Origin: Firmicutes bacterium UBA2203
GTDB lineage: Bacteria; Bacillota; Desulfotomaculia; Desulfotomaculales; Nap2-2B
Assembly (NCBI GenBank): GCA_002327235.1
Contig: DCUX01000008.1
Span: 62,845 to 126,844 of the forward strand
DNA: 64,000 bases
Direction of reading: 5' to 3'
In this document: positions 1-64,000 of the stretch, piece after piece
Numbering within the stretch: position 1 is the stretch's first letter
Layout: the number at the start of each line of letters is the position of its first letter
Translations under genes and position numbers: made by a program
The notes under the pieces: generated by a model
What the model was told of the DNA's origin: nothing
Database searches by the model: none
The model's input: the letters and a program-made list of their open reading frames with translations, nothing else

Positions 1-143
1 AAAGTAATTGTTTTAGCTTGCAAATCAGCGTCAGCAAGGTTTATCATTTTTGATTCCAGCTCATTAATACTATCCACTACCCGCTGCAATCGTTTAACTT
101 CACGGGCGTTATCGTCCAACCAGTTACGCAGTACGTTTAACAT
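1..143 (-). CDS. secA: Preprotein translocase ATPase SecA, first ~47 codons only (gene runs off the left edge)
   Basis: Reverse translation from ATG 143-141 gives MLNVLRNWLDDNAREVKRLQRVVDSINELESKMINLADADLQAKTIT, a typical SecA N-terminus. GGAAAGGTGA Shine-Dalgarno (SD) lies just upstream. It sits downstream of hpf, as in Bacillus. Confidence 0.8.
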   Translation of the reverse strand, partial: MLNVLRNWLDDNAREVKRLQRVVDSINELESKMINLADADLQAKTIT

Positions 144-163
144 ATAATCACCTTTCCATAAAT

Positions 164-193
164 TAATGAGGAACCGCAGTTGGTTCCTCATTA
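164..193 (-). terminator. Hairpin between hpf and secA (weak terminator or attenuator)
   Basis: AATGAGGAACC / GGTTCCTCATT form an 11-12 bp perfect stem around a 6-nt loop. Only a weak T tract follows on the minus strand. Confidence 0.4.
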
Positions 194-280
194 GAAATGA
201 GTGCCTTTTTTATTTTAACACTTCTTAGTTGACCACGCAAGATTATATATAACACTTTTTGGCAGTCAGATTTTTTAGGT

Positions 281-823
281 TTAAAATTCTGGTTCAATTA
301 AACCGTAATTCCCGTCTTTACGACGGTATAACACATTTACCTGTTCAGTTTCAGCGTTAGAAAAAACGAAGAAATTATGGCCCAACAAATCAATCTGAAG
401 TATAGCTTCTTCGGTGGTCATTGGTTTCATGGCAAAACGCTTTGTCTTTACCACACCAGGAAACGTTTCCTGCTCTTTTTCTTCGGCTTCGGTTAAAGAA
501 GGGACCCCAGAAACATTTTTATTATACTGTTTATTAGGTCGCCTGTTATAGCGTCCCTTAAACTTTTCAATTTGTTTTTCTAATTTCTCTACCACTAAAT
601 CTACAGAAGTATATATGTCACCCGTAGATTCTTCGCCCCGCAAGATCATCCCGTCAATAGGGAGAGTCACTTCCACCCGGTTCCTGCCCCGTTCAACCGT
701 CAAAACTACCTGCCCGTTACTAAGATTATTAAGATATTTATTTAACTTTCCGACGCGTTTTTCTATGTAGTCCTTTAAAACCGGTGTTATCTCTGCATTT
801 CTTCCTCGTATCTGTAATTTCAT
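281..823 (-). CDS. hpf: Ribosome hibernation promoting factor, long form
   Basis: 180 aa. N-terminal MKLQIRGRN.EIT..LKDYIEKRVGKL S30AE/YfiA-type domain, plus a C-terminal dimerisation domain (KPMTTEEAILQIDLLGHNFFVF...NVLYRRKDGNYGLIEP). Confidence 0.9.
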   Translation of the reverse strand: MKLQIRGRNAEITPVLKDYIEKRVGKLNKYLNNLSNGQVVLTVERGRNRVEVTLPIDGMILRGEESTGDIYTSVDLVVEKLEKQIEKFKGRYNRRPNKQYNKNVSGVPSLTEAEEKEQETFPGVVKTKRFAMKPMTTEEAILQIDLLGHNFFVFSNAETEQVNVLYRRKDGNYGLIEPEF

Positions 824-844
824 CCTTTACCACTCCTTCGTAAA

Positions 845-874
845 ATAAAAACCCCCGTAAAAAATAACGGGGGG
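845..874 (-). terminator. Rho-independent terminator of the cold-shock gene
   Basis: CCCCCGT / ACGGGGG stem at 852-873. On the minus strand it is followed by TTTTTATTTTA, and it lies 13 nt downstream of the csp stop. Confidence 0.75.
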
Positions 875-886
875 CAGTTTTATTTT

Positions 887-1084
887 TTATAACTTTACTA
901 CATTAGCGGCTTGAAGACCACGCGTACCTTCTACAACGTCAAACTCTACCTCTTGACCTTCCCCTAAAGATTTAAAACCCTCTTCTTTTATGGCTGTAAA
1001 ATGAACGAATACATCCCCTCCGTCTTCTTTTTCAATAAAACCATATCCTTTAGCCACATTAAACCATTTAACTTTACCCTGCAT
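887..1084 (-). CDS. Cold-shock protein, CspA family
   Basis: 65 aa. KWFN..KGYGFI (RNP-1) and VFVHF (RNP-2) motifs. Confidence 0.9.
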
Positions 1085-1221
1085 TTTCTTACCTTCTTTC
1101 CTGGAAAAATATAATTTTTATAAGTGGACATAAAAACCTACTTGAGTAAAAATAACATACTCATATAATAATGTCAACCTAACAAACAAGATCGAAATTT
1201 TAATTTTAAGATGAAAATAAC

Positions 1222-1239
1222 TGTGGATAATGTGGATAA
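1222..1239. promoter_or_regulatory. Two abutting perfect DnaA boxes (TGTGGATAA x2)
   Basis: TGTGGATAATGTGGATAA is the reverse complement of TTATCCACA, twice, with no spacer. A one-mismatch box TATGGATAA lies at 1274-1282. Confidence 0.5.
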
Positions 1240-1361
1240 GTTTGTTTATAACCCGTAAATTCTAGGTTCAGGTTATGGATAAATTGCAAGTTATAATATA
1301 TTTTCGGGTATTGTTAGATAAAATAAATTATTTAGTCGAATATAATCGTATTTAACCATAG

Positions 1362-2138
1362 CTATTCCCCGTAGATACTCCCCGTGGCCACTGTTAACAC
1401 GTAGACCTCCTTAGCACCGGCGTTCGTAAGGACGCGACTGCATTCCCCAACGGTTGCCCCGGTAGTAAATACATCATCAATAAGCAAAACTGCTCTACCG
1501 GCAATTAAAAAGGGTTCTTCCACCTTAAATGCTTCTTTTAAATTATCCATCCGCTGTTCCCTTTTTAAGCTTGTTTGAGGGGTAGTTTCCCGTACTTTAA
1601 CCAGGGCTGAGTGTAAGGGTAAGTTTAACGCCCTAGCCACTTCCCGGGCCAGTAACTCCGCCTGGTTGAACCCCCTTTCCCTGAGGCGCGAGGGGGTTAA
1701 GGGAACCGGTACGACTACTTGCCCCTCTTGGTAAGAAGGACAGGTCCAAAATACGTCTACCAGCAACGGTCCTAAAAATTGGGCTAGATAACGCTGCCGC
1801 TTAAACTTAAATTTATGAATTGCTTCCTTTAAACATCCTTCGTAAGTCCCGATGGCGCGGGCCGTTTCAAAAGTTTTTTCCCGGTTTATACAATCAATAC
1901 AATTAAAAAATTTATCTAACGGGTCTAATATTTTACCCTGAGAAAAACTTAGTTTTTTGCCTGTTTGTGCTCTCCCGCAACGATTACAACGTGGATGCCG
2001 TTGAAAATCAATGATTTCTTGCCGGCAAAAAGAACATATCTCTCCGTTTTCACCGGCCCGCCCGCAAAAAGGACAGCCTGGCAAAGGTGGGAAAACTAAG
2101 TTTAGCAACTCGGACCATAATTTTTTTAAATAAGACAT
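1362..2138 (-). CDS. comFC: ComF family protein (ComFC-type phosphoribosyltransferase-fold)
   Basis: Cys-rich N-terminus (CPFCGR...CSFC, CNRCGR) and PRTase motif LLIDDVFTTGAT. Start moved to ATG 2138 (MSYLKK, AAGGAAGG SD). The longer track ORF to 2312 overlaps the upstream gene. Confidence 0.8.
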   Translation of the reverse strand: MSYLKKLWSELLNLVFPPLPGCPFCGRAGENGEICSFCRQEIIDFQRHPRCNRCGRAQTGKKLSFSQGKILDPLDKFFNCIDCINREKTFETARAIGTYEGCLKEAIHKFKFKRQRYLAQFLGPLLVDVFWTCPSYQEGQVVVPVPLTPSRLRERGFNQAELLAREVARALNLPLHSALVKVRETTPQTSLKREQRMDNLKEAFKVEEPFLIAGRAVLLIDDVFTTGATVGECSRVLTNAGAKEVYVLTVATGSIYGE

Positions 2139-2184
2139 TATACCTTCCTTTATATGGACAAACAGCAGGTTTCCTATTTTCCGG

Positions 2185-3882
2185 CTATATTTTTCCAGAA
2201 TAAGGCACAACACAATCTTTACCTCTTTTTTTAGCCCGGTAAAGCGCCTCGTCCGCTTTTTGCAGCAACTCAGAAATACTGTTAGCGTCCTGCGGGTACA
2301 TCGCCACCCCAAGGCTTACCTTTAAACTTAAATATGTGCCTTCCGCTTGAAAAGAGTGCTCCCGAATAACCTGCCGGATATTTTCCGCCAACTGAACTGC
2401 GCTCACTTCGCCGCAGTTAGGCAATAAAATAACAAATTCCTCTCCACCGTAACGCCCGACTATGCCGGCGCCTTTCACCCTTTCTTCGATTAACCGGGCC
2501 AAGGCCGCTAATACAGCGTCACCGGTGTCACGGCCAAAAGAACTGTTAAACATTTGAAAATCATCCACCTCAAGCACAATTACCGCCAAAGGAAAACCTT
2601 CCTTACCGGCCCGGTGGCATTCCTCCGTCGCCCGGCGAAAAAAGAAATTATAGCTATAAACGCCGGTCAATTTATCAATGTTTGTTTTAACTATAACATG
2701 CTGGGAAAGAAAGATATTAGCCAGAACAACGGCAGCCTGGTGGCAAACAACGGTTAAAACATCCTGGTGGTCTTCTTTAAAAGCAAAAGGACGTTTATCA
2801 CCAAGCATAAATATACCTAATAATTCATTTTCTGTTTGCAAAGGTATAATTAATAAAGACCGGCAAACCTGGGGTAGTCCGGCTTTATTTTTAACCCGCA
2901 AATCTTTCCGGACGTCGTTTATTATCTCTGGCCGCCGGTGATGGCTCACCATCCAACCTAAAAAACCCTCCTTTGGAGTAAAAGTAGTGCCGATAAGATT
3001 TTTTACCTGGGGACCATGTCCAGCCACCGCCCGGTAATGATTTTTTTCCTCTGCTTTTAAGTATATTATCCCCGAGTGATAATTTACAATTTTCCGCGCT
3101 TCTTTTAAAATAAGGTCAAATATTTTATTCGCCTCAAGCGGTCTGCTTAATTTTTTAGCCACCCGGTAAAAAACACTGAGTTCCCGGTTAACCAAAGCAA
3201 CCTGGAGGTACATCCGAAGTAAAAGTTGAATTATGAAAATAGGAATAAAAAAAAGCACCGGACCAATTATACTTAAACGTTGGTAAAGCACAACCATAAC
3301 AAGCCCTAGTGGAATACCCAAAAGGTAGGTAAAACTATCCCACCGCAAGACATCAACCCACTTTACCAAAGAAGTTTTTTGGTGTTCAGACCACAAGTAA
3401 AGATAAACCAGGAAATGATTAATAAAATAATACGCGACCGTAAAAGCAACTAAGGGAATAACCAGGGCAAAATTAAAACTTTTTTCAAATGTCGCTTGAC
3501 CGCCGCCAGCCCATAAGTAGGCATAATTACCCGCCCAAAAAGCAAGAATATATTGACTGGTACTAAAAAAAGTAACCCTCATGGGACTACCTCGATTAGC
3601 AATTCCTTGTCCAATCAAGTTAGCTAAACAGTTAATCCAAATTCCTGCCGCCGGGCCATAAATTAAAAAGGTGGTCAGTACCACTGTAAAGCCGGCCGAC
3701 AATTTGCCCTTGGGAAAAGATACTCCTAACCATCCAGTTAATATTCCTAAGGCAATAAAAATTAGAAATTCCTGGCTTAAATCTAAATCTAGTTCCTTAA
3801 AAAGAAAAATTAAAACACTAGCTCCTAAGCAAATAACCAGCCAGATATATAAAATATGGAAGAGATTATTTCTCTGAACCAT
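2185..3882 (-). CDS. Membrane GAF-GGDEF diguanylate cyclase
   Basis: 565 aa. About 6 N-terminal TM helices, a central GAF-like region, and a C-terminal GGDEF domain with an intact RYGGEEF motif. Confidence 0.85.
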   Translation of the reverse strand: MVQRNNLFHILYIWLVICLGASVLIFLFKELDLDLSQEFLIFIALGILTGWLGVSFPKGKLSAGFTVVLTTFLIYGPAAGIWINCLANLIGQGIANRGSPMRVTFFSTSQYILAFWAGNYAYLWAGGGQATFEKSFNFALVIPLVAFTVAYYFINHFLVYLYLWSEHQKTSLVKWVDVLRWDSFTYLLGIPLGLVMVVLYQRLSIIGPVLFFIPIFIIQLLLRMYLQVALVNRELSVFYRVAKKLSRPLEANKIFDLILKEARKIVNYHSGIIYLKAEEKNHYRAVAGHGPQVKNLIGTTFTPKEGFLGWMVSHHRRPEIINDVRKDLRVKNKAGLPQVCRSLLIIPLQTENELLGIFMLGDKRPFAFKEDHQDVLTVVCHQAAVVLANIFLSQHVIVKTNIDKLTGVYSYNFFFRRATEECHRAGKEGFPLAVIVLEVDDFQMFNSSFGRDTGDAVLAALARLIEERVKGAGIVGRYGGEEFVILLPNCGEVSAVQLAENIRQVIREHSFQAEGTYLSLKVSLGVAMYPQDANSISELLQKADEALYRAKKRGKDCVVPYSGKI

Positions 3883-3957
3883 TTTTTACCCCCCAAAAAG
3901 TAATATTTCGACAAAAAAGAAAATTTACCTTTTGGTGAAATTAATGAAAAACCAGGA

Positions 3958-3983
3958 TAAGGGCGTTAAATTTAACGCCCTTA
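3958..3983. repeat. Perfect 26-nt palindrome TAAGGGCGTTAAA|TTTAACGCCCTTA (GGGCGT palindrome family); likely bidirectional terminator
   Basis: Self-complementary by inspection. Same core as 59328-59363 and related to 13564-13593 and 34507-34534. Confidence 0.7.
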
Positions 3984-4019
3984 CCTAATAAAAATTACAA
4001 ATGGCAAAGAAAAGGTATT

Positions 4020-4403
4020 TTATGGCGGAGAAATAAAGAAAGAGACAGGGTAAATAATAAAGAAATAACTAAATAAAGCCTGACTATCTTTAGGAGTTAA
4101 ATTAATACTGGAAAAATTGACGATGGGAAAATCAACTTCCCGCTTTAACAGGCTTAAAATTTTTGGCGTTTGATCGACAGAACCATCATCTACCATTAAT
4201 ATTTCCAAAAACGGCCATAATTTGTTCCGCCAATATAATAACAGGCGTAAAAAACCTTCCAGCGAATTCTCTTGATTACGTAAAATGACCACTATTTTTA
4301 AGGAATATTGGTTTTTGTTAATCTGGTAAACAAGTCTATAAGCCCTGATAAGGATTAATACTAACCAACCGGCCAGTAAAACCAATAAAACCCCAATAAT
4401 CAC
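4020..4403 (-). CDS. Small membrane protein resembling only the N-terminal part of a family-2 glycosyltransferase (possible remnant)
   Basis: 127 aa. One TM helix, then VVILRNQENSL....LMVDDGSVDQT (GT2 N-terminal signature). The remainder of the catalytic domain is absent. Confidence 0.35.
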   Translation of the reverse strand: MIIGVLLVLLAGWLVLILIRAYRLVYQINKNQYSLKIVVILRNQENSLEGFLRLLLYWRNKLWPFLEILMVDDGSVDQTPKILSLLKREVDFPIVNFSSINLTPKDSQALFSYFFIIYPVSFFISPP

Positions 4404-4528
4404 TTTAAGCCCAGCCCTCTTTTATCTCAAGCTAATGTACTTTATGCTGCATTAAAATAAGAGGTGCTGGTTTTAAAAAATAGAATAGCTATACCATTAG
4501 CTAAAGGCAACGCAATCAGCTAAAAAAA

Positions 4529-5719
4529 TTACCTCCCTGCGGCCTGACGTAAAATTTCGGCTTTATCTATCCTTTCCCAAGGTAAATCGAGGTCTAAACG
4601 GCCAAAATGACCGTAGGCTGCAAGCTGGCGGTAAATGGGACGGCGCAAGTTAAAATCCTTAATCATACCTGCCGGAGTTAGCTCAAAATGTTCTTGGATA
4701 AGTTTAACCAATAATTCCTCACTTACTTTGCCCGTTCCAAAAGTATCCACCATAATGGAAACAGGCCGGGCTACCCCGATAATATAAGCTAACTGAATTT
4801 CACATTTTGCGGCCAGACCAGCCGCCACAATATTTTTGGTTATATAACGGGCGGCATAGTTTGCCGTCCGGTCTACTTTAGTTGGATCTTTTCCTGAAAA
4901 AGACCCGCCGCCATGTCTGGCTATCCCTCCGTACGTATCCACAATATTTTTCCGGCCCGTAAGGCCTGTGTCACCTTGCGGACCGCCAACTACAAAACGG
5001 CCCGTAGGATTAACCAGGTAACGGGTTGAGTCATCAAGCAATTCTTCAGGCACCACTTTGCGGATCACTTTACGGATTAAATCCAAACGCATTACATCTA
5101 TTTCCGTTTTTGGATGATGCTGAGCCGAAATAACAATCGTATGTAGGCGAACAGGTTTATCATCTTCGTATTCAATGGTTACCTGTACCTTGCCGTCAGG
5201 ACGCAAGTACGGCATTTCACGATTTTTTCGTACCACCGCCAACTGCTGGGCCAGCTTGTGGGCCAAAGAAATGGGCAAAGGCATCATTTCCGGGGTTTCG
5301 TTAGTGGCATAACCGTACATTATCCCCTGGTCACCGGCACCGATAACTTCTTCTACTGAGTTATTTATCTCACCGGCACGTGCTTCCAAGGCTTTATTTA
5401 CCCCCTGGGCAATGTCTGGGGACTGCTCATCAATAGTGGTGATAACCGCACACGTATCGGCATCAAAACCATACTTAGCCCTGGTATAGCCAATCTCGCG
5501 TACCGTATCCCTTACTACCCTAGGTATATCCACGTAACACGCCGTAGTAATTTCTCCGGCTACAACCACCAGCCCGGTTGTTACCAACACTTCGCAAGCC
5601 ACCCGGGCATAAGGGTCTAGCCCAATAATTTCATCCAGAATAGCATCCGCAATCTGATCGGCTAACTTGTCCGGGTGGCCCTCGGTTACCGATTCTGAAG
5701 TAAACAAGTGCCTGGCCAT
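4529..5719 (-). CDS. metK: S-adenosylmethionine synthetase
   Basis: 396 aa. [18 protein letters not shown] and [15 protein letters not shown] signatures. Confidence 0.95.
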
Positions 5720-5878
5720 TTTTTTCCTCCTTTTATATAAAATAAGAAAAATAAAAAAATCGTAGAATTATTAAATTATTTTAAAAAACATATTTATTTT
5801 AACAAGCAGACCGGCCAAAGTCAAACCAGGAAGTGGGATTAGATTAAGCTAAATTAAATCAATTAAATTAAATTTATA

Positions 5879-5906
5879 TTGACAATATTTTTTTCTATGA
5901 TATTAT
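5879..5906 (+). promoter_or_regulatory. Candidate sigma-A promoter for the riboswitch-GT2 operon
   Basis: TTGACA (5879-5884), a 16-nt spacer ending in TGA, then TATTAT (5901-5906), i.e. extended -10 like. Confidence 0.45.
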
Positions 5907-6003
5907 TTTTTTACTAAAACTTCTAAAATTCTTAAAAATGTCTTTAAATGAATAATTATTAATCTTTTTCTGCAAAATTAAAAAAACAAAAAATATAATA
6001 GAG

Positions 6004-6120
6004 CACATCCGAAAAGGCTATTTCTTCTGAAAAGGAGAAACGCGCAAAGTCATGGGTCTAAAATAGCTAAGGCTATTATGATAGCCAGACTGCACGGAGA
6101 CCAAAAAGGATGTGTTTTTT
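6004..6120 (+). promoter_or_regulatory. Candidate c-di-GMP-I (GEMM-I) riboswitch, divergent copy
   Basis: GGCTA/TAGCC closing helix (6016-6086). TTTCTTCT-GAAA-AGGAGAAA tetraloop hairpin. ACGCGCAAAG junction. Second hairpin TCAT..AATAGC-TAAG-GCTATT..ATGA with a TCTAAA receptor-like bulge. Outer helix CACATCC/GGATGTG followed by T6. Confidence 0.5.
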
Positions 6121-6173
6121 ATTATTGATAGCCCGAAAGTAAATTTAGTAGAACAAAAGAGAAGGTGAAGAAA

Positions 6174-7256
6174 ATGCGTCTTTGGAGACGGTTTTTAGGT
6201 CTACCGCCAAAATATGAGCAAAAACCAGTGGAAAATTTAACTATCTCGGTTGTTGTACCTGCTTACAACGAAGAAAGAACTATTGCCAGTACAATTCTCA
6301 GTTTAAAAAAGCAAACCAGAAAAATCAACAAGATTATCGTAGTAGACGATTGCTCAAACGATAGAACAGGTGAAATTGCCAGAGGCTTGGGAGTAACAGT
6401 ATTACGCCCCTCCAAAAACCAGGGAACAAAAGCGCAGGCCCAAAATTATGCTTTACCCTATATAGATACAGATTTAATGGTAACGGTTGATGCCGATACC
6501 CTTCTTGACTCAAACGCAATAGAACGCACTTTAGCTTATTTTTCTGACCCTGATATGGCTTCAGTTTGCGGTTTTGTTGTTCCTCAGAAAATTACAACTA
6601 TCTGGGAAAAGGGGAGGTTTATTGAATATCTCTTTGGACTATTCATCTTCAAAGGGGCTCAAAGAAATCTTGGTGTCCCTCTGGTTTGTTCAGGTTGTTT
6701 TTCAGTTTTTCGCACCGATAAAATGAAAAAAATTGGCGGTTTTCAACCACGTACCATGGCGGAAGATATGGATCTTACCTGGGAGTTTTTATCCCGGGGA
6801 GAAAAAGTTGAATTTGTTTCCAATGCCTTTTGTTATCCTCTTGACCCGCCAACCTTTCCCATCTTTATTGCTCAAATCAACCGCTGGTACCGAAGTTTTT
6901 TTCAAAACATCTCAATTCATAAAAAAGATATTTTCCGTAATAAAAAATTAGCTTTCTTTATTTATTGGTATCTACTGGACGGGCTTCTTCTCCCCTTAAT
7001 CCTCTTTTTTGGTCTTTATTATCTTACCAAAGGAAACATCTCCTGGGCACTTATCTGGCTCTTGGGACTAGAATTTTTATTTGTCGCCGTTCCTGTTTTA
7101 TTTCAAGGCTGGAAGATAAATAAATTTTGGTTGACCTTAAAAAGCTTACCCGCCTATTTTATTATTCGCCCGGTGAACATTTTTGTTTATTATAAATCAT
7201 TTTTCCAAGAATGGGTTTTAAAACAAAAATTAACCGCTTGGGAAAAAGGACATTAA
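6174..7256 (+). CDS. Processive family-2 glycosyltransferase (polysaccharide synthase type, C-terminal TM helices)
   Basis: VVPAYNEE, VVDDCSNDRT, TVDADT and QINRW (QxxRW) motifs, and about 4 C-terminal TM helices. ATG 6174 is preferred over the track GTG 6165 (GAAGGTG SD 7 nt upstream). Confidence 0.85.
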   Translation: MRLWRRFLGLPPKYEQKPVENLTISVVVPAYNEERTIASTILSLKKQTRKINKIIVVDDCSNDRTGEIARGLGVTVLRPSKNQGTKAQAQNYALPYIDTDLMVTVDADTLLDSNAIERTLAYFSDPDMASVCGFVVPQKITTIWEKGRFIEYLFGLFIFKGAQRNLGVPLVCSGCFSVFRTDKMKKIGGFQPRTMAEDMDLTWEFLSRGEKVEFVSNAFCYPLDPPTFPIFIAQINRWYRSFFQNISIHKKDIFRNKKLAFFIYWYLLDGLLLPLILFFGLYYLTKGNISWALIWLLGLEFLFVAVPVLFQGWKINKFWLTLKSLPAYFIIRPVNIFVYYKSFFQEWVLKQKLTAWEKGH

Positions 7257-7300
7257 TTTAGGTGATAGTCTGAAACATCCATGCTGGCAATAGCTCAGCA

Positions 7301-7376
7301 CAAAGGATAATGAAAATCCCAGGCTTTTCGGATGAAAGAAATGCTTTCATGACGTTTTGTGCCTGGAAAGAAATGG
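7301..7376 (+). other. Copy A of a conserved 37-nt block (partner at 36816-36875)
   Basis: CAAAGGATAATGAAAATCCCAGG-N-TTTTCGGATGAAA is identical at 36 of 37 positions to 36816-36852. A second shared block, TGT.CCTGGAA.GA..TGG, follows. Confidence 0.7.
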
Positions 7377-7384
7377 CCATAAAT

Positions 7385-8005
7385 ATGAAAAAAATCAAGA
7401 TCTGGCTCCCGATTTTTTTAATTTGTTTAGTACTTTTAGGAATTTTTTTAAGTAGGTATTTTGTTCAGGAAACTACGGTTGACAAGCCTGGATGCGATAG
7501 ATTTGCTAACGAACTAATTAATTATAAAAAAAGGTACGGTTTAAAAACCGAAATTTTACCCAGTGCTCCGGTAAAAAATACCTGGACTGGTGCCGTCATT
7601 GGTAATCAGCCTTTAACAATTTATTTAGACGAACCAATAGTAGTCCAATGGACTGATAAAAAGGGATATCCTGATCAGTACTGTGATACTCCCTCCCGGT
7701 ACTTTAATCAACTAGAAAAAGCTTACAATTTAAAATTAAAAGCAATAAAAGTTTACGCTAACAGTGGTGAAGCAAGTAAAGTTGTTGATGCAGCAAGGTT
7801 TCGTCAGGCTAAAGTAATTGGCCTCAGGGTTTTTAATAAAGCCGATTACGAACCGGTAAAGAAATGGCTTGCGGAAGATAAAACCCACCGCGCCGTTCTC
7901 TTTCACTCGGCGGTTTACGAAGAAGGGGCAAAGCTTTTTACAGAGTTTAGGAGGCAGACCACCTTTGGTGATCTTTGTCCAGAAATAATAGGAAAGGGGG
8001 GGTAG
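7385..8005 (+). CDS. Hypothetical membrane-anchored protein
   Basis: Start set at MKKIKIWLPIFLICLVLLGIFL (signal-anchor). No family recognised. The track ORF begins at 7310, inside the conserved block. Confidence 0.5.
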   Translation: MKKIKIWLPIFLICLVLLGIFLSRYFVQETTVDKPGCDRFANELINYKKRYGLKTEILPSAPVKNTWTGAVIGNQPLTIYLDEPIVVQWTDKKGYPDQYCDTPSRYFNQLEKAYNLKLKAIKVYANSGEASKVVDAARFRQAKVIGLRVFNKADYEPVKKWLAEDKTHRAVLFHSAVYEEGAKLFTEFRRQTTFGDLCPEIIGKGG

Positions 8006-8050
8006 AAAATATATGCTCCACAAGGTCCTTGTTCGGCGATAGTTCATCTT

Positions 8051-8575
8051 TTGTTAAAATATCCTATCCTTGTTGTGGCTATTGGTTTGGCCGCGGCCGT
8101 TCATTATGTTTATCCTTATGCGCTTGATTCTGAAAAAACAGTTATGCTGGAAGAAAAAATTCAAAAAGAATTTCAGCATCAGCCAAAACTGGTAACTAAA
8201 ACTAATAAAACAAAAGTATATTTTCAGGCTATTCTAGAAACCGAAAGCGGTAACCAAAATATTGGAGTACACCCGGATGGCATTTCTTGGGGTCCTGCCG
8301 GTTTAACCCGAATAGCGCTTCAGGATGTCTTAAATAAAGTACCGGCATGTCAAACCGGTTATGACGGCAACTTTGAGAAAATATTAAAGGACCCGATGTT
8401 TAACCGACAATACGGGGAATTCTATTTTTTAGATTTAGTTCACCGGTTTGGTGATGTGCGTATTGCTACCATAGCTTATCATGAAGGTCCTACTAAGATT
8501 GCCACACTCCTTAGGAAAGGAAAAACTTTACCCCAAAATTATTTACAACTAGTTGAGAAGAAAATAAAAGAATAA
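8051..8575 (+). CDS. Lytic transglycosylase-like (SLT-type) protein with N-terminal anchor
   Basis: 174 aa. AILETESGNQNIG (catalytic E-S context) and IAYHEGP (AYNAG-like) resemble the SLT domain. TTG start. Confidence 0.45.
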   Translation: MLKYPILVVAIGLAAAVHYVYPYALDSEKTVMLEEKIQKEFQHQPKLVTKTNKTKVYFQAILETESGNQNIGVHPDGISWGPAGLTRIALQDVLNKVPACQTGYDGNFEKILKDPMFNRQYGEFYFLDLVHRFGDVRIATIAYHEGPTKIATLLRKGKTLPQNYLQLVEKKIKE

Positions 8576-8607
8576 AAAGATTATTTTTTACGTAAAAAAT
8601 AATCTTT
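8576..8607 (+). terminator. AT-rich perfect hairpin after the SLT-like gene
   Basis: AAAGATTATTTTTTA-CG-TAAAAAATAATCTTT, a 15-bp stem immediately after the stop codon. Confidence 0.45.
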
Positions 8608-8717
8608 TTATAAAAGCTTTTAAAAAAATTACTAAAAAAATTCCCTAAAAAGCAGGAATTACATTCTAAAATGTAGAATTATATTTTTATACAATTAAAT
8701 ATTTTTTACCTTGTTAT

Positions 8718-8795
8718 AAGGGCAAACCCACTGAAAGGTGGGGGCGCAAAGCCTACAGGCCTAAGGTTTTAAGCTATGGTGGCTGGGTTGCCAAG
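8718..8795 (+). promoter_or_regulatory. c-di-GMP-I (GEMM-I) riboswitch
   Basis: AAGGGCAAACCCACTGAAAGGTGGGGGCGCAAAGCCTACAGGCCTAAGG....GGTGGCTGGGTTGCC. It shows the GGCAAAC/GTTGCC P1 helix, a GAAA tetraloop hairpin, GCGCAAAGCC, and a CCTAAG tetraloop receptor. Confidence 0.85.
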
Positions 8796-8813
8796 GTTCT
8801 TTTTTTTTAAAGT

Positions 8814-8845
8814 AACCTGTCTATCCATAGACAGGTTTTTATTTT
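8814..8845 (+). terminator. Intrinsic terminator (probable expression platform of the riboswitch)
   Basis: AACCTGTCTA-TCCA-TAGACAGGTT followed by TTTTATTTT, between the aptamer and the GH16 gene. Confidence 0.75.
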
Positions 8846-8949
8846 AAAAAAGAAAGGGACGAGTTAAAATAAAATATATTAATAAGATTTGGTTAATAGG
8901 GTGGTTATTTTTTTTAATTACCCTATTACCTGCAGGAGTTTCAAAGGCA

Positions 8950-9579
8950 ATGGCAAATAACGTTAATGCAACGTATATACCGTCAGATTTTCGAGATGAT
9001 TTTATTGATTTTGATACCAACCGCTGGCTTAAAAGTAGTCATAACTTAGGGCGTAGTTATCTTGACCCTGATAATTTAAGCGTAAGTGATGGTTTTTTAA
9101 AAATAAAAATTCCCGCCACTACCCTAAATGGCGGAGAAATTGAATCACAAGAATTTTATAAGTACGGAAGTTACCGCATAAGAATGAAGCTTCCTTACGC
9201 TCCATCCTCAATTACCGCCTTCTTTTTGTACCGGCAACCCGATTACTTTAATGAAATTGATATTGAAATATATAACGATGACTCCCGAAAAATTGATTTT
9301 GTGGTTTTTTCCGGGGGAAGACGCTCCCATTACGTAACGAAAACATTAAGTTTTGACCCTACCAGTGAGTTTCACGAATACCGTTTTGACTTTGACCGTA
9401 AAGAATTAAAATTTTATGTAGACAACCAACTTTATCAGAGTTGGAGAAACAGCCTACCTACAGATTCCATGAAGTTATTGGCTAGCACCTGGTTGCCCAC
9501 CTGGTTGCCAGGAACTTCTCCCGAGGTCGATCAATACACTTTAGTTGACTGGATCCAAGTAATAAACAAGAATAGATAA
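8950..9579 (+). CDS. Glycoside hydrolase family 16 (beta-glucanase/laminarinase-like)
   Basis: NEIDIEI matches the GH16 E-x-D-x-x-E catalytic motif, with a beta-jelly-roll-like sequence throughout. The in-frame upstream sequence encodes a signal peptide without a canonical start (see findings). Confidence 0.8.
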   Translation: MANNVNATYIPSDFRDDFIDFDTNRWLKSSHNLGRSYLDPDNLSVSDGFLKIKIPATTLNGGEIESQEFYKYGSYRIRMKLPYAPSSITAFFLYRQPDYFNEIDIEIYNDDSRKIDFVVFSGGRRSHYVTKTLSFDPTSEFHEYRFDFDRKELKFYVDNQLYQSWRNSLPTDSMKLLASTWLPTWLPGTSPEVDQYTLVDWIQVINKNR

Positions 9580-10635
9580 TTAAATATACCGGACTACCAA
9601 ATCACCAACTTCGGAAGTAGTATAGCCCATTTCACCGGCGGCTAAACTTCTCAGGTGCCGGGCACAAACCTGCTCCACCGCATTTTCTACCGTTTGAGAG
9701 GCTTTTTCTTCCCCTAAGTGTTCAAGCATCATGGCCGCGGCGCAAATAGCCGCCAGCGGGTTAATCATGTTTTTTCCGGTATACTTGGGGGCCGAACCGC
9801 CAATAGGTTCAAACATGGAAACCCCTTGCGGGTTAATGTTCCCGCCGGCCGCAATTCCCATGCCCCCTTGAATCATAGCCCCTAAATCGGTGATAATGTC
9901 TCCAAACATGTTATCGGTAACAATGACGTCAAACCATTCAGGATTTTTTACCATCCACATACAAGTAGCGTCTACGTGGGCGTAATCTCTTTTTATCTCC
10001 GGGTAGGCGGCCCCAACTTCGTGAAATACCCTTTCCCAAAGATCAAAGGCGTAAGTAAGCACATTTGTTTTCCCGCACAAAGTTACCTTTTTCTGACGGT
10101 TTCTTTTCCGGCAGTATTCAAAGGCGTAACGGATACATCTTTCTACCCCTTGACGGGTATTTATTGAAGTTTGGATGGCTACCTCATCCGGCGTTCCTTT
10201 TTTAAGAAATCCTCCGCTGCCCGTATATAAACCCTCCGTATTTTCCCGTACTACCACAAAGTTAATGTCTTGCGGCCCTTTATCTTTAAGAGGAGTATCC
10301 ACCCCGGGATATAATTTTACGGGCCTTAGGTTTATATATAAATCAAGTTCAAAGCGCAAGCGCAGCAAAATTCCTTTTTCTAATATACCTGGTTTTACCG
10401 CCGGATGACCAATGGCCCCTAAATAAATGGCGCGAAAACCTTTAAGCTCTTCCAGGCTGCTGTCCGGTAAAGTCTCCTGGGTACGTAAATAACGTTCGCC
10501 ACCATAATCATAGGTAGTCATTTCTAATTTAAAACTATTCCGTTCGGCGGCGGCGTTTAGAACTTTTATTCCTTCATTCACCTGTTCCGGACCGGTTCCG
10601 TCTCCCGGAATTACGGCAATTTTATAGCTGGTCAT
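9580..10635 (-). CDS. Isocitrate/isopropylmalate dehydrogenase family enzyme (tartrate / D-malate dehydrogenase-like)
   Basis: [14 protein letters not shown]-terminus and [28 protein letters not shown] signature. Second ATG (10635) chosen because the AGGAGAGA SD abuts the first ATG. Confidence 0.8.
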
Positions 10636-10737
10636 AAACATTCTCTCCTAGTTTTAATTTAATTTTATATTGAATCTTACCGTAAAATTAAGCCGGTGTA
10701 AATATGGTATAATTTAATTAGTAGAAGGAGGTATTGG

Positions 10738-11676
10738 ATGAGATTGGATTTAAAGGAAGCTTCGGATAGGCAGAATGACTGCTCTACGGCTGTTTACTTG
10801 ATTGATTTGCCTCAGGATATGATGGGTTTTAGAAAATTTATCAGTTCCTGGGTAGTTTTAACCAAGGATTATAATTTTCTGGTTGATGTAGGACCGTCCT
10901 CTACTATACCGGTTTTAATAAAAAAAATGGAAAGCCTTGGTGTAAATTTGATAGATTATGTCTTTTTAACCCATATCCATTTAGACCATGCTGGGGGAAT
11001 AGGTCATCTTATAGAACGTTTTCCAAAACTAAAAGTGGTTGCTCACGAAAAAAGTAAATCCCACCTTTTAAATCCCGAAATCATTTGGGAAGGGAGCAAA
11101 AAAACGCTAGGTGAAGTTGCCGTAAAATACGGGGAAATAAAACCGGTTCCTTTAGAAAACCTGGTTGATGGGGCGGGGAATATGGTAAAAATTATTGATA
11201 CCCCTGGACATGCCGCCCATCACCTTTCCTTTCAGTTTCAGGATATCCTTTTTGCGGGTGAAGCAGGCGGGGTATATCTTAATGGGCTTAATGAAAATGA
11301 ATTCTACCTGAGGCCGGCAACGCCCCCTAGATTCTTTTTTGAAACTGCCAATAGCTCCCTTGATAAATTGCTGGCCTTAAATGCCGAAAAGATTTGCTAT
11401 GGACACTATGGCTTTGCCCGGGACGCTAACAAAATGCTTAACTTTTACCGGAACCAGATATTTTTATGGAAGGATATTATAAAAACCGTAATTGATGAAT
11501 CCATTCATAAAAGTAATGAAGAAATTGCTTTGCTTTCATTTAAGAAATTGTTAAAGGAAGATAGAATCTTTGCCGGATACCTTAAGCTGGATAAAGATAT
11601 TCAGCAACGGGAAAGGTATTTTGTTTTAAATAGTATTAAGGGATTTCTGGGGTACTTAAGAAGGGAGCAAGATTAA
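10738..11676 (+). CDS. MBL-fold metallo-hydrolase
   Basis: THIHLDHAGG (HxHxDH) and a downstream TPGHAAHH motif. Confidence 0.8.
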   Translation: MRLDLKEASDRQNDCSTAVYLIDLPQDMMGFRKFISSWVVLTKDYNFLVDVGPSSTIPVLIKKMESLGVNLIDYVFLTHIHLDHAGGIGHLIERFPKLKVVAHEKSKSHLLNPEIIWEGSKKTLGEVAVKYGEIKPVPLENLVDGAGNMVKIIDTPGHAAHHLSFQFQDILFAGEAGGVYLNGLNENEFYLRPATPPRFFFETANSSLDKLLALNAEKICYGHYGFARDANKMLNFYRNQIFLWKDIIKTVIDESIHKSNEEIALLSFKKLLKEDRIFAGYLKLDKDIQQRERYFVLNSIKGFLGYLRREQD

Positions 11677-11913
11677 GGATAATTGAAAATAAAAAGATGC
11701 TCCTATCATTAACTTTCAGATGCGCCGTCAGCCAAGATAGTTTAATTTATGAGATTTAAAATGGGAGGGGATAGTTATTAAGCCTATTAATCATAGGAAC
11801 AATCACAAATGTTTTCGTGTTTTAATTGACCAGTGGTCATTTTTTTGTTTACCATTTGATATAATAACACAAGCAAGATAATAAATAATGTTATTTGCAA
11901 GGAAGGTAGCAAT

Positions 11914-12117
11914 ATGAAGGTTAAAATTTATCTCGAACCGAGTAATGAAGGAGGATATACTGTAATTGTCCCCTCATTACCTGGTTGTATATCTGAGGGA
12001 GAAACAAAAGAGGAAGCCATAAAAAACATCAAAGAGGCAATCGAGCTTTATTTAGAACCTGTAGAGGATGATGTCTTAGCCATTTCTAATGCGGAAGAAT
12101 TTGAACTAGCAATATGA
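11914..12117 (+). CDS. hicB: HicB-family antitoxin (UPF0150-type, no DNA-binding extension)
   Basis: 67 aa. YTVIVPSLPGCISEGETKEEAIKNIKEAIELYLE is the classic HicB N-domain. 4-nt overlap with hicA. Confidence 0.75.
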   Translation: MKVKIYLEPSNEGGYTVIVPSLPGCISEGETKEEAIKNIKEAIELYLEPVEDDVLAISNAEEFELAI

Positions 12118-12341
12118 GCAAAGTTCCCAGCCTGAATTATGATAAGGTGATCAAGGCATTACAACGTGATGGGTGGGTAGTAGTCCGCCAACAAGGTTCA
12201 CATATTAGATTACAAAAGCATAGAGAAAATGAGGTACTGAAAATAATAGTGCCAGCACACAAGCCTATTAAACGGTCAACTTTATCTCATATCCTTAAAC
12301 AGGCTCGAATGACTTTAGACGACTTTCTTAAAAAATTATAA
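12114..12341 (+). CDS. hicA: HicA-family mRNA interferase toxin
   Basis: 75 aa. VIKALQRDGWVVVRQQGSHIRLQK matches the HicA signature (G-S-H). Confidence 0.8.
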   Translation: MSKVPSLNYDKVIKALQRDGWVVVRQQGSHIRLQKHRENEVLKIIVPAHKPIKRSTLSHILKQARMTLDDFLKKL

Positions 12342-12637
12342 TTTCGCTAACCAGGCGCTGTGTCTGACCGCCAACAAAGTAGCGGTTTTACATCGAAAAT
12401 CTTAATTTTCAAATGGTTAAAGATTCTTTGATCGTCTGAATACTCAAAATGAACGCCCACCTGTCTTTGCTGGTTGAGATATTCACCTTGGGCATGAAAC
12501 AGGCTAAAGACAGGCACTTTGAAAAATGCCTCTCTATTGCAAAAGTGTGCTGATTCTGAAGGGTAAGTTTTAAACAATAAATTACTCGCGTTGAAAAAAT
12601 GCTTATGCGTGCTAATTAATAAAAATAGTAGTGGGGG

Positions 12638-13168
12638 GTGCCCATTATAAAAATAAATACCCTTGAAATTAAAAACTTTAGGAATCTAGACGGCATTAAG
12701 CTAAGCTTTGACCCGGTAATAAATTTTCTGGTCGGGGAAACCAATTTAGGGAAATCCAATTTATTAAAATTATTGAATACCCTCTTTAACAGGACAAGCT
12801 TTAGTGAAACTGATTTTAACGACTGTAAAGAGCCAATCGAAATTTTTCTAAAACTAACTTTAGATGATACCGAAATAGGATTATTTGAAGACTTATTTGA
12901 TCCTCAGGAAAGCAAAACTATAAATATAATAGCCAGGCAAGAAACGATTGACGATAATATTCAATTTTTTCATCAAGAAAGTGACACAAATATCCCTCCC
13001 AGTTCGGTCAAAAGCTTAAACTATATCTATTATGATTCATTGAGAAGTCCGACAAGCGAGTTGACCTTCAATAGCCTTGAAAACGCAGGAATCAACTATT
13101 TCTACGGATTATATTCGGACGAGATAGATGAATCCATTATTCGGGGAAAGAACGGGATACATATGTGA
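12638..13168 (+). pseudogene. Truncated OLD/RecF-like AAA ATPase (N-terminal 176 codons only)
   Basis: IKNFRNLDGIKLSF..INFLVGETNLGKSNLL (Walker A of the OLD-family/DUF2813-type ATPases). The ORF stops long before the expected ATPase C-half and Toprim nuclease. Confidence 0.5.
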
Positions 13169-13354
13169 GTTGTTTGCTATCTTTGCCAGGCATTGAAACA
13201 TTAGCAAACCGAGAGATTAAAGCAAGAAATTGCCGCCCTGGAGGCAAAGATGCACAGGGAATCTCAGTTTAACCGAAAAGTAGAATACAACCTCTAGCTT
13301 CAGGAGAAAAGGAAATAACTGGAGAAAATATTGGGGGTAAGGTAGGTTGTACTT

Positions 13355-13432
13355 ATGAAGAAGCGCAGGATTGAATACCTGGCCGGGTCGGGAAAGATGG
13401 ACGGTAACGGCAACCGGCTCTTCCTAAATTAA
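13355..13432 (+). pseudogene. 25-codon remnant homologous to the Type III Mod gene
   Basis: MKKRRIEYLAGSGKMDGNGNRLFLN aligns with Mod residues FKQSREEYLTGSGQVDGDGNRLFQN (nt 14721-14786). The nucleotide string GGCAACCGGCTCTTCC is shared. Confidence 0.55.
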
Positions 13433-13509
13433 TGGTTATTTTTCTTGACATTACTAGACTAATATGGCTACAATTATAACAGATATGTTATTAAAGTGAG
13501 TTTGTTCTA

Positions 13510-13886
13510 ATGTCCTGGGAAATCGAGCTGTACCAAACCGATTCGGGAAACCAGATCATAAATTGTAGGGGCGTATTGCAATACGCCCCTACATTGCTGA
13601 TTTAAAATCAGGAGAACAGGCAAAAATAGCCCGGTCTTTTTATCTTTTAGAAGAATACGGCCTGGGAATTGGAATGCCTTATATCAAACTTCTTCCAGGC
13701 ACTGGTGGTCTTTGGGAATTACGCGTTTCCTTCGGAGGTCAATCACTTCGGTTATTGTTTTTTATAGAAGGTAATCTTCTAGTCATAGTCCATGCGTTTT
13801 TCAAGAAAACCGCCAAAACATCCCTGAAAGAAATAAATACGGCAATTAACCGGATGAAAGATTTTAAGCGAAGGAGTGAATCTTAG
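13510..13886 (+). pseudogene. HigB/Gp49-like (RelE/ParE superfamily) toxin gene interrupted by a palindromic element
   Basis: The N-part MSWEIELYQTDSGNQIIN (frame 1) and the C-part ..ADLKSGEQAKIARSFYLLEEYGLGIGMPYIKLLPGTGGLWELRV... (frame 0) are separated by the palindrome. Removing nt 13564-13595 (32 nt) gives one 114-aa ORF. Confidence 0.6.
13564..13593. repeat. 30-nt perfect palindrome TGTAGGGGCGTATTG|CAATACGCCCCTACA (GGGCGT palindrome family) inserted in a coding region
   Basis: Self-complementary by inspection. Near-identical arms occur at 34507-34534. Confidence 0.8.
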
Positions 13887-14155
13887 TGAAGTGGCGTGAT
13901 TTTAAAAATGAATTGATGAAAGACTCAGCGTTTAAAGAAGCATACGATGATCTGGAACCAGAATATCAGATCGTGAGGTTCATCATCGAGCGGCGAAACC
14001 AAAAAAGAATGACCCAAGCTGAATTAGCCCGGAAAGCAGGTACCCGCCAATCAGCTATCGCCAGGCTAGAAAGCGGGACATATAATCCTTCTTTGCGTTT
14101 TTTAAAGAAGGTGGCTAAAGCACTTGATGCACAAGTAAAAATATCGCTAAAATAA
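13886..14155 (+). CDS. XRE-family HTH antitoxin (HigA-like)
   Basis: 89 aa. MTQAELARKAGTRQSAIARLESG helix-turn-helix. Its start overlaps the toxin stop (TAGTG). Confidence 0.8.
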   Translation: MKWRDFKNELMKDSAFKEAYDDLEPEYQIVRFIIERRNQKRMTQAELARKAGTRQSAIARLESGTYNPSLRFLKKVAKALDAQVKISLK

Positions 14156-14294
14156 ATTCATTAAGGTGAATGCCGGTGTTTTCATTACCGGCCCGGGGGT
14201 GAGCCTGTTTGCGTTCGGTACGCACGGGCAGGTGCAGGCAGATTAGCACGACAGATAGACGAACACGCGCAATGGCAGAAGGAAGGTTTTGCTT

Positions 14295-16238
14295 ATGGAG
14301 AAGCTGAAAATGGAGACTAAAGACCTGATTCGGGAAAACATAGAAAAACTAGCGGAAATGTTCCCGGACGTTATTACCGAGACGAGGGACGAAAAGGGGA
14401 ACCTGATCAAAGCCGTTGACTTTGAGCTGTTAAAACAGGAGTTGTCCGGCCGGGTGGTGGAAGGGGACGGGGAGCGCTACCAACTCACCTGGCCCGGCAA
14501 AAAGGAAGCCATGCTCCTGACCAACCTGCCCACCAACAGAACCCTGCGTCCCGCTAAAGAAGAAAGTATGGACTGGGAGAAAACCGGCAACATCTATATC
14601 GAGGGGGACAACCTGGAAGCCCTCATAATCCTGCAGGAATCCTACCTCAACAAGATCAAGCTCATCTATATCGACCCCCCTTACAACACTGGGAAAGATT
14701 TCATTTACAAAGATAATTTCAAGCAGAGCAGGGAAGAGTACCTGACCGGATCGGGACAGGTGGACGGCGACGGCAACCGGCTCTTCCAGAACACCGAGTC
14801 CAACGGGCGCTTCCATAGTGACTGGCTGAGCATGATATATCCCCGGTTAAAGCTGGCTAGAAATCTTCTGCGTGAGGACGGGGTGATATTTATCAGTATT
14901 GATGATAATGAAGTACATAATTTGAGGAAGATTTGTGATGAGGTGTTTGGGGAGAGAAATATTGTTGGTCAAATTACAGTTCAAAGTAACCCTAGAGGTT
15001 CACAGGCAAGTAAATACATGGCTGATGTTCATGAATATCTATTGATATATTCTAAAAACATAAACTCTTTTACGATTATAGGCCACATTAAAGACAAAAA
15101 CATTTTATCAGAATACTCCTATACATACAAAGATGGAAGAAAGTTTAGATTGTTAGGTCTTCGGCAACGTGGAGGAGCATGGAGGAGAGAACATAGGCCA
15201 AATATGTATTTTCCGATTTATGTTAACCCTCAAACTGGAAAGGTTTCTCTTGAAAAAAATAATGAATTTACAGTGGAGGTATTACCTAAAAGGCCATCTG
15301 GTGAAGAAAGCAGGTGGACATGGAGTAAAAAGAAAGTGCTAGAAAATAGAGAGTTGTTAGTAGGAAGAAAAGTTAATAGAGAAGGGTTAGAAGATTTTTG
15401 GGATGTTTTTAGAATTGATTTTTTAGAAGATGAAGATGGAAAAATGAAAACATCAAAAGTTAAAACAATGTGGATAGATAAAGAAATAAATTATCAAAAT
15501 GGTAGGACGGAAATAAAGGAGTTATTTGATGGTCTGGATATTTTTGATTTTCCTAAACCCACTTATTTAGTTAAGAAAATATTAAGTACACTTGAGGATT
15601 CTGGTTTAATCCTCGACTTCTTCGCCGGCTCCGCCACTACCGCCCACGCCGTCATGCAGCTTAATGCCGAAGACGGGGGCAACCGGAAATACATCATGGT
15701 CCAGTTGCCCGAACCCTGCCCTAAAGATTCCGAAGCTTACAGGACAGGGCTTAAGAACATCTCCGAGATCGGCAAGGAGCGCATCAGGAGGGCGGCCAAA
15801 AAGATCAAAGAAGAAACCGGTACTGATATCGATTACGGTTTCCGGGTATTCAAGGTGGACTCCTCCAACATGAAGGATGTCTATTACCGCCCGGACGAAC
15901 TGTTGCAGCAAAATTTGTTCAGAATGATCGATAACATCAAAGAAGACCGGACAGCAGAAGACCTTTTGATTCAGGTCATGCTGGAATGGGGCCTGGAACT
16001 CTCCCTGCCTATGGAGAAAAAGAATATTTTTAACAAAGAAGTCCACTTTGTGGCTGGCAACTCCCTGGCGGCCTGCTTTGATGAAGGCGTTTCCGAGGAG
16101 TTGGTCCGAGAGATTGCCAGGGAAAAGCCTTTGCGGGCGGTGTTCCGGGACAGCTCTTTTGCCGGTGACGCAGCGCGGATAAACGTAGAGGAACTGTTTA
16201 AGATGCTTTCCCCCACCACCGAAATAAAGGTTATTTAG
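14295..16238 (+). CDS. mod: Type III restriction-modification DNA methyltransferase (Mod, N6-adenine type)
   Basis: IYIDPPYNTG (motif IV) precedes DFFAGSATTAHAV (motif I), the beta-class order of Type III Mod. ATG 14295 follows a GAAGGAAGG SD (track TTG 14289). Confidence 0.9.
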   Translation: MEKLKMETKDLIRENIEKLAEMFPDVITETRDEKGNLIKAVDFELLKQELSGRVVEGDGERYQLTWPGKKEAMLLTNLPTNRTLRPAKEESMDWEKTGNIYIEGDNLEALIILQESYLNKIKLIYIDPPYNTGKDFIYKDNFKQSREEYLTGSGQVDGDGNRLFQNTESNGRFHSDWLSMIYPRLKLARNLLREDGVIFISIDDNEVHNLRKICDEVFGERNIVGQITVQSNPRGSQASKYMADVHEYLLIYSKNINSFTIIGHIKDKNILSEYSYTYKDGRKFRLLGLRQRGGAWRREHRPNMYFPIYVNPQTGKVSLEKNNEFTVEVLPKRPSGEESRWTWSKKKVLENRELLVGRKVNREGLEDFWDVFRIDFLEDEDGKMKTSKVKTMWIDKEINYQNGRTEIKELFDGLDIFDFPKPTYLVKKILSTLEDSGLILDFFAGSATTAHAVMQLNAEDGGNRKYIMVQLPEPCPKDSEAYRTGLKNISEIGKERIRRAAKKIKEETGTDIDYGFRVFKVDSSNMKDVYYRPDELLQQNLFRMIDNIKEDRTAEDLLIQVMLEWGLELSLPMEKKNIFNKEVHFVAGNSLAACFDEGVSEELVREIAREKPLRAVFRDSSFAGDAARINVEELFKMLSPTTEIKVI

Positions 16239-16252
16239 GCAGGTGAAAAGGA

Positions 16253-19200
16253 CTGAAGCTGAAGTTTAAAATCCAGCAGTTCCAGACGGACGCGGTCAAC
16301 GCTGTGGTGAACTGCTTCGCCGGGCAGCCCAACGGACAATCTCATTTCACTTTGGACCTGGGACAGCCAAACTCCGGCCCGCAGTTGGCCATCTCTTATG
16401 AAGTTGCCGGGTTCAGGAACAGGTCTGTCGAGCTCATGCCAGATGAGGTTTTTGATAATATTAAAAAAGTCCAGGCCAGAGGCGGCCTGAAAATATCTCC
16501 CAAATTAGAAGGGGAATATAACCTGACGGTGGAGATGGAGACGGGAACGGGGAAAACCTACGTCTATATCAAGACCATGTTTGAGTTGTTTGAAAGATAC
16601 GGCTGGGGCAAATATATCGTGGTAGTCCCTTCCATCGCCATCAGGGAAGGGGTTAAAAAGTCTTTTGAGATAACGGAAGAGCACTTTATGGAACAGTACG
16701 GCCGTAAGGCCCGCTATTTCATCTACAATTCCCGTCAACTCCACAAGATCGACCAGTTTGCCGGCGATCCGGGGATCAACGTCATGATTATCAATACTCA
16801 GGCCTTTAACGCCCGCGGCAAAGACGCCCGCAGGATTTACATGGAGCTGGACGAGTTTCAGTCCCGGATGCCCATAGACGTTATCGCTCAGACCAACCCC
16901 ATTTTAATCATCGACGAGCCCCAGTCGGTGGAAGGCGCAAAGACGGTAGAAGCGTTGAAGCTTTTTAAGCCTTTATTCACCGTCCGCTACTCGGCCACCC
17001 ACCGGCAGGAGTATAACAAGGTTTACCGGCTGGATGCCCTGGATGCTTACAATAAAAAGCTGGTTAAAAAGATCAATGTCAAGGGTGTTACCGTAAAGGG
17101 AACTACCGGGACTGACGGCTACCTCTATCTGGAAGGAATAGACCTCAGCCAGAAACACTATCCCCTGGCCCGCCTGGAATTTGAAAAAAGAAACCGCTCC
17201 GGCATCAGGCGGGAATTGAGGCGGGTTTCGGTAAACGACAACCTGTACGAATTGTCCGGCGGTCTCGAACAGTACAAAGGCTATGTTGTCTCCGAAATTA
17301 ACGGGGCTAAAAATACCATTAAATTTACCAACGGCGTTTCTCTATCCGCCGGGGATGTCCAAGGGGGACGTCAATGAACTGACCCTGCGCCGGATCCAGA
17401 TCCGGGAAACCATCAAGTCCCATCTGGAAAAAGAGCGGGATTTATTTTACCGGGGCATCAAGGTGCTCTCCCTGTTCTTTATTGACGAGGTGGCCAAATA
17501 CAGGCGGTATGGCCAGGACGGAAACAAGCTGAGCGGGGAATATGCCCGGATTTTTGAAGAAGAGTACCGGACATTAAGGGAGGAATATTTAAGAAATGCT
17601 GACGATAAAGACCGGTATGCCGGTTATTTAAGACAAATAGATGTGGAAAAGACCCATAACGGTTACTTTGCCATTGATAAACAGGGGCGGATGACCGATC
17701 CGAAAGTAAAGGCTAAAGAGACCGACTCGGAAGACGAGGACGCCTACAATTTGATTATGAAAGACAAGGAAAGGCTCTTAAGCTTTTCCGGGCCGACCCG
17801 CTTTATCTTTTCCCACTCAGCTTTAAAAGAAGGCTGGGATAACCCAAATGTCTTTCAAATCTGCACCTTAAAGCACAGCGACTCCACCATAAAAAAGCGG
17901 CAGGAAGTGGGAAGGGGACTTAGATTGTGCGTAAACCAGGACGGCGAAAGGATCGATGCTTCGGTGCCGGGTATTGATGTGCACCAGGTCAACGTCCTTT
18001 CTGTCATGGCCAGCGAGTCTTATGATACCTTTGCCCGGGAACTGCAAAAGGAAATCGCCGAAACTCTGTCCGACCGTCCCCGGAAGGCCGATATTCAATT
18101 TTTCCTGGATAATGTTCTGACCAATGAAAGGGAAGAAAAGGTCCAGATTGATGAACGGTTGGCCCGCAAGCTCTACCAGGTTTTTGTCAGAAACAGCTAT
18201 GTTGACGAAGAGGACAACCTGACGCAAGAATATTATCAAGCCGCGGAAAAAAAGGAGGTTGCCCTTCCTGAGGAATTAAAAAATCATAAACAGGCCGTGA
18301 TCGAGTTGGTTAGTGCTATTTACAACGAGAGCGCCTCCCCGATGGTTTATAACGAGCGGAACAAAAACGTGGATTTGAAGCTAAACGACAACTTTTATAA
18401 AATAGAGTTTCAAAAGCTTTGGAAGAAGATTAACGTCAAGACGGCATATACAGTCAAATTTGATACGGAAGAACTGGTGCAAAAGTGCATAAACGCCTTG
18501 GATAAACACTTAAAGATAGCGGATCTATCTTACCAGGTAAAGGGCGGAGTGTTGGAAACCATCAACTCTAAAGAGCAATTGGAAAAAGGCGAAGGTTTTG
18601 TAGTAAAAGAAGCAGAAACAGGCAAGGTGTATGGGGAAGTTACTTCGGAGGTGCGTTACGACCTGCCGGGCAAGCTCATGAGGGAAACGGGGCTGACCCG
18701 GAAAACCATCGTAAAAATCTTGACGGGGGTAAAACAAGAAACCTTTGCTCAATTTAAAAAGAATCCGGAAGATTTTATTTTAAGGACCGCCCGGATCATC
18801 AACGAAGAAAAGGCTACCACCATCATTGAACGGATTACGTACGATCCCACCAGCGAGACTTATGACACCAATATTTTTACTCAAAACACCTTGAAGGGCA
18901 TGCTGGGCGATAACGCCCTGCCGGTCAGCAAACATGTTTATGACTACGTGATTACAGATTCCAATACGGAAAGAAAGTTTGCCCGGGAACTGGAGGCAAG
19001 CCGGGAAGTCTGTGTCTATGCCAAACTGCCGAGAGGCTTTTTTATCCCGACGCCGGTTGGAAATTATAACCCCGACTGGGCTGTTGTGTTTGAAGAGAAT
19101 AAGGTTAGACACGTGTATTTCATTGCCGAAACCAAGGGCAGTATGGATTCCCTGGAACTAAGAAAAATTGAAGAAGCCAAAATATATTGCGCCAGAAAAC

Positions 19201-19280
19201 ACTTTGAGAAAATCAGCAATAACAGCGTCAAGTACGGCGTGGTTGAAAATTATGAGAGGTTATTGGAGATTGTGAGTTGA
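16253..19280 (+). pseudogene. res: Type III restriction enzyme Res subunit, frameshifted and without a canonical start
   Basis: Helicase motifs [10 protein letters not shown] and IIDEPQS, plus a C-terminal PD-(D/E)xK (NPDW...IAETKG). The two track ORFs (16304-17377, 17283-19280) join if one G is removed from GGGGG at 17363-17367. The N-terminus [15 protein letters not shown] begins at CTG 16253. Confidence 0.8.
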
Positions 19281-19430
19281 TAAAGAAACAGTCGAAAAAC
19301 CCCAGGTCTTTATTTTTAATCATATAACATTTAACGGTTTTCTAGCCTGTGAGTTTTCATTGACTTTAAGAAAAATTATTAATAAAATAGTTAAAACTTT
19401 TTAAACACCAAAAGGGGAGAGGGTAATTAA

Positions 19431-20618
19431 ATGGATAAAACTTACGCCGAAATTAACGCCAAAATTAAAGAAGGTAAGGCGGTGGTAGTAACCGCGGCCG
19501 AACTGATTGATCTGGTCGCCGAAAAGGGTTTAGCCCAAGCGGCTCGCGAAGTAGATGTAGTGACGACCGGCACTTTCGGGCCCATGTGTTCTTCGGGCGT
19601 CTTTTTAAATTTCGGCCATTCTGCTCCCCGCATAAAAATGCACCGGGTATGGTTAAATAATGTTCCTGCTTACTCCGGTATTGCTGCCGTAGATGCTTAT
19701 ATAGGGGCTACAGAAGTCCCGGAAGATGATCCTTTAAACAGTAACTATCCCGGCGAATTCCGGTACGGTGGGGGACACGTTATTCAGGATTTAGTTGCCC
19801 GCAAGCCTATCCACTTAAAAGCAACGGGTTACGGAACTGATTGTTACCCGCGCCGGGAAATTGAAACCACGTTCACTTTAGACGACATTAATGAAGCCGT
19901 ATTATTTAACCCCCGCAACGCTTACCAAAATTATAATTGTGCGGTTAATCTCAGTAACCGCATCATTTATACCTACATGGGCATCCTTAAACCAGGGTTA
20001 GGCAACGCCCATTATTCTACTTCCGGTCAATTAAGCCCTTTGCTTAAAGACCCATACTTTAAAACTATTGGCCTGGGTACCAGGATTTTTTTAGGAGGAG
20101 GCATTGGTTACGTAGCCTGGCATGGCACCCAACACTTTCCTTTTATTCAGCGAGAGGCGAACGGAAATGAATTGGGGCCTAACGGAGGAACCCTAATGGT
20201 AATTGGCGATTTAAAACAAATGAGCCCGCGCTGGCTGGTGGGAACCAGTTATTTAGGTTACGGAGCCACCTTAAGTGTTGGCATCGGCGTTCCTATTCCC
20301 ATTTTAAATGAAGAAATTGCCCGTCTTGCCGCCGCAAAAGACGAAGAACTATACGCCCCGGTGGTAGATTACGGGGAAGCTTACCCCAATCGCCTCCCAG
20401 GTAATTTGGGTTACGTAAGTTACGCCCAACTAAAATCGGGCAAAATAACGGTTAACGGTAAGGAAGTACCCACGGCCCCCTTGTCTAGTTACCCCCGGGC
20501 ATTGGAAATTGCCAGCTTGCTTAAAGAATGGATTCAAAAGGGAAGATTTTTATTAGCCGAACCCGTGCAACTGCTTCCTCCACCCACCGGTCAACCTGAG
20601 CCGGCAAAACTAAAATAA
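19431..20618 (+). CDS. COG1900-family homocysteine biosynthesis protein (L-aspartate-semialdehyde sulfurtransferase type)
   Basis: 395 aa. N-terminus ...VVVTAAEL...VDVVTTGTFGPMCSSG is typical of COG1900/DUF39. It is followed by its two known partner genes. Confidence 0.75.
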   Translation: MDKTYAEINAKIKEGKAVVVTAAELIDLVAEKGLAQAAREVDVVTTGTFGPMCSSGVFLNFGHSAPRIKMHRVWLNNVPAYSGIAAVDAYIGATEVPEDDPLNSNYPGEFRYGGGHVIQDLVARKPIHLKATGYGTDCYPRREIETTFTLDDINEAVLFNPRNAYQNYNCAVNLSNRIIYTYMGILKPGLGNAHYSTSGQLSPLLKDPYFKTIGLGTRIFLGGGIGYVAWHGTQHFPFIQREANGNELGPNGGTLMVIGDLKQMSPRWLVGTSYLGYGATLSVGIGVPIPILNEEIARLAAAKDEELYAPVVDYGEAYPNRLPGNLGYVSYAQLKSGKITVNGKEVPTAPLSSYPRALEIASLLKEWIQKGRFLLAEPVQLLPPPTGQPEPAKLK

Positions 20619-20630
20619 TAATAGAAAGGA

Positions 20631-21041
20631 ATGCAGGTCATGGCGCCTAAAAAAGTCGTCTTGCGCTTTAGCGCCGATATTGCTGATAAGCCTATTATTT
20701 ACCGGCTAGTCAAAGATTATGATTTAGTTATTAATATTCTTAAGGCTAACGTTAACCCGCAAAAAGAAGGGACTATGGTCCTGGAGGTTAGGGGTGATTT
20801 ATACGCCGCTGGTTTGGATTACTTGCGCCACCAGGGTGTATTAGTGCAAGATTTAACCCAGGAAATAGCTCGAAACGAAGATTTATGTACGGATTGCGGT
20901 GCCTGCACCGCCATTTGTCCCACCGGGGCCCTTTATTTAGAAAGGCCTTCCATGGAGGTACAATTTGACAGCGACGCTTGCGTAGTCTGCTATTTGTGTC
21001 TTAAAGCGTGTCCCGTGCGGGCAATGGAGGCCCGGTTTTAA
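20631..21041 (+). CDS. NIL-domain 2x[4Fe-4S] ferredoxin (homocysteine pathway partner)
   Basis: NIL domain (IIYRLVKDYDLVINILKANV..EGTMVLEV) followed by CTDCGACTAICP and CVVCYLCLKACP clusters. Confidence 0.8.
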   Translation: MQVMAPKKVVLRFSADIADKPIIYRLVKDYDLVINILKANVNPQKEGTMVLEVRGDLYAAGLDYLRHQGVLVQDLTQEIARNEDLCTDCGACTAICPTGALYLERPSMEVQFDSDACVVCYLCLKACPVRAMEARF

Positions 21042-21776
21042 TTGCCGGCCCGTAATTACCGCCGCCTTTACCGCCAAAAAGACCTGGTTCATTTTCAGGT
21101 AGTGGTAAAAGAAACTGACTTAGATATTGGTATTCGTCAGGAATGTTTTTCCCCTAAACTGGCAAGCTGGGTGCTCCGGTTAGTACGCAATTGCCGCACC
21201 CCTCTGGAAGAATACATTAAAAAAGACCAGTTTTTTTACGAAACTTTAAGTCCTTATACTCCAAAGAGTGATGCGCCACCCCTGGCACATAAAATGGCTC
21301 TGGCCGCCGGCAAAGCTAACGTTGGTCCCATGGCGGCGGTAGCCGGAGCCATTGCGGAAGAAGTTGGACAAGCCTTGCTTAAGCGAAGCAAAGAGGTTAT
21401 TGTAGAAAACGGAGGGGACATTTTTTTGCGCACCACCTGCCACCGTCAAATTGGTATTTTTGCCGGCCCATCCCCTTTTAGTTGCCGTTTGGCTATAGAA
21501 ATTACCCCTGAAGATACCCCCCTGGGCATCTGTACCTCCTCAGGTACGGTAGGTCATTCCTTAAGTTTTGGCCAGGCCGATGCCGTGATAATTATCTCTC
21601 CTTCTGCTGCCCTAGCGGACGCAGTAGCTACAGCGGCCGGAAATATTGTTCAAAATGAAGCCGATTTGCAAAAAGCAGTCAATTTTGCCGCCGGTATCCC
21701 TGAAGTAACCGGCGCCTTAGCTATTAAAGGGGACAAACTTGCCGCCCGGGGAAAAGTAAAAATAAAACCTCTTTGA
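21042..21776 (+). CDS. COG2122 / UPF0280 (ApbE-like) protein
   Basis: 244 aa. Glycine/alanine-rich GPMAAVAGAIAE and TSSGTVGHSLSFG segments are typical of UPF0280. Translationally coupled (TAATTG) to the ferredoxin gene. Confidence 0.6.
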   Translation: MPARNYRRLYRQKDLVHFQVVVKETDLDIGIRQECFSPKLASWVLRLVRNCRTPLEEYIKKDQFFYETLSPYTPKSDAPPLAHKMALAAGKANVGPMAAVAGAIAEEVGQALLKRSKEVIVENGGDIFLRTTCHRQIGIFAGPSPFSCRLAIEITPEDTPLGICTSSGTVGHSLSFGQADAVIIISPSAALADAVATAAGNIVQNEADLQKAVNFAAGIPEVTGALAIKGDKLAARGKVKIKPL

Positions 21777-21949
21777 TTTTTATTCTAATTAATATTTTAA
21801 TTAGAAAGAGGGGGGTAAAGAGGGGGGTGATGAATAGCGGTAAAAATGTAGCGGTAAAAATATGATGATAGAACAATAAGCTTAGAGCAAGACTACGGGA
21901 AATCTTATTCTCTAAAATTCTTCAAAATTCTTTAAAAAGGAGGTTTATT

Positions 21950-23233
21950 ATGTCTTCAAAAAAAGCATTTTCCCGCGTTTTTTTACCGGTATTAAGCGTT
22001 CTCATAGTTTTAATATTTGTTTCTTTAAGCTTTGCCGCCCCAAGTCCTTTTATGCCTTCCGCAAAAGGAGAAATCTGTGCTTCCGATCAAGTTCTGGTCA
22101 AATTTAAACCAGGAGCGACCAAAAACGATATAGAAAAAGTACATTTACAAAATAAGGGTAAAGTGAGCCAAATTATTCCAGATATAAATGTGCAAGTAGT
22201 TAAAGTAGATAAAAATAAAGTACTGGAAAAAGTATCCGCCTATCAGCGCAATCCTAACGTGGAATTTGCCGAACCTGATTATCTTGCCCGGGCAGTTTCT
22301 ATACCCAATGATGTTTACTTTAATTTACAATGGGGCCTTCACAACACCGGTCAAACCGGAGGCACCCCCGACGCTGACATTGACGCCCCGGAAGCCTGGG
22401 ATATAACTAAAGGGAGCAAAGAAATAAAAATTGCCGTTTTGGACACCGGCATTGACCAGGACCACGAAGACCTGGTCTCCAAAATTATGTCTAATAAAAA
22501 CTTTACCTCCAGTAAAACAGTAGACGATATGTTCGGCCACGGCACCCACGTGGCCGGGATTGCCGCGGCTAGGACCAACAATAATAAGGGAGTGGCCGGC
22601 ACCGGTTATAATTGTCCCCTGATGAATATTAAAGTGTTGGGGGATGATGGCAGCGGCAACTACAGCTGGGTGACCCAAGGCATAATTTGGTCAGTTGCTA
22701 AGAGGGCCAAAGTAATTAATATGAGCCTGGCCGGCGACCAGCCCTCAAAGACGCTTGAAATGGCCGTTGATTTTGCCTGGAGAAAAGGGGCCGTAATAGT
22801 GACCGCTGCAGGCAACGAAGGGTGTTCCACCCCAACTTACCCTGCTTTTTATCAAAACTGCATTGCGGTGGGAGCTACAGATGATAACGATACCAAGTCT
22901 TCCTTTTCCAACTATGGTGACTGGGTTGATCTTGCTGCCCCAGGGGGAGAGATAATTCCAGAACTGGGTATCTTCTTAGGTATCTACTCCACCACCCCAA
23001 ATCACGAAAGTTTTCTTAACCAATACGGTATAGCCCGTAACTACGATTATTTAATAGGTACTTCCATGGCCAGTCCTCACGTCGCAGGAATAGCCGCCCT
23101 GGTCATGTCTAAATACCCTGGAATAAACAACGTAAAGGTTAGAGAAAAAGTGGAAAAGGGAACCGACCCTGCAGCCGGTTTTGAACCGCCTGTCGGGCGG
23201 GCAAATGCCTATAAGGCTTTAGGGTTTGATTAA
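21950..23233 (+). CDS. Secreted subtilisin-like serine protease (S8) with I9-type propeptide
   Basis: Signal peptide. Catalytic triad contexts VLDTGID, HGTHVAG, GTSMASPHVAG. Confidence 0.9.
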   Translation: MSSKKAFSRVFLPVLSVLIVLIFVSLSFAAPSPFMPSAKGEICASDQVLVKFKPGATKNDIEKVHLQNKGKVSQIIPDINVQVVKVDKNKVLEKVSAYQRNPNVEFAEPDYLARAVSIPNDVYFNLQWGLHNTGQTGGTPDADIDAPEAWDITKGSKEIKIAVLDTGIDQDHEDLVSKIMSNKNFTSSKTVDDMFGHGTHVAGIAAARTNNNKGVAGTGYNCPLMNIKVLGDDGSGNYSWVTQGIIWSVAKRAKVINMSLAGDQPSKTLEMAVDFAWRKGAVIVTAAGNEGCSTPTYPAFYQNCIAVGATDDNDTKSSFSNYGDWVDLAAPGGEIIPELGIFLGIYSTTPNHESFLNQYGIARNYDYLIGTSMASPHVAGIAALVMSKYPGINNVKVREKVEKGTDPAAGFEPPVGRANAYKALGFD

Positions 23234-23312
23234 ACTTTGGCGAATAAATTTACCGAATAAATTTTGAGAAAATTTTTTCTCAAACGCCCTTAAAAACCTA
23301 TAGTCCCTTTAA

Positions 23313-23359
23313 ACTGGCAGCCCTTTTGTACTTCAATTTTAAGGGCCGCCAGTTTTTTT
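23313..23359 (+). terminator. Intrinsic terminator after the protease gene
   Basis: ACTGGCAGCCCTT / AAGGGCCGCCAGT stem (1 mismatch) followed by T7. Confidence 0.75.
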
Positions 23360-23501
23360 CCCTATTTTTAAGCCAGCATCATTTTCATAGGTTGTAAAAT
23401 TCTCTTAAATGGATTAAGAATTAATCCCAAAATTTCAAGGGTTACGACACCTAAAAGCGCTTCATCATCTGCTTCCCCAAGAATAACTATATTATAATTC
23501 T

Positions 23502-24299
23502 TTAAAAGGCAAAGGTAAAGCTGTCCAAAACTTTGCTCACCTGGCGTGAACGCAGAAAAGGATTAGTAACCCACGATTCAAAAAAGTATAAGGCCCCATT
23601 GGTAGGGTCATAACCATTTAAAGCGTCAAGAACGGCTCTCCTTGCTTCGTCATTGGCCGGCCGGTTAATCCAGCCGTTTAAAACCGGGGTAAACTGGTAG
23701 GCCCCTACTTCGTCAATATGATTAATTACCGCCGGTACACTTTTTGGAAATAAAGAACTGCCCAACCTGTTAAGCACCACAGCCGCAACGGCTACTTTAG
23801 TTTCATACGATTCCGAATCGGCTTCAGCGGTTACCAAACGAGCCATTAAATCAAAATCTGACCGGGAAACAGGAACGCTTTTGGTCATTAGTAAACCGCG
23901 GCTAGCCAGCGTCGAATATGTATTTTCCTCAATTGGGATATTTAAGAGTTGCCCCGGATAGATAACGGTCGAAGTAAGACCATTATCTTTCAGGATAGAT
24001 TGATAATCGATGCCGTAAAGCAGGCCGATAGTATATAATGTATCATTTGGCCGGACATAATAAGTAATTTTATCTTTTTCGGGAATAAGGAGTTTTTGAC
24101 CAGGGTAAATAAGGTCATGGCTTAAACCATTGGTAGTTTTTAGTGTTTCAAGAGGACATTGGTACCATTGAGCAATTAAACAAAGAGATTCTCCTTCACT
24201 TACCGTGTGGGTAGCGGCTGCAAGGCGTAAAGGGAAAGCAAAAATTAAGGATAGCAATACGGTCGCTATTAAACGGCGAGAGGAAAAGGATAAAACCAT
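23502..24299 (-). CDS. Cell-wall hydrolase with two LysM domains and a SleB/CwlJ-type (Hydrolase_2) catalytic domain
   Basis: Signal peptide. LysM repeats (HTVSEGESLCLIAQWY..., YYVRPNDTLYTIGLLYG...). C-terminal VAAVVLNRL....YQFTPV...YFF is typical of SleB. Confidence 0.8.
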   Translation of the reverse strand: MVLSFSSRRLIATVLLSLIFAFPLRLAAATHTVSEGESLCLIAQWYQCPLETLKTTNGLSHDLIYPGQKLLIPEKDKITYYVRPNDTLYTIGLLYGIDYQSILKDNGLTSTVIYPGQLLNIPIEENTYSTLASRGLLMTKSVPVSRSDFDLMARLVTAEADSESYETKVAVAAVVLNRLGSSLFPKSVPAVINHIDEVGAYQFTPVLNGWINRPANDEARRAVLDALNGYDPTNGALYFFESWVTNPFLRSRQVSKVLDSFTFAF

Positions 24300-24516
24300 T
24301 ATTTACCTCCTTAAATATAAAATGGTTTAATATATTTTGTTGATTATACTCATTACTATTTTTTAAGACAAGACTTAAAATATGGTAGAATTGGTTAGAA
24401 GAGTTATTAATTTTTAAGTTATGGATAGTTTTATCTTGTTTTAGCTTGCTTTTTTCCTATAAAGTTGTATAATTTGTACGGTTAAATAATGTAAAGTAAG
24501 GAAAAAGAGATAAAGG

Positions 24517-25209
24517 ATGACCGCAACCACTGAAAAGGCAAAAGAACAGGTTTTAAAAATAAGCTTACGCATGGTTGAAAACGCGTTAGTTACGGGTAAC
24601 TGGGGAAATTTTTCCGTTAGAATACCTCAAGAAAAGTTAATTGTAATAACCCCTGCCCTTCTACCGTACGGAACCTTACGAATCAAAGATATTATTATTT
24701 TAGACATAGAAGGACAAATAATAGAGGGGGTAGGTCCCCCTTCTAATGAGTTTTGTTTACATCAGTCTATTTATAAGGCTAGAGATGACGTAAACGCCAT
24801 AATGCATACCCATAGCGTTTTCGCCAGTGCCATGGCCGTGGCGCATAAGCCTATCCCTCCTATTTTAGAAGATTTGGCCCGGTATGTAGGGAGTGGAGTA
24901 CCGGTAGCCCCTTATGCCCGGGCAGGGACACCTGAATTAGCCCGCGCTGCCGTTGAAACTTTAGCCCAAAATAACGCCGTCATACTAGCCAACCACGGGG
25001 TAGTAGGGGTAGGACGAACGGCCCTTGAGTCGTTAATTGTTTGCCGGATAGTAGAAAAAGCAGCCAAGGTTTATTTGCTGGCTGACCTTATTGCCCGGCC
25101 GATGGTACTGGCCGGTGAAGATATTGATTTCCTGCGTCAGGACTACCTTTCCAAGTATGGTATTGATGATTTAAAGGAGTGCTTAGGGGGGGTCCTGCGC
25201 CATAAGTAA
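24517..25209 (+). CDS. Class II aldolase/adducin-family protein (FucA / Ald2 / MtnB-like)
   Basis: 230 aa. GNFSVR substrate-loop and HTHSVFASAMA metal-His motifs. Confidence 0.8.
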   Translation: MTATTEKAKEQVLKISLRMVENALVTGNWGNFSVRIPQEKLIVITPALLPYGTLRIKDIIILDIEGQIIEGVGPPSNEFCLHQSIYKARDDVNAIMHTHSVFASAMAVAHKPIPPILEDLARYVGSGVPVAPYARAGTPELARAAVETLAQNNAVILANHGVVGVGRTALESLIVCRIVEKAAKVYLLADLIARPMVLAGEDIDFLRQDYLSKYGIDDLKECLGGVLRHK

Positions 25210-25289
25210 ACATGGCTATATCTTTACTCTGGATTTTACTGAATTAAAGAAATAGCCATATTAAAGAAAATCTTTAGGAGGGATTTTTT

Positions 25290-26072
25290 ATGGATTGGGG
25301 TATGAAAAACCGGATGGCTCAACTTGTTCAAGCCGATGGCCATTGTTGTTTTTTGCCGGTTGACCACGGTTATTTTCAGGGGCCCACGCATAAGTTAGAA
25401 GAACCCTGGAAAACTATTGAACCTCTTCTTCCTTATGCCGACGCCCTCTTTATTACCAGGGGGGTGTTGCGCTCCTCGGTTGCTCCTGAAAAAACAAAAC
25501 CTATTATTCTCAGGGTATCCGGTGGAACCAGCGTAGTAGGAAAAGACTTGGCCCACGAAGGAATTACCACTTCCATGGAAGAGGCCATTCGCCTTAACGC
25601 AGCGGCGGTGGGTATTTCTATTTTTGTAGGAACAGATTACGAGCATGAATCCTTATTAAACCTGGCCAAACTGGTTGACGAAGGCGAAAAGTACGGTCTC
25701 CCGGTTATGGCCGTTACCGCCGTAGGCAAAGAACTGGAAAAACGTGACGCCCGTTACCTGGCCTTATGCTGCCGGATTGCGGCCGAATTAGGGGCCCGGC
25801 TGGTTAAAACTTATTATTGTGAAGAATTTGAAAAAGTTGTGCGCGGCTGCCCCGTCCCGGTGGTTATGGCCGGCGGCCCTCAAGTAGATACTGAACTTGA
25901 GGTATTTCAGTTTGTATACGACGGAATGCAAAAAGGAGCTATAGGGGTAAACCTGGGCCGGAATATCTGGCAAAATGATTTTCCGGTGGCCATGATTAAA
26001 GCTATCCGGGCTATTGTGCACGAAAATGCTTCGCCAAAAGAAGCGCAAGAAATATTCGAAAGCAATAAGTAG
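25290..26072 (+). CDS. Class I aldolase of the DhnA / LsrF / AroA' (ADH synthase) family
   Basis: 260 aa. FLPVDHGYFQGP, RVSGGTS, LVKTYY (Schiff-base Lys context), VVMAGGP, GRNIWQ and IVHENA segments align with my recollection of MJ0400-type proteins. Confidence 0.7.
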   Translation: MDWGMKNRMAQLVQADGHCCFLPVDHGYFQGPTHKLEEPWKTIEPLLPYADALFITRGVLRSSVAPEKTKPIILRVSGGTSVVGKDLAHEGITTSMEEAIRLNAAAVGISIFVGTDYEHESLLNLAKLVDEGEKYGLPVMAVTAVGKELEKRDARYLALCCRIAAELGARLVKTYYCEEFEKVVRGCPVPVVMAGGPQVDTELEVFQFVYDGMQKGAIGVNLGRNIWQNDFPVAMIKAIRAIVHENASPKEAQEIFESNK

Positions 26073-26103
26073 GACAAGCGTCCAAAAGGAGTGGTGATAA
26101 GTA

Positions 26104-27174
26104 ATGCGGGTAGCCATGTATTACCATAACCAGGATGTGCGGATAGAGGAAAGACCCGTACCAGAAATTAGCGCAGGGGAACTGCTGGTGCGCCTGGAAG
26201 CCAGCGGCATTTGCGGCAGCGACGTAATGGAATGGTACCGCCGCCCCAAAGCGCCCCTCGTATTAGGCCACGAAATTGCCGGAGAAATTGTGGCAGTGGG
26301 AGAGGGGGCATACTCGAAATTCGAAACTGGAACCTCGAGTCTCGAACCTCAAGAACGCCAGTTTAAAGAGGGAGACCGGGTTGTAATAGCCCACCATGTT
26401 CCTTGCAATACTTGTTATTACTGTTTAAACGACCGGCATACCGCTTGTGATACTTTACGCCACACAAAACTCGACCCGGGCGGCTTTGCTGAATATGTCC
26501 GGGTGCCGGCTATTAACGTAGACCGGGGTGTATTTTTGCTGTCTGATTCAATCTCCTTTGAAGAGGCAACTTTTGTTGAACCTCTTGCCTGTGTCTTACG
26601 CGGTCAAAGATTGGCCCGCCTGCAACCGGGAAACAGCGTTTTAGTTATGGGCAGTGGCATGGCCGGACAAATTCATATTAAACTAGCCCGGGCTTTAGGG
26701 GCAGGACATATTATGGCCACTGATATAATAGATTACCGCTTAAAAATGGCCCGTTCCTCAGGAGCTGATTTTTCTATCCAAGCCACCCAGGATTTACCAC
26801 TGTATATCCGCCAGGTTAACCACGGCCGCTTGGCCGATTTAGTTATTATTTGTACCGGGGCGGAAGGCGCTATAAACCAGGCTCTTTCAGCGGTGGAGCA
26901 AGGAGGAACAATTCTTCTTTTTGCCCCGTCAAACCCGGATACAACCATACCATTGCCGGTAAATGACTTCTTCTGGAAGGGAGTAACTATGACTACTTCT
27001 TACGCGGGCAGTCCGGCTGATTACGCTGCGGCCTTAGGATTAATCCGGGCCGGTAATATCCAGGTTAAAGACCTCATTACCCACCGTTTGGGTTTAGCCG
27101 AAACAGAGCTTGGTTTTAAGCTGGTTGCCGAAGCCAAACATTCTATGAAAGTTATTATTGAATGCCAAAGATAA
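26104..27174 (+). CDS. Zinc-dependent medium-chain alcohol/polyol dehydrogenase
   Basis: GICGSDV, GHEIAGEIV, structural-Zn CNTCYYCLNDRHTAC, and Rossmann GSGMAGQ. Confidence 0.85.
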   Translation: MRVAMYYHNQDVRIEERPVPEISAGELLVRLEASGICGSDVMEWYRRPKAPLVLGHEIAGEIVAVGEGAYSKFETGTSSLEPQERQFKEGDRVVIAHHVPCNTCYYCLNDRHTACDTLRHTKLDPGGFAEYVRVPAINVDRGVFLLSDSISFEEATFVEPLACVLRGQRLARLQPGNSVLVMGSGMAGQIHIKLARALGAGHIMATDIIDYRLKMARSSGADFSIQATQDLPLYIRQVNHGRLADLVIICTGAEGAINQALSAVEQGGTILLFAPSNPDTTIPLPVNDFFWKGVTMTTSYAGSPADYAAALGLIRAGNIQVKDLITHRLGLAETELGFKLVAEAKHSMKVIIECQR

Positions 27175-27213
27175 TTTTACAGAAATAAAATATGATACTA
27201 CGGGGGAAAATTA

Positions 27214-28536
27214 ATGGCTAAAATATTAATCCAAGGCGGCACAGTAGTTACGATGGAAGAAGAAGAAGAAGAAGATCGTTTAACGGTAATTGAAAACGGG
27301 GAGGTGGCGGTTGCCGGACCCTGGATTACCCATGTAGGCCGTGCTGGTACTGCCCCCGCCGACTTTAAGCCGGACAAAGAAATTAACGCGGCCGGAATGG
27401 CGGTTCTTCCCGGCCTGGTAAACGCTCATACGCACGCCGCCATGACCCTTTTCCGGGGTTACGCGGATGACCTGCCTTTAATGGAGTGGCTGAAAGAAAA
27501 AATTTGGCCCTTGGAAGCTAAGCTTACTAAGGACGATATATACTGGGGAACATTGTTATGCGGCTTGGAGATGATAAAATCTGGCACCACTACTTTTGCC
27601 GATATGTATTTTCACATGAACCAGGTGGCGCAAGCCGTGGAAAAAATAGGAATGCGCGCCAGCTTATCCTGGGGGTTAATTGAGTCACCCCCCAGTTCCA
27701 CCGTAGGTTTAACTTTAAGCCAACGTTTTGCCCACAAATGGCACGGCGCCGCCAATAACCGGATTACGGTGATGTTGGGCCCTCATGCCCCTTATACCTG
27801 TACGCCCGACTTTTTAAAAAAAGTAATTAAACTAGCCCAAAAATTAAAAATTGGGATTCACATTCATTTAGCGGAAACAGCCCAGGAAATAGAGGACATT
27901 AAGCGGGATTACGGTATGACGCCGGTTCAGCTTATGAACGAAATTAAAATGTTTGAGGTTCCGGTCGTAGCCGCCCATTGCGTCCACTTGAACGAAGAAG
28001 ATATTGCCGTCTTAGCCGCTAAAAAAGTGGGGGTAGTTCATAATCCGGAAAGTAATATGAAGCTGGCCAGCGGGATAGCCCCGGTTAAAAAAATGTTAAC
28101 CGCCGGCTGCCTGGTTGGCCTGGGAACTGACGGGGCGGCCAGCAATAACAACCAAAACATGTGGGAAGAAATGCACAGTGCGGCCCTCCTGCAAAAAGTG
28201 GCCTGTAATGACCCTACGGCCCTGCCGGCTCACCAAACCTTTACTATAGCAACAGTTAACGGAGCAAAAGTGTTAGGGCTGGGCAAGGAAATTGGTCTTT
28301 TGAAGAAGGGTTATAAAGCAGATATAATTTTAGTCAACCTGCAAAAACCTCACCTTTATCCTCATCACGACCTGTTTGCCCACCTGGTTTACGCGGCCCA
28401 AGGGTCAGATGTGGAAACAGTAATTATAGACGGTCAGCTTATAATGGAAAACAGGCGGGTTTTAACCGTTGACGAAGAAGAAATACTTTTTGAAACCCAA
28501 AAACGCGCCGTAAGGCTGATAAAAAATACCCAATGA
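27214..28536 (+). CDS. mtaD: 5'-methylthioadenosine / S-adenosylhomocysteine (5'-deoxyadenosine) deaminase
   Basis: 440 aa amidohydrolase. LPGLVNAHTHAAMTLFRGYADDLPLMEWL is the MtaD/DadD signature. Confidence 0.8.
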   Translation: MAKILIQGGTVVTMEEEEEEDRLTVIENGEVAVAGPWITHVGRAGTAPADFKPDKEINAAGMAVLPGLVNAHTHAAMTLFRGYADDLPLMEWLKEKIWPLEAKLTKDDIYWGTLLCGLEMIKSGTTTFADMYFHMNQVAQAVEKIGMRASLSWGLIESPPSSTVGLTLSQRFAHKWHGAANNRITVMLGPHAPYTCTPDFLKKVIKLAQKLKIGIHIHLAETAQEIEDIKRDYGMTPVQLMNEIKMFEVPVVAAHCVHLNEEDIAVLAAKKVGVVHNPESNMKLASGIAPVKKMLTAGCLVGLGTDGAASNNNQNMWEEMHSAALLQKVACNDPTALPAHQTFTIATVNGAKVLGLGKEIGLLKKGYKADIILVNLQKPHLYPHHDLFAHLVYAAQGSDVETVIIDGQLIMENRRVLTVDEEEILFETQKRAVRLIKNTQ

Positions 28537-30254
28537 AAAATTATGAAATAGCCGCCATTTTTAAAGGTATTGCCAATATCCTGGAAATAAAAAACGAAAG
28601 CCCTTTTCGGGTCCGGGCTTACCAAAAAGCCGCCCGGAGTGTGGAAAATTTAACCGAGGATATTGCCTTAATTGCCCAACGCGGTGATTTAACCGCCATA
28701 CCGGGAATTGGCAAAGACCTGGCCCAAAAAATTAAGGAGGTTTTAACCACCGGCACTTTAAAAAAGTACGAGGAATTAAAAAAAGAAATACCCTCCGGTT
28801 TGGTTGAGTTTTTAAATATTCCAGGGGTTGGACCGCGTACCGCCAAAGAATTATACGAAAAACTCGGGGTAACAAGCTTAGAGGAACTGGAACGGCTGGC
28901 CCAAGAACAAAAGTTGCGAAACTTGCCGGGGATTAAAGCCAAAACCGAAGAAAATATTTTAAAAGGAATTACCTTGTTAAGGAAAGGAAGGGCGCGCTTT
29001 CCTTTAGGCAGTGTTTTACCTCAAGCTTTAAATATGGTTAAAATTTTAGGCCAGGAAGCCCCGGTAGAAAAAATTAGCCTGGCGGGCAGCACCAGGAGGT
29101 GGAAGGAAACGGTTAAGGATATTGACCTTTTAGTTTCTTCTCCTAAGCCCAAGGAAGTAATGTCATTTTATACCAGCCTACCTATCGTGGCCGAAGTGCT
29201 GGTAAGCGGGCCAACAAAAACAACCATCCGCACCAACGAAGGTCTCCAATGCGACCTAAGGGTAGTAGAGAAAGAAAGCTATGGAGCAGCCCTTTGTTAT
29301 TTCACGGGTTCTAAGGCCCACAATATCCGGCTACGGGAACTGGCGAACGGGCAGGGTTTAAATATTAATGAATACGGCGTCTTCAAGGAAGAAAGATTAC
29401 TTGGGGGTGCAACGGAGGAAGAGGTTTTTGCTGCCGTTGGCCTGCCTTTTATTCCGCCCGAGTTACGTGAGGACCGGGGGGAAATCGAAGCCGCCGCCTC
29501 AGGAAAACTACCCCGGTTAGTCGATCCCCAGGATATTAAAGGAGATTTTCATGTCCACTCAAAATATAGTGACGGAGCCAATACTATTGAGGAAATTGCC
29601 GCCAAGGCACGGCAAATGGGGCTGGAATGGGTGGCCATTTGCGACCATTCTCCCTCGCTAAGAATAGCTAGGGGGGTAGAAATAAATGCCCTGAAGGAAA
29701 AAATAGCCCAAATTAAGGCGTTTAACCAAAAAAGCCGGGACGTAAAGCTTTTATGCGGGGCCGAAGTGGATATTAACCTTGACGGAAACCTTGATTACCC
29801 GGACGAAGTATTAAAGGAACTTGACCTGGTAATTGCCGCGATCCATACCGGATTTAAACAAGATGAAGCTATCCAAACCAAACGGCTCCTTGCGGCGATT
29901 AATCATCCTTACGTGCATATTATTGCCCACCCTACGGGAAGGCTTTTAGGGGAACGGGAACCTTACCCTATAAATTTAGAACTTATATGCCGGGCCGCGG
30001 CCCAGGCAAAAAAGGCTCTGGAAATTAACGCCTATTATAAAAGGCTTGACCTTAATGACCTTACCTCACGAGCCGCGGCCGGCCACGGGGTTAAGCTTTG
30101 TATTGGGACTGACGCTCACGCCGTGGAGCAAATGGAATTTCTTCAATTGGGCTTACGCACGGCCAGAAGAGGTTGGCTGGAAGCAAAAGACGTGCTCAAT
30201 ACCCTTAGCTATCGTGACTTAACCACTTTTTTAGCTAAAAAAGAGGAGGTTTAA
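28533..30254 (+). CDS. polX: Family X DNA polymerase with C-terminal PHP domain
   Basis: 573 aa. HhH motifs (IPGIGKDLAQKI, IPGVGPRTAKEL) and PHP DFHVHSKYSDG. Confidence 0.9.
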   Translation: MKNYEIAAIFKGIANILEIKNESPFRVRAYQKAARSVENLTEDIALIAQRGDLTAIPGIGKDLAQKIKEVLTTGTLKKYEELKKEIPSGLVEFLNIPGVGPRTAKELYEKLGVTSLEELERLAQEQKLRNLPGIKAKTEENILKGITLLRKGRARFPLGSVLPQALNMVKILGQEAPVEKISLAGSTRRWKETVKDIDLLVSSPKPKEVMSFYTSLPIVAEVLVSGPTKTTIRTNEGLQCDLRVVEKESYGAALCYFTGSKAHNIRLRELANGQGLNINEYGVFKEERLLGGATEEEVFAAVGLPFIPPELREDRGEIEAAASGKLPRLVDPQDIKGDFHVHSKYSDGANTIEEIAAKARQMGLEWVAICDHSPSLRIARGVEINALKEKIAQIKAFNQKSRDVKLLCGAEVDINLDGNLDYPDEVLKELDLVIAAIHTGFKQDEAIQTKRLLAAINHPYVHIIAHPTGRLLGEREPYPINLELICRAAAQAKKALEINAYYKRLDLNDLTSRAAAGHGVKLCIGTDAHAVEQMEFLQLGLRTARRGWLEAKDVLNTLSYRDLTTFLAKKEEV

Positions 30255-30260
30255 TTAAGA

Positions 30261-30842
30261 TTGGAGCGAATAAAAAGTGCTTACGAAAAGGCCCTGGAAC
30301 GAGCAGAAAAAATTACGGTATCACCGGAACAACTGGAGATAATGGAATATGCCCCTAAAGGAAGCCAGGCCGCCAGTCAATATATGCGCGATAAAAGCTT
30401 TGCCTTAGAAGAAGAGTTTAAAAAATACGGAGAGAAAATTCAAAAATACTTAAGAGCAGGAGCCGAAGAAACTTTTCTAAGCAATATTCGTCTGCCGGAA
30501 AACGAGGCCGCCAAAGAAAATAACCAGCGGGCCTTTGAAGGAATCCTGACGCTTAAAAAAAATAAAAAGGCCGTAAGCCAGTTATTTGGAGAAATGGAGC
30601 ATTTATTTAATTATTACGCTAATGCCGTAAATCAAAATTACCAAAACTTAAAAGCAAATATGAATAAACGTTTTGCGGTTACCCGGCAAGCTTTGGAAAG
30701 ACAGTTAGGTACAAAAGTAGAAATTGAAATAGAAAAACAGCCCGAATTTTTGCAGGAATGGCGCAAAATATTAAATCAAATTAACGCCCAATACGAAGAC
30801 CATTTAAAAGAGCAAAAAGAAAAAGTTAGGCAAATTAACTAA
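30261..30842 (+). CDS. Hypothetical coiled-coil protein
   Basis: 193 aa, TTG start, highly charged helical sequence. No family recognised. Confidence 0.45.
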   Translation: MERIKSAYEKALERAEKITVSPEQLEIMEYAPKGSQAASQYMRDKSFALEEEFKKYGEKIQKYLRAGAEETFLSNIRLPENEAAKENNQRAFEGILTLKKNKKAVSQLFGEMEHLFNYYANAVNQNYQNLKANMNKRFAVTRQALERQLGTKVEIEIEKQPEFLQEWRKILNQINAQYEDHLKEQKEKVRQIN

Positions 30843-30868
30843 CGTTTATTAGGAAGGAGCAATCCATA

Positions 30869-32212
30869 ATGAACGCTTCCTTGTTAAAAGCAGCTGAATT
30901 TACCCTGGAAGAAGCAAAAAAAGCCGGGGCAAAAGAAGCGGAAGCTTACCTTAATGAGGCTTCTGAACTTACCATTGAAGTTAGAAATGATAAAATTGAA
31001 ACCATGAAGCTGGCCCGGGATAAAGGTTTAGGCTTAAGGGTTTCTATAGACGGGCGCACCGGGTTTGCTTTTTGCACTGAGCTATCTCCAGAGGTATTGC
31101 GTGAACTAACGCGTGAAGCTGTCGCTAACGCCGGCCAGACCAGCGCTGATTTAAATAACCTGCTTCCTGCAAAAGCGCCGGTTTATCCTTCTTTAGATTT
31201 ATACGACCCGGAAATTTGTAAGACTCCGGTGGAAGAAAAGGTTGAGCTTGCCCGGCGCCTGGAAAAAATAGCCCGGGCTTATGACGCGCGCGTTAAGATT
31301 ATAGAAAGCTCTACTTACCAGGATGAAGAATCAGAGACCCTTGTAGTAAACAGTTTAGGGGTAGCGGCGGCCTATAAAAGTGCTTCTTGCGGTCTTTTTT
31401 TAGCTGTAGTAGCGCAAGAGGCAGAGGACAATCAAACCGGTTTTGCTTTTGATTACCGTTTACGCTATAAAGACTTGAACACTCAAAAAGTGGGAGAAGA
31501 GGCCAGTCAACGCGCTTTAAGACTATTAGGCGCTAAACCAATTTCTACCCGAAAAGTAGCGGTGGTTTTAGAGCCTTACGTGACCATTGGATTTTTAGGT
31601 TTATTAGGGGCTTCTCTTTCCGCCGAGGCTGTCCAGAAAAAACGCTCCTTGCTTGCCGCTAAAATAAACCAAAGGGTAGTCGCACCAGAAGTCACCATTA
31701 TTGATGACGGTACTTTACCTGAGGGTATTGGTTCATGTCCTTTTGACGGGGAAGGCGTTCCCAGTCAACGCACCATATTAATTCAAAATGGCGTTTTGCA
31801 GGGTTTTTTGCACAACACCTATACGGCAGCCAAAGATGGGGTAGCTTCTACCGGCAATGGAATGCGGCCCTCCTTTAAAAGTACGCCGGAGGTAGGAACC
31901 ACTAATTTTTTTATGTCGGGCGGTCAACTTTCGCCAGACGAGCTAGTTAAAAATATTTCTGACGGCTTACTGGTAACCGAGGTTATTGGCATGCACACGG
32001 CAAACCCTATTTCAGGTGATTTTTCCGTCGGCGCCACGGGAATTCTTATTGAACACGGCCGGTTAACCCAACCCGTTAGGGGAATAACCATTGCTGGGAA
32101 TATCTTAGAATTTTTTAACCTGATAGATGGGATAGGAAATGACTTAACGTTTTTTGGCGGCCGCGGCGCGCCAACCATCAGGGTACGTGAGATGGCGGTT
32201 AGCGGCCTATGA
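30869..32212 (+). CDS. TldD/PmbA-family metalloprotease
   Basis: 447 aa. Overall PmbA-like layout including ..GLGLRV..GR.GFA.. and C-terminal ..[17 protein letters not shown]. Confidence 0.8.
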
Positions 32213-32643
32213 AAATCCTGGTTTTACACGGTCCTAACTTAAACCTTTTAGGCAAGCGGGAGCCTGATGTATACGGTAAACTAACCCTGGCGGAAATTAA
32301 TGCCTCGCTAAGTACTCTGGCGCGTGAGCTTGGCGTAGAAGTAGTTTGTAAACAATCAAACTATGAAGGAGAGTTAATTGATCAACTTCACCAGGCGTCT
32401 GGTGAGTTTTCGGCGGTAATATTTAACCCGGGCGCCTTTACGCATTATAGCCTGGCTTTACGGGATGCGGTAGCCGCCGTGCCGCGGCCGGTTATTGAAG
32501 TTCACCTGTCAAATATTTATCGCCGGGAGGAGTTCCGGCAGCATTCCGTTATTGCTCCAGTCGCGGTTGGCCAAATCAGCGGTCTTGGAAAGATAAGCTA
32601 TTTACTGGCCTTAAGAGCGGCCGTGACGCTGGCTGGAGAGTAA
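32209..32643 (+). CDS. aroQ: Type II 3-dehydroquinate dehydratase
   Basis: [21 protein letters not shown] and [12 protein letters not shown] signatures. Confidence 0.9.
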
Positions 32644-32660
32644 GAACAAGGGGAGAAGAA

Positions 32661-33734
32661 ATGAACAATCGATGCGACCGGCTCCGGGAAAAATTAAAAC
32701 AGCATCACCTGAAAGCCGTATTAGTTATGCGCCCGGAAAATAGAAGATATTTGAGCGGGTTTACCGGTTCAAGCGGCGCCTTAATTATTACCGAAAAGGA
32801 AAAATACATTTTAGCCGATTTTCGTTACCTCACCCAGGTCAGGTCGGAATGTTCGGACTGGCAGGTTGTTCAGGTAAAAGAATCTTTATTTAGTGTTTTA
32901 AGTGAGTTTTTAGCGGAAATTAAAGTTAATGTTTTAGGTTGCGAAGGAGACTTTTTAACTTACCGGCAGTTTACTGACCTGCAAAATAAACTGGCCGGAC
33001 AAACCCTGATTCCTCTTTCGGAATTTGTTGAAGAGTTAAGAGAAGTAAAAGATGCGGCTGAAATTATAGCCTTAAAAAAGGCCGCCGCGATAACTACCCA
33101 GGCCTTTGATTATATTTTAAATCACCTTCGGGTGGGAAAAACTGAAAAAGAAATTTCCTTAGCTTTAGAATTTTTTATGCGCTCTGCCGGGGGCAGCGCC
33201 CCTGGTTTTGAGCTTATTGTTGCCTCCGGTCCCAATAGCGCCCGCCCGCACGGTACGGCCACCGAAAAACCGCTAAACAAAGGGGACCTGGTAGTAATTG
33301 ACCTTGGCTGCGGCTATAACGGCTACTACGCTGATTTTACCCGCACGGTTGTTTTAGGAGAGCCAACAGACCGGCAAAGAGAAATCTATCAGTTGGTCTT
33401 AAAAGCCCAAAGTGCCGGTCTTTCAGCTCTTAAAGGCGGGATTAGGGCCCGGGAAGTGGATAAGGAAGTACGGCAGGTAATTGAAGCCCGGGGCTGGGGG
33501 GAAAACTTTGGCCATAGTACGGGGCATGGGGTGGGCTTAGCCGTGCACGAAAACCCGGCCTTGGCCAAAGATAATGAAACTATCTTAAAACCAGGGATGG
33601 TAGTTACGGTAGAACCCGGCATTTACCTTCCGGACTGGGGCGGGGTCCGCATTGAGGATATGGTTTTGGTGGAAGAAGAGGGTTGCTGCCTTCTTACTTT
33701 AGCCCCAAAAGAATCCTTAATAATTTGTGGTTGA
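32661..33734 (+). CDS. M24-family Xaa-Pro aminopeptidase
   Basis: 357 aa. DLGCGYNGYYADFTRT and HSTGHGVGLAVHE metal-ligand motifs. The aroQ-pepP-efp order is as in Bacillus. Confidence 0.85.
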   Translation: MNNRCDRLREKLKQHHLKAVLVMRPENRRYLSGFTGSSGALIITEKEKYILADFRYLTQVRSECSDWQVVQVKESLFSVLSEFLAEIKVNVLGCEGDFLTYRQFTDLQNKLAGQTLIPLSEFVEELREVKDAAEIIALKKAAAITTQAFDYILNHLRVGKTEKEISLALEFFMRSAGGSAPGFELIVASGPNSARPHGTATEKPLNKGDLVVIDLGCGYNGYYADFTRTVVLGEPTDRQREIYQLVLKAQSAGLSALKGGIRAREVDKEVRQVIEARGWGENFGHSTGHGVGLAVHENPALAKDNETILKPGMVVTVEPGIYLPDWGGVRIEDMVLVEEEGCCLLTLAPKESLIICG

Positions 33735-33767
33735 GTTGAGGTTGAGTTTGAAATTTTGTAACTACTC

Positions 33768-33890
33768 AGGTTCAAAGGGGCAAAGGCACAGAGGCACAAA
33801 ATTTTTTGCTAGACTTGCAGCTCTCAATCCGTTTTCATTTCACTTTGGACCTTTGTGCCTTTGAACCTATATGCCATCCTGAATAGTTAC
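33768..33890 (+). mobile_element. MITE-like repeat, copy 1 (123 bp)
   Basis: Starts GTAACTACTCAGGTTCAAAGGGGCAAAGGCACAGAGGCACAAA and ends ..CTTTGTGCCTTTGAACC...CCTGAATAGTTAC (imperfect inverted arms). No ORF. Confidence 0.8.
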
Positions 33891-33919
33891 AATAATTATT
33901 ACGTTAGGGGGCAAGTTCA

Positions 33920-34477
33920 TTGATTTCAACCAATGACTTTCGAACCGGGTTAACTATTGAAGTGGATAACGATGCTTACCAGGTAATTGATTTTCAACAC
34001 GTAAAACCGGGAAAAGGGGCGGCTTTTGTGCGCTCTAAACTTAAGAATTTACGTACCGGAGCAGTGATAGAAAAAACCTTTAACGCCGGCGAAAAAGTGC
34101 CGCGGGCCCGTGTGGAGAGACGAGAGATGCAATACCTTTATTATGACGGAGCTAATTATAATTTTATGGACCTGGAAAATTATGACCAAATAACTTTAAC
34201 TGCTGAACAGATAGGAGAAGGGGTAAAATTTTTAAAAGAAAACATGACCATTATTCTCCTTTTGTTTCAAGGAAAATCCATTGGAGCAGACCTTCCCAAT
34301 TCTGTAGAGTTAAAAGTCATAGAAACAACCCCGGGAGTTAAAGGAGATACGGTAGCCGGGGGAACCAAGCCGGCCACTTTAGAAACCGGGGCCATAGTCC
34401 AGGTTCCTCTTTTTATTAACATAGGAGACGTACTGCAAATTGACACCCGGACAGGAGAATACCTTAAGCGGGCTTAG
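33920..34477 (+). CDS. efp: Elongation factor P
   Basis: 185 aa. [12 protein letters not shown] and [16 protein letters not shown] signatures. TTG start. Confidence 0.95.
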
Positions 34478-34506
34478 GCTTAAAAGAAAGGCGCGTAAAA
34501 TAACCG

Positions 34507-34534
34507 GTAGGGGCGTATGGCTATACGCCCCTAC
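34507..34534. repeat. Palindrome GTAGGGGCGTAT-GGCT-ATACGCCCCTAC (GGGCGT palindrome family) downstream of efp
   Basis: 12-bp perfect arms. Same arms as the element inside the toxin gene at 13564-13593. Confidence 0.8.
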
Positions 34535-34622
34535 AAATTCTATGTCCTTTTTCTATGTCCTTTTTATAATTCTGATTCCAAATCCTGAATTTAAATTTAC
34601 AATTTAATACTTACATTATCAG

Positions 34623-34651
34623 GTATATATTTCCACGTCCCCCCATATTTA
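34623..34651 (+). promoter_or_regulatory. Possible sigma-E-type promoter of the spoIIIA operon
   Basis: GTATATA, 14 nt, then CATATTTA, which resembles the mother-cell sigma-E pattern (..ATA.. N14 CATACA.T). The match is weak. Confidence 0.3.
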
Positions 34652-34674
34652 TAGTGAATAAGGGGGGACAAACA

Positions 34675-35667
34675 GTGCCGGAAGAAAAATTATTTCCTAA
34701 TAATAAACCGGAGCCCTGGCAGGAAATATTACCGGTACTGCCGACCAACCTGCGCCGGTTAATTTCCGGTTTGCCCCAGCCGGTTTTAGCCCAACTGGAA
34801 GAAATTCGCTTGCGGCAGGACAGGCCTTTAATGGTGGGCCAAGCCCAAAACGATGCTTTCGTAAGCCCCGAAGGACAACTGTTAACGTTGCCCGCCGGGG
34901 CTTACCTGGTTTCGGGTGAGGACATCCAGCGCACGCTTCAACTGGTGAGCGGCGCCTCTTTTTACGCCCTGGAAGAGGAGCTGCGCAACGGCTACATTAC
35001 TTTGCCCGGCGGTCACCGGGTGGGCCTGGCGGGAAGAGCGGTGGTTGAGGGAGGGCAAATAAAAACCCTAAAAAACATCTTTTCCCTGAACATTAGAATT
35101 TCCCGGGAAGTAATTGGGGCCGCCACCCCGGTGCTTCCTTTCCTAGTTTGCCGTCAGGGAATTTGCCACACCATGCTTTTTTCACCCCCGCGCTGCGGCA
35201 AGACCACTTTGCTGCGTGATTTAATTCGGCAAATAAGCAATGGGGTACCAGATTTAAATCTGCCCGGCCTGACGGTAGGGGTGGTTGACGAGCGTTCAGA
35301 GTTGGCCGGCTGTTACCGGGGCGTACCGCAACGCGACCTTGGAGCCAGAACGGATGTGCTGGACGGTTGTCCCAAATCCAAAGGCATGATTATGTTGGTG
35401 CGGGCAATGGCTCCCCAGGTGGTGGCTACGGATGAAATTGGCCGTCAAGAAGATGTGGCGGCTTTAGAAGAAATTTTACACGCCGGAGTTAAGGTGTTGT
35501 TTACGGTACACGGGTCCTCGCTGGCGGAATTAGCCGGCCGGCCGGCTTTGGCTTATCTTTTCCGGCTTAACGTGGTGGAGCGTTTTGTCCTTTTAGGACG
35601 TTCGCGCGGCGCGGGAACTATTGAAGACATTCTTGACGGCAAAACCAAACGCTCACTTTGGAGGTAA
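34675..35667 (+). CDS. spoIIIAA: Stage III sporulation protein AA (ATPase)
   Basis: Walker A SPPRCGKTTLLRD, Walker B VVATDEIG. GTG 34675 follows an AAGGGGGGA SD. First gene of an 8-gene spoIIIA array. Confidence 0.9.
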   Translation: MPEEKLFPNNKPEPWQEILPVLPTNLRRLISGLPQPVLAQLEEIRLRQDRPLMVGQAQNDAFVSPEGQLLTLPAGAYLVSGEDIQRTLQLVSGASFYALEEELRNGYITLPGGHRVGLAGRAVVEGGQIKTLKNIFSLNIRISREVIGAATPVLPFLVCRQGICHTMLFSPPRCGKTTLLRDLIRQISNGVPDLNLPGLTVGVVDERSELAGCYRGVPQRDLGARTDVLDGCPKSKGMIMLVRAMAPQVVATDEIGRQEDVAALEEILHAGVKVLFTVHGSSLAELAGRPALAYLFRLNVVERFVLLGRSRGAGTIEDILDGKTKRSLWR

Positions 35668-35671
35668 GAAC

Positions 35672-36190
35672 ATGTTAAAAATGGCGGGTTGTCTTTTAAT
35701 CATGTCGGCGGGCAGTTTTGCCGGGATAAGCCTGGCTCGTAATTACGCCCGCCGTCCGGAAGAGTTGCGAAACTTGATTACGGCTTTACAAATGTTAGAA
35801 ACAGAAATTTCCTACACCGCCACTCCTTTGCCTGAAGCTTTAGGGCGTATAGCCGCCAGGTGCGATAAGTCAATTGCCCCTTTATTTTTCAAGGCCGGTG
35901 AGGAGCTTCGAGCTCAAACAGGTTGCACCGCCGGCGAAGCCTGGGAAACTGCTTTAAATAAATTTTACGCTATATCAAGCACCCTGCCCTCCGATTTGGC
36001 CATTTTGCGTAATTTAGGAACGGTCCTGGGTATTTCTAACGGCGAAGACCAGTGCAAACACCTGCGCCTGGCCAGGGAGCAATTAAAGGGGGAAGTAATC
36101 ACGGCGGAGCAGCAAGCGGCCAAATACGTTAAATTATGGAGTTACCTGGGCCTACTGGGTAGTTTGGCTTTAATACTGCTTTTATATTAA
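35672..36190 (+). CDS. spoIIIAB: Stage III sporulation protein AB
   Basis: Position and size (172 aa), N- and C-terminal TM helices. ATG 35672 follows GGAGGT. Confidence 0.8.
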   Translation: MLKMAGCLLIMSAGSFAGISLARNYARRPEELRNLITALQMLETEISYTATPLPEALGRIAARCDKSIAPLFFKAGEELRAQTGCTAGEAWETALNKFYAISSTLPSDLAILRNLGTVLGISNGEDQCKHLRLAREQLKGEVITAEQQAAKYVKLWSYLGLLGSLALILLLY

Positions 36191-36201
36191 GGAGGAAAAC
36201 A

Positions 36202-36405
36202 ATGGGCTTTGATATTGATTTAATCTTTAGAATTGTCGGGGTGGGCATTCTGGTATCGGCGGCCCATTACGTGCTTAAAAATTCAGGCAAGGAAGACTAT
36301 GCTTTTCTGGCTACCTTAGGCGGGTTGACCATTGTTTTAATCTGGGTCATTCAACTTTTAGGAAATTTCTTTGACCAGGTTAGAGCCGTATTTAAGCTTT
36401 GGTGA
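36202..36405 (+). CDS. spoIIIAC: Stage III sporulation protein AC
   Basis: 67-aa two-TM protein at the expected operon position. Confidence 0.8.
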   Translation: MGFDIDLIFRIVGVGILVSAAHYVLKNSGKEDYAFLATLGGLTIVLIWVIQLLGNFFDQVRAVFKLW

Positions 36406-36417
36406 GGATAAGCAAAC

Positions 36418-36804
36418 ATGGAAATTATTCAAATTGTGGGTTTAGGAATTATGACTGCTTTGCTGGCGGTTACCATCCGGCAGCATAAACCGGAAATAGC
36501 CCTATTTTTAAGCCTGGCGGCAGGGTTAATGTTGTTCATGTTGGTGCTAGGAAAAATTGGGGCCGTAATTGACCTTTTCAAGGACTTATCCCGTCAGGCC
36601 AATTTAAATATTGCTTATCTAGGGATTATTTTAAAAGTCGTGGCCATTGCTTATATAGCTGATTTTGGGGCCCAAATTTGCCGTGACGCGGGTGAAGGTA
36701 CCCTGGCGGCAAAAATTGAGCTGGCCGCCAAGGTGCTGGTGCTGGTCTTGGCTATCCCTATTGTCATAGCGGTGCTGCAGGCTTTACTTAAATTAGTACC
36801 GTAA
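36418..36804 (+). CDS. spoIIIAD: Stage III sporulation protein AD
   Basis: 128-aa polytopic protein (IADFGAQICRDAGE motif) at the expected position. Confidence 0.8.
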   Translation: MEIIQIVGLGIMTALLAVTIRQHKPEIALFLSLAAGLMLFMLVLGKIGAVIDLFKDLSRQANLNIAYLGIILKVVAIAYIADFGAQICRDAGEGTLAAKIELAAKVLVLVLAIPIVIAVLQALLKLVP

Positions 36805-36815
36805 ATGTTAACTAT

Positions 36816-36875
36816 CAAAGGATAATGAAAATCCCAGGATTTTCGGATGAAATCAATTGTTCCTGGAAGGATTGG
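36816..36875 (+). other. Copy B of the conserved 37-nt block (partner at 7301-7376), between spoIIIAD and spoIIIAE
   Basis: CAAAGGATAATGAAAATCCCAGGATTTTCGGATGAAA followed by TGTTCCTGGAAGGATTGG. It could encode MKIPGFSDEINCSWKDWKRWS. Confidence 0.7.
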
Positions 36876-36880
36876 AAAAG

Positions 36881-38083
36881 ATGGTCCTAAGAAAAGTAAA
36901 CTATAAATTAAACATATTTATTTTTATGTTATTTCTTTTCTTTAGCTTCTTTAGTTTAGATCCGGCCAAGGCCGCTCAAACGGAGGACGCCGCGGCTACA
37001 GAAGAGGTCCAAAAAGAGTTGACCGCCCAAATCCAGGAAATTAACCAATACCTGCAGCAATTAGACCGGGAAGTACAGCAAAGTATGCCGGAATTTAGCT
37101 TTAAAGAATTGGTTATGCGCCTGGTTAAAAAAGACGTGGATTGGAAACCTGAGGCCGTATTTTATTATATCCTCAACTATCTGTTCCGGGAGGTGGTGGC
37201 TAACGCGTCTCTTTTAGGTAAACTGGTTATTTTGGCGGTTATCTGCGCGGTGCTGCAAAACCTGATGGCGGCTTTTGAAAAAAGTACCACCAGCCAGCTT
37301 GCTTACCTGGTAATTTATCTGGTTCTAATTACCGTCGCAGTAACTTCTTTTGGACTGGCCCTTAATTTTGGCCGTGAGGCGGTGGACAAAATGGTAGGTT
37401 TTATGCAGGCTTTACTGCCTGTTTTACTTACCCTGCTTACGGCCACCGGGGCGGTAACCACCGCCGCCCTTTTTCACCCGGTTATATTTGTTAGTCTTAC
37501 CGCCATCGGTACCCTAATTAAAAACATTGTTTTGCCACTGGTTTTTTTTGCCGTGATTTTAAATCTTATCAGCCATCTGGCCCCGGACTTTAAATTATCC
37601 AATCTTGCCGGCTTAATTAAAACTGTTGCCTTGGGTTTAGCCGGTTTATTTAGCACTGTTTTTTTAGGCCTCCTGGCTGTTTACGGGGTAGGAGGGGCGG
37701 TAGGGGACAGTATTGCCCTGCGCACGGCCAAATTTGCGGTTGATGCTTTTGTCCCTATAGTGGGGGGGATGTTTACCGACGCCCTGGAAATTATCGCCGG
37801 TTCCTCCCTTTTAATTAAAAATGCCGTGGGGATCGCCGGTATGGTGGGGATATTTTTTATCATGGGCTTGCCCCTTTTAAAAATAATTGCCTCCGCTTTC
37901 ATTTATAAATTGGCCGGGGCCTTGCTCCAACCGGTAGGGGAGGGAAGAATGGTTGATTGTCTTAACGATTTAGGAAATAGCTTACTCATTGTTTTTGCCG
38001 TGGTAGCTACCACCGGCCTGCTTTTTTTCTTTGCTTTAACCATTGTTATTGGGGTGGGCAACCTGGTGATTATGCTGCGCTAA
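36881..38083 (+). CDS. spoIIIAE: Stage III sporulation protein AE
   Basis: About 400-aa polytopic membrane protein with signal sequence, at the expected position. ATG 36881 preferred over the track TTG 36857. Confidence 0.85.
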   Translation: MVLRKVNYKLNIFIFMLFLFFSFFSLDPAKAAQTEDAAATEEVQKELTAQIQEINQYLQQLDREVQQSMPEFSFKELVMRLVKKDVDWKPEAVFYYILNYLFREVVANASLLGKLVILAVICAVLQNLMAAFEKSTTSQLAYLVIYLVLITVAVTSFGLALNFGREAVDKMVGFMQALLPVLLTLLTATGAVTTAALFHPVIFVSLTAIGTLIKNIVLPLVFFAVILNLISHLAPDFKLSNLAGLIKTVALGLAGLFSTVFLGLLAVYGVGGAVGDSIALRTAKFAVDAFVPIVGGMFTDALEIIAGSSLLIKNAVGIAGMVGIFFIMGLPLLKIIASAFIYKLAGALLQPVGEGRMVDCLNDLGNSLLIVFAVVATTGLLFFFALTIVIGVGNLVIMLR

Positions 38084-38115
38084 AAAAAAGACAACCGGAA
38101 GGAAGGGCTATTTAA

Positions 38116-38730
38116 ATGGAAGTAATCAGGACGCTAGTGCAAAACTTAATTTTCATCACTATGCTGGCGGTTTTTTTGCCCATGCTGCTCCCTTTTGGGG
38201 AAATGCAGCGTTACGTAAAAATAGTTCTGGGCCTACTGGTTATGGTGGCTATTCTGCAGGCTGTTGGGGAAGCGGCAAGAGGAAGTTGGCGGGAAGAAAT
38301 ACCGGCCTTAACCACGGCAGAAAACAATACTTCTGTCCCCTCCCTAGCGGAGATAACGGCCCGGGGCCAAAAAATAGCCGCCGCAGGAAACGGGCAAATC
38401 AAAGCCAGGTATGAACAGGGCCTAAGCAAACAAGTAAAAGCTCTGGCGGAATTAAATAATATATTTACCGTTAAGGAGACCAAGGTAATCCTGGCCGCGG
38501 ATGAAGAAAAACAAGGAAGCTTGGGGGAAGTAAAAGAAATTCAACTAGTTGTAACGCAAAAAAAACAAAAAACAAATGAGTTGCCTAGTTCAGCCAAAAC
38601 AGTAAGCCAATTAGAAACAAGCCCGCCGTCAGAATTTCAGGCCAAAGAAGAAGCGGCTCAACTGGCGTCAGCCATCGCCAATTTTTATAATCTCTCTTTA
38701 GACCAGGTAAAAATAAAAATAGAGGGGTGA
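38116..38730 (+). CDS. spoIIIAF: Stage III sporulation protein AF
   Basis: 204 aa, two N-terminal TM helices, position in operon. Confidence 0.75.
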   Translation: MEVIRTLVQNLIFITMLAVFLPMLLPFGEMQRYVKIVLGLLVMVAILQAVGEAARGSWREEIPALTTAENNTSVPSLAEITARGQKIAAAGNGQIKARYEQGLSKQVKALAELNNIFTVKETKVILAADEEKQGSLGEVKEIQLVVTQKKQKTNELPSSAKTVSQLETSPPSEFQAKEEAAQLASAIANFYNLSLDQVKIKIEG

Positions 38731-38736
38731 TTTAAG

Positions 38737-39378
38737 TTGTCAAATTTTAAGGACTATCTGGAAGGTTATTTTAAAAAAAGAAAAGAAAACTATCCTCCCA
38801 AGCTCCAAAAAAAACAGTTATGGGGGCTGGCCTGTCTGGTAATTTTGGGCGTCATTTTAATTTTAAGCGGCCATGGTAAGAGCACCCCTAAAAACGCCTT
38901 ATCCCAAGACCCTAAAGAAAAGGCAGTGTCTTTTTACCGTTCGGTGACGGCCCAGGAAGAAGAAACCATGGCCCGCGCCCTGGAGCAAATGTTAGGTCAG
39001 GTGGCCGGGGCCGGTAAAGTTAAAGTAACGGTGCGCCTGGCCAGTTCCACCCGGCAGGAATACGCCGTCAACACCACCAGCAGCCGCAAGACAACCGAAG
39101 AAAAGGACCAGGGGGGAGGTAACCGGTTAACCACTGAAAATACCGACCAGGGACAGGTGGTGCTAATCCATAACGGCCAGGAAGAAAAGCCGGTGGTGGA
39201 AAAAGAACAGGCCGCCCGGGTGGAAGGAGTGCTGGTGGTGGCCGAAGGAGCCAGTGAACCTCACGTTAAAGCTAGCTTGTTTCAGGCTACCCGGGTGGCC
39301 TTAGGGGCCGCCCCCCAAAAAATCATTATTTTACCTAAAGAAAGGAGGGCGGATAATAGTGTACACGCTAATTATTAA
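38737..39378 (+). CDS. spoIIIAG: Stage III sporulation protein AG
   Basis: 213 aa, single TM, C-terminal ring-building-type domain (GAGKVKVTV...VEGVLVVAEGA). TTG start. Confidence 0.8.
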   Translation: MSNFKDYLEGYFKKRKENYPPKLQKKQLWGLACLVILGVILILSGHGKSTPKNALSQDPKEKAVSFYRSVTAQEEETMARALEQMLGQVAGAGKVKVTVRLASSTRQEYAVNTTSSRKTTEEKDQGGGNRLTTENTDQGQVVLIHNGQEEKPVVEKEQAARVEGVLVVAEGASEPHVKASLFQATRVALGAAPQKIIILPKERRADNSVHANY

Positions 39379-39925
39379 AAAAAAGGTATTGGGTTTAATT
39401 TTATTTGCCATATTGTTTTTTTGCTTCCTTATCTGGAACTGCGGCGTGAAAACGGTGCCGGAAAAAAACAAAGGTACGCTGGGGGTGCCGGTAACCAGCC
39501 TGGCCAAAGATAACGATAATAACCCTAGCCAGTTCAAAAAGGCTAGCTTAAAAAAAGAAGAACAAATAAATGACCAGGCCGCCTTTTTTGTGGATTACCG
39601 CCTGGATAGGGAAAGAACGCGCGGCCAACAGGTGGAACTTTTAAGGGAGATTGTAAGTAATTCGGGGGTAACGGCCGAGAGCCGCCAAAGGGCTCAGGAA
39701 CAGCTTTTAAACATAACCCGGCAAATGGGCCAAGAGGCTGAACTGGAAAATCTCATCCGGGCCAAAGGTTTTCCTGACGCTGTTGTATGTTTGGGGGAAA
39801 AGGGAATGACGGTGGTAGTGCAAAAAGCCAATCTTACCTTTGAAGAAACGGCCAACCTGACCGATATAATAACCCGCAGCACCGGTTTTAGCGAACAAAA
39901 TATTATTCTTATTCCCAAAGTTTGA
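39359..39925 (+). CDS. spoIIIAH: Stage III sporulation protein AH
   Basis: 188 aa, N-terminal TM, C-terminal FFVDYRLDRER...GFPDAVV.. domain typical of SpoIIIAH. Overlaps spoIIIAG by 20 nt. Confidence 0.8.
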   Translation: MYTLIIKKKVLGLILFAILFFCFLIWNCGVKTVPEKNKGTLGVPVTSLAKDNDNNPSQFKKASLKKEEQINDQAAFFVDYRLDRERTRGQQVELLREIVSNSGVTAESRQRAQEQLLNITRQMGQEAELENLIRAKGFPDAVVCLGEKGMTVVVQKANLTFEETANLTDIITRSTGFSEQNIILIPKV

Positions 39926-39979
39926 TCATTTGTTTAATAAATTTTGGAGAAAATTTTTATTTTTAGAGGAAAAATAGGG

Positions 39980-40008
39980 TTGACAGTCGAAATAAAGCAT
40001 AATAAAAT
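39980..40008 (+). promoter_or_regulatory. Candidate sigma-A promoter upstream of the agr-like genes
   Basis: TTGACA, 17 nt, TAAAAT. The -35 overlaps AGTCGAA, one mismatch from a Spo0A box (TGTCGAA). Confidence 0.4.
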
Positions 40009-40101
40009 AATATGAAAATGTTGCCTGTAAAAGAAAAGTTTACTTTTTATACCGGGTTAAGATAAAATTATTAAAAAACAGGCGGGTTTAAATGACTTAC
40101 C

Positions 40102-40575
40102 GTGACTGAAAAAACTTGGGCCAGCTTTATTTTATCCTTATTGTTACAAGATTTTCCTGAAAGCCTAGTAATAACAATGTTTGTCTTTAGTTTTTTAAAC
40201 CGGCGCCTGCGGGATAAGAAAGTTCTGTACGCGGCCCTGTTACAAACCATTACTAATTTAGTCCGCTTACTACCAATTGCTTTTGGGGTCCACTCGGTAA
40301 TTTTAATTATTACCTTAGCCTTTTATACCCGGCTGTTTACCAAGGCGCCGCTAAGTAAAATTTTTTTGGCCGTTTTAATTAGTTTTGCCCTTATTGCTTT
40401 AGCAGAATTAGCTTATACTAAACCATTTTTGTCCCTAACGGGTTTATCATACGAAAAAGCCTTTACTAGTCCTTTTTTAAGGGCCGCCTTTGCCTTACCT
40501 TACGAAATAATTTTAATGGGCATAGCTTTAGGGAAGAACTGTTACAACCATAAAAAAGGCTGTCTTATTAATTAA
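40102..40575 (+). CDS. Hypothetical polytopic membrane protein immediately upstream of agrB
   Basis: 157 aa, 4-5 predicted TM helices. GTG start with poor SD (start uncertain). No family recognised. Confidence 0.45.
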   Translation: MTEKTWASFILSLLLQDFPESLVITMFVFSFLNRRLRDKKVLYAALLQTITNLVRLLPIAFGVHSVILIITLAFYTRLFTKAPLSKIFLAVLISFALIALAELAYTKPFLSLTGLSYEKAFTSPFLRAAFALPYEIILMGIALGKNCYNHKKGCLIN

Positions 40576-40600
40576 CTTTTTAACTAAAGGAAGGGTTAAA

Positions 40601-41254
40601 TTGCTTAAATTTAATTTTAATAAAAGTACGGCGGCTTATTTAAAAACAAAATTAAATTTAACGCCGGACGAGGAAGAGGTGGCCCGGTACGGACTGCAAG
40701 TTATTGTTTATACGTTTACCAGCTTTATAACCATTTGTTTGATGGGCTGGCTTCTGGGCTGCTTTTGGACCACTTTAGCGGTTTGTATAACGGGCGGTTT
40801 CCTGCGTCTTTTTACCGGGGGGGCGCACAGCAATTCTCCTTTAACCTGTACCTTGCTGGGCATGGTCATGGTCCCCTTGTTAGGAAAAATAGCCGCCCTT
40901 ACCGCTCCTTTTTTTACTCCCCAAAGCCTGTCTTTAATAGTTGCCCCGGGTCTTATCCTGTCTTTCATTATTATTTGGCGCCTGGCTCCGGTAGATTCAC
41001 CGGCTAAACCAATTACCTTACTGGAGCAGCGCAAAAAACTACGTCTTTTAGCTATCGCGGCGGTTCTTTTACTCACCTCAGGGCAGGCCTTGCTTTTAAT
41101 CAAAGGACAGGCCCTGACGGTAGTTTTAGCCTTAAGTTTGGGTCTGTGGTGGCAAGCCTTCACTCTAACCCAAGCCGGGCATCGGTTTGCCACCTTTACG
41201 GATAAATTTAAATTAAGAAAGGAGGGAAGAAAAGATGAAGCGTCTGTACTATAA
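40601..41254 (+). CDS. agrB: AgrB-family accessory gene regulator B (AgrD-processing membrane peptidase)
   Basis: 217 aa. N-terminal ...EEVARYGLQVI... and RLFTGGAHSNSPLTCTL (AgrB GGxH...C catalytic context), polytopic. Confidence 0.85.
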   Translation: MLKFNFNKSTAAYLKTKLNLTPDEEEVARYGLQVIVYTFTSFITICLMGWLLGCFWTTLAVCITGGFLRLFTGGAHSNSPLTCTLLGMVMVPLLGKIAALTAPFFTPQSLSLIVAPGLILSFIIIWRLAPVDSPAKPITLLEQRKKLRLLAIAAVLLLTSGQALLLIKGQALTVVLALSLGLWWQAFTLTQAGHRFATFTDKFKLRKEGRKDEASVL

Positions 41255-41366
41255 GCTTTTACCCGTTCTTTTTAGCGGTCTGGTGGTTATTGCCTGTGGC
41301 AGTATAAAGCCGGCTTGTGCGGTATGGTGGTACCAGCCTGAGGTGCCCAAAGCCTTAAGGAAATAA
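41235..41366 (+). CDS. agrD: AgrD-like autoinducing peptide precursor (43 aa; not in the ORF track)
   Basis: MKRLYYKLLPVLFSGLVVIACGSIKPACAVWWYQPEVPKALRK. It has an amphipathic leader, a Cys-X4 core (CAVWW) and the conserved acidic/proline tail (QPEVPKAL). GGAGGG SD lies 8 nt upstream. Overlaps the agrB 3' end. Confidence 0.75.
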   Translation: MKRLYYKLLPVLFSGLVVIACGSIKPACAVWWYQPEVPKALRK

Positions 41367-41380
41367 TTGTTAGGAAAATT

Positions 41381-41567
41381 GTAACTACTCAGGCACAAAG
41401 GGGCAAAGGCACATAGGCACAAAGTTTAAAGGAATACAATCGGAATACAGGACACAACCTGTCAAAATACCGCTTTGTTAACATCTTATAGGAACTTAAG
41501 CAACTCATTATCTCCAGATTCTCTTGCCCTTGGTGTTGTGTGTCTTTGTGCCTAGCTGAGTAGTTAC
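41381..41567 (+). mobile_element. MITE-like repeat, copy 2 (187 bp)
   Basis: GTAACTACTCAGGCACAAAGGGGCAAAGGCACATAGGCACAAAG ... CTTTGTGCCTAGCTGAGTAGTTAC. Begins 15 nt after the agrD stop. Confidence 0.8.
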
Positions 41568-41601
41568 GGAAAAATTAACTTGGTCAACGGGAGAATTAAA
41601 G

Positions 41602-43320
41602 ATGCACGGCTGGGAAGAAAAAAGAGCCCGCGAAATAAAAGAATATATTCTAAACAGTCAGGTCATTAGTCTTTTAATTTTTGCAATGATTATCTTTAGC
41701 TTTTATAACTTAAAACTAGGAGAAAATATAACAAATTTTTCAAAAGGAAGTATTGCTCTTTTTGTCCTTTGTATTGTGGTTATTGTTTACGTTACCCGCC
41801 AAATTCTCCCTAAAATTACCTTACTTAATCAAGCAAAAATAGACGAAATATTGCTTATCGGCCTTATTTTTCCTCTGACCTTTGCCTTTCTTTATTTTAG
41901 TAAGGATTTTTTTGGGGCTAAGGTGCTGATAGTCGTGCCGGTAATGATTACCGCAACAGCTTTTGGTAGTTACTGGGGTACTGGAGGGGCTGTTATGGCC
42001 AGTGCCCTTTTATTTTTTTTGGATTATTTAATTTTCCACCGCTTGCCCCCCGATGTTTTCCAAACTAACCTAATTGTAAGCAGTGTAACCATCCTCTCGG
42101 CCTGGCTTATTGGCGGACTCATGGGAGTAGAAAGAAAAACCCAGCAAGAATTGGTTAAAATGGCCGACTATGATTACTTAACCGGTTTGTACAACCACCG
42201 CTACCTGCAGGAAAAGCTGGCCTCCTTCTTGCCTGAAACAAGCCCGGTCGCTAAAAATAACCCCTCTTCTGCCACGCCAAAGAAGGCCGCCCCCGGGAGC
42301 GGTAAGCTAACCCTGGTTTTATTCGATATTAACCAGTTTAAGTATTACAACACCCTTTGGGGCTATCAAAAAGGTGATGAATTTTTAGCCGCTATGGGCA
42401 AGTTATTGCTGGATGAGGTTAAAAACCCTGCTTACGTTGCCCGGTACGGGGGCGACGAGTTTATCCTGGTTTTACCAGAAACGGATAAGCAGGCCGCTTT
42501 GCCCTTAGCCCATGATTTAATAGAAAAAATGACCACCGCGGTCACCTCTTGCTTACCGGAAGAAGAAAGGGCAAAATGTTTAAAGCCCCTTACCATATCC
42601 GTGGGGATGGCCGGTTACCCGGTAGACGGAAAAGCAGTTTTACCTTTAATCAGAGCCGCCGAAGATGACTTATTTAGAATAAAGTACAGTCTGGATAAAG
42701 CCTACCTTTATAAATCGGTCTTAAGTGAAATCAGCGCCCTAAAAATAAAAGACGCTTATCCTGCCCTACAGGCTTTTGTAGCCCTGATTAACGCCCGGGA
42801 CCGGTATACTTTTGGGCACTCGGAAAGGGTGATGTCTTACGCCGTAGCCCTGGGAGAAAAACTGGCCCTTTCCGAAGAAGAAATAGATATCTTGCGTTAC
42901 GGAGCCTACCTGCACGATATAGGTAAAATTGAAATTGAAGCCTCCGTTTTAAATAAAGAAGGAGCATTAGATAAAGCCGAATGGGAAACAATGAAAAAAC
43001 ATCCCGTTTGGGGCAATGAGATTGTTCAAATGATGGTTGCCTTAAATGAAATAGGGCCGGTTATCCGTTCCCACCACGAAAACTACGACGGTTCGGGCTA
43101 CCCTGACGGCCTGAAAGAAGAAAATATTCCTTTTTTGGCCCGTATTCTACGCCTGGCCGACAGTTTTGACGCCATGATCACCGACCGACCTTACCGGAAA
43201 GCTTTGGAATTTTCTGAAGCTTGTTTGGAATTAAAAAGGCACGCCGGCACTTTTTACGACCCCCGCCTGGTAAAACCTTTCCTGGTTGCGGTTAGGGGGG
43301 TTTACAAAAAAACTTCGTAA
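41602..43320 (+). CDS. Polytopic membrane protein with GGDEF and HD-GYP domains
   Basis: 572 aa. About 6 TM helices, then ARYGGDEF (GGDEF), then HSERV...LHDIGKI...HHENYDGSGYPDGL (HD-GYP). Confidence 0.9.
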   Translation: MHGWEEKRAREIKEYILNSQVISLLIFAMIIFSFYNLKLGENITNFSKGSIALFVLCIVVIVYVTRQILPKITLLNQAKIDEILLIGLIFPLTFAFLYFSKDFFGAKVLIVVPVMITATAFGSYWGTGGAVMASALLFFLDYLIFHRLPPDVFQTNLIVSSVTILSAWLIGGLMGVERKTQQELVKMADYDYLTGLYNHRYLQEKLASFLPETSPVAKNNPSSATPKKAAPGSGKLTLVLFDINQFKYYNTLWGYQKGDEFLAAMGKLLLDEVKNPAYVARYGGDEFILVLPETDKQAALPLAHDLIEKMTTAVTSCLPEEERAKCLKPLTISVGMAGYPVDGKAVLPLIRAAEDDLFRIKYSLDKAYLYKSVLSEISALKIKDAYPALQAFVALINARDRYTFGHSERVMSYAVALGEKLALSEEEIDILRYGAYLHDIGKIEIEASVLNKEGALDKAEWETMKKHPVWGNEIVQMMVALNEIGPVIRSHHENYDGSGYPDGLKEENIPFLARILRLADSFDAMITDRPYRKALEFSEACLELKRHAGTFYDPRLVKPFLVAVRGVYKKTS

Positions 43321-43429
43321 AAATTTCGTATTGTCAATCGGGACGATTGACCTACAACAAAATTTCTTAATCCCGGCTTGTAAACTAAATTTTTTATTAA
43401 ATTTTCGGATTAAAAATTGGGGGGAAGCT

Positions 43430-44116
43430 ATGCCAGAAATTAACTTCATGGTTTTTTGCCCTAACCAAATGGTCCGTCAAGCATTGGGAAATTTATTTAG
43501 TCAGAATGATACATTTAACATCCTTATGGAAACCGCTGTTTTTGAAGAACTATTAGCCGTGGGAAAAAACAATCAGCCGGAGATTTTACTTTGGGCTAAC
43601 TCTTATAAAGAAAAGGCAATCGGAAACATGGCCAGTTTTAAAAAAAACTGTCCCTTAACCTCCATAATTTACCTGGCTGATAATACTGATAATGAGGAGT
43701 TGGCCAAACTGCCTGAAATCTTAAAGGCCGGAGCGGACGGATGTCTTTCGCTGAGAATGCTCCCCCGGGACTTAATAAAAACTATGGAGATAATTATCCT
43801 GCAAAAGTATATCTGCTTATCAGCCTTCCTTAAATCTCAGTTGCTCAATATCCCGTTAAATATATACGTAAATTATGAAAACGAAGAAAAAACAAAAAAC
43901 CTTCCTGAAGAAAAAGAAAAGTTAACTCCCCGGGAAAAAGAAATTCTACATCTTTTGGCTCAAAACTGTTCCAACCCGGAAATTGCGGCCCGGCTGTTTG
44001 TCAGTGAAGCAACGGTAAAAACCCACGTCAGCAGAATTTTAGCCAAATTAAAGGCAAAAAACCGCGCCCAGGCCGTGGCAGCCGCTTTAAACAAAGGAAT
44101 TATAGAGAAACTATGA
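43430..44116 (+). CDS. LuxR/GerE-type HTH regulator with degenerate receiver-like N-domain
   Basis: C-terminal LTPREKEILHLLAQNCSNPEIAARLFVSEATVKTHVSRIL. The N-domain has a REC-like layout but lacks the acidic pocket (FMVFCPNQ) and the phospho-Asp (PEILLWANS). Confidence 0.8.
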   Translation: MPEINFMVFCPNQMVRQALGNLFSQNDTFNILMETAVFEELLAVGKNNQPEILLWANSYKEKAIGNMASFKKNCPLTSIIYLADNTDNEELAKLPEILKAGADGCLSLRMLPRDLIKTMEIIILQKYICLSAFLKSQLLNIPLNIYVNYENEEKTKNLPEEKEKLTPREKEILHLLAQNCSNPEIAARLFVSEATVKTHVSRILAKLKAKNRAQAVAAALNKGIIEKL

Positions 44117-44117
44117 G

Positions 44118-44259
44118 GAGCAAGGGCACAGAGGCACAGAGGCACAGAGGCACAGAGGGAAATGAAACGTATAGAGATATGCCGCCTGTCCGCCTGTCCG
44201 CCTGTCTGTCAAAAACTTTGTGCCTTTGTGCCTTTGCCCCTTTGTGCCTGAGTATTTAC
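44118..44259. mobile_element. MITE-like repeat, copy 3, with internal micro-repeats
   Basis: GGCACAGAG x4 (44125-44160) and CGCCTGTC x3, then CTTTGTGCCTTTGTGCCTTTGCCCCTTTGTGCCTGAGTATTTAC. Starts 2 nt after the regulator stop. It generates the spurious ORF 44113-44316. Confidence 0.75.
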
Positions 44260-44515
44260 TATAATATTAATGGCCATATAAAATTCATACTAAAGTATGA
44301 TTGCAATAAATGCTAGGTTATGCTAAAGTTTTGCTAAATTTAACTTTTTAACCAAGGTTTCTGTTTCGAAAAAGGCAATCTGCAAGAAAATAAAAAGCGG
44401 AGCGCAAAGCAAAGGACCCTTAGGGGAAGTATGCTTGGGTAAGCCTGGCTGCCGAAGAACAGAAAAATTTTTTCTGTTGCTTCGGCTTAATTTTTTAAAA
44501 AAGGAGCGGAGGAAG

Positions 44516-45184
44516 ATGGCGGAGGACTTCGTAGCTTTTTGGCATGAAGAGGCCAACAAAATGCTGGTGGGAAACATACTACTATCTTCCGATAGGGGCA
44601 AAAATAAAGCCGTATATGATTTTGCCCGGGGTGAAAATTTTTCCTCAAAGCTAAAGAAATTTAAAATTAAGGCAATTATTTACCCTATAAAAGAGCCGGT
44701 TAATTTAGATTTTTTAAAACAGCTAAAAGAAACCCATTCCAAGGCCCTATTAATTGGCCTGATTGACCAGAATTATCCCCTTGACCATAACGCTACAAAC
44801 CTCTTCAGCCAATTTGATTGCCTCCTGCCTTCCACCATTTTACCCAATCAATTAACCAAAATAGTTGCTTTAATCCTAAAAGGTAATCTATGTATCCCAA
44901 GGTTCTTACTAAAAAGCGCGCAAAAAGCCTCAAAGGAAGGACAGGCTTTAAAAAAACCGGGACCGGAAAGCAAAAATGATAAAAATAGTTTTTCTTTAAC
45001 CACCCGGGAAGCTGAAATCTTTCAATTGGTTAGTAAGGGTTATTCCAATAATGAAATTGCCCAAGAACTGTTTTTAAGTCTTTCTACCGTAAAATCCCAC
45101 ATCTACCGCATTTTTCGTAAATCATCCTTTACCAATCGTGTGCAAACGATCATTTATCAGTACCAAAAAGGAGGTTATCTTTAA
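44516..45184 (+). CDS. Second LuxR/GerE-type HTH regulator with degenerate receiver-like N-domain
   Basis: C-terminal LTTREAEIFQLVSKGYSNNEIAQELFLSLSTVKSHIYRIF. No DD pocket or phospho-Asp recognisable. ATG 44516 follows AAGGAGCGGAGG. Confidence 0.8.
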   Translation: MAEDFVAFWHEEANKMLVGNILLSSDRGKNKAVYDFARGENFSSKLKKFKIKAIIYPIKEPVNLDFLKQLKETHSKALLIGLIDQNYPLDHNATNLFSQFDCLLPSTILPNQLTKIVALILKGNLCIPRFLLKSAQKASKEGQALKKPGPESKNDKNSFSLTTREAEIFQLVSKGYSNNEIAQELFLSLSTVKSHIYRIFRKSSFTNRVQTIIYQYQKGGYL

Positions 45185-45229
45185 AATATTTAGGTAAATA
45201 GGCTAAATTTAGAGAAAAAGGTGAGTTAT

Positions 45230-45643
45230 ATGCAGCGTATAAGACTAATGTTAATAAATTCTCCTGCTTTAAAATCTATTTTTACTAATTATAATATTTT
45301 TGAAATTGTTACGGCCGTAGAAGCAAATGATTTAAATCTTGCTCAGGATGAAGCCCGGCGTTTACAGCCCGACGCTATTATTTATAGGGCCGGGAACAAA
45401 GAAAAAATACCCCTGGAACTGCTCAGTAAAATAAAAGAGGTCTGCCCTTTATCCCTAATGATTATTTTTGCTACTTCAGAAACTCCTGAATGGGTGGCGG
45501 CGGCCCTTAAAGCGGGGGCGGACAGCTACCTTTTAGATGAAAACATGCTGCCGGCGGAAATAGCCGAAGCGGTAGAACTCATCTGCCGGGCTAAAGTTTG
45601 CTTTTTCCCGGCCTCGGTCAAAGAATTATTTAAACAAATTTAA
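45230..45643 (+). CDS. Stand-alone receiver-like domain protein (degenerate)
   Basis: 137 aa. REC-like beta/alpha pattern (..LQPDAIIYRAG.., ..MIIFATSE.., ..ALKAGADSYLL) without the N-terminal acidic pair. Confidence 0.5.
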   Translation: MQRIRLMLINSPALKSIFTNYNIFEIVTAVEANDLNLAQDEARRLQPDAIIYRAGNKEKIPLELLSKIKEVCPLSLMIIFATSETPEWVAAALKAGADSYLLDENMLPAEIAEAVELICRAKVCFFPASVKELFKQI

Positions 45644-45685
45644 AAACATTTGTCATTTTTAAAAAAGAAAGGGGGATTTAAAGGA

Positions 45686-46690
45686 ATGAGAGGAAAAGGC
45701 TTTGTTTTTATGCTTTTAAGGTTATTAATTTTAGCCGCCGCGGCCTTTGGCCTGGCCGGCTGGTCCTACGCCATGGATATTAACTGCAATGTTCAGAATA
45801 CAGATGTTGTCTGGGAGCTTAGGGTAATTCCTGACCTTGAGCTGGTTAATTATTCTTATATGGGCAAAGATGCAGGAAATGACTGGACCTGTGACCCCGG
45901 TCTTGAAAATATCCGCCAGATAGGTGAAGACAAAGGTTCTACTACCGGCGAGTTTAAAGATGAAAACGGCGATAGTAAGCTGGATTTATTAACCGTAAAG
46001 GTTATTAACATTTATCCCTGCTACTATAACGAAGTGAGTATGAAAGTATACAACGGGGGAAGTGAACCAATTACCATGCCTCAACCGGTATTGCACTGGC
46101 TGGGTCAGGAAATTCCCCTGGAAGATGGAATGGTGACTACGGTTTATGACCCGGAAGGAAAGGCGGTAATGGAGCTTTGTTGGTTAAACAATACCGGTAA
46201 GGTGCTTTACCCCGGCAAAAAGTTTGAGGAAGTTTTTGAGTTTCACTTTATCGCCCCGCCGGCAACACCCCCTGAAATTACCGGCCTTACCCCCGGTTAC
46301 TGGAAAAACTGGCGCAACCACTATACGGCCGAGCAATTTAATGCCCTTTTAAAGTCAACCATTGCTCCAGATATAGCTACGGCAGATAAAATCTTTAGTC
46401 ATTACAGTGCTGCCCCGGGTAAAGAAATAACCATCCTCAAGGCTCACCTGTTAGCCGCCCAGCTAACCCTGAACCTGACCAAAATGCCTGAACTGCCTAA
46501 CCCTGACGGGGCCTGTCTGACTGAAAGCAGCAAGGTAGAATGGCAAGGAGGGGTAATAACCGTTGGCGAGGCCGTAAAGAGAGCGCTGGATATTTTAGCC
46601 AATCCTGCGGCCTATACCCGGGAGCAGATTTTGCAGGTAAAGGACCTGTTGGATATGATAAACAACCTAAAAATTCCTACTAAAGGATGA
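45686..46690 (+). CDS. Secreted two-domain protein: TasA-like/GNDWTCD jelly-roll domain plus helical C-domain
   Basis: Signal peptide ending AFGLAGWSYA (SipW-cognate-like). Paralogous to 50730-51398 over YMGKDAGNDWTCD...DENGDSKLDL...YPCYYNE...ELCWLNN...FEEVFEFH. Confidence 0.6.
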   Translation: MRGKGFVFMLLRLLILAAAAFGLAGWSYAMDINCNVQNTDVVWELRVIPDLELVNYSYMGKDAGNDWTCDPGLENIRQIGEDKGSTTGEFKDENGDSKLDLLTVKVINIYPCYYNEVSMKVYNGGSEPITMPQPVLHWLGQEIPLEDGMVTTVYDPEGKAVMELCWLNNTGKVLYPGKKFEEVFEFHFIAPPATPPEITGLTPGYWKNWRNHYTAEQFNALLKSTIAPDIATADKIFSHYSAAPGKEITILKAHLLAAQLTLNLTKMPELPNPDGACLTESSKVEWQGGVITVGEAVKRALDILANPAAYTREQILQVKDLLDMINNLKIPTKG

Positions 46691-46918
46691 TTATGATTTA
46701 GATTTTTCATACCAATGACTGATAGGAAAACATTTTTATTTTTTAGAAAATCTAAGGGAAGAAGTGGCAAATTTTATTAGGAGGTGAAAAAAGTTCTAAG
46801 AAACAAAAAATGTTTCTAAAAGGTGGTGATGATTAAACAGGGATTTATCAAAAGAAATCCCCTTCGCGCATTATAAGTGTGGTTATTATTACCATAAAAT
46901 CTCAAAGGAGGAGAAAAA

Positions 46919-48901
46919 ATGACCAAAAAATTTGGCAGTTTGTTTCTTTGTTTAATGCTCATCATTTCAGCCACAATAATGATTATGCCTTCCCCGGCGG
47001 CTAACGCCAATTGCACCGGCCCAAATTGCCGGACTTATACCCTGGACGCTGATTTTGACGAAGGAGTACTTAACGGCGTAGAACATGAAACTGTCCATGA
47101 CCAACTGCAGTTGGCTAAAAAGCCATTTGCCTTGCCTTTTATCTGGGTGCCCAATTCAAACGAGGGGACAATCTCTAAAGTTTCCACGGAACCACCCTAT
47201 AATGAATTGGGACGCTACCGGGTTACCCCTCCGGGTTTACCCGCCAATGGCAGCCCTTCCCGCACAACAGTTGACCAGCAGGGCAATTGTTGGGTAGGTA
47301 ACAGGCAGGCCGGAACAGTGGTCAAGGTGGGTCTTTTGGAAGCCGGAAACTGGATAGACAGAAACGGCAACGGTGTTTGCGACACATCCCGGGACATTAA
47401 CAATGATGGAAATATTACCGGCGGTGAACTTTTACCCTGGGGACAGGATGAGTGCGTTCTTTATGAAGTGGTCTTAATTGAAGGCCATCAAGGTACTTAT
47501 GTTCCTGGCACATACCCCGGGCCGTACGATACAGATTACTGGGGTACATCACCAAGGGGACTGGCCGTTGACCAAAATAACAACGTCTGGGCAGGAACCT
47601 GGTCATCCCATAAGTTTTACCATATCAACAGCGCTACAGGACAGATTATCAATGCTGATACCATGGATGTTGCCCCTCATAGTTCTTACGGGGTGGTAAT
47701 GGATAAGTACGGCATGCTCTGGTCGGCCCAATTAGGCACAGAAATTCTTAGAATTAACCCGGCAAACCCGGCGGATAAAATAACGATCCCTCTTAACCAC
47801 ACATACGGAATTGGCCTTGATTATCAGGACCACTTGTTTGTTGGGGGAAGCAACAAACTTACCAAAATTAACATTACCACCGGTACAGTACTATGGACAA
47901 AAGGGGCAAGTACTTCACAGGGTGTTTGCTGCACCAGCGATAATGATGTTTGGGTTGATGCGGGAGATAATTGGGTATACCGGTATGATAATGAGGGTAA
48001 CAATAAAGCACAATTTAATGTGGGCAACAACCCGACGGGAGTGGCCGTTGATGCCGCAGGCAAAGTCTGGGCCTGTAATGTCGGGGATGAATATATTACC
48101 CGGATAAACCCGGCTGACAATACAATAATGGCTCAAAAACAAATAATCGGCGGCTACCATTACAGTTACAGCGACATGACCGGCATGGTTTCAGGGTCAA
48201 TCACGGTTAAAAAAGGGACCTGGGAGGTCGTCTATGACAGCGGGGTTAATGATACTCCATGGGGCACAATTTGTTGGAACAGCTCTGAACCCCCCGGGAC
48301 ATCCATCACCGTTCAGGCCATGAGTTCAAATGACGGCGTTAACTATTCACCGGCCGAAAATGCAACCAACGGCATTCCTTTAAGCACCACGCCAAACGGG
48401 CGGTATTTAAAAGCGATTGTTACTTTTACCATAACCAGTGGCGACATTTCCCCCATTCTCTATGATTTAACCATCTGTTCAAAAGCACCGCCAAGCGGCC
48501 GCTGGGAGATTTATAATTACAAGCAAAAGGATACGGGAAATGACTGGACCTGTGATGAAAACTTTGAAAACATTGTCCAGTTGCCTACAAACACCGCCGA
48601 CACGACAATTACCCTGGAAGACACTAATGGCGACGGCAAAAACGACAAGGCCAATATTACCGTGAAAAACGGCTTTCCTACGTATTATAACTCGATTGTC
48701 CTGGATGTAAAAAACATTGGGACCCTTCCCATAAAACTGGCGAACGTAAAAATCATTGCTCCTGATCAAATCCAGTACATGATGCTGGAAAGCCCCAGCA
48801 GCATCATTAAACCAGGCAAGAGAAGAGCCATCGGCATAGACTTCAGGGTTTGGGACGGTGCCCCGCCGCAGGGGGATTACACCATTACCGTTTCTTTGTA
48901 A
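46919..48901 (+). CDS. Secreted beta-propeller protein fused to a C-terminal GNDWTCD domain
   Basis: 660 aa. Sec signal (PAANA). Repeated G.(A/V).D....(V/L)W blades (GLAVDQNNNVWAG, GVVMDKYGMLWSA, GVAVDAAGKVWAC). The last ~140 aa are a close paralogue of 51664-52185. Confidence 0.7.
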   Translation: MTKKFGSLFLCLMLIISATIMIMPSPAANANCTGPNCRTYTLDADFDEGVLNGVEHETVHDQLQLAKKPFALPFIWVPNSNEGTISKVSTEPPYNELGRYRVTPPGLPANGSPSRTTVDQQGNCWVGNRQAGTVVKVGLLEAGNWIDRNGNGVCDTSRDINNDGNITGGELLPWGQDECVLYEVVLIEGHQGTYVPGTYPGPYDTDYWGTSPRGLAVDQNNNVWAGTWSSHKFYHINSATGQIINADTMDVAPHSSYGVVMDKYGMLWSAQLGTEILRINPANPADKITIPLNHTYGIGLDYQDHLFVGGSNKLTKINITTGTVLWTKGASTSQGVCCTSDNDVWVDAGDNWVYRYDNEGNNKAQFNVGNNPTGVAVDAAGKVWACNVGDEYITRINPADNTIMAQKQIIGGYHYSYSDMTGMVSGSITVKKGTWEVVYDSGVNDTPWGTICWNSSEPPGTSITVQAMSSNDGVNYSPAENATNGIPLSTTPNGRYLKAIVTFTITSGDISPILYDLTICSKAPPSGRWEIYNYKQKDTGNDWTCDENFENIVQLPTNTADTTITLEDTNGDGKNDKANITVKNGFPTYYNSIVLDVKNIGTLPIKLANVKIIAPDQIQYMMLESPSSIIKPGKRRAIGIDFRVWDGAPPQGDYTITVSL

Positions 48902-48914
48902 AGCCCGGCGGGTA

Positions 48915-48948
48915 AAAAACAGGGGGTTTTTTAAGCTCCCTGTTTTTT
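48915..48948 (+). terminator. Intrinsic terminator after the propeller gene
   Basis: AAAAACAGGG / CCCTGTTTTT 10-bp stem running into a T tract. Confidence 0.7.
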
Positions 48949-49282
48949 ACCAAATTTCCTACTAAAGTATGATTTTTAAAAGCCATTTTTCATACCAACG
49001 GCGGATAGATAAAAGTTTTTACTTGTTTTAAATTTAAGTTAAGGCCAATCAAACTAAAAAATGTAAAAAGGAGCCCTGATGATTTAAAGGAGGTGGGAGA
49101 AAAGCCCGGGGCAAAGAGGCAGGCCGGCAAGATTAGAAAGATAAGGCCAGATTGTCTTTGGGGCGTAAAAAGGGGAGAAGTTTTAGCGGAGCGGAGGAAA
49201 GGGTACTATTAAAATGAACGGGTTGGAAAAAAATCTAAAAAGTAAAAAATTAAAAAATTAAAAAGAAAGGGGATTAAACCTA

Positions 49283-49930
49283 ATGAAGAGGAAAACAGTA
49301 GTTATCTGTCTGATTGCCATGTTTGCCTTAGCGGCTATGGGCTTTGGCTTTGCCAAATGGTCAGACAGCGTGTCAATTGCCGCCACAGTGGAAACAGGTA
49401 AAGTATGCGTAGGTATTTTAGATGCAGGTGTTCTTGATCCAGGAGCCGACCCGCAACAAACTCCCGGACAAAACCCGGAAGGTAAAGATGTAGCCAAAAC
49501 TACCAGCACAAATATTGACAATAAATGCGAAAATGCTGGTGTGCAGTACTTCGCAAAAATTGAAGAGAAGATTGAAAATGCTTATCCCTGGTACAAAACC
49601 GGCAGCACAATTAAAATGGCTAACTGCGGCACCATCCCGGTAAAAATTGAAAAAATTGAGGCTGTATGGGATGACCCCGATGGAATAGCTGACTTTTTTA
49701 ACGTTGCAGAGTGGACACTTACAGATAATGGAGTAGTTGTTGGAACAGGCACTGGCCTTGATTCTCTTATGACTGCGTTAATTAAATACCAGCTTCATCC
49801 GGACCACGTTTTAACCCTTGATATTACAGGCTATTTTGCCGAAGAAGTCGGCACTGATATTATGCCAGAAGGCGCGAGCGCTACTGCAACAGTCACCGTT
49901 ACCGCCAGCCAGTGGAACGAAGTACCGTAA
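49283..49930 (+). CDS. TasA/camelysin-family protein with SipW-cognate-type signal peptide
   Basis: 215 aa. LAAMGFGFAKWSDSVS (compare TasA ..GGGTWAAFND), ENAYPWY..ANCGTIPVKI, and C-terminal VTASQWNEV (compare TasA FEATQWNG). Confidence 0.75.
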   Translation: MKRKTVVICLIAMFALAAMGFGFAKWSDSVSIAATVETGKVCVGILDAGVLDPGADPQQTPGQNPEGKDVAKTTSTNIDNKCENAGVQYFAKIEEKIENAYPWYKTGSTIKMANCGTIPVKIEKIEAVWDDPDGIADFFNVAEWTLTDNGVVVGTGTGLDSLMTALIKYQLHPDHVLTLDITGYFAEEVGTDIMPEGASATATVTVTASQWNEVP

Positions 49931-49950
49931 AAATCTTCTGCGGACAAAAT

Positions 49951-49982
49951 GTTAGTTGGGGCCTTTAAAGGCCCCAACTAAC
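49951..49982 (+). terminator. 13-bp perfect GC-rich hairpin without T tract after the first TasA-like gene
   Basis: GTTAGTTGGGGCC-TTTAAA-GGCCCCAACTAAC. Confidence 0.5.
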
Positions 49983-50051
49983 AAGCTTAAAAAAGTGGTT
50001 ATTAAACTAAAAAGAGTAAGCACGTTTTAAAGGGAAAAAGGAAGGTAAACC

Positions 50052-50702
50052 ATGAAGAAAATTTTGCTTGTATTCTTTAGCGGAATATTTGCCTTAGCGG
50101 CCATGGGCTTTGGTTTTGCCGGGTGGTCTGATGCCGTAAGCATGGAAAAGCATTTGGAAAGCGGCACGCTGGCCGTCGGCTTGAGGGGCCTGGAAGTGAA
50201 TGATTACGGCCCTGACCCCCGCCATCAGTGGTACCAGCCGGCCGAAGACATGCCGGCCGATATGGGAAGCATTTTCAATGTGGAGGGGCCGTATCTTTTT
50301 GACCTGGGGGGTACAGGTTACGCTGAAGAGGTAAGCATAAATATTTTTAATGCCTATCCCGGCTATGCCCCGGCCAGCACATTGGAAATAGCCAACGGGG
50401 GTACGGTGCCGGCCAAAATAGAAAGCCTTTCCATAAGCGATGAAAACAACCCGGCGGTAAATATCCAGCCGGCCGGCTGGGTCCTTACCCTACCTGAGGG
50501 AATGCCGCTTTCCGGTCAGGACTTGAGTTCCTTGCAGGAAGCAATAAAGGGTACGGTAATCGACCCGGGGCAAAAAATGCGCCTGGAATGGCAATTTAAT
50601 ATCTTCGGCGCCGGAATGTCCGGCTTTTATACGAGCAAAATTAAAGTTAACTATAGTGTCTGGAATGAGGTTAATTCCTGGCGTAAGTTAAGTTATGATT
50701 AA
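50052..50702 (+). CDS. TasA/camelysin-family protein with SipW-cognate-type signal peptide
   Basis: 216 aa. LAAMGFGFAGWSDAVS, NAYPGY..ANGGTVPAKI, C-terminal NYSVWNEV. Confidence 0.75.
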   Translation: MKKILLVFFSGIFALAAMGFGFAGWSDAVSMEKHLESGTLAVGLRGLEVNDYGPDPRHQWYQPAEDMPADMGSIFNVEGPYLFDLGGTGYAEEVSINIFNAYPGYAPASTLEIANGGTVPAKIESLSISDENNPAVNIQPAGWVLTLPEGMPLSGQDLSSLQEAIKGTVIDPGQKMRLEWQFNIFGAGMSGFYTSKIKVNYSVWNEVNSWRKLSYD

Positions 50703-50729
50703 AAATTTTAAGGAAAGGAGGGCTCTTAA

Positions 50730-51398
50730 TTGAAAAGAACCGCAGTGGTATGTGTAATTGCTTTGCTGGCTCTGGCTATCATGGGTTTTGGCTTTGCCAA
50801 ATGGTCGGACAACGTGTCCATAAGTGCGGCGGCCCAAAGCGGTAAGTTGAGCTGGGGATTTGTGCCTGGTTCAGATATGGGTAAGGATGCCGGTCCCGAC
50901 TGGACCTGCGACACCTGCCTGGAAAATGTACGGCCGTCCCCGGAAGGCAAGGACGTGGGTTCCACCACAACAGGGCTTAGCGACACAAACGGGGACGGCG
51001 TGCTTGATTTGTTCACCGTGGATGTTAAAAATGCTTATCCCTGCTACTACAACGAATTAAGCGCCAAGGTGCAAAACTTTGGCACCATTCCGGTGATCAT
51101 TCAAATAGCAAAATTAACCTGGATGGGCCACACTTTAAACCTGGAAGACGGTACGGTCTATTGGCTGGGCAAAGACGGTCAGGTTATTGAACAGCCAGAA
51201 GACCCGCCAGACCTTCACGTAGGAGATAACTGGGTAATGGAGTTTTGTTGGATGAACAATGCTGGACATCAGCAGCATCCCGGCCAAAAGTTTGAAGAAT
51301 CATTTGAATTTCATGTCCTCCAGCCGGCGGAACAAAGTACTACTTATACATTTAGCATTGGCGTAGAAGCCATCCAGTGGAATGAAAGTACAATTTAA
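50730..51398 (+). CDS. TasA/camelysin-family protein with GNDWTCD-type insertion and SipW-cognate-type signal peptide
   Basis: 222 aa, TTG start after AAGGAAAGGAGG. LAIMGFGFAKWSDNVS, DAGPDWTCDTC, DTNGDGVLDL, NAYPCYYNE, C-terminal VEAIQWNES. Confidence 0.75.
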   Translation: MKRTAVVCVIALLALAIMGFGFAKWSDNVSISAAAQSGKLSWGFVPGSDMGKDAGPDWTCDTCLENVRPSPEGKDVGSTTTGLSDTNGDGVLDLFTVDVKNAYPCYYNELSAKVQNFGTIPVIIQIAKLTWMGHTLNLEDGTVYWLGKDGQVIEQPEDPPDLHVGDNWVMEFCWMNNAGHQQHPGQKFEESFEFHVLQPAEQSTTYTFSIGVEAIQWNESTI

Positions 51399-51436
51399 AT
51401 TTAAAGAAAAAAGCTAAAGATAGATTTATTATGCAG

Positions 51437-51463
51437 GGCAGGTGAAAAACCTGCCTTTTTTTT
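51437..51463 (+). terminator. Intrinsic terminator
   Basis: GGCAGGT-GAAAA-ACCTGCC followed by T8. Confidence 0.8.
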
Positions 51464-51663
51464 GTAACTACATAAATATAAAAAATTAGCTTGACACCTA
51501 AAAAAATAATTGATATGTTTATGGAAAAATAGCCCTAAATATGTTTAAATTTATCCTGAAAGAGGTAGTAAAGAGGACAATTCCCAAAGGAAAAAACAGA
51601 AAGTATAGGAGGTGGGCTGTTTTTTAATAAAAATTAATATGGAAAAGGGGTTTTATATTTAAA

Positions 51664-52185
51664 ATGAAACCAAAAATATTATTTATTCTGGTCATGGTTG
51701 CCTTGCTGGCCTTAGGCCTAACCGGCGCAGCCTGGGCGGCCGCGGCCAATGGTCAAAACTGGATGATCTGCTCCAACATGCAGCAGGATACCGGAAACGA
51801 CTGGGTCTGTGATGAAAACTTTGAAAACATCCAGCAATTAGCAACGAATACCGCTCAAACAATTATTAGTTATCAGGATAACAACGGAGATGGAAAAAAC
51901 GATACGGCAATAGTCACGGTTGAAAAAGGATTTCCTTCCTATTATAATTCTTTAAGTCTGACGGTAAAAAATATCGGCAATATCCCGATAAGTATGAGCG
52001 AGGTAGTAATTGAAAACCTTAATCCGGAAAATCTTGAAATCAGAATACTGGAAAGTCCGCAGGGCACTATTAATCCGGGCAAAAGAAAGTCCATCGGGAT
52101 TGAATTCCGGGTTTCTGGTGCACCGGGAGAAGCAAACGGCTCATATAGCTTTATGGTTTATTTAAATCAAATTATGCCGGGCTGA
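51664..52185 (+). CDS. Small secreted GNDWVCD-domain protein (paralogue of the propeller protein C-domain)
   Basis: 173 aa. Signal peptide ..GLTGAAWAAAA. QQDTGNDWVCDENFENIQQL...DNNGDGKNDT...FPSYYNS...KNIGNIPI. Confidence 0.65.
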   Translation: MKPKILFILVMVALLALGLTGAAWAAAANGQNWMICSNMQQDTGNDWVCDENFENIQQLATNTAQTIISYQDNNGDGKNDTAIVTVEKGFPSYYNSLSLTVKNIGNIPISMSEVVIENLNPENLEIRILESPQGTINPGKRKSIGIEFRVSGAPGEANGSYSFMVYLNQIMPG

Positions 52186-52211
52186 AAATACTTAAAAAAA
52201 CCAAGTGAAGT

Positions 52212-52270
52212 AAGAAGAGGACTTAAAGGGGGGTTTTAATTTTTCCGGTTAAGTCCTCTTCTTTTAGTTT
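52212..52270 (+). terminator. Long-loop hairpin plus T tract after 51664-52185
   Basis: AAGAAGAGGACTT (52212-52224) pairs with AAGTCCTCTTCTT (52251-52263), followed by TTAGTTTTT. Confidence 0.5.
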
Positions 52271-52362
52271 TTAAAAAGCAGGTCTTTAAGTTTTTTTGTT
52301 TAAATGTTATATTTTGTTTGCAAGGAAATTTTTTTGCCCTCAGGCCAATTAAGAGGTGAAGA

Positions 52363-53535
52363 ATGCTTCGACTGAAGATACCCCGGGACTGGCTTTTGGT
52401 TTTATTTCTGGTAATAATTGTTTGTCTATTTTTAAATCTAGCTTTACCCTGTTTTTTAAGCGGATTTTGGGGCACTTACGTGGTGCAGCCTGTTATCTGG
52501 GGATTACTGGTTTTTTTTATTTTGCGCCTGCCCAGGTATAAAGGGGCAGGGAAGCTGCGTCTGCGGAGCCTGTTAATTAAGCTTGCCGCCGGAATAGCCA
52601 TTTTTCAAATTTACCTTACCCTTATTGCCGGTTTTTTTGAAAAGTTTGGCCGAAGCCCAAATTCCTTTACTCCCAAAGGGATAGTAATTAATCTGGTCTT
52701 TGTGGCCACAAGTTTAGCTGGGATAGAGCTAAGCCGGGCTTGGTTAATTAACCGCCGGGCGCGAAAACCCTCAACCCTCCTACCTGTTTTTATCGCCCTG
52801 CTTTTTACTTATTTTTCCCTGCCGCCGGGCCAGATTCCTAAAATAAGCAGCAGCCTGGAAGTAGTAACTGAGTTTTTAGGGTCAACTTTTTTACCTACTT
52901 TTATGGAAAACTTGCTGGCCTCTTTTCTGGCCTTATGGGGAGGAGCGCTGCCGGCCTTGACTTACCGGGGGATAATCCAGGCTTTTAACTGGTTTTGTCC
53001 TGTTTTGCCCGACTTAAACTGGTTAATGAAGGCCTTTACGGGAATAATTGTACCGGTGGTAGGCCTGGTAATCATCCAGGAAATTTCCCTGGCTAAATCC
53101 CATCTTGCCCGGTACCGGAGACAAACGGGTAAGGGACTAACCGGATGGTTGATTACCAGTATCGGAATGGTAATCATGTTCTGGTTTTTCTTAGGCGTTT
53201 TTCCCGTTCACCCCACCGTAATTTTCACCGGCAGCATGCGGCCGGCCATAGAAGTGGGTGATGTGGTTATTGTGGCCAGGGTAAATCCTAAACTTCTGAA
53301 GGTGGGCGATGTTGTTCAGTTCCGCCTCAAGGAAAAAACTATTCCCACGGTGCACCGGATTATTGATACTCGCCGCGAAGGAAATAAATTACTTTACATT
53401 ACCAAAGGGGACGCCAACAATTATCCGGATACGGAACCGGTTCACCCGGAACAGGTGACAGGCAAGCAAGTTTTTATTATCCCCAAGGCAGGCTGGGCCT
53501 CTATTGCCGTTAAACAGTTGTTATCTAAAGGTTAA
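52363..53535 (+). CDS. SipW-type (ER/archaeal-type) signal peptidase I fused to a ~265-aa polytopic N-terminal domain
   Basis: The C-terminal 120 aa carry TGSMRPAIEVGDVV, TVHRII, ITKGDANNYPD (compare B. subtilis SipW SGSMEP..THRI..TKGDNN). It is preceded by about 8 TM helices of unknown family. Confidence 0.85.
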   Translation: MLRLKIPRDWLLVLFLVIIVCLFLNLALPCFLSGFWGTYVVQPVIWGLLVFFILRLPRYKGAGKLRLRSLLIKLAAGIAIFQIYLTLIAGFFEKFGRSPNSFTPKGIVINLVFVATSLAGIELSRAWLINRRARKPSTLLPVFIALLFTYFSLPPGQIPKISSSLEVVTEFLGSTFLPTFMENLLASFLALWGGALPALTYRGIIQAFNWFCPVLPDLNWLMKAFTGIIVPVVGLVIIQEISLAKSHLARYRRQTGKGLTGWLITSIGMVIMFWFFLGVFPVHPTVIFTGSMRPAIEVGDVVIVARVNPKLLKVGDVVQFRLKEKTIPTVHRIIDTRREGNKLLYITKGDANNYPDTEPVHPEQVTGKQVFIIPKAGWASIAVKQLLSKG

Positions 53536-53652
53536 GTAACTACTCAGGCACAAAGGGGCAAAGGCACAGAGGCACAAAGTTTTTTGCCAGATTTACATAT
53601 CTTTATACGCTTTCATTTCTCTTTGGACCTTCGTGCCTACCTGAATAGTTAC
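53536..53652 (+). mobile_element. MITE-like repeat, copy 4 (117 bp)
   Basis: GTAACTACTCAGGCACAAAGGGGCAAAGGCACAGAGGCACAAAG ... CCTGAATAGTTAC. Begins at the nucleotide after the sipW-like stop codon. Confidence 0.85.
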
Positions 53653-53688
53653 AAGGTTAAATCTAAAATACCAGGAGGGAATGTTTAA

Positions 53689-54747
53689 ATGCAAGTTAAA
53701 AAAAAGCAGCTGGGGAAAAAAATTCGTCAGGCACTGCTAGGAGCCTTATTGGTTTTATTTGTCGCTTCTATCTACACCCTGTACTTTTTTTACCATAAAT
53801 CCACGGTAATAGAAAAGAGCATCCCCGCTTACCGTTACCAACAAAAAGGAGAGCTTGCCTACCTGGTAAAACTTAAACCAAACAACATTTACCCGGAGCC
53901 AATCCTTGGTCCAGGAAAAACTTATTTTACCAAACTAATTGACCAGATTAACCTTTCCTTCAACTACCGGTTTAGCGGGGATAAAGCCGCGTCCTTAAAA
54001 GGGGCATACAATATTGTGGCCACCGTTGAGTCTCCGGAAATGTGGCGTAAGGATTTTGTCCTCGTTCCGCAAACGGGACTTACCACCGAAGGGAAAACAT
54101 TAACCTTTAATAAAAATTTTTCCCTTAACCTGGTTTCCTTTCACGAGTTTTTAAAAATGATTAATGAAGAATCAGGGGTAAGCGCCCGGGAACCAAAATT
54201 AATCATTAAAGCAAATGTTTATCTTAGGGCCGCCTCTAAAGAGGGGCTGGTAAATGAAGGCTTAGCTCCCACTATGATTATTCCCCTGACCTCGGGCGAA
54301 TTTAAAATTGGGGGGGAAAATTCAACTCAAAAAAGCGGTTCTCTTTCTAAAACAGTGGTAGTAACCGACCCGGCCGTAAAAAAGAAAAGAACAGCCGCTT
54401 TAATTCCCGCGCCGATGCTAGGTCTGCTTTTAATATTATTTTTCTTTTTTACCGAAAACAAATTGGGGGAAGTTGACGAAAGAAAAAAGGTTATTGATTT
54501 AATTTGGAGAAAGTACGGGGAGCGCCTGGTGAAAGTCCAGGAAAAGGTTTTACCGACAGAAAAACTAAATATCATTCCCCTTAACTCCCTGGAGGACCTG
54601 GTTAAAGTGGCCGATGAGCTGGGCAAACCGGTTATATACCAGGAAAAGGCCAACCCCGGGGATTTCCCTGTCTTGTATGTCTTTGAAAGTTCAATAGCTT
54701 TTAAGTATCAACCAGGTACGGATAAGGATATTGGTCCAGGTCATTAA
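53689..54747 (+). CDS. Two-TM membrane protein of unknown function, last gene of the TasA/SipW cluster
   Basis: 352 aa. TM1 at residues ~15-35, a ~220-aa extracytoplasmic region, TM2 AALIPAPMLGLLLILFFFF, and a ~95-aa cytoplasmic tail. I suspect but cannot verify DUF5305-type. Confidence 0.5.
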   Translation: MQVKKKQLGKKIRQALLGALLVLFVASIYTLYFFYHKSTVIEKSIPAYRYQQKGELAYLVKLKPNNIYPEPILGPGKTYFTKLIDQINLSFNYRFSGDKAASLKGAYNIVATVESPEMWRKDFVLVPQTGLTTEGKTLTFNKNFSLNLVSFHEFLKMINEESGVSAREPKLIIKANVYLRAASKEGLVNEGLAPTMIIPLTSGEFKIGGENSTQKSGSLSKTVVVTDPAVKKKRTAALIPAPMLGLLLILFFFFTENKLGEVDERKKVIDLIWRKYGERLVKVQEKVLPTEKLNIIPLNSLEDLVKVADELGKPVIYQEKANPGDFPVLYVFESSIAFKYQPGTDKDIGPGH

Positions 54748-55009
54748 CCAGCTCATCTACATTATTGAACGATTTAACTCTTCCGGCCTTTATGTCTTCT
54801 TCCGCTTCTTTCTCCCCTTTTTGCCATTCTTTTGTCCAAAACCAGGCCTGCTCCGCCGGAATAATCTTCATGGGAACAAGAATAACTTTATTATCTTCTA
54901 TCTGCACCTGAAAGATATCCCCATCGCTTAGCGGCAGGTGTTTTTTTAAAAGTCCCAAACTAACAATCCCACGCTTTTGGACCATTATATTACCGATTAT
55001 TTTACCCAT
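54701..55009 (-). CDS. AbrB/MazE/SpoVT-family DNA-binding protein
   Basis: 102 aa from MGKIIGNIMVQKRGIVSLGLLKKHLPLSDGDIFQV (swapped-hairpin barrel signature). GGAGGGA SD. Its 3' end overlaps the convergent upstream gene by 47 nt. Confidence 0.7.
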   Translation of the reverse strand: MGKIIGNIMVQKRGIVSLGLLKKHLPLSDGDIFQVQIEDNKVILVPMKIIPAEQAWFWTKEWQKGEKEAEEDIKAGRVKSFNNVDELVNDLDQYPYPYLVDT

Positions 55010-55184
55010 AGCATATCCCTCCATTCATTATTCCGTATAGCTGTTTTGCAGTTATCAATTATTCTGTTCTGCTGCAATTATAGAATAAAAGTTAGCTTTG
55101 GTCAACAGATGAAATTGAAAGATTTGCCCTTAGTAAATTATAATTTATAATGGATGTGAAGAATAGTTTAAATTTGGGGGAACT

Positions 55185-55790
55185 ATGATTTTAGAAATAG
55201 TGCAACTGCCTGACCCCAAATATGACGGCCCTACCTCAATTGAAACGGCTTTGTACGCCCGAAGGTCGGTCAGGGATTACCAGGACTTACCACTTACCCT
55301 GGCTGATGTAAGCCAGCTTCTTTGGGCGGCCCAGGGAATTACCAGCCCAGGAGGTTATAGAAATGCTCCTTCGGCCGGCGCCCTTTACCCCCTGGAGGTT
55401 TATCTGGAAGTGGGAAAGGTAAAGGAGCTTTCTGCTGGCATATACAAATACGCGCTTTTTAAACATGAACTGGCAAAACTTATAGACGGGGATAAAAGAA
55501 ATGCCTTAATTAGGGCGGCTATAGGGCAGTCCTGTGTAAAAAACGGGGCCATAAACATTATTTTATCTGCCGTGTACGAACGGGTAACCAGAAAATACGG
55601 GGAAAGAGGTATCAGGTACGTTTATATGGAAGCCGGCCACGCCGCCCAAAATGTTTGTCTTCAGGCAATTTCTTTAAGCTTAGGAACAGTAGTAGTGGGA
55701 GCGTTTAAGGATGTTGAAGTGCAAAAAGCAGTCAACATGCCTGACCAAGAGCATCCTTTATATATTATCCCGGTGGGAAGAATTAAATAG
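55185..55790 (+). CDS. Nitroreductase-family oxidoreductase (SagB-type domain)
   Basis: 201 aa. RRSVRDY, LLWAAQG, PSAGALYPLEVY segments. Confidence 0.75.
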   Translation: MILEIVQLPDPKYDGPTSIETALYARRSVRDYQDLPLTLADVSQLLWAAQGITSPGGYRNAPSAGALYPLEVYLEVGKVKELSAGIYKYALFKHELAKLIDGDKRNALIRAAIGQSCVKNGAINIILSAVYERVTRKYGERGIRYVYMEAGHAAQNVCLQAISLSLGTVVVGAFKDVEVQKAVNMPDQEHPLYIIPVGRIK

Positions 55791-55977
55791 ACCTTATTTT
55801 GGTTTAAAAACAGGGGTGAAGTAATTTTATTTTTTCAAGTAATTTTATAAAAAAAGATAATAAAAATATTGAAAAATATATTGACAGAATAATATGAATA
55901 TATTATATTTTAATTGTAATATCTAGTTATTTTATTTAAATTTATGACTAATAAGCTAGAAAGGAGGATGAGGTGAA

Positions 55978-56319
55978 ATGACGTGGATAGGGATTATTAC
56001 GCGTTTTGTGGTCGCGGCAGTAATTTTAGGTATTGTCTGGTTAATTCCTGGCCTGGTTAATCTAGGTACACTGGGCGGAATTTTAGCCGCGGCGGTGGTT
56101 ATCGCGGCCTTAGGCTATGTGGTAGAAGGGCTCTTAGGTGGCCAGGTAACTGCTCGAAACAGAGGAATTATTGGTTTTATTGTAACTTTTGTAGTCATTT
56201 ACCTGGCGCAGTTTGTAATGCCGGCCCTTTTACAGGTTGGTCTGTGGGGGACTCTAATTTGCGCCGTTGTGGTCGGGGTCCTGGATGTTATTCTGCCCGA
56301 GAGAATTAAGGCTAAATGA
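55978..56319 (+). CDS. Small polytopic membrane protein (possibly holin-4/DUF360-like)
   Basis: 113 aa, 3-4 TM helices, Gly/Val-rich. The family call is tentative. Confidence 0.4.
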   Translation: MTWIGIITRFVVAAVILGIVWLIPGLVNLGTLGGILAAAVVIAALGYVVEGLLGGQVTARNRGIIGFIVTFVVIYLAQFVMPALLQVGLWGTLICAVVVGVLDVILPERIKAK

Positions 56320-56334
56320 ATTAAATAGGTACCT

Positions 56335-56366
56335 GCCCTGCGTAAACCGCAGGGCTTATTTTTTTC
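56335..56366 (+). terminator. Intrinsic terminator
   Basis: GCCCTGCG-TAAAC-CGCAGGGC followed by TTATTTTTTT. Confidence 0.75.
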
Positions 56367-56435
56367 CGGTTAGACCTTTTTACGCTACCTTTATTTTATA
56401 TAAATGGCATTTTCGCGTAGCCGTCAAACTGAAAT

Positions 56436-57191
56436 TTACTTATTATTGATTCCGCAAACGGGACATCTAGGGTTTCTTTTAATTTTAAGCTTAAAAAATT
56501 CTAAATTTAAAGCATTATAGATCAAAAGCTCGCCAACTAATAATTTTCCTTGCTGTAAGATAAATTTAAGCGCTTCCGTGGCTTGAATTACCCCTATTAA
56601 CCCGGGCAGGACCCCTAAAATACCTACTTCCTTATTAGAAGAAATTGCCTCGGGCGATGAAAGTTTAGGATAGAGACAGTGGTAACAAGGCCCTACACCA
56701 GGAAGAATAGTCATGGCCTGTCCTTCAAAATTTGATACGGCGCCGTAAATCATGGGTTTTTGCGTAATAACGCAAGTCTTGTTGGTTAAATAACGGGTGG
56801 CAAAATTATCACTACAATCAACTACTAGGTCATAATTCTGGATAAGCCTTAAGGCGTTGGCGGCGGTCAGGTTTTCCTGGTAGGTGACAATTTCAATTTC
56901 CGGGTTTAAAGCCGTTAACGTTTGCCGGGCGGAAACAACTTTTGGCTCCCCCAACCGGGACGTCTGGTGTAAAATCTGGCGCTGTAAATTACTACGCTCC
57001 AAGCGGTCACCATCAACAAGGCCAATTTTTCCTACCCCGGCCGCCACCAAATAATAAGCCGCTGCCGAGCCCAAGCCACCTGCTCCAATTAATAGAACCT
57101 TGGCTTTCAGAAATTTTTTTTGCCCTTCCTCCCCTATTTCAGGAAGTATAATTTGGCGGTGGTACCTATCTTTTTGTTCTTTTGTAAGCAT
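56436..57191 (-). CDS. ThiF/MoeB/HesA-family E1-like adenylyltransferase
   Basis: 251 aa. RYHRQI, LLIGAGGLGSAAAYYL nucleotide loop, Zn-site CYHC ... CPVC. No rhodanese domain. Confidence 0.85.
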   Translation of the reverse strand: MLTKEQKDRYHRQIILPEIGEEGQKKFLKAKVLLIGAGGLGSAAAYYLVAAGVGKIGLVDGDRLERSNLQRQILHQTSRLGEPKVVSARQTLTALNPEIEIVTYQENLTAANALRLIQNYDLVVDCSDNFATRYLTNKTCVITQKPMIYGAVSNFEGQAMTILPGVGPCYHCLYPKLSSPEAISSNKEVGILGVLPGLIGVIQATEALKFILQQGKLLVGELLIYNALNLEFFKLKIKRNPRCPVCGINNK

Positions 57192-57198
57192 TATATTT

Positions 57199-57732
57199 TT
57201 ATTGTTCTAGTCCGGTAAAAATAGCATCTTCATTTTCATAAAGGGCTTTAACCCGTTGACGGGCGTCTGCTCTAACATTTTCCGCCTCTTCTGGACTTAA
57301 GTTTTGAGAAGCAATCCAATTTTCCAGCAGCCTCCCGCCTGGCGACCACATTTCCCACGTTTCACGCTCATAAAACCATGCTTTTAGATTAGCCCCGAAA
57401 TTTTCTATAATCTTCCACACTTCTTCTCTTTGCCGGTCATCACAGTAAACACACATGACACACTCTTCCATTCCCAAGTGATTTAAAGGAACCCGGTCAT
57501 ATTTAACACAAGGAATAACTCCTTTTTCAACGTAAGGGTCAATATTTTTGGCTAGAGTGTCAATCTCCGCGCGCGTTCCGGTAAGCACCCATTTCCCCCA
57601 ATGCTCTAAATATTCTTTATTTGTTAAAGGTTTTCCCTGGTAGGCAATATAGTTATGTCCGTGAAAAGCAGCCGGGTGAAAAAGAAAGATAAAATGTGAT
57701 TCTGGCCGGTCAACAATCATCTTATATCTCAA
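57199..57732 (-). CDS. Uncharacterised Cys-containing protein embedded between the Ubl and E1 genes
   Basis: 177 aa. HWGKWVL...IDTLAKNI...GVIPCVKY....EECVMCVYCDD..REEVWKIIENFG. The pattern reminds me of Bles03/DUF1917-type proteins, but this is unverified. Confidence 0.5.
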   Translation of the reverse strand: MRYKMIVDRPESHFIFLFHPAAFHGHNYIAYQGKPLTNKEYLEHWGKWVLTGTRAEIDTLAKNIDPYVEKGVIPCVKYDRVPLNHLGMEECVMCVYCDDRQREEVWKIIENFGANLKAWFYERETWEMWSPGGRLLENWIASQNLSPEEAENVRADARQRVKALYENEDAIFTGLEQ

Positions 57733-58004
57733 CCTCCCGCAATGGCCTGAATAATAGTAATTTCATCCCCATTTTTTAAAGGCGTATTTATACCTTGAAG
57801 ATAACTTATGTTATCTCCGTTAACGTAAACATTTAAATCCCCCAGCATTTCTCCCTGTTCGTTACATACTTTACCCTTTAAGCCCGAATATTGGGCTTCA
57901 AGCTGGTTTAAACAATCCGCAATATCTTTAGCTTCACAGACTATTTCGTTTCTACCCCTGGTTAAATGACATAATGAGCTCTGTATTCTAACGGTAATAC
58001 TCAT
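57729..58004 (-). CDS. MoaD/ThiS-family ubiquitin-like sulfur-carrier protein (C-terminal GG)
   Basis: 91 aa from MSITVRI... ending ..LKNGDEITIIQAIAGG-stop. AGGGGGAA SD. 4-nt overlap with the downstream gene. Confidence 0.75.
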   Translation of the reverse strand: MSITVRIQSSLCHLTRGRNEIVCEAKDIADCLNQLEAQYSGLKGKVCNEQGEMLGDLNVYVNGDNISYLQGINTPLKNGDEITIIQAIAGG

Positions 58005-58030
58005 CCAATTCCCCCTTTGGAAATGAAAAT

Positions 58031-58087
58031 GTATAGAGATCTGCAAGTGGCAAAAAAACTTTGTGCCTTTGCCCCTGATTAGTTACT
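58031..58087 (-). mobile_element. MITE-like repeat, copy 5 (half element, reverse orientation)
   Basis: GTATAGAGATCTGCAAGTGGCAAAAAAACTTTGTGCCTTTGCCCCTGATTAGTTAC matches the reverse complement of the left half of copy 4. Confidence 0.7.
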
Positions 58088-58232
58088 AAAATTATAAATT
58101 ATAAAAATTATTTTGGCAAATTAATTTAGTAACACTTTATAACTTTTTTCCGTTTTAAAACCTTTCCCCGCTTGCTTTTTTAACTTAAAAGAAATAAAAT
58201 TTAGGGCAAAATAAGAGAGAGGCTTTAGCGCC

Positions 58233-58511
58233 ATGTTACGTAAGCATGTATACCTTAGCGGCCAGGTGCAGGGGGTTTATTTCCGGGAGCACACCCGCCA
58301 GGTGGCCCAAAAACTTAATCTTACCGGCTGGGTAAGAAATTTAAGGGATGGCCGGGTAGAAGCAGTTTTTGAAGGTTCCGGGCCTGCGGTGACCGAAATG
58401 TTATGGTGGTGCGCCCAGGGCCCGCCGTCCGCCAGGGTGGAAAAAATAGAAGAAACTAGTGAGACCTACCGTGGTGATTTTCTTGATTTTAAAATTCTCC
58501 CTACTAAATAA
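58233..58511 (+). CDS. acyP: Acylphosphatase
   Basis: 92 aa. SGQVQGVYFR and GWVRNLRDGRVEAVFEG signatures. Confidence 0.9.
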   Translation: MLRKHVYLSGQVQGVYFREHTRQVAQKLNLTGWVRNLRDGRVEAVFEGSGPAVTEMLWWCAQGPPSARVEKIEETSETYRGDFLDFKILPTK

Positions 58512-58538
58512 TTAAAATATCTAATTAAATTATCTTAA

Positions 58539-59285
58539 TCACCCTATTTTAGGTAACCAGCTAAAAAAGACTTCCCAAACCTGACGGTAGGTAGTGGTAA
58601 ACTGGTGGTCACCCCCTTCAACCCAGGCTAATTCTTTAGGCTGGCCGGCCGCCCGGTAAATTGCTTCCGCCTCAAAGCTTGAAACTACCTCATCCTGAAC
58701 ACCATGGATTATTAATAAAGGCCGGGGGGAAATTAAAGAAGCGCAATGGGTTATATTGTATTTTTTAATATCTTTTAAAAAGTCGTCTTTAAGTACAACA
58801 ACCTTATTTTCCGTTAAAGCCTTTTCTGTTACGTCCTGAAGAGGTTGCGGGTGACCAATAACGAGCCTTTCCAACATTGCCGGGGCGGCCCAAATGCAAA
58901 CACCTGCAACCCTATAGTCACAGGCAGCTAGTGCCAAAGCAGTTGTGCCGCCAAAACTGCGTCCCTGAACAATAATAGGACTGAACCCCTGCTGGCGGCA
59001 CCATGACACTGCATTTGCCAAATCATCTATTTGTCTGGTTAAGGTAAGTTCTTTAAAAATACCTTCACTTTCCCCCGCCCCGGTAAAATCGAAAAGAAAT
59101 GTTGACCAGCCATGACCCGCTAATTCCTCAGCCATTTCCATCGCCCGTCCTCTTCCTTCCTTACTTCCCGCTAAACCATGACAAACCACAACCACGGGTC
59201 CTCTTTTTCCTGCCGTAAAGTAGCAAAGGCCGGCTAACTTTAAACCCCTTGAATTATTAAAACTCACTTTACGCCACTGATACAT
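58539..59285 (-). CDS. Alpha/beta-fold hydrolase
   Basis: 248 aa. Nucleophile elbow GRSFGG, C-terminal ..IIHGVQDEVV.. and ..GGDHQF (His). Confidence 0.8.
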   Translation of the reverse strand: MYQWRKVSFNNSRGLKLAGLCYFTAGKRGPVVVVCHGLAGSKEGRGRAMEMAEELAGHGWSTFLFDFTGAGESEGIFKELTLTRQIDDLANAVSWCRQQGFSPIIVQGRSFGGTTALALAACDYRVAGVCIWAAPAMLERLVIGHPQPLQDVTEKALTENKVVVLKDDFLKDIKKYNITHCASLISPRPLLIIHGVQDEVVSSFEAEAIYRAAGQPKELAWVEGGDHQFTTTYRQVWEVFFSWLPKIG

Positions 59286-59327
59286 AAAACTTAACCTCGC
59301 TTTTAATATCCGTTAAATTGGTAGATT

Positions 59328-59363
59328 CGCAGTAGGGACGTTAAATTTAACGCCCCTACTGCG
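59328..59363. repeat. Palindrome CGCAGTAGGGACGTTAAA|TTTAACGCCCCTACTGCG (GGGCGT palindrome family), likely terminator
   Basis: 18-bp arms with one A/C mismatch. Core GTTAAATTTAAC is identical to 3958-3983. It follows the stop of the 59390-61549 gene. Confidence 0.75.
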
Positions 59364-59389
59364 TTTTAGAAAAGAAAGAAATACTTTCT

Positions 59390-61549
59390 CTAGCTAATCA
59401 TATAGCCATTAAGTTCTACGCTCAAGCGAGCGTCAAGGGCCAGCACTCCTTTATGTCCTACCAGTAAAGGATTAAGGTCTAGTTCCTGAATTTCAGGATG
59501 ATTGACGACCATTTGCCCTAGGCTAAGCAAGGAATTAACCAGGGCCTCTATATCTAAAGGAGGCTTGCCCCGAAAACCTAAAAGCAGTTGATAAGAACGT
59601 GTTTCCTGAATCATGGCCAACGCCTGGATACGATTAATGGGGACAATCCGAAAAGCAACATCTTTAAATAATTCGGTATAGATACCTCCTAGCCCGTAAA
59701 CCAAAACAGGACCAAAAACCGGGTCTTTTTTGCTCCCCAGGATAACCTCGATACTATCCGGGTTAGTTATATAAGGTTGAATAAGCACCCCTAAAACCTG
59801 TATTTTTAACTCTTGATTTAGCTCAAGGACTTTTATTTTCCTAAATGCTTTTTCTACGGCCTCAGGGCCGTTCAAGTTTAGGTAAACTCCTCCCACATCA
59901 GATTTATGGGTAACTTCAGGACTTAATACTTTCATGACTACCGGATAACCAATTTCTTCGGCCGCGGCCAAGGCCTCAGTTAAATTGTGCGCCACTTTTG
60001 TTGATACGATGGGAATATTATATGCTTGAAGCACTTCTTCCAGTTCAGGGAAATTAATGGTGGCTTTATTTTGTTTTCGGGCCGTATAAAGAATTCTTTT
60101 AACCTGATTTATCTTCTGTTCATTAAAAGCAATAAAGGGTTCGTTTTTCTCCGGGTTCTCCAGGACAGGTTTTATCTGCTGGTGGTAACGGTATAACGCG
60201 CCCAAGGCGGCCATAGCCCTCTCCGGTGAATGGTAGGCTACAATCCGGCCTGGCTTTTCTAAAATAGAGGCAAATTCCTGCCGGTAAGGACCATATACCC
60301 AAACCGCTACCGGTTTTTCGGGGTGGTTAGCGGCAGCCCGGTTAAGTAAGTCGGAGATGTTTAGTAATTTATCTTGCGCTGGGTGGAGGTATGCGGGTGA
60401 AACACAAAACACCGCGTCAACCTGAGGATCGCTTAGTACTGCCTCCAATGATAAAGAGTAAACATGATGGTATCCGTGTATCATTCCTGCCGGCCAAATA
60501 TCAGCCGGATTAATTACTTCCATCCAATCAGGAAAAACTTCTTTAAGACGGTTCACGGTAGCAGGACTAAACGAGGCTAATTTTAAGCCAAAGTTACTCA
60601 TGGCGTCAGCCGTAGCAATCCCTGCCCCGCCACTAATGGTTAAAACGGCAATCCTTTGACCTGGAATGGACTGATAAGTAAGAAAAGTTTTATTAAAAAA
60701 ACGCATTTCTTCGACATCTTGCACCCTGATAATACCACATTGCTTAAATGCCGTTTCAAAAACGTGGTCTTCCCCGGCCAAAGAGCCACTGTGTGAAATA
60801 GCCGCTTTGGCTCCTGCCTCACTGCGTCCTGTTTTTAAGCAAAAAATGGGTTTTTTGCAGCCTGCCTTTCGAGCAAGTTCCATAAACCGCCGTCCGTTCT
60901 TTATGCCCTCAATATGCAGATTTATTACTTTAATTTGAGGGTCATTGTCTAAATACTCCAGTAAATCACTTATTTCAATATCGGCCGCGTTGCCAAGATC
61001 AATTCCCAGGCCTATGCCGGCCGCAAAATCAGCCGACCCTAGAAGAAAGATTCCCGATTGACTGATCATGCAACAATTATTTTTTTGGCGGTGAAAATCA
61101 AGAAAGGAGGTGTGAAAATCAACAAAAGTGTTTACCACCCCAATTGTATTAGGCCCAATAAGCCTGGTCCCGGTACCCTGGATTATTTTACCCAGTTCTG
61201 CTTGCATCACTTGACCTTCTTTATCTCCATCCGCAAAACCCTGGGTTACCACAATTACAGCCTTAATTCCTTTAAGGACACAGTCTTTTACTACTTCTAC
61301 CACCACAGTACGTGGTGTTGAAATAACTGCTAAATCTACCGATTCCGGTAACTCTAATACCGAACGGTATAATGTCTGGCCTAATAATTCCCCTCCTTTA
61401 GGGTTAACGGCGTATATCCGGCCATTATAATTAGTTTTTATTAACTGTTCAAGAGGATTATACGCTTCTGGTCCGGTACGGGTAGTTACACCGATCAAAA
61501 CCACCGAACGAGGATTTAAAAAATAATTAATTTCATTAAGTGAAAGCAA
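59390..61549 (-). CDS. ADP-forming acyl-CoA synthetase (CoA-binding + succinyl-CoA-ligase-like + ATP-grasp domains)
   Basis: 719 aa. PRSVVLIGVT...YAVNPKG CoA-binding N-terminus, GPNTIGV, SQSG, and a C-terminal ATP-grasp (YPVVMKVLSPEVTHKSDVGGV). TTG start. Confidence 0.85.
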   Translation of the reverse strand: MLSLNEINYFLNPRSVVLIGVTTRTGPEAYNPLEQLIKTNYNGRIYAVNPKGGELLGQTLYRSVLELPESVDLAVISTPRTVVVEVVKDCVLKGIKAVIVVTQGFADGDKEGQVMQAELGKIIQGTGTRLIGPNTIGVVNTFVDFHTSFLDFHRQKNNCCMISQSGIFLLGSADFAAGIGLGIDLGNAADIEISDLLEYLDNDPQIKVINLHIEGIKNGRRFMELARKAGCKKPIFCLKTGRSEAGAKAAISHSGSLAGEDHVFETAFKQCGIIRVQDVEEMRFFNKTFLTYQSIPGQRIAVLTISGGAGIATADAMSNFGLKLASFSPATVNRLKEVFPDWMEVINPADIWPAGMIHGYHHVYSLSLEAVLSDPQVDAVFCVSPAYLHPAQDKLLNISDLLNRAAANHPEKPVAVWVYGPYRQEFASILEKPGRIVAYHSPERAMAALGALYRYHQQIKPVLENPEKNEPFIAFNEQKINQVKRILYTARKQNKATINFPELEEVLQAYNIPIVSTKVAHNLTEALAAAEEIGYPVVMKVLSPEVTHKSDVGGVYLNLNGPEAVEKAFRKIKVLELNQELKIQVLGVLIQPYITNPDSIEVILGSKKDPVFGPVLVYGLGGIYTELFKDVAFRIVPINRIQALAMIQETRSYQLLLGFRGKPPLDIEALVNSLLSLGQMVVNHPEIQELDLNPLLVGHKGVLALDARLSVELNGYMIS

Positions 61550-61595
61550 ATACTAAAACCTCCTTAACACTTCAAAATTAAATATAAAAATAGAA

Positions 61596-61626
61596 ATAAA
61601 AAGGTTCCTTTAAATAAAGGAACCTT
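61596..61626 (-). terminator. Intrinsic terminator after the Acs-like gene
   Basis: AAGGTTCCTT-TAAATA-AAGGAACCTT. On the minus strand it is followed by TTTTATTTC. Confidence 0.7.
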
Positions 61627-61644
61627 CGGCCTATCTTATAAGGC

Positions 61645-63207
61645 CTAAAAGGCAATTCTTTTAACCACGCTAATATAACCATTTTTATCTTTCTTGGCTA
61701 TATCACCGGTATAATAAAGACCCTTCATTTTGGTCCAGTACCTATCTTTATAAAGTTCCTGATTTTCATAAATTGTTCTTAGCATATACGGCCAGGGTTT
61801 TTTTATCACCAGGTATCCTTCCTCTTCAACTCCTACTTCTTTTCCTTCTTTATTTACAACCCCGGCTACAATTCCGGGGAAAGCCGTTCCGATAGAACCA
61901 GGTTTTAAGGGCATGGTTGGTAAAGTGCTAATTAAAAGCCCACCCGTTTCAATTTGCCCCCAAACATCCATAATATGACATTGTTTTTTTCCCACTGTCT
62001 TGAAATACCAGTTCCAGGTTTCTATATCTATTGGCTCGTCCATAGTGGCTAGGAGTCTCAGGCTTGACAAATCATGTTTTTCCAACCAAGCATCGCCTTG
62101 ACGCATAAGATTTTTAATATTTGAAACAATAGCGGCAAAAATATTAATTTCGTATTTTTCAACTAATGACCACCATTTATCCGGGTAAGGATAAACAGGG
62201 ATACCTTCGTAAAAGAAAATAGTTGCTCCATTTAATAAGGGACCGTACACAGTATAGGTATGGCCTGTAATCCAAGCCGGATCAGAGGTACACCAATAAC
62301 GGTCAATATCTTTTAAATCCCCAATTAACTTAGTAGTAAAATAGGCTCCAACCATATATCCACCGTGCGTATATAAATATCCGTTAAGTATGCCTGAGCG
62401 TTGGGAAATACGAGGCCGGTAAATTATAAAAAGCGGGTCTTCGGCATCCATAGCTTCGGTCTCTTCTTTACTGGTAATAATAGGTAGATTAATTAGTTCG
62501 TGATACCAATAATCACGGTTTATTTCCATATGAACATCCTGACCGGTTCTTTTAACTACAATTACCGATTTTACCGTCGGGGTTAATTTTAAGGCTTCAT
62601 CTAATACCTCCTTTTTTAGAGGAACCGTAACGCCATTACGAAAACTTCCGTCTGAGGCAATCACACATTTAGAACCGGTACTTAAGATTTGTTGTCTTAA
62701 AGTGTATGCATCCAGCCCTATATACGCTATATGGTGGATAGCCCCTATTTTAGCGCAGGCCAGCATCATTATAATTTGCTCGGGAATCTTGGGCAAAAAG
62801 ATGGTTACGCGGTCACCCTTTTTAACCCCCATATTTTTCAGAAGATTAGCACATTTATTTACTTCCCGGCAAAGAGCGTGATAACTATAAGTCCGCATTT
62901 CGCCATTTTCGCCTTCCCAAATAAGGGCTAATTTGTTGCGTTTGGGGGTATTAACATATCTTTCCACGGCATTATGAAAAATATTAACTTTTCCCCCCTC
63001 AAACCATTTATAAAAAGGAGGATTTTGGTCGTTTAATATTTTATCCCAGGGAGCGTACCAGGTTAACTCTTTAGCTATTTCTTGCCACAATTTAACCGGC
63101 TCATCCTGTGTTTCTTGAATAAGCTTTTCGTATTGCCTTGCGTTTGCTTTTTCAACTAACGATTCTGAAGGAATAAAATAACCATTTTTTTCTTGAAACA
63201 TATTCAT
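61645..63207 (-). CDS. Acetyl-CoA-synthetase-like protein: N-terminal domain only, with degenerate P-loop
   Basis: 520 aa. It aligns with AMP-forming Acs (YWCTSDPAWITGHTY, DVWGQIETGG, YYTGDIAKKDKNGY) but stops at the hinge (..VVKRIAF-stop). It carries RPRISQRSGILNG where TSGSTGKPKG is expected. Confidence 0.8.
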   Translation of the reverse strand: MNMFQEKNGYFIPSESLVEKANARQYEKLIQETQDEPVKLWQEIAKELTWYAPWDKILNDQNPPFYKWFEGGKVNIFHNAVERYVNTPKRNKLALIWEGENGEMRTYSYHALCREVNKCANLLKNMGVKKGDRVTIFLPKIPEQIIMMLACAKIGAIHHIAYIGLDAYTLRQQILSTGSKCVIASDGSFRNGVTVPLKKEVLDEALKLTPTVKSVIVVKRTGQDVHMEINRDYWYHELINLPIITSKEETEAMDAEDPLFIIYRPRISQRSGILNGYLYTHGGYMVGAYFTTKLIGDLKDIDRYWCTSDPAWITGHTYTVYGPLLNGATIFFYEGIPVYPYPDKWWSLVEKYEINIFAAIVSNIKNLMRQGDAWLEKHDLSSLRLLATMDEPIDIETWNWYFKTVGKKQCHIMDVWGQIETGGLLISTLPTMPLKPGSIGTAFPGIVAGVVNKEGKEVGVEEEGYLVIKKPWPYMLRTIYENQELYKDRYWTKMKGLYYTGDIAKKDKNGYISVVKRIAF

Positions 63208-63344
63208 TACCTCCTAAATTGATTTATCTTTAAAATAAATTTTGTGAATTACCAGATAATAAAGAAAATACTTATAATACTTTACCTTTCGCTATATATA
63301 AAAAAAATCCTCCTTGAAAATAAAAAAACCTCTTTTTTTAAAAT

Positions 63345-63424
63345 GTAAACGTATAAAGATCTGTAAGTCTGGCAAAAAAACTCTGTGCCTCTGTGCCTTT
63401 GCCCCTTTGAACCTGAGTAGTTAC
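63345..63424 (-). mobile_element. MITE-like repeat, copy 6 (about two-thirds of an element, reverse orientation)
   Basis: ..CGTATAAAGATCTGTAAGTCTGGCAAAAAAACTCTGTGCCTCTGTGCCTTTGCCCCTTTGAACCTGAGTAGTTAC. It ends 13 nt from the selD stop. Confidence 0.8.
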
Positions 63425-63436
63425 TAATAAACTTAC

Positions 63437-64000
63437 TTATTTTACTAAGATCAGGTAATCTTGCTTTTCGGTAACCCGCCCTACAGTTTGTACAAAAAGA
63501 GTTCTCTTCTCCTGCCGGTTTAGGGCCGCAAAAAAATCCCGTTCTTTTTCCCCTGGTAAAGCAATAAACAGCCCCCCGGAAGTCTGGGGATCAAATAAGA
63601 TCATTTTTTCAATTGCCGTAATTCTATCGGCAAAGATAATTTCATTTATTAAATAGTCCCGGTTTTTATAAGCCCCTCCCGGAATTAGACCTAGGGAAGC
63701 TAAATTTTCAATTTCAGGAAGAAGAGGTATTTTACCCATTTCTAATTCCAGGGAAACCTTACTGGCCAAAGCCATTTCTGCAGCGTGGCCTAAAAGCCCA
63801 AAACCGGTAATATCCGTACAGGCATGAACACCAGCCGCAGGCATAGCCGTGGCAGCGGCGGCATTAAGGGTGGTCATGCTGGTTACGGCTGCCACTTGTG
63901 TTTCTGGGGAGACCAGGCCGGCTTTAATACCCGTGGTGATAATTCCTGTTCCAATTGGCTTGGTTAAAATAAGCACATCCCCAGGTAAAGCCCCTGCGTT
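63437..64000 (-). CDS. selD: Selenide, water dikinase (selenophosphate synthetase), C-terminal part; the 5' end lies beyond the window
   Basis: ..NAGALPGDVLILTKPIGTGIITTGIKAG.. and the downstream AIR-synthase-like C-domain. The reading frame stays open to position 64000. Confidence 0.8.
   Translation of the reverse strand, partial: NAGALPGDVLILTKPIGTGIITTGIKAGLVSPETQVAAVTSMTTLNAAAATAMPAAGVHACTDITGFGLLGHAAEMALASKVSLELEMGKIPLLPEIENLASLGLIPGGAYKNRDYLINEIIFADRITAIEKMILFDPQTSGGLFIALPGEKERDFFAALNRQEKRTLFVQTVGRVTEKQDYLILVK

Follow-up and report, generated by a model that had tools for sequence, protein, structure and literature searches.

Results

agrBD is linked to a c-di-GMP enzyme

Which protein receives the peptide signal of an agrBD pair that has no AgrC or AgrA beside it? 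This question is raised by the region 40102–43320 of the 64,000-nt stretch of DNA analysed here (the window), which holds the gene for a 157-aa membrane protein (f157), agrB, agrD, a repeat-element insertion and the gene for an enzyme composed of a six-helix transmembrane (6TM) domain, GGDEF and HD-GYP, in that order (Table 1). The original prediction had named a membrane protein, agrB, agrD, a MITE and a 572-aa GGDEF/HD-GYP enzyme, and all of these parts were found where it had placed them. It had also held that the window lacks a histidine kinase and a LytTR regulator, and this was borne out among the ORFs of at least 150 aa: HATPase and HisKA domains were absent from f157, the enzyme and every other such ORF, which leaves no AgrC kinase core, and no AgrA-like combination of REC and LytTR was identified across the 64 kb. 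The candidate promoter is located between spoIIIAH, which ends at 39925, and the f157 start.

Table 1. Features of the f157-agrB-agrD-enzyme locus, in window coordinates.
Feature	Coordinates	Strand	Basis and remarks
Candidate promoter, sigma-70-like	39980..40008	+	TTGACA-17-TAAAAT; 11/12 consensus, top score of the region; consensus match only
f157, 157-aa five-helix membrane protein	40102..40575	+	Candidate AIP-binding component of the proposed split receptor
agrB, AgrD-processing membrane endopeptidase	40601..41254	+	PF04647, E 1e-38
agrD precursor, 43 aa	41235..41366	+	TIGR04223, E 3e-9
MITE-like repeat insertion, agrD/enzyme gene gap	41371..41567	.	TIRs, copies, absence in relatives
Enzyme, 572 aa	41602..43320	+	GGDEF, E 4e-26; HD_5 (HD-GYP), E 4e-34
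Enzyme 6TM N-domain, residues 1–188	41602..42165	+	AlphaFold2; proposed f157 partner
Enzyme GGDEF domain, residues 188–361	42163..42684	+	PF00990, E 4e-26
Enzyme HD-GYP domain, residues 392–556	42775..43269	+	PF13487, E 4e-34

The insertion that follows agrD is 193 bp long, has 12-nt TIRs (41381–41392 and 41556–41567) and is missing from both of the closest relatives (L006 and L010). The window contains six occurrences of its end sequence, where 0.01 would be expected, with at least five other copies of the element. The TIRs, the multiple copies and the presence/absence polymorphism identify it as MITE-like. With the insertion in place, agrD and the enzyme gene are 235 nt apart instead of about 43 nt, and in this window it might uncouple the transcription of the two genes.

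The cassette is conserved across anaerobic bacteria

The arrangement is no local oddity. We identified 65 f157 loci in species-level genomes, 62 of them informative, and the order f157-agrB-agrD-enzyme was present in 57 (51 complete cassettes and six truncated by their contigs). The cassette is known from over 50 anaerobic species, its hosts belonging to Moorellales, Desulfotomaculales, Syntrophomonadaceae, Peptostreptococcaceae and Lachnospiraceae, with one Fusobacteriota MAG; over 55 genomes, representing at least four orders and two phyla, keep an identical gene order and orientation within unrelated flanks. Homologues of the enzyme with 85% down to 38% identity gave the same picture, as all seven examined lie in the cassette and all have different flanks. 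Comparison of these seven loci revealed no two-component system conserved in the flanks, which vary by genome. The full cassette is also found in relatives of Clostridioides difficile within Peptostreptococcaceae (Terrisporobacter, Romboutsia and Paraclostridium), and culturable carriers are Paraclostridium bifermentans, Terrisporobacter, Romboutsia, Moorella/Neomoorella, Pelotomaculum thermopropionicum and Syntrophaceticus schinkii.

The spacing of the genes looks operon-like, with a median gap of −2 nt from f157 to agrB and of 82 nt from agrD to the enzyme gene. For S. schinkii, RNA-derived contigs from anaerobic-digester metatranscriptomes bridge agrB/agrD into the enzyme gene. The data sets located for the organism of the window were DNA metagenomes, and a look at RNA data for Paraclostridium yielded nothing of use. 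A functional tie between agrBD and the GGDEF/HD-GYP enzyme had been proposed, with their co-occurrence across genomes as the check; it is supported by the recurrence of the pair in unrelated surroundings, by the spacing and by these RNA contigs.

AgrB, AgrD and the enzyme retain their functional motifs

The catalytic His/Cys pair of AgrB (His76 and Cys83) is invariant in 55 of 55 orthologues. AgrD scores 36.9 bits against TIGR04223, well above the cut-off of 19, and its sequence ends in ...KPACAVWWYQPEVPKALRK. In this precursor C28 is followed by AVWW and then by YQPEVPKALRK, corresponding to a predicted thiolactone ring C-A-V-W-W and a conserved recognition tail. An AgrD with the same frame was found in 54 of 55 cassettes, and the four ring residues after the cysteine are hypervariable: AVWW, SLWF and SLIL occur among near relatives. 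As in the staphylococcal agr groups, a hypervariable AIP ring calls for a co-diversifying receptor. Divergence is faster in f157, in AgrB and in the 6TM domain than in the cytoplasmic domains, the 6TM domain being the fastest-evolving part of the cassette; co-variation of the ring with f157, AgrB or the TM domain was not significant in partial Mantel tests controlled for HD-GYP distance. Among close pairs, which are not independent, the similarity of f157 and of AgrB falls most where the ring differs, and we record this as a hint.

In the enzyme, the GGDEF active site is represented by RYGGDEF starting at residue 281, and the GG[DE]EF motif is intact in 45 of 55 orthologues and degenerate in the other 10. 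The optional RxxD I-site is absent from its position five residues upstream of GGDEF, which is occupied by KNPAYVA in a stretch that varies across the family. The HD-GYP domain features YLHDIGK at residue 436 and HHENYDGSGYP at residue 491, and both the HD and the HHExxDGxGYP motifs are intact in all 55 orthologues. The enzyme thus looks active, judged by these motifs. At the level of sequence, homology establishes the identities of AgrB, AgrD and the GGDEF and HD-GYP domains, with intact catalytic motifs, as well as the conservation of the cassette.

The membrane domain of the enzyme is a generic 6TM module

The sensor role of AgrC had been ascribed in the original prediction to the polytopic N-domain of the enzyme. 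This domain was modelled by AlphaFold2 as six helices (pLDDT 73) and had no match in Pfam, even at an E-value of 10. Relatives of the domain gave sub-threshold matches to 7TM-7TMR_HD and DUF4118, and one of them (P0139) matched Pfam 6TM_PilS above threshold. The best hit of a fold search against the PDB, the 6TM adenylyl cyclase Rv1625c (PDB 7yzk), was weak, with an E-value of 0.4. A word-indexed search for homologues of the TM domain returned three matches and an exhaustive search returned 27, mostly of the same architecture; the domain was also identified at the N-terminus of histidine kinases at three loci, L071, L080 and L081 (E 3e-30 to 2e-33), and on kinases that have no f157 neighbour. 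By these comparisons, the N-domain is a generic 6TM module that is also carried by kinases unrelated to agr. It showed no relation to AgrC-type sensors, and its proposed AgrC-like role calls for revision.

f157 is a relative of AgrC-type sensors

The sensor relative was identified one gene upstream of agrB. Searches of Pfam and NCBIfam placed f157 in no family, and none of its 123 homologues (150–186 aa) carries a name. Its AlphaFold2 model contains five long TM helices (pLDDT 89). The motif R55-x-LPI-x-FG-x-H64 is kept in at least 52 of 55 orthologues, and the invariant polar residues are E20, R55 and H64. When the helix model is oriented by the positive-inside rule, R55, LPI, FG-H64 and P133 are positioned at extracellular helix ends, which suggests that the conserved residues face the outside of the membrane.

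The f157 sequence matches residues from about 16 to 170 of two AgrC-type kinases at locus L042 (HMM E 1e-20; phmmer E 3e-12). These two kinases, from Carboxydothermus islandicus, begin with the f157 domain and also have SPOB_a and HATPase_c_5 domains; one is encoded directly 5′ of agrB-agrD and the other directly 5′ of a REC-LytTR regulator. Their catalytic part has a match in the kinase module of S. aureus AgrC (PDB 6e52), and the AgrD at the kinase locus carries the same KP-x-[C/S]-x4-YQPE signature. This fusion indicates a sensor role for f157. Of the two candidate sensors of the cassette, f157 is the one that has homology to the polytopic N-terminal sensor of an agr-linked kinase, and the 6TM domain of the enzyme is not. 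Homology identifies f157 as a relative of the AgrC-type sensor region, a relationship read from sequence comparison. The sensor relative of this locus is another protein than the one proposed; the 157-aa protein, earlier considered only a possible co-receptor or immunity/export factor, can now be described as an AgrC-sensor homologue.

Direct comparisons with known structures and sequences gave nothing further. A fold search of f157 against the PDB returned nothing better than an E-value of 2, and its profile matched no PDB sequence, the PDB holding only the cytoplasmic part of AgrC. An approximate S. aureus AgrC sequence, serving as a lead only, showed no similarity to the f157 and TM profiles, and BLASTP detected no direct similarity between f157 and the TM domain of the enzyme.

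Genes for f157-like proteins also appear next to those for the 6TM domain where agrB and agrD are both absent. At L071, an f157-like gene lies ahead of a 6TM-PAS-HK gene, and at L080 a gap of 205 nt separates another (E 1e-12) from the 6TM-PAS-GAF hybrid kinase gene that follows it. Based on these two loci, f157 appears to pair with the 6TM domain independently of agrBD.

Discussion

A proposed split receptor for a cyclic peptide

We propose a split receptor, made up of f157 and the 6TM domain, through which a cyclic peptide signal is turned into c-di-GMP turnover within a self-contained four-gene quorum-sensing module, and we consider this somewhat more likely than not. AgrB would cut AgrD after Trp32 and close a thiolactone of five residues, CAVWW, that retains a tail at its N-terminus, and the peptide would then be exported. 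Outside the cell it would be recognised by f157, a five-helix protein equivalent to helices one to five of the seven in an AgrC-type sensor, without its kinase. The signal would be relayed sideways in the membrane to the 6TM domain and would shift the balance of the enzyme between c-di-GMP synthesis by GGDEF and breakdown by HD-GYP. Cell density would thereby act directly on the c-di-GMP pool, without phosphotransfer or a dedicated transcription factor, and the readout would fall to c-di-GMP effectors, for example class I riboswitches, which in this genome precede glycosyltransferase and glycoside hydrolase genes. That f157 binds the peptide and contacts the 6TM domain is inferred, as is the direction in which the enzyme is switched. 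Points that weigh against the proposal are the non-significant Mantel tests for f157 and the 6TM domain, the dissimilarity of f157 to the approximate staphylococcal AgrC sequence and the presence of the 6TM domain on kinases that lack an f157 neighbour.

The strongest competitor, which we regard as unlikely, assigns peptide binding to the 6TM domain itself and makes f157 an accessory of maturation, export or immunity, such as a leader peptidase comparable to staphylococcal MroQ. The rapid evolution of the 6TM domain fits a specificity determinant, and the invariant E20, R55 and H64 of f157 could equally be catalytic. One locus (L043) has f157, agrB and agrD but no enzyme, and a biosynthetic role of f157 fits it as well; in C. 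perfringens, ORFs 5′ of agrB, annotated as hypothetical, are co-transcribed with agrBD, and complementation depended on the fragment that includes them (PMC2706048). A maturation factor is hard to reconcile with f157-like genes that accompany 6TM kinases without agrBD, and an accessory role does not agree with the AgrC-type kinases of Carboxydothermus, in which f157 supplies the greater part of the sensor region. The occurrence of the 6TM domain on agr-unrelated kinases also speaks against it as the peptide-binding part.

Slightly less probable still is an unlinked AgrCA- or VirSR-type system that senses the peptide, the enzyme being either a co-transcribed output, altered in amount and not in activity, or a sensor of an unrelated membrane cue. 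Clostridial agrBD loci can use unlinked receptors, as VirSR is reported to be the AIP receptor in C. perfringens (PMC10602386), and one cassette (L078) has a LytTR/His_kinase pair 2.5 kb away. Against this, the flanks differ from genome to genome with no conserved two-component system, and an unlinked receptor would explain neither why a kinase-less homologue of AgrC-type sensors is the first gene in at least 57 cassettes nor why f157 tracks the 6TM domain across swaps of the output domain. Chance adjacency, to which the repeat element between agrD and the enzyme gene in this window alone might point, is already contradicted by the repeated order and orientation amid unrelated flanks and by the bridging RNA contigs of S. 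schinkii, and we consider it highly improbable.

Riboswitches and neighbouring genes

The split-receptor reading would be served by c-di-GMP effectors, and a link of the locus to two c-di-GMP riboswitches and to matrix genes nearby had been suggested. Both c-di-GMP-I riboswitches are real (6006–6097 and 8711–8795). They lie about 32 kb from the cassette, a distance for which “nearby” is generous, and none of the genes downstream of the cassette could be identified as a matrix gene; those probably meant are inside a 12-kb insert absent from the closest relative. The link is therefore plausible but not specific. The downstream LuxR/GerE regulators were also considered as VpsT-type c-di-GMP binders and rejected, as inspection of the 276-aa sequence by eye revealed no W[FLM][TS]R motif.

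Relation to known signalling systems

Compared with canonical agrBDCA, as in Staphylococcus aureus and in clostridial agrBD with agrCA, the cassette shares the His/Cys pair of AgrB, the Cys-x4 ring and acidic/proline tail of AgrD, the hypervariability of the ring and a polytopic sensor within the same operon. It differs in having neither kinase core nor LytTR regulator, in its sensor-like module being a separate 157-aa protein encoded first in the operon, and in an output that is a c-di-GMP enzyme instead of phosphotransfer to a transcription factor.

Direct coupling of a diffusible quorum signal to c-di-GMP turnover is known from DSF-family signalling, namely RpfC/RpfG of Xanthomonas and RpfR of Burkholderia. 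The enzyme domain of RpfG is an HD-GYP driven by a phosphorelay, and RpfR is a cytoplasmic receptor that is itself a c-di-GMP enzyme. The DSF signal is a fatty acid and the Rpf hosts are Gram-negative, whereas the cassette would use a ribosomal cyclic peptide and its proteins are unrelated to Rpf. In PilS, a 6TM domain senses PilA. Both PilS and the cassette enzyme have a 6TM domain heading a signalling enzyme and proposed to read an intramembrane partner; in the cassette this partner would be f157, with five helices and of the AgrC-type sensor lineage. The output of the cassette is c-di-GMP, and the TM domain of the window has no Pfam match.

The statement that no direct coupling of agr to c-di-GMP has been described agrees with the searchable literature. 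Full-text searches for agr with GGDEF, HD-GYP or c-di-GMP neighbours yielded only reviews and a C. difficile agrA transcriptome paper; an earlier mention is possible in the 2008 work of Wuster and Babu, the principal comparison of agr systems across Firmicutes.

Like the orphan agrBD pairs of C. difficile (agr1), C. botulinum (agrB1D1/B2D2) and C. perfringens (agrBD), the cassette has no adjacent agrCA; its agrBD pair has two conserved neighbours that offer a candidate receptor and a candidate output. For C. difficile AgrD1, the receptor “remains elusive” (PMC10602386).

Implications

In many Clostridia agrBD is present and agrCA is not, and for the missing receptor the cassette offers two specific candidates. 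A split, kinase-less agr receptor may feed into c-di-GMP in many Clostridia, with f157/6TM as a modular input unit that is also plugged onto histidine kinases; we judge this broader reading about evenly balanced, the scales tipping a little against it. The presence of the cassette in culturable species makes these ideas testable with synthetic peptides and c-di-GMP reporters. If correct, the module would represent a new receptor architecture, a split AgrC-type sensor, and, as far as we found, the first direct link from a ribosomal cyclic-peptide autoinducer to c-di-GMP in Gram-positive bacteria. The cassette occurs in syntrophs and acetogens that live in digesters and hydrocarbon-degrading consortia, where density-dependent control of aggregation would be ecologically relevant.

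A four-gene agr cassette ending in a GGDEF/HD-GYP enzyme

The block at 40102–43320 follows the spoIIIAA-AH operon (end 39925) and comprises four genes, all on the + strand (Table). The first encodes a five-helix protein, hereafter f157, and is followed by agrB, agrD and the gene of an enzyme in which a six-helix membrane (6TM) domain precedes GGDEF and HD-GYP domains. A terminator scan of the intervals between these genes gave no convincing candidate, and no histidine-kinase or LytTR domain was identified among ORFs of at least 150 aa across the whole 64-kb window. The original prediction had described the locus as a membrane protein, agrB, agrD, a MITE and a GGDEF/HD-GYP protein in a window free of kinases and LytTR regulators, and every one of these particulars was confirmed.

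Features of the cassette and its surroundings in the window
Feature	Position	Strand	Description
Second cyclase	2185–3882		MASE9-GAF-GGDEF; minus strand
c-di-GMP-I riboswitch	6006–6097		Ahead of GT2 glycosyltransferase-unknown-SLT operon, 6165–8575
c-di-GMP-I riboswitch	8711–8795		Ahead of GH16 glycoside hydrolase, 8950–9579
Restriction-modification-like block	14289–19280		N6/N4 DNA methylase, ResIII helicase, RE_endonuc
Repeat family	33758, 41381, 44240, 53536, 58067, 63405		Elements of about 110–195 bp; common end GTAACTACTCAGGCACAAAGGGGCAAAGGCACAGAGGCACAAAG
Sigma-70-type promoter	39980–40008		Near-consensus TTGACA-17-TAAAAT, ahead of f157
f157	40102–40575	+	157-aa membrane protein; no family in Pfam and NCBIfam searches
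agrB	40601–41254	+	PF04647, E 1e-38
agrD	41235–41366	+	43-aa precursor; TIGR04223, E 3e-9; C-terminal end IKPACAVWWYQPEVPKALRK
Enzyme gene	41602–43320	+	572 aa; polytopic N-terminus, GGDEF, HD-GYP (HD_5)
Low-complexity insertion	42226–42300		PETSPVAKNNPSSATPKKAAPGSGK, near start of GGDEF domain (enzyme residues about 209–233)
~12-kb segment	43286–55100		Between enzyme gene and nitroreductase/holin/ThiF genes; absent in L006

Between agrD and the enzyme gene lies a 193-bp element with terminal inverted repeats of 12 nt, the insertion of which accounts for the 235-nt gap between these genes in the window. This element has no counterpart in the two closest relatives, L006 (enzyme 85% identical) and L010, and the enzyme gene keeps its ribosome-binding site despite the insertion. 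The end sequence recurs at five further sites in the window, against 0.01 expected. All observed copies of this repeat family are intergenic, and the recurring “LCLCAFAPLCL” pseudo-peptides in ORF lists are translated elements of the family.

The AgrB residues His76 and Cys83 are invariant (55/55), and AgrD is present in 54 of 55 cassettes with the frame KP[AT]-C-x4-[YHF]-Q-P-E-x-P. The four residues that follow the cysteine are hypervariable among close relatives (AVWW in the window, SLWF in L006 and SLIL in L010), and the thiolactone ring of the window's cyclic peptide signal (AIP) is predicted to be [CAVWW] on the model of the C. perfringens AIP, given as [CLWFT] (PMC12312760). Intact HD and HHExxDGxGYP motifs occur in the enzymes of 55/55 cassettes, whereas GG[DE]EF is intact in 45 and degenerate in 10 of the 55. 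From these counts, phosphodiesterase capacity is predicted to be universal and cyclase capacity usual. The RxxD I-site is absent from the GGDEF domain, and in the window the low-complexity insertion explains why the GGDEF profile match spans more residues of the protein than of the model.

Conservation and distribution of the cassette

A word-indexed search identified many full-length homologues of the enzyme (about 555–580 aa) in Moorellaceae, Thermacetogeniaceae, Pelotomaculum, Desulfotomaculum and other hosts. In each of the seven inspected for context (identity 85% down to 38%), the gene order was a gene of ~157 aa, agrB, an ORF of 43–45 aa and the enzyme gene, with different flanking genes at each locus; in Pelotomaculum thermopropionicum SI, agrB and agrD are present but uncalled in the annotation. 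One 42%-identical homologue (P0092) carries the source label “Klebsiella pneumoniae plasmid”; because the distribution is otherwise Clostridia-wide, this record is probably mis-assigned or a contaminant.

The f157 homologues, none of which is named, span 150–186 aa and share the well-conserved motifs LLQDFPES, TNLVRLLPIAFGxH and PxLRAAFxLPYE. Scanning the f157 alignment against one genome per species yielded 65 loci, to which states were assigned with profiles made here. The cassette was complete at 51, consistent but cut at a contig end at six, and decayed at two (frameshifts in L065; agrB lost, agrD kept and the enzyme frameshifted in L011); three loci were uninformative and three had a different architecture. 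The co-occurrence of agrBD with a GGDEF/HD-GYP neighbour raised in the original prediction is thus borne out across genomes. The hosts include Moorellales, Desulfotomaculales, Syntrophomonadaceae, Thermacetogeniaceae, Peptostreptococcaceae (Terrisporobacter, Romboutsia, Paraclostridium) and Lachnospiraceae (Herbinix, Anaerocolumna, Parasporobacterium). Among complete genomes, CP046244, AP009389, CP154625, CP102984 and CP101637 have the cassette. The cassette also occurs in Ilyobacter MAGs of the Fusobacteriota, complete on a 1.69-Mb contig (L070) and decayed in L065, which implies transfer between phyla.

The median gaps are -2 nt between f157 and agrB and 82 nt between agrD and the enzyme gene, and the four products show parallel divergence, a pattern expected when a module is passed on as a unit. 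Conservation of the cassette strongly supports the proposed coupling between the agr peptide signal and c-di-GMP turnover, and we consider such a functional link very likely. A single locus, L043, carries f157-agrB-agrD without the enzyme, which weakens the idea of a joint f157/enzyme receptor. Tandem duplicates of f157 lie ahead of agrB at L007/L013 (4939–6052), L034 (5330–6465) and L079 (1970–3073). In an Ammonifex MAG (L015, 4888–5654), a second agrB-agrD pair with the AgrD end RPNCWSWLIYEPVAPRALRK is located directly upstream of f157, so that this locus has two agrB-agrD producer pairs for a single f157/enzyme pair.

f157 as a relative of AgrC-type sensors

The N-terminal domain of the enzyme had been proposed as the AgrC-like sensor; our comparisons instead identify f157 as the relative of AgrC-type kinases. 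Two kinases of Carboxydothermus islandicus (L042), 458 and 473 aa long, begin with the f157 domain, matched over profile positions 10–150 (E 1e-20) and followed by two more hydrophobic helices, SPOB_a and HATPase_c_5. The gene of one kinase immediately precedes agrB and an agrD whose product bears the cassette signature; that of the other lies directly upstream of a REC-LytTR regulator. In a single-sequence search of the window ORFs, one of these kinases matched f157 (E 3e-12). For the catalytic part of this kinase, a match to the AgrC kinase module of S. aureus was obtained (6e52, E 7e-10). In this bona fide agrC-agrB-agrD / agrC-agrA system, the f157 domain thus supplies five of the seven sensor helices, namely the first five.

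The 6TM domain of the enzyme is a generic module. Clostridium paridis (L071) encodes a 610-aa PAS-HisKA-HATPase kinase whose first 182 residues match the TM profile (E 3e-30), and an f157-like gene precedes the kinase gene. At L080, the TM match (E 3e-31) is in a 954-aa hybrid kinase, and the f157-like gene (E 1e-12) is 205 nt upstream. Kinases without f157 next to them likewise begin with this domain (a 673-aa protein at L080; L081). Its similarity to PilS-type, DUF4118 and 7TMR-HD modules is weak or sub-threshold, and the sole notable fold match, to the 6TM adenylyl cyclase Rv1625c, is weak (E 0.4).

At L071 and L080, f157 therefore remains paired with the 6TM domain after an exchange of output, as would be expected of a signal-input partner and not of a peptide-maturation factor. 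The original prediction allowed for the 157-aa protein as a co-receptor or an immunity/export factor, and this pairing favours signal input. A role as leader peptidase or export factor stays a live rival because the polar residues that never vary in f157 may have a catalytic function, but f157-like genes accompany 6TM kinases at L071 and L080, where agrB and agrD are absent. Alternatively, a canonical receptor may be encoded elsewhere in the cassette genomes. On balance, we lean towards f157, as an AgrC-type sensor relative, probably acting together with the 6TM domain of the enzyme.

The structural model of f157 has five helices (pLDDT 89). Basic residues occupy loop 32–38 and the C-terminus, which by the positive-inside rule places the N-terminus outside. 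The residues invariant throughout the family (R55, L57-P58-I59, F61-G62, H64 and P133) would lie at the outer helix ends and form a putative docking face for the extracellular peptide.

Neither f157 nor the 6TM domain resembled the staphylococcal AgrC sensor, represented by an approximate query sequence, and the PDB holds no AgrC sensor structure. In partial Mantel tests of ring identity against the divergence of each part, with HD-GYP divergence controlled, no part was significant. Among close pairs, which are few and non-independent, f157 and AgrB identity falls most where rings differ; in Terrisporobacter, at similar HD-GYP identity, f157 identity is 82% where the rings agree and 63–72% where they do not.

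Expression in digester metatranscriptomes

The contig belongs to a metagenome-assembled genome (GCA_002403265.1), and the DNA runs containing the window sequence carry the label hydrocarbon metagenome. For Syntrophaceticus schinkii (L029), a relative of the window organism, anaerobic-digester metatranscriptome assemblies, in which DNA carry-over is possible, contain 91–98% of sampled words of the cassette. One RNA-derived contig (3366–5867) starts within agrB and extends as far as the enzyme gene's end, a second (3756–5912) runs from agrD through the enzyme gene, and a third (2631–3881) covers f157-agrB-agrD at ~9x the depth of the enzyme segment. These contigs fit one transcription unit with attenuation or processing past agrD. 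At this locus, depth over the agrD segment 3741–3871 reaches about 4960, compared with about 135 for f157 and about 240 for the enzyme gene, pointing to either an internal promoter or a processed, stable agrD RNA.

c-di-GMP read-out and neighbouring genes

Both riboswitches lie ahead of GT2 or GH16 genes and thus tie c-di-GMP effectors to polysaccharide metabolism. The link originally drawn between the cassette, the riboswitches and nearby matrix genes is plausible but unspecific: the riboswitches are 32 kb from the cassette without a specific link to it, and in L006 nitroreductase-holin-ThiF directly follow the enzyme gene. The LuxR/GerE and secreted-protein genes of the ~12-kb segment are outside the conserved module. 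The segment encodes two LuxR/GerE regulators whose receiver-like N-termini are degenerate, a receiver-like protein of 140 aa, several unannotated proteins that are hydrophobic at the N-terminus (346, 660, 215, 216, 222 and 173 aa), a signal peptidase of the S26 type and a DUF5305 protein; it may be an island of secreted-fibre or matrix genes. Elsewhere, the restriction-modification-like block coincides with the top G+C of the window, about 0.50 at 16–18 kb.

Comparison with known systems

Quorum signals are coupled directly to c-di-GMP enzymes in the DSF-family systems RpfC/RpfG and RpfR, but their proteins are unrelated to those of the cassette and their signals are fatty acids. Among agr systems, a 2025 primer mentions clostridial variants “lacking agrC and agrA” and does not name an alternative receptor (PMC12312760), and a 2023 study describes the C. 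difficile AgrD1 receptor as unidentified (PMC10602386). In C. perfringens, two upstream hypothetical ORFs are co-transcribed with agrBD, and complementation required a fragment with both (PMC2706048). The full-text literature searched contained no description of an agrBD-GGDEF/HD-GYP cassette or of a kinase-less AgrC-like protein; an earlier mention of either, as in the key 2008 comparative paper, is possible. The cassette shares AgrB and AgrD with the agr family but has neither the AgrC kinase nor AgrA; it would work like an agr system with its receiver half replaced. It is widespread, expressed in nature as judged from the metatranscriptome contigs of a relative, and directly testable.

Follow-up and report, generated by a model that had tools for sequence, protein, structure and literature searches.

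What do six consecutive genes for secreted proteins, followed by a peptidase gene, build at the surface of a spore-forming Firmicute? In the 64,000-nucleotide stretch of DNA analysed here (the window), these genes (A–F, 45686–52185) are followed by G and H, and all eight open reading frames (8/8) were recovered, each on the + strand. A first-pass annotation had proposed a TasA/camelysin-like fibre locus with multiple subunits and a dedicated SipW-type peptidase. The reading that we favor builds on synteny, domain architectures, the family to which the proteins belong, the mapping of motifs and the fold of C: the locus probably specifies a fibre of the AbpX type, within the TasA superfamily, that is put together extracellularly by chaperone-free donor-strand complementation; polymerization, subunit order, a role for Ca2+ and regulation are proposed below on this footing.

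Six paralogues and their family

The subunit genes encode A (45686..46690, 334 aa), B (46919..48901, 660 aa), C (49283..49930, 215 aa), D (50052..50702, 216 aa), E (50730..51398, 222 aa) and F (51664..52185, 173 aa). Each product has a single N-terminal hydrophobic segment, and the mature proteins are acidic, with pI values of 4.2-4.4 and a D+E content of 12.5-14.7%. A family profile (A3) was made from database homologues of C, with mature C as its first row and E included (P0034). Searched against 250 open reading frames of the window, A3 matched 6/6 paralogues and nothing else, with E-values of 7e-24 for A, 1.5e-18 for B (residues 529-625) and 4e-15 for F, none of which is in the profile, and of 1e-38 to 1e-68 for C, D and E, where the scores for C and E are partly self-matches. 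At the sequence level the paralogy of A–F is far beyond chance, and the hydrophobic segments and profile matches bear out the initial description of six secreted paralogues in a row. The motifs described at first pass were likewise recovered by alignment: ALA.MGFGFA.WSD, NAYP.Y, N.GT.P and a C-terminal WNE are invariant in C, D and E, and in A, E, F and the B C-terminal domain the motifs D.G.DW.CD..EN and D.NGD...D show little or no variation.

Profile comparison of A3 with the solved Pyrodictium abyssi AbpX fibre (9sj2_C) gave E=1.4e-12, the match covering residues 1-161 of its 163. Searches of UniProt with phmmer (database 5.8e9 sequences) matched C to A0A2R7Y7S4 (Zestosphaera AbpX, E=9.6e-10) and E0SRZ6 (Ignisphaera, E=4.2e-11), both named as abpX-locus proteins in a recent preprint (bioRxiv 10.64898/2026.01.04.697558). 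By these matches, A–F are members of the AbpX family within the TasA superfamily. AlphaFold2 modeled mature C with high confidence (pLDDT 93.6) as an all-beta sandwich whose N-terminal 18 residues are free and unstructured, as the same preprint reports for the AbpX monomer. The best PDB match of this model by Foldseek was the TasA fibre 8aur (prob 1.0, TM 0.52), followed among the top matches by the donor-strand fibres Saci_0406 thread, CfaB and CanA, at marginal E-values (1e-3); AbpX itself was not among the Foldseek matches.

The structural match to TasA, together with motif-level resemblance in the signal peptide and the ...QWN... last strand, would also suit a canonical Peptidase_M73 TasA/camelysin operon like tapA-sipW-tasA of Bacillus, whose products might have metalloprotease activity. 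We regard this as the least probable reading, to be entertained hardly at all: Pfam/TIGR profile searches gave no match of A–F to Peptidase_M73 (TasA/camelysin) or TIGR04088 at E<=0.1, a PDB sequence search with the deep family profile returned no TasA chain at E<=10, and a TapA-like gene is absent. Comparison by hhalign with a TasA sequence aligned the N-terminal 47 columns only (prob 50%). The TasA/camelysin label thus survives at the level of the superfamily, through the AbpX profile and Foldseek, and falls at the level of the Pfam Peptidase_M73 and TIGR04088 families.

Subunit roles in a putative donor-strand fibre

[quoted passage not shown] The cleavage site was placed by alignment to the mature N-terminus of solved AbpX; predicted cleavage of C, between GFGFA and KWSD, leaves the donor-strand residues W2 and D4. 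Tryptophan as residue 2 and an acidic side chain as residue 4 are conserved in C, D and E, and W2, D/E4 and G15 across the family. The exposed strand would insert into the jelly-roll of the following subunit, at its open groove, allowing C to polymerize, with A, D, E and F in specialized roles.

Two of the paralogues carry additional modules. B combines an AxA signal peptide, an NHL-type beta-propeller head with a beta-sandwich (~30-520) and an AbpX-like pilin domain (~529-660). The propeller matches Pfam SGL (1e-13) and, in the PDB, PknD/Pizza NHL propellers (1e-24 to 7e-7), and the pilin domain has gaps in all donor-strand columns of the alignment. This architecture recurs in the related locus L004. 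Since its pilin domain lacks a donor strand, B could sit only at one end of a fibre, and it looks like a putative adhesin-type tip, capping the fibre with its propeller head in a manner analogous to FimH; the adhesin tip postulated at first pass is thus supported at the level of domain architecture. A consists of an AbpX-like jelly-roll (~25-195; N-terminus GWSY after predicted cleavage) and a conserved C-terminal helical module (197-328) that is 70% identical to P0361 and would be its cargo; modules of this type occur elsewhere on SpaA, SdrD_B and DUF7507 stalks. In its AlphaFold2 model (pLDDT 90), A folds its own N-terminal strand in cis and so may not donate it.

Cargo-type modules like those of A and B are also found on non-polymeric stalks (SpaA, PKD and dockerin domains), and the proteins could accordingly be non-polymerizing surface or secreted proteins, whether monomeric adhesins, matrix proteins or carriers of the propeller and helical modules. 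We think this improbable given the full-length homology to AbpX, whose fibre structure is solved, the family-wide conservation of the donor-strand residues, the unpaired N-terminal strand in the confident monomer model of C, and a strand-less pilin domain that is sensible only in a polar polymer.

Within a polymer, C is the putative major, repeating subunit because its class stands alone in minimal loci and its gene has its own leader and a hairpin after it. The minimal Thermodesulfitimonas locus has a C-class gene as its only subunit gene, plus a peptidase and a DUF5305 gene. In the window, C is preceded by a long leader of its own behind a terminator-like hairpin with a T-run after B (48916..48950, + strand), which was read from the sequence as cagggggttttttaagctccctg + tttttt and is not listed in a consensus terminator scan. 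After C lies a perfect 15-bp palindromic hairpin without a U-tail on the + strand (49950..49983), a possible mRNA stabilizer or attenuator that may set an excess of the major subunit. The sortase-anchored subunit in L004 is also C-like.

Sequence conservation raises the alternative of the same fibre in another order, with an E-class main repeating subunit and C accessory or anchor-proximal. E-class orthologues are the best conserved (59-60% identical in L003 and L004, and duplicated in L004), with about 60% for the E class versus 42-57% for the C class, so E could be the major subunit; E also keeps the AbpX-like Ca2+ loop, mapped to N87/D89/D93. We nonetheless judge this order unlikely, although it is the alternative to which we give most weight, since the subunit content of the minimal locus, the leader and strong hairpin flanking C and the C-like anchored subunit of L004 all speak against it. 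With C retained as the major subunit, E (donor strand KWSD, with DW.CD and D.NGDG..D loops) would be a minor or adaptor subunit. It is followed by an intrinsic terminator (51435..51464, + strand; 9-bp GC-rich stem + T7). D (donor strand GWSD; family profile 7e-38), whose orthologues occupy the matching position in L003 and L004, would be a minor subunit; both classes are conserved. F is a stand-alone copy of the B pilin domain in which the N-terminal extension is truncated (AWAAAANGQ) and seven donor-strand columns are missing from the alignment. It is closest to the B-class domain (L003/L004 B-class domains are 50-54% identical to F), and this head-less copy with its shortened strand is possibly an alternative cap or a nucleator.

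The D.NGDG..D loop, noted at first pass as being of the calcium-binding DxNGDGxxD type, does align with the Ca2+ site (D46/D48/E52) that experiment has defined in AbpX. The ligand-aligned loop is kept in A, B, E and F and not in C or D. Because C has A85/V87/A91 at the loop positions and AbpX residues D18 and E142 are not conserved, calcium dependence of the main polymer is doubtful. This distribution suggests that Ca2+-clamped junctions would form chiefly at sites where a specialized subunit receives a donor strand (D4).

Peptidase, partner protein and regulators

G (52363..53535, + strand, 390 aa) ends in an archaeal-type signal peptidase I domain (TIGR02228, 93.4 bits versus a cut-off of 51.85, 1.2e-26) and also matches Peptidase_S26, with Ser in GSMRP and His in TVHRI. 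Hydropathy and alignment with three orthologues place ~8 hydrophobic segments before this domain and one after it. These features identify G as a likely dedicated signal peptidase I of the archaeal/ER/SipW type, and its score of 65 bits against the SipW equivalog cut-off of 190, like the extra ~8-TM domain, argues further against a canonical TasA operon. H (53689..54747, + strand, 352 aa) is a DUF5305 protein (PF17231, 127 bits versus a cut-off of 29, 6.8e-37) with transmembrane segments at 16-34 and 236-254. Genes of the H type follow the peptidase gene in most complete loci surveyed and are fused to it in L029, and H is a putative signal peptidase accessory subunit. The proposed SipW-type peptidase fused to an 8-TM domain and followed by a two-TM protein is thus confirmed, and the description of a multi-subunit, donor-strand-type fibre locus with its own SipW/archaeal-type peptidase is supported.

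Upstream on the + strand lie an AgrB-type peptide-processing membrane protein (40601..41254; Pfam AgrB PF04647, E=9.6e-39) and, overlapping the end of agrB, an open reading frame for an AgrD-like 43-aa propeptide (41235..41366; ...KPACAVWW/YQPEVPKALRK). By inspection, we take its Cys+4 ring and charged EVPK.L tail to resemble AgrD. A membrane-anchored GGDEF + HD-GYP (HD_5) c-di-GMP turnover protein follows (41602..43320; GGDEF 3.8e-26, HD_5 3.6e-34). R1 (43430..44116; GerE 4.5e-20) is a GerE/LuxR-type regulator whose receiver-like N-domain lacks the phospho-acceptor Asp and has no Response_reg match even at E<=5; in the syntenic loci L003 and L004, its orthologues come first. R2 (44516..45184; GerE 8.2e-17) is a second GerE/LuxR regulator with a pseudo-receiver-like N-domain, for which no Response_reg match was found. 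R3 (45221..45643, 140 aa) is a stand-alone receiver-like protein, also without the phospho-acceptor Asp, that reaches Response_reg only at E=0.034 (14.7 bits vs 30.2), and its L003 orthologue (130 aa) carries Response_reg. Significant Response_reg matches were found in none of the AgrB, GGDEF + HD-GYP, GerE and receiver-like proteins. The domain matches agree with the agr, c-di-GMP and pseudo-receiver regulators first described ahead of the cluster.

The R2 leader contains a c-di-GMP-I-class riboswitch-like aptamer (44365..44457, + strand; Rfam c-di-GMP-I-GGC, 30.9 bits, E=6e-4) that scores under the Rfam gathering threshold of 59; the syntenic L003 aptamer (7098-7189), which aligns with the window copy, matches RF01051 at 36.2 versus a gathering threshold of 35. 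A terminator hairpin with a U-run follows (44451..44496, + strand; -21.5 kcal/mol, z=-4.6). Because the aptamer outer stem has as its 3' end CCGAAG, which doubles as the 5' arm of this hairpin, we propose a putative ON-switch expression platform, the ON logic being deduced from this overlap. Expression would probably be tied to c-di-GMP through this leader and the GGDEF/HD-GYP protein; the LuxR-type pseudo-receiver regulators probably control it too, and agrBD quorum sensing may do so.

The wider neighborhood raises the idea of fibres borne by the spore rather than the vegetative cell, as an endospore appendage of a new type: the host forms spores, the spoIIIA operon lies ~700 bp upstream of the agr module, and no LPXTG, sortase or SLH cell-wall anchor was found within the window. 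We consider this very improbable, as the adjoining c-di-GMP, LuxR and agr regulators are typical of biofilm control, neither Ena nor DUF3992 domains were found, archaea that do not sporulate have homologues, and adjacency to spoIIIA may be coincidental.

Relation to known fibre systems

A core of multi-TM signal peptidase I and DUF5305 recurs in most of the longer loci surveyed, in Bacillota and Thermoproteota. L003 and L004 carry orthologues of the C, D, E and B/F subunit classes in conserved order; between these two loci the tip heads are swapped, one carrying Big domains and the other a propeller.

As in chaperone-usher pili (type 1), an incomplete beta-sandwich would be completed by a neighbor's N-terminal strand, and, like FimH, the putative tip is a two-domain adhesin whose pilin domain lacks a donor strand; in contrast to those pili, to which it has no detectable sequence relationship, the locus belongs to a Gram-positive-type envelope with proposed extracellular self-assembly and has neither a periplasmic chaperone nor an usher. 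Haloarchaeal Tafi (TafA/TafC/TafE; PMC11821415, PMC12337348) form a different sequence cluster and use Tat export, versus Sec-type signals here. The Clostridium perfringens sipW-bsaABCRSD operon (PMC7395162) is likewise a Firmicute SipW operon, in which regulators are embedded among secreted paralogous matrix proteins, with BsaA as the major one and BsaB and BsaC as auxiliaries. By description, however, it belongs to a different TasA-like branch with BsaA polymers reportedly held by intermolecular isopeptide bonds (PMC11580942), uses a two-component system where the present locus has pseudo-receiver LuxR proteins, and is not reported to include DUF5305 or a multi-TM peptidase. Bacillus subtilis tapA-sipW-tasA (8AUR; PMC9674648) shares the jelly-roll donor-strand-exchange subunit, the dedicated ER/archaeal-type peptidase, a presumptive biofilm matrix role and, in TasA, the best structural match of the C model. 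It differs in its Peptidase_M73/TIGR04088 membership, its TapA, its single fibre protein beside TapA versus six subunit genes here, and a peptidase without the extra ~8-TM domain or DUF5305 partner.

The closest known kind is that of AbpX fibres and abpX loci (P. abyssi AbpX, PDB 9SJ2/9RHP), with which the locus shares its family, acidic proteins and a grammar of major, minor and tip subunits, ~10-TM signal peptidase I and DUF5305; c-di-GMP enzymes and transcription factors nearby are common to bacterial abpX loci. Unlike P. abyssi AbpX, C lacks the D46/D48/E52 calcium loop, and its clade has extra conserved GPDPQ...EGKDV and QWNEVP motifs. Many bacterial loci in the preprint differ from this one, which has no SLH, LPXTG or sortase anchor. 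The first-pass annotation had held that a heteropolymeric, adhesin-tipped and regulated fibre would be new. That claim fails because bacterial abpX loci that include minor subunits and tip proteins, together with a ~10-TM peptidase, DUF5305 and c-di-GMP regulators, are already described in the January 2026 preprint, which catalogues from sequence 7-10-gene loci in Thermacetogenium, Syntrophothermus and Heliobacterium (bioRxiv 10.64898/2026.01.04.697558); multi-paralogue SipW operons were known earlier still from C. perfringens (PMC7395162). It is therefore the kind of system that is known, not a characterized function, the bacterial loci having been catalogued from sequence. Its six AbpX-domain genes, the maximum among surveyed loci (L004 also has six), NHL propeller tip head, second cargo subunit with a helical module and head-less tip-pilin copy set the locus apart from AbpX and make it an elaborate new example of the catalogued kind rather than a new system.

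Family identity of the secreted paralogues

All eight ORFs named in the first-pass annotation were found on the + strand at the coordinates it had given them: six secreted paralogues, A (45686–46690), B (46919–48901), C (49283–49930), D (50052–50702), E (50730–51398) and F (51664–52185), followed by a multi-TM type I signal peptidase (SPase I), G (52363–53535), and a DUF5305 protein, H (53689–54747). Each of A–F begins with one single hydrophobic segment. The motifs read earlier from the sequence were likewise recovered. In C (215 aa), D (216 aa) and E (222 aa) the N-terminal motif is an unvarying ALA.MGFGFA.WSD, the core reads NAYP.Y...N.GT.P and WNE lies at the C-terminus; D.G.DW.CD..EN and D.NGD...D are common to A, E, F and the C-terminal 150 residues of B. 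A family profile built from database homologues of C (A3) matched A–F and no other ORF in the window, at E = 4e-15 to 1e-68; A3 includes mature C and E (as P0034), so that the scores of these two are partly self-matches, while A, B and F lie outside the profile.

Profile searches connect these proteins with AbpX of Pyrodictium abyssi. The solved AbpX chain 9sj2_C matched a three-sequence profile of C, D and E at E = 2.2e-6 and the 85-sequence A3 profile at E = 1.4e-12, over residues 1–161 of 163. A phmmer search with C returned 89 proteins, whose sources are Bacillota, Desulfurococcales and Pyrodictiaceae; they include UniProt A0A2R7Y7S4 (E = 9.6e-10) and E0SRZ6 (E = 4.2e-11), which have been described as a Zestosphaera 'AbpX' and an Ignisphaera abpX-locus protein, respectively (bioRxiv 10.64898/2026.01.04.697558). 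Overall, the family comprises 4230 clusters at 50% identity with E ≤ 1e-3. Mature C, D and E are acidic, with pI values of 4.24, 4.40 and 4.24 and D+E contents of 14.7%, 12.5% and 14.1%, in keeping with the pI of about 4 and Asp+Glu content of about 15% of AbpX.

Structure prediction agreed with the proposal of a TasA-like fold. The AF2 model of mature C (pLDDT 93.6) is all-beta, with residues 1–18 devoid of secondary structure; the N-terminal extension of the AbpX monomer is likewise unstructured (bioRxiv 10.64898/2026.01.04.697558). A Foldseek search of the PDB placed the TasA fibre 8aur_A first (prob 1.0, TM 0.52, E 1e-3), followed by the Sulfolobus 0406 thread, CfaB and CanA, all of which are donor-strand polymers. 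Because the leading match has an E of about 1e-3 and a TM of 0.52, this support is modest.

Membership in the TasA/camelysin family itself was not borne out. None of A–F matched Peptidase_M73 (PF12389, TasA/camelysin) in Pfam at E ≤ 0.1, and the SipW-cognate signal peptide model TIGR04088 gave no NCBIfam match at E ≤ 0.1, C, D and E included; one homologue (P0022) bears a TIGR04088 annotation at JGI. TasA chains were also absent from a PDB sequence search with a deep family profile at E ≤ 10. An hhalign comparison of the family profile with an approximate TasA sequence, which we count neither for nor against membership, aligned the first 47 columns only, comprising signal peptide and donor strand (prob 50%). 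We therefore rejected the family label for want of Peptidase_M73 and TIGR04088 matches and retained the earlier reading at the superfamily level: their fold places A–F in the TasA superfamily, and their sequences place them in the AbpX family.

Putative donor strands, cargo heads and calcium ligands

P. abyssi AbpX polymerizes by chaperone-free donor-strand complementation (bioRxiv 10.64898/2026.01.04.697558). Alignment to its mature N-terminus, Q-W-S-E, gives K-W-S-D for C and E and G-W-S-D for D, and was used to place the cut site. G is accordingly predicted to cut C, D and E after GFGFA to leave x-W-S-D, in which the Trp clamp occupies position 2 and an acid position 4. The strand of A is full-length and has W2 but Y4; AF2 folded it in cis. 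F has W2, A4 and a strand shorter by 7 columns (AWAA..AANGQ). F is otherwise a stand-alone copy of the pilin domain of B, and the B-class domains of two other loci of our survey (L003 and L004) are 50–54% identical to it.

In B, an ordinary AxA-type signal peptide is followed by a head of about 490 aa (residues about 30–520, 47009–48478), made up of an NHL-type six-bladed propeller (PknD/Pizza-like; Pfam SGL) and a beta-sandwich. Every donor-strand column is a gap in its C-terminal AbpX-like domain. A pilin domain of this kind would accept a strand but could not donate one, a property that would confine B to one end of the polymer. In architecture B resembles a tip adhesin, and it is the putative tip. 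Relatives of the head number at least 794 database proteins at E ≤ 1e-3. The best 120 listed are 48–64% identical and occur in Bacteria and Archaea (Brocadia, Methanosarcina, Methanoperedens, Patescibacteria and Asgard MAGs), and only 2 of these 120 carry an AbpX domain. In other proteins the head is joined to dockerin, cohesin, PKD or T9SS anchors, often under the annotation 'streptogramin lyase'.

A carries cargo of another kind, a conserved helical module that makes up about 130 aa at its C-terminus (residues 197–328, 46274–46670, GLTPGYWKNWRNHYT...). This module is 70% identical to that in P0361. At 50–70% identity it resembles the C-terminal modules that other phyla carry on surface proteins of the SpaA, SdrD_B, DUF7507 and prealbumin-fold kinds. 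Neither Pfam nor a PDB sequence search gave a match to it, and a Foldseek search with the two-domain model of A returned nothing convincing, the best local match being DsbD-alpha Ig-like domains (E about 1e-2). In a further member of the AbpX family, P0314 (561 aa), some 350 inserted residues interrupt the domain, with profile columns 2–58 at residues 5–61 and 66–203 at 412–561; such an insertion is another way to mount cargo on the AbpX fold.

AbpX binds Ca2+ at the strand-groove interface with ligands from three protomers: E4 from one, D18, D46, D48 and E52 from the one that follows it, and E142 from another (bioRxiv 10.64898/2026.01.04.697558). We mapped these ligands onto A–F via the family profile. 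C, D and E retain the acid at position 4. At the positions of D46, D48 and E52 the residues are N/D/D in A, B, E and F, A/V/A in C and G/T/E in D, and neither D18 nor E142 is conserved in any of the six. The D.NGDG..D loop of A, B, E and F, which had been guessed to bind calcium, coincides with the D46/D48/E52 site, and the guess was thus well placed. Given the uneven distribution of the loop, Ca2+ clamps would be expected mainly at junctions where a D4-bearing strand enters a specialized subunit. C–C contacts may be calcium-independent, or may be made via a clade-specific acidic motif, GPDPQ...EGKDV.

We take C to be the likelier major subunit, with moderate confidence. It is the sole AbpX-like class in the minimal locus of our survey, that of Thermodesulfitimonas. 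In the window, C is preceded by a terminator-like hairpin after B (48916–48950), which was read from the sequence and is unlisted by the consensus scan, and by a leader of 380 bp; a perfect 15-bp hairpin lies directly 3′ of the gene (49950–49983). A clean terminator (51435–51464) closes D and E, and the consensus scan placed a promoter-like site ahead of F-G-H. Promoter and terminator scans were at background frequency overall, and only individually strong hairpins were used. The alternative major subunit is E, which is better conserved than C and retains the Ca2+ loop.

Peptidase, DUF5305 protein and regulatory surroundings

A SipW-type peptidase joined to an 8-TM domain had been proposed for G, and a two-TM protein was noted after it; both descriptions held. 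The C-terminal SPase I domain of G is of the archaeal/ER type and scored 93.4 bits against TIGR02228 (cut-off 51.85), with about 8 hydrophobic segments before the catalytic domain and 1 after it; four G orthologues all keep the GSMRP (Ser) and TVHRI (His) boxes. The Bacillus SipW equivalog model NF046067 gave 65 bits, below its cut-off of 190, and G is thus not a SipW equivalog. Residues 1–280 (52363–53200) are well conserved in orthologues, with motifs SFTP, ELSRAWLINR, FMENLLASFLALWGG and WFCPVLPD, and the TM domain matched no Pfam family and, by sequence search, no PDB chain. H is a DUF5305 protein (PF17231, 127.4 bits against 29) with hydrophobic segments at residues 16–34 and 236–254. Together, G and H correspond to the pair known from AbpX loci, an SPase I with about ten TM helices and a DUF5305 accessory protein.

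In a Desulfurococcales MAG (L029, 8754–11093), one open frame of about 780 aa from stop to stop encodes a multi-TM region, SPase I and DUF5305. This fusion supports a functional partnership of peptidase and DUF5305, and a similar one has been reported from Anaerolinea (bioRxiv 10.64898/2026.01.04.697558). In Syntrophaceticus schinkii (L007, 8925–10180) the multi-TM peptidase appears to be divided between two overlapping frames, 8925–9365 and 9302–10180, which may reflect a frameshift or pseudogene in the assembly of this isolate.

A more ambitious reading, which we regard as unlikely, is that the fibre serves as a modular scaffold for display, in place of a simple matrix polymer. B and F, which lack a full donor strand, and A would mount interchangeable cargo heads on an AbpX polymer with Ca2+-clamped junctions only at these subunits. 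The cargo would be the propeller head of B, a module 55–62% identical between Bacteria and Archaea, and the helical module of A, and the ~8-TM domain and DUF5305 would form a membrane assembly platform equivalent to an usher.

The agr/c-di-GMP module said to lie upstream was found, as AgrB (1e-38) and a membrane GGDEF+HD-GYP protein. A 43-aa ORF overlapping the end of agrB (41235–41366, +) reads …KPACAVWW and then YQPEVPKALRK, and resembles the propeptide of an AgrD autoinducer; its neighbours showed no AgrC/AgrA pair. A 157-aa membrane protein (40102–40575) without a Pfam match precedes agrB. The pseudo-receiver regulators were also identified, as two GerE regulators and a 140-aa receiver-like protein with no significant Response_reg match; on inspection, both the acidic pocket and the phospho-acceptor Asp are missing from their receiver domains.

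The leader of the second GerE regulator contains a c-di-GMP-I-class aptamer-like element (Rfam clan CL00126; 44365–44457, +), whose best Rfam match, to a variant-class model, scored 30.9 bits (E = 6e-4), below the gathering threshold of 59, and the syntenic position of L003 (7098–7189) passed RF01051 with 36.2 against a gathering threshold of 35. The aptamer's 3′ arm, CCGAAG, doubles in both loci as the 5′ arm of a strong terminator hairpin (in the window −21.5 kcal/mol, z = −4.6), with which the window element extends to 44496. This overlap suggests that the element may act as an ON switch.

The intergenic regions also hold a dispersed element, with copies at 41384–41568, 44113–44262 and 53537–53652, the last between the peptidase and DUF5305 genes, and single matches near 33785 and 63385. 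It has terminal inverted repeats (GTAACTACTCAGGCACAAAGG ... CCTTNGTGCCTANCTGANTAGTTAC) and about 4 copies of internal tandem octamers (GGCACAGA/AGGCACAA). The window holds 12 matches where 0.7 would be expected, and the element resembles a repeat of the MITE or REP type.

The sporulation genes spoIIIAE, AF, (AG) and AH (36857–39925) immediately precede the agr module and mark the host as an endospore-forming Firmicute. Identity with endospore appendages (Ena), raised by this adjoining spoIIIA operon, found no Pfam support. The locus is identical to contig DHHK01000020.1 of assembly GCA_002403265.1 and is also present in three JGI metagenomes (3300001580, 3300035454 and 3300035640).

Synteny and comparison with published abpX loci

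To place the locus among its relatives, we surveyed 35 loci: 27 from one-genome-per-species contigs, 4 reached via homologues and 4 copies of the window's own locus. The profile search of the one-genome-per-species contigs used a 16-sequence alignment; the best match was 44% identical, and the window's own genome was not among the matches. A core of 1–3 AbpX-like genes, a peptidase of about 400 aa and DUF5305, in this order, recurs in both domains of life, and the pair of multi-TM SPase I and DUF5305 is present in most of the longer loci. The Thermodesulfitimonas locus is reduced to a C-class gene, peptidase and DUF5305. L003 encodes a regulator, a receiver and a tip that joins a Big-domain head to a B-class pilin domain; subunits of the C, D and E classes, peptidase and DUF5305 come next. 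L004 has HD-GYP and GerE regulator genes, four subunit genes (one of the C class, one of the D class and two of the E class, in this order), a propeller tip, peptidase and DUF5305, followed by a C-like subunit whose sorting tail is hydrophobic and basic, and then a sortase. All ORFs of the window were scanned by regex for LPXTG sorting signals and the sortase TLxTC motif, with nothing credible found. Conservation of these classes across L003 and L004 argues that C, D, E and B/F are orthologous classes and not recent duplicates, and tip heads are interchangeable between loci. The window locus corresponds to the L003-type core with A and F added, and its 6 AbpX-domain genes equal the maximum in the survey, reached also by L004.

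About 7 kb upstream of its AbpX locus, L003 (1–3156) also carries a Peptidase_M73 gene, a 183-aa SipW-like peptidase and two secreted proteins of 353–354 aa. One genome can thus hold both TasA-type and AbpX-type systems.

AbpX-type fibres were structurally defined only in 2026, from one hyperthermophilic archaeon, and their bacterial members are without experimental study. The interest that remains to this locus lies in the number and specialization of its subunits, its propeller and helical cargo heads, the uneven calcium loop and the multi-TM peptidase domain. Its six genes fall into separable classes (major, two conserved minor, propeller-tipped cap, head-less cap-like copy and cargo-bearing subunit) and thereby offer a good template for asking how a chaperone-free donor-strand polymer encodes subunit order, whether calcium is required at every junction or at specialized junctions only, and what roles the multi-TM peptidase domain and DUF5305 play. 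The apparent c-di-GMP riboswitch, LuxR pseudo-receivers and agrBD further provide testable second-messenger and quorum links to matrix production in an uncultured anaerobic spore former.

The locus had been put forward as a candidate undescribed system, and this central claim fails against two bodies of work. AbpX homologues occur in Bacillota and Chloroflexota, and bacterial abpX loci also hold histidine kinases, diguanylate cyclases, HD-GYP proteins and SLH or LPXTG anchors, with 7–10-gene loci in Thermacetogenium, Syntrophothermus and Heliobacterium (Table S3; bioRxiv 10.64898/2026.01.04.697558). SipW operons with multiple paralogues were described earlier still, in sipW-bsaABCRSD of C. perfringens (PMC7395162). 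The window locus fits the published abpX loci gene for gene, and is a real, well-formed instance of the recently described AbpX-type system, adding no new class.

What the first reader, a model, noticed from the sequence alone, without database searches (positions are those of the whole stretch)
56436..58004. Ubiquitin-like (GG) carrier, unknown Cys-rich protein, and E1-like enzyme in one tightly coupled operon
The operon reads: MoaD/ThiS-like protein ending ..AIAGG, a 4-nt overlap, a 177-aa unknown protein, a 7-nt gap, then ThiF/MoeB-type E1 (GAGGLGS, CYHC..CPVC).

Known Ubl-E1 operons pair the carrier with one of these partners:
- A JAMM protease.
- A sulfur-acceptor enzyme (CysM, MetY, MoaE, ThiG).
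- E2-like proteins.
None of these is present.

The middle protein (HWGKWVL...VIPCVKY...EECVMCVYCDD) matches no family I can name with confidence. It only reminds me of Bles03/DUF1917-like proteins. It could be a new thiocarboxylate-dependent sulfur-insertion enzyme or a conjugation factor.
Basis: inference. Interest (0 to 1): 0.6.

Follow-up and report, generated by a model that had tools for sequence, protein, structure and literature searches.

The report
Ubiquitin-like trio tied to hydrocarbon-activating enzymes
A small ubiquitin-like protein, its activating enzyme and an uncharacterised Bles03-like partner form a conserved module that travels with the glycyl-radical enzymes anaerobic bacteria use to attack toluene and alkanes, hinting at an unrecognised helper system for those enzymes.

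Summary
The three-gene operon is real (minus strand, 58004..56436). It encodes a MoaD/ThiS-type protein ending in GG, a 173-aa protein (X) and a MoeB/ThiF-type E1.

- **What X is.** X has no Pfam or NCBIfam hit. It belongs to a small conserved family. The member in Azoarcus sp. CIB is the unnamed "orfY" of the benzylsuccinate synthase (bss) cluster, and "orfX" is the MoaD-like gene.
- **Neighbours.** In 80 related loci, a MoaD-like gene accompanies X in 68, an E1 in 39, BssE/BssF (MoxR ATPase/VWA) in 48 and a glycyl-radical enzyme in 23. Natural fusions X+BssG and X+BssF exist.
- **Co-occurrence.** In 151 genomes of the same class, X and BssF occur together in 11, X alone in 2, BssF alone in 3.
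- **Fold.** X models confidently. Its best fold matches are human Bles03, then eIF4E and phosphothreonine-lyase-like domains, all at modest scores.
- **Binding.** A complex prediction places the carrier's C-terminal tail on X's conserved lysine-bearing sheet (0.79, best control 0.12).
- **E1.** The E1s next to X lack the crossover-loop cysteine.
- **Reading.** This is an accessory carrier/E1/Bles03-like module of X-succinate synthase systems. Its chemistry (sulfur transfer or conjugation) is unresolved. A molybdopterin-synthase role is unlikely but not excluded in this genome.

The parts
58091..58119 (-). promoter-like site (TTGCCA, 17 nt, TATAAT) upstream of the carrier gene
   Evidence: Consensus scan, 11 of 12 matches. 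This is a pattern match only; 11 such sites were found in the region against 5.0 expected.
57729..58004 (-). MoaD/ThiS-type ubiquitin-like carrier, 91 aa, C-terminus AIAGG
   Evidence: Pfam ThiS 4e-13 and TIGR01687 51.6 bits (cut-off 49.5). It is the only ThiS-family match in the genome above cut-off. Its C-terminal residues 85-91 lie in the predicted interface with X.
57199..57720 (-). X: 173-aa Bles03-like protein, the 'orfY' family of bss clusters. The TTG at 57732 is an unlikely alternative start.
   Evidence: No Pfam or NCBIfam hit. 181 homologues found. Start supported by the alignment and an SD-like GGAGG. AlphaFold2 pLDDT 92.4. Best fold hits are 1ztp, then eIF4E. K47 and K77 are invariant across the superfamily.
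56436..57191 (-). MoeB/ThiF-type E1 adenylyltransferase, 251 aa, with four zinc-binding Cys and no crossover-loop Cys
   Evidence: Pfam ThiF 3e-79; NCBIfam PRK05690 MoeB subfamily 281 bits (cut-off 266). Alignment of 41 E1s shows only C169, C172, C243 and C246 conserved.

Best explanation
The operon encodes a self-contained three-protein module that serves the organism's X-succinate synthase, a fumarate-adding glycyl-radical enzyme. It belongs with the BssE (MoxR ATPase), BssF (VWA) and BssG (DUF4125) accessory proteins.

Proposed mechanism:
1. The Cys-less MoeB-type E1 adenylates the C-terminal glycine of the MoaD-like carrier.
2. The carrier docks on X by sheet-to-sheet contact.
3. The carrier's activated tail lies on the concave, lysine-bearing face of X's Bles03/eIF4E-like sheet (K47, K77, Y96).
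4. X then uses or passes on the activated C-terminus. The most likely form is a thiocarboxylate sulfur donor, in the way MoaE or ThiG use their carriers. The alternative is an acyl group conjugated to a protein. The target would be the glycyl-radical enzyme or its small iron-sulfur subunits.

What is shown and what is inferred:
- Shown by computation: gene linkage, co-occurrence, fusions, fold class, predicted binding, and the missing E1 cysteine.
- Inferred: adenylation, the fate of the activated tail, and the target.
For: **Family and context**
- Of 80 loci encoding relatives of X, ORF clustering and Pfam scans of cluster representatives give these counts: MoaD-like in 68, BssE or BssF in 48, E1 in 39, PFL-like glycyl-radical enzyme in 23, BssG in 20, BssB in 16.
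- The carrier gene lies within 100 nt of X in 57 of 68 loci.
- Host organisms are known or likely anaerobic hydrocarbon degraders: several Aromatoleum species, Desulfosporosinus Tol-M, Desulfobacula and Desulfosarcina.
- In Azoarcus sp. CIB the X homologue is AzCIB_4511, two genes after BssG. This matches bssG-orfX-orfY-bssI, which is co-transcribed with the bss genes (PMC5874301, passages read).

**Fusions**
- P0161 is X+DUF4125 and P0167 is X+VWA (BssF-like).

**Co-occurrence in 151 genomes of the same class**
- Strong X and BssF together in 11, X only in 2, BssF only in 3, neither in 135.

**The window's own genome**
- It has an 836-aa glycyl-radical enzyme that is 38-41% identical to BssA-type enzymes. 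It sits beside methylmalonyl-CoA mutase genes.
- It also has BssE and BssF on another contig.

**Predicted binding**
- X + carrier scored 0.79 in the median of three runs; the best control scored 0.12.
- That mark was reached by 116 of 157 solved complexes and 2 of 215 mismatched pairs.
- The runs agree in at least 98% of contacts, and the partner's pLDDT is at least 87.
- The interface includes X residues 47, 49, 51-52, 115-120 and 128-129, and carrier residues 58-65 and 81-91.
- No solved Bles03-carrier complex is known to me, so a pass from memory is unlikely.

**C-terminal activation matters**
- Of 69 carrier ORFs, 42 end in GG and 23 in AG.
- All 23 AG forms have an E1 in the locus, against 14 of 42 GG forms.

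**The E1s next to X**
- They keep only the four zinc-binding Cys. They lack the loop Cys that the genome's second E1 has.

**Fold**
- 1ztp (Bles03) is the top hit in both searches, followed by eIF4E and lyase domains of class III lanthipeptide synthetases.
- K47, K77 and Y96 are conserved across the superfamily.
Against: - No experiment bears on function. The only genetics I found is a polar bssF disruption that abolished growth on toluene. It does not separate the downstream genes (PMC5874301).
- In this window the trio is not next to the glycyl-radical enzyme or BssE/F, which lie on other contigs.
- 23 of 80 loci have an E1 but no BssE/F within about 6 kb, and some sit among housekeeping genes.
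- 2 of 13 strong X genomes in the class sample gave no BssF match.
- Kin are not independent, so the co-occurrence table overstates.
- The fold matches are modest: no Z of 8 or more, a best Foldseek E-value of 1e-3, and TM about 0.4. The tool notes that a best Z of 7-8 is typical even for models without a true match.
- 0 of 38 family members hit Pfam Bles03 at E up to 1.
- No sulfur acceptor or conjugation target is identified.
- Solved benzylsuccinate synthase structures, as I recall them, show no modification that would need such a system.
- The complex score is a model's confidence, not a measurement.
Confidence: 0.5

Rival explanations
1. The trio is an alternative molybdopterin synthase. 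X would replace MoaE, taking sulfur from the thiocarboxylated MoaD-like carrier and placing it on cyclic pyranopterin monophosphate bound in its aromatic pocket.
For: - The gene order MoaD-X-MoeB mimics moaD-moaE-moeB.
- The genome (96.6% complete) has MoaA, MoaC, MobB and two MoeA. It has no MoaE, even with a profile built from MoaE-like ORFs of the same class (best E 1.4).
- Its only ThiS/MoaD-family gene is this one. The same holds for the 7 other X-bearing genomes of the two nearest genera.
- 14 of 50 X-bearing genomes lack a MoaE match.
- The predicted tail-in-lysine-pocket complex resembles, as I recall, the way MoaD sits in MoaE.
- The eIF4E-like fold binds a guanine-type ring (recalled).
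Against: - 36 of 50 X-bearing genomes do have MoaE.
- In the class sample, MoaC is found in 143 of 151 genomes, MoaE in only 32 and X in 18. Lack of MoaE is therefore class-wide and independent of X.
- In the two such clusters scanned, G000 and G055, a small MOSC-domain protein follows MoaC where MoaE would be expected.
- None of the 50 neighbour proteins scanned from X loci is a molybdenum-cofactor gene.
- Fusions of X to BssG and BssF, and its embedding in bss operons, do not fit a housekeeping cofactor enzyme.
- X gives no match to MoaE profiles.
Confidence: 0.1
2. This is a protein-conjugation (ubiquitin-like tagging) system. X would act as a non-canonical E2/E3-like factor, or as the first target. 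It would attach the carrier to the glycyl-radical enzyme so that the VWA/MIDAS protein BssF and the MoxR ATPase BssE can recognise and remodel it.
For: - X and the carrier are linked to, and X is sometimes fused with, the MoxR/VWA pair.
- The tail with its terminal Gly is conserved, and dedicated E1s accompany it.
- C97 is invariant only within the X subfamily.
- Predicted X-carrier binding involves the tail.
- No sulfur-acceptor enzyme lies nearby.
- Eukaryotic parallels, recalled and not tested: the midasin MIDAS domain binds UBL domains, and Rpn10 is a VWA-domain ubiquitin receptor.
Against: - The adjacent E1s lack the loop Cys used for an E1 thioester in conjugating systems (the role of that Cys is recalled).
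- No JAMM or other deconjugase is in the loci, and none reaches the Pfam cut-off in the genome.
- By strand periodicity and the contact list (92 and 94 touch, 97 is not named), C97 probably points away from the carrier. This is inference.
- No UBC-like fold appears among the top 50 fold matches. This is not an exclusion.
Confidence: 0.2
3. X is a nucleotide- or ligand-binding regulatory protein with no chemistry on the carrier. The carrier and E1 perform ordinary sulfur-carrier duty, and the linkage reflects co-regulation only.
For: - Distant relatives of the X core are fused to TIR (8), effector-associated domains (5), Macro (1), nucleotidyltransferase (2) and related domains among the 50 scanned. 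This is typical of sensor modules.
- The fold resembles the cap-binding protein eIF4E.
- Many Trp residues are invariant.
Against: - The adjacency is tight and conserved across at least five phyla, in either gene order.
- Binding through the tail is predicted with high confidence.
- The AG-type tails co-vary with the dedicated E1.
- Two lysines are invariant across the superfamily on the sheet that the tail contacts.
Confidence: 0.1

Closest known systems
orfX-orfY of the bss cluster of Azoarcus sp. CIB and Aromatoleum toluclasticum MF63 (PMC5874301)
   Same: The X homologue AzCIB_4511 sits two genes after BssG, with a MoaD/ThiS-family gene between them. The Aromatoleum proteins are 52-54% identical to the window's X. 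They are co-transcribed with the bss genes.
   Different: The paper describes them only as two genes of unknown function. There the pair sits inside the bss operon without an adjacent E1. Here the pair forms an isolated operon with a dedicated E1.
MoaD-MoaE-MoeB (molybdopterin synthase and its adenylyltransferase)
   Same: Both have a MoaD-type carrier with a Gly-Gly tail, a MoeB-type E1 and three tightly linked genes. In both, the partner protein is predicted to receive the tail near conserved lysines (MoaE details are recalled).
   Different: X has no MoaE sequence match. Its best fold matches are Bles03 and eIF4E, not MoaE. X is linked to glycyl-radical enzyme clusters rather than molybdenum-cofactor genes.
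Human Bles03 / C11orf68 (PDB 1ZTP, Pfam PF08939) and the phosphothreonine-lyase-like fold group (SpvC/OspF, LanL-type lyase domains, eIF4E)
   Same: Bles03 is the best structural match to the X model in two searches. The nearest language-model clusters carry PF08939. X conserves Lys, Lys and Tyr on the sheet, reminiscent of the K128/K159/Y175 site proposed in silico for Bles03 (PMC4159009, sections read).
   Different: No member reaches the Pfam threshold, and the structural scores are modest. Residue equivalence was not checked by superposition. Bles03 itself has no proven activity, and no Bles03-family protein is known to me to work with a ubiquitin-like carrier.
Archaeal SAMP/UbaA and Thermus TtuB/TtuC dual-function carrier systems
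   Same: The carrier scores 50.5 bits on the SAMP1 model, and the E1 scores 297 bits on the UbaA model. Such systems do both sulfur transfer and conjugation (recalled).
   Different: Both scores are below the curated cut-offs of 60 and 450. The E1 here lacks the loop Cys. There is no JAMM or TtuA-type partner nearby, and there is a new third component.

Membership tests
ThiS/MoaD ubiquitin-like sulfur carriers | beta-grasp domain matching the family profile | tested here: met
   Pfam PF02597 4e-13 (50.1 bits, cut-off 22.5) and TIGR01687 51.6 bits (cut-off 49.5).
ThiS/MoaD ubiquitin-like sulfur carriers | flexible C-terminal Gly-Gly | tested here: met
   The window protein ends in AIAGG. Among 69 X-linked carriers, 42 end in GG, 23 in AG and 4 otherwise.
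ThiS/MoaD ubiquitin-like sulfur carriers | C-terminal thiocarboxylate formed in vivo | not testable with these tools
   Needs mass spectrometry of the carrier.
MoeB/ThiF-type E1 adenylyltransferases | ThiF domain with a nucleotide-binding glycine motif and two CxxC zinc motifs | tested here: met
   PF00899 3e-79 and PRK05690 281 bits (cut-off 266). GAGGLGS, CYHC and CPVC are present. The four Cys are conserved in 40 of 41 aligned E1s.
Conjugating E1s (UbaA, Uba4 and eukaryotic type) | catalytic Cys in the crossover loop | tested here: not met
   The alignment column that holds Cys in the genome's second E1 holds no Cys in the E1s adjacent to X. Only the E1s of L037 and L067, which lie kilobases from X, have it.
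Pfam Bles03 (PF08939) | profile match above the gathering score | tested here: not met
   0 of 38 family members match at E up to 1. 3 of 50 distant relatives give hits of 18.5-21.3 bits, below the cut-off of 23.1.
Bles03/eIF4E/phosphothreonine-lyase-like fold group | curved antiparallel sheet backed by helices, similar to 1ZTP | tested here: inconclusive
   1ztp is the top hit in both searches. Foldseek gives E 1e-3, probability 1.0 and TM 0.39-0.41. VIA gives Z 7.2, rmsd 4.8 over 117 residues at 19% identity. eIF4E proteins give Z 6.1-6.2. No hit reaches Z 8. The language-model neighbours carry PF08939.
Phosphothreonine lyases (SpvC/OspF) | catalytic Lys base, His acid and phosphate-binding Lys/Arg set | tested here: inconclusive
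   K47, K77 and Y96 are conserved across the superfamily. No residue-level superposition was possible. Fold similarity is weak (Foldseek E 1e-2, TM 0.27-0.29).
MoaE (molybdopterin synthase large subunit) | MoaE profile match and linkage to molybdenum-cofactor genes | tested here: not met
   X has no PF02391 hit. X is not among the matches of a class-specific MoaE profile. None of the 50 neighbour proteins scanned is a molybdenum-cofactor gene.
Accessory genes of X-succinate synthase (bss/ass-type) clusters | conserved genomic and phyletic association with the glycyl-radical enzyme, BssE and BssF | tested here: met
   BssE/F occur in 48 of 80 loci and the glycyl-radical enzyme in 23. X is fused to BssG and to BssF. 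In 151 class genomes the counts are 11 both, 2 X only, 3 BssF only and 135 neither. In this window the association is only genome-wide, not local.

The most novel reading that the evidence does not exclude
The trio is a protein-directed maintenance system for glycyl-radical X-succinate synthases. X is a Bles03/phosphothreonine-lyase-like enzyme that uses the E1-activated tail of a ubiquitin-like carrier to chemically service the radical enzyme. It might re-install a damaged active-site or cluster-ligand cysteine through a dehydroalanine intermediate with sulfur from the carrier thiocarboxylate. Alternatively it might tag the enzyme so that the MoxR/VWA pair BssE/BssF remodels it. Either way, this would be the first ubiquitin-like system dedicated to a radical enzyme, and the first activity assigned to the Bles03 family.
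Probability: 0.15. Interest if true: 0.9.

Novelty: new variant of a known kind. Interest (0 to 1): 0.66.

Why it matters
- **Open question in the field.** Fumarate-adding glycyl-radical enzymes start the anaerobic breakdown of toluene, xylenes, methylnaphthalene and alkanes. Their operons carry several conserved genes whose roles have been open for some twenty years (bssE-L, orfXY).
- **What this adds.** Two of those genes, plus a dedicated E1, can now be read as a ubiquitin-like carrier system with a new kind of partner protein. That turns 'unknown function' into concrete experiments: carrier mass, adducts, and K47/K77 variants.
- **Wider reach.** It also offers a bacterial entry point to the function of the Bles03 family, which includes an uncharacterised human protein.
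- **Not found in print.** I found no paper linking these clusters to MoaD/ThiF-type proteins. The library lacks most subscription journals, including reviews of these enzymes that I could not read.

Tried and rejected
1. **Sequence searches against solved structures.** Neither X alone nor the family profile gave a meaningful hit. The best were a Rubisco small subunit (E 0.0015) and phosphodiesterase 2 (E 0.06), both taken as chance.
2. **Earlier notes of this scan.** A look-up by sequence returned nothing.
3. **X as the general MoaE substitute.** Rejected, because lack of MoaE is class-wide and independent of X. Geobacter metallireducens is reported to lack moaE while keeping moaD and moeB (PMC2700814, passages). 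It did not appear among the 80 X loci kept of the 85 found. X was found strongly in only 1 of 81 Geobacteraceae genomes sampled, plus 1 weak hit.
4. **Weak X-like hits of about 134 aa in five class genomes.** One locus was inspected (G144). It sits between dynamin-like GTPase and DUF815 ATPase genes with no carrier or E1. These belong to the wider superfamily, not to this module.
5. **RNA evidence.** No RNA holder was listed for the stretch, and read laying was not used.
6. **Cys-based catalysis through C97.** Kept only as a minority view (see the rival explanations).
7. **Conflict-systems paper (PMC7159879).** A term search found no mention of Bles03, eIF4E or MoaD.
8. **Tree of X.** The careful tree did not finish in 288 s; only the quick tree was used.
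Full report
**1. The observation**

The minus strand between 58004 and 56436 carries three co-directional genes.
- The first encodes a 91-aa protein ending in AIAGG. It matches Pfam ThiS (4e-13) and passes the curated cut-off of the archaeal-type MoaD model TIGR01687 (51.6 against 49.5 bits).
- The third encodes a 251-aa ThiF-domain protein (3e-79). It passes the MoeB subfamily model PRK05690 (281 against 266 bits) and carries GAGGLGS, CYHC and CPVC.
- The middle gene has no match in Pfam or NCBIfam.
- All 37 aligned homologues begin at MIVD. The start is therefore most likely the ATG at 57720, 9 nt after a GGAGG made by the carrier's last codons. That gives 173 aa and an 8-nt spacer, not the 177 aa and 4-nt overlap read by the first stage.
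- The 7-nt gap before the E1 is right.
- A promoter-like site (11 of 12 matches) lies at 58119..58091. The neighbours are divergent and convergent, so the trio is its own operon.

**2. The middle protein (X) belongs to a small, conserved, unnamed family**
- A word-indexed search found 181 relatives with E up to 1e-3, all hypothetical and without Pfam domains.
- A profile search of 1.84 billion representatives found 167 clusters at E up to 1e-3, of which 20 at E up to 1e-30.
- In a 38-sequence alignment the invariant residues include W45, G46, K47, K77, D79, C97, W106, W119, W129, P131 and G132 (177-aa numbering).
- When 40 more distant representatives are added, only K47 and K77 stay invariant. 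G46, Y96 and W119 stay at 90% or more. The position of C97 becomes C, A, S, G or T.

**3. Genomic context elsewhere**

A scan of one genome per prokaryotic species found 85 places encoding a relative, of which 80 were kept. The record titles name anaerobic hydrocarbon degraders: six Aromatoleum species, Desulfosporosinus sp. Tol-M (on a contig labelled bssA), Desulfobacula, four Desulfosarcina species and Peptococcaceae BRH_c4a.

I clustered all ORFs of 70 aa or more from the 80 loci and scanned cluster representatives against Pfam. The neighbours, counted by locus, are listed below (counts; the combined BssE-or-BssF figure).

| Neighbour | Loci (of 80) |
|---|---|
| MoaD/ThiS-like | 68 |
| AAA_5 MoxR ATPase (BssE) | 45 |
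| VWA protein of about 575 aa (BssF) | 45 |
| BssE or BssF | 48 |
| ThiF-type E1 | 39 |
| PFL-like glycyl-radical enzyme | 23 |
| DUF4125 (BssG) | 20 |
| BssB | 16 |
| DUF4037 | 15 |
| Atypical SDR | 14 |
| Activating radical-SAM enzyme | 13 |
| Amidohydro_3 | 10 |

- Many loci are short contigs, so a missing neighbour is not an absence.
- The carrier gene is within 100 nt of X in 57 of 68 loci: upstream in 44 and downstream in 13.
- An exact-sequence look-up shows that the Azoarcus sp. CIB homologue is AzCIB_4511 (AKU14398), two accession numbers after the protein named BssG (AKU14396). In Aromatoleum toluvorans and A. toluclasticum a protein named MoaD/ThiS family lies between the two.
- This matches the bssG-orfX-orfY-bssI arrangement of strain CIB and A. 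toluclasticum MF63. There orfX and orfY are called genes of unknown function and are co-transcribed with the bss genes. A disruption of bssF, polar on bssG, orfXY and bssI, abolished growth on toluene, and a bssJ disruption did not (PMC5874301, passages read).
- In Magnetospirillum sp. 15-1 all bss products except BssP were detected in toluene-grown cells (PMC7285207, passages read). From the text alone I could not tell which name the X homologue bears there.

**4. Fusions and co-occurrence**
- Among 50 profile hits scanned against Pfam, close relatives of X occur fused to DUF4125/BssG (P0161, 397 aa) and to a VWA_CoxE/VWA region like BssF (P0167, 754 aa). Both sequences are continuous.
- I searched 151 genomes drawn evenly from the window's class. 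X gave 13 strong and 5 weak partial matches. The genome's own BssF gave 14 matches.
- Strong X and BssF coincide in 11 genomes, X alone in 2 (92% and 94% complete), BssF alone in 3, and neither in 135. The 11 span four families.
- Relatives are not independent, and five of the BssF matches are only 30-35% identical.
- A quick tree of 77 X sequences does not follow taxonomy, which is consistent with transfer together with the catabolic clusters (the careful search did not finish).

**5. The window's own genome**
- The assembly (2.21 Mb, 55 contigs, 96.6% complete) has one PFL-like enzyme.
- It is 836 aa, carries a glycine-radical domain, and is 38-41% identical over 667-825 residues to BssA-type enzymes from the loci.
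- It is flanked by methylmalonyl-CoA mutase large and B12-binding subunits, a 78-aa Cys-containing ORF, two PNPOx-like genes and an IS110 transposase.
- BssE and BssF lie on another contig, and homologues of DUF4037, DUF4125, the SDR and a SPASM radical-SAM enzyme lie on others.
- The organism thus looks like an alkyl- or aryl-succinate-forming hydrocarbon degrader whose accessory genes are dispersed or split by assembly.
- The best DNA holders of the stretch are labelled hydrocarbon metagenome. They may be the source sample, so they are not independent support.

**6. Fold of X**
- AlphaFold2 with the family alignment gave mean pLDDT 92.4 and pTM 0.88.
- Foldseek against the PDB found nothing at E below 1e-3. 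Its top three rows are chains of 1ZTP, human Bles03/C11orf68 (E 1.0e-3 to 2.9e-3, probability 1.00, TM 0.39-0.41). Next come the phosphothreonine lyases OspF and VirA/SpvC (E 1e-2 to 3e-2) and many eIF4E/4EHP entries.
- The Foldseek-independent search again put 1ztp first (Z 7.2, rmsd 4.8, 117 residues aligned, 19% identity). eIF4E proteins followed (Z 6.1-6.2), then CutA-like proteins over part of the model, then the lyase domain of class III lanthipeptide synthetases (Z 5.8).
- No chain reached Z 8. The tool warns that a best Z of 7-8 is common for models with no true match.
- A language-model neighbour search, independent of structure, returned clusters carrying PF08939 Bles03 (15%, 94% and 22% of members; scores 0.93-0.95).
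- Three of the 50 scanned distant relatives have sub-threshold PF08939 hits. No close family member has one (0 of 38).
- Khater and Mohanty proposed, in silico only, that Bles03 shares the fold and a Lys/Lys/Tyr site (K128, K159, Y175, plus K204) with SpvC-type lyases and LanL lyase domains (PMC4159009; abstract and sections 11 and 13 read).
- X keeps two invariant lysines and a tyrosine with similar spacing (K47, K77, Y96). I could not superpose residues, so this equivalence is an inference.
- The distant, roughly 135-aa relatives are often fused to TIR (8 of 50 scanned), effector-associated domains (5), Macro, nucleotidyltransferase or nuclease domains. The core domain is therefore a widely reused binding or catalytic module.

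**7. X and the carrier are predicted to bind through the carrier's tail**
- With both family alignments, three runs gave 0.79, 0.78 and 0.80, against a best control of 0.12.
- That mark was reached by 116 of 157 solved complexes and 2 of 215 mismatched pairs.
- The runs share at least 98% of contacts, and the partner's pLDDT is at least 87.
- The confident interface comprises X residues 47, 49, 51-52, 86-90, 92, 94, 115-120, 124-125, 128-129, 134-135 and 138. On the carrier it comprises residues 6, 8-10, 58, 60, 62-65, 81, 83 and 85-91, that is, the whole C-terminal tail.
- K47, K117, W119 and W129 are conserved residues.
- On strand 91-98, residues 92 and 94 are named but 97 is not. By strand alternation, C97 therefore probably faces the helices rather than the carrier. 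This is an inference; unnamed residues are only uncertain.
- I know of no solved complex of a Bles03-like protein with a ubiquitin-like protein, so a pass from memory seems unlikely. The score is still a model's confidence and not a measurement.

**8. The E1 and the tail co-vary**
- Of 69 X-linked carrier ORFs, 42 end in GG, 23 in AG and 4 otherwise.
- All 23 AG forms have an E1 in the same locus, against 14 of 42 GG forms. On the quick tree the AG forms fall in at least three separate clades.
- In an alignment of 41 E1s, the only cysteines conserved are the four zinc ligands (40 of 41 each).
- The column that holds Cys in the crossover loop of the genome's second E1 (contig C2) holds no Cys in the E1s next to X. 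Only the E1s of L037 and L067, which lie kilobases from X, have it.
- The dedicated E1 therefore looks like a pure adenylyltransferase. From recalled biochemistry, this fits the MoeB way of working better than a thioester cascade.

**9. The molybdopterin rival**
- The genome has MoaA, MoaC, MobB, two MoeA and a tungstate/molybdate-type ABC transporter.
- It has no MoaE. A profile built from 18 MoaE-like ORFs of the same class found nothing better than E 1.4.
- Its only ThiS-family gene is the one here.
- It has no ThiG or Prok-JAB above cut-off.
- This kept the idea alive that X replaces MoaE. Four results count against it:
  - 36 of 50 X-bearing genomes do have MoaE.
  - In the class sample MoaC is found in 143 of 151, ThiS-family genes in 130, MoaE in only 32 and X in 18. 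The MoaE gap is therefore class-wide.
  - In the two clusters I scanned (G000 and G055), a 145-150-aa MOSC-domain protein directly follows MoaC.
  - No molybdenum-cofactor gene is among the neighbour families of X.
- In the two genera nearest the window, the X-linked carrier is the only ThiS-family hit. It may therefore do double duty there. I leave this rival at about 0.1.

**10. Verdict**
- What it could not see is that the pair X plus carrier is the orfY/orfX pair of bss-type clusters and recurs across at least five phyla, with or without its own E1.
- I read it as an accessory carrier module of X-succinate synthase systems in which X receives the activated tail of the carrier.
- Whether the tail carries sulfur or is conjugated, and to what, is open.
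- Searches for papers linking these clusters with MoaD/ThiF-type proteins found none. The library lacks most subscription journals.

Noticed in passing
G000 contig C35:209-2926 (locus L123); class genomes, e.g. L118: In this bacterial class MoaC is found in 143 of 151 sampled genomes, but a Pfam MoaE match in only 32. In the two molybdenum-cofactor clusters scanned, a 145-150-aa MOSC-domain protein follows MoaA-MoaC directly, before MobB. It may be the missing molybdopterin-synthase partner.
   Followed up: partly
proteins P0199, P0240-P0300 (not in the window): Distant relatives of X, about 135 aa and Bles03-like, are fused to TIR, Macro, nucleotidyltransferase, PD-(D/E)XK and effector-associated domains (EAD1/7/11). 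This suggests the Bles03-like domain also works in bacterial conflict or signalling systems.
   Followed up: partly
window 59390-61549 (-) and 61645-63207 (-): An ADP-forming acyl-CoA synthetase (CoA_binding + Succ_CoA_lig + ATP-grasp_5, 719 aa) and an AMP-binding ligase (520 aa) lie just upstream of the trio. Related genes recur near X in 3 and 5 other loci from different lineages. They may activate the succinate adducts.
   Followed up: partly
G000 contig C4:2917-6641 (locus L083): The genome's only PFL-like glycyl-radical enzyme is followed by a 78-aa Cys-containing ORF and two PNPOx-like genes. Methylmalonyl-CoA mutase subunits precede it, and an IS110 transposase lies at the contig's end.
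   Followed up: partly
locus L064:1370-3252: A Dehalococcoidia contig carries three tandem copies of X after MoaD-E1. Its carrier ends in GA rather than GG or AG.
   Followed up: no
locus L095:4956-5348 (G144): A 130-aa weak X-like ORF (E about 1e-10) sits between a dynamin-like GTPase and a DUF815 AAA ATPase, with no carrier or E1 nearby.
   Followed up: partly
window 54701-55024 (-) and 55185-55790 (+): A 107-aa ORF (not scanned against any family library) and a nitroreductase-family gene lie downstream of the operon's convergent neighbour. Neither shows an evident link to the trio.
   Followed up: no
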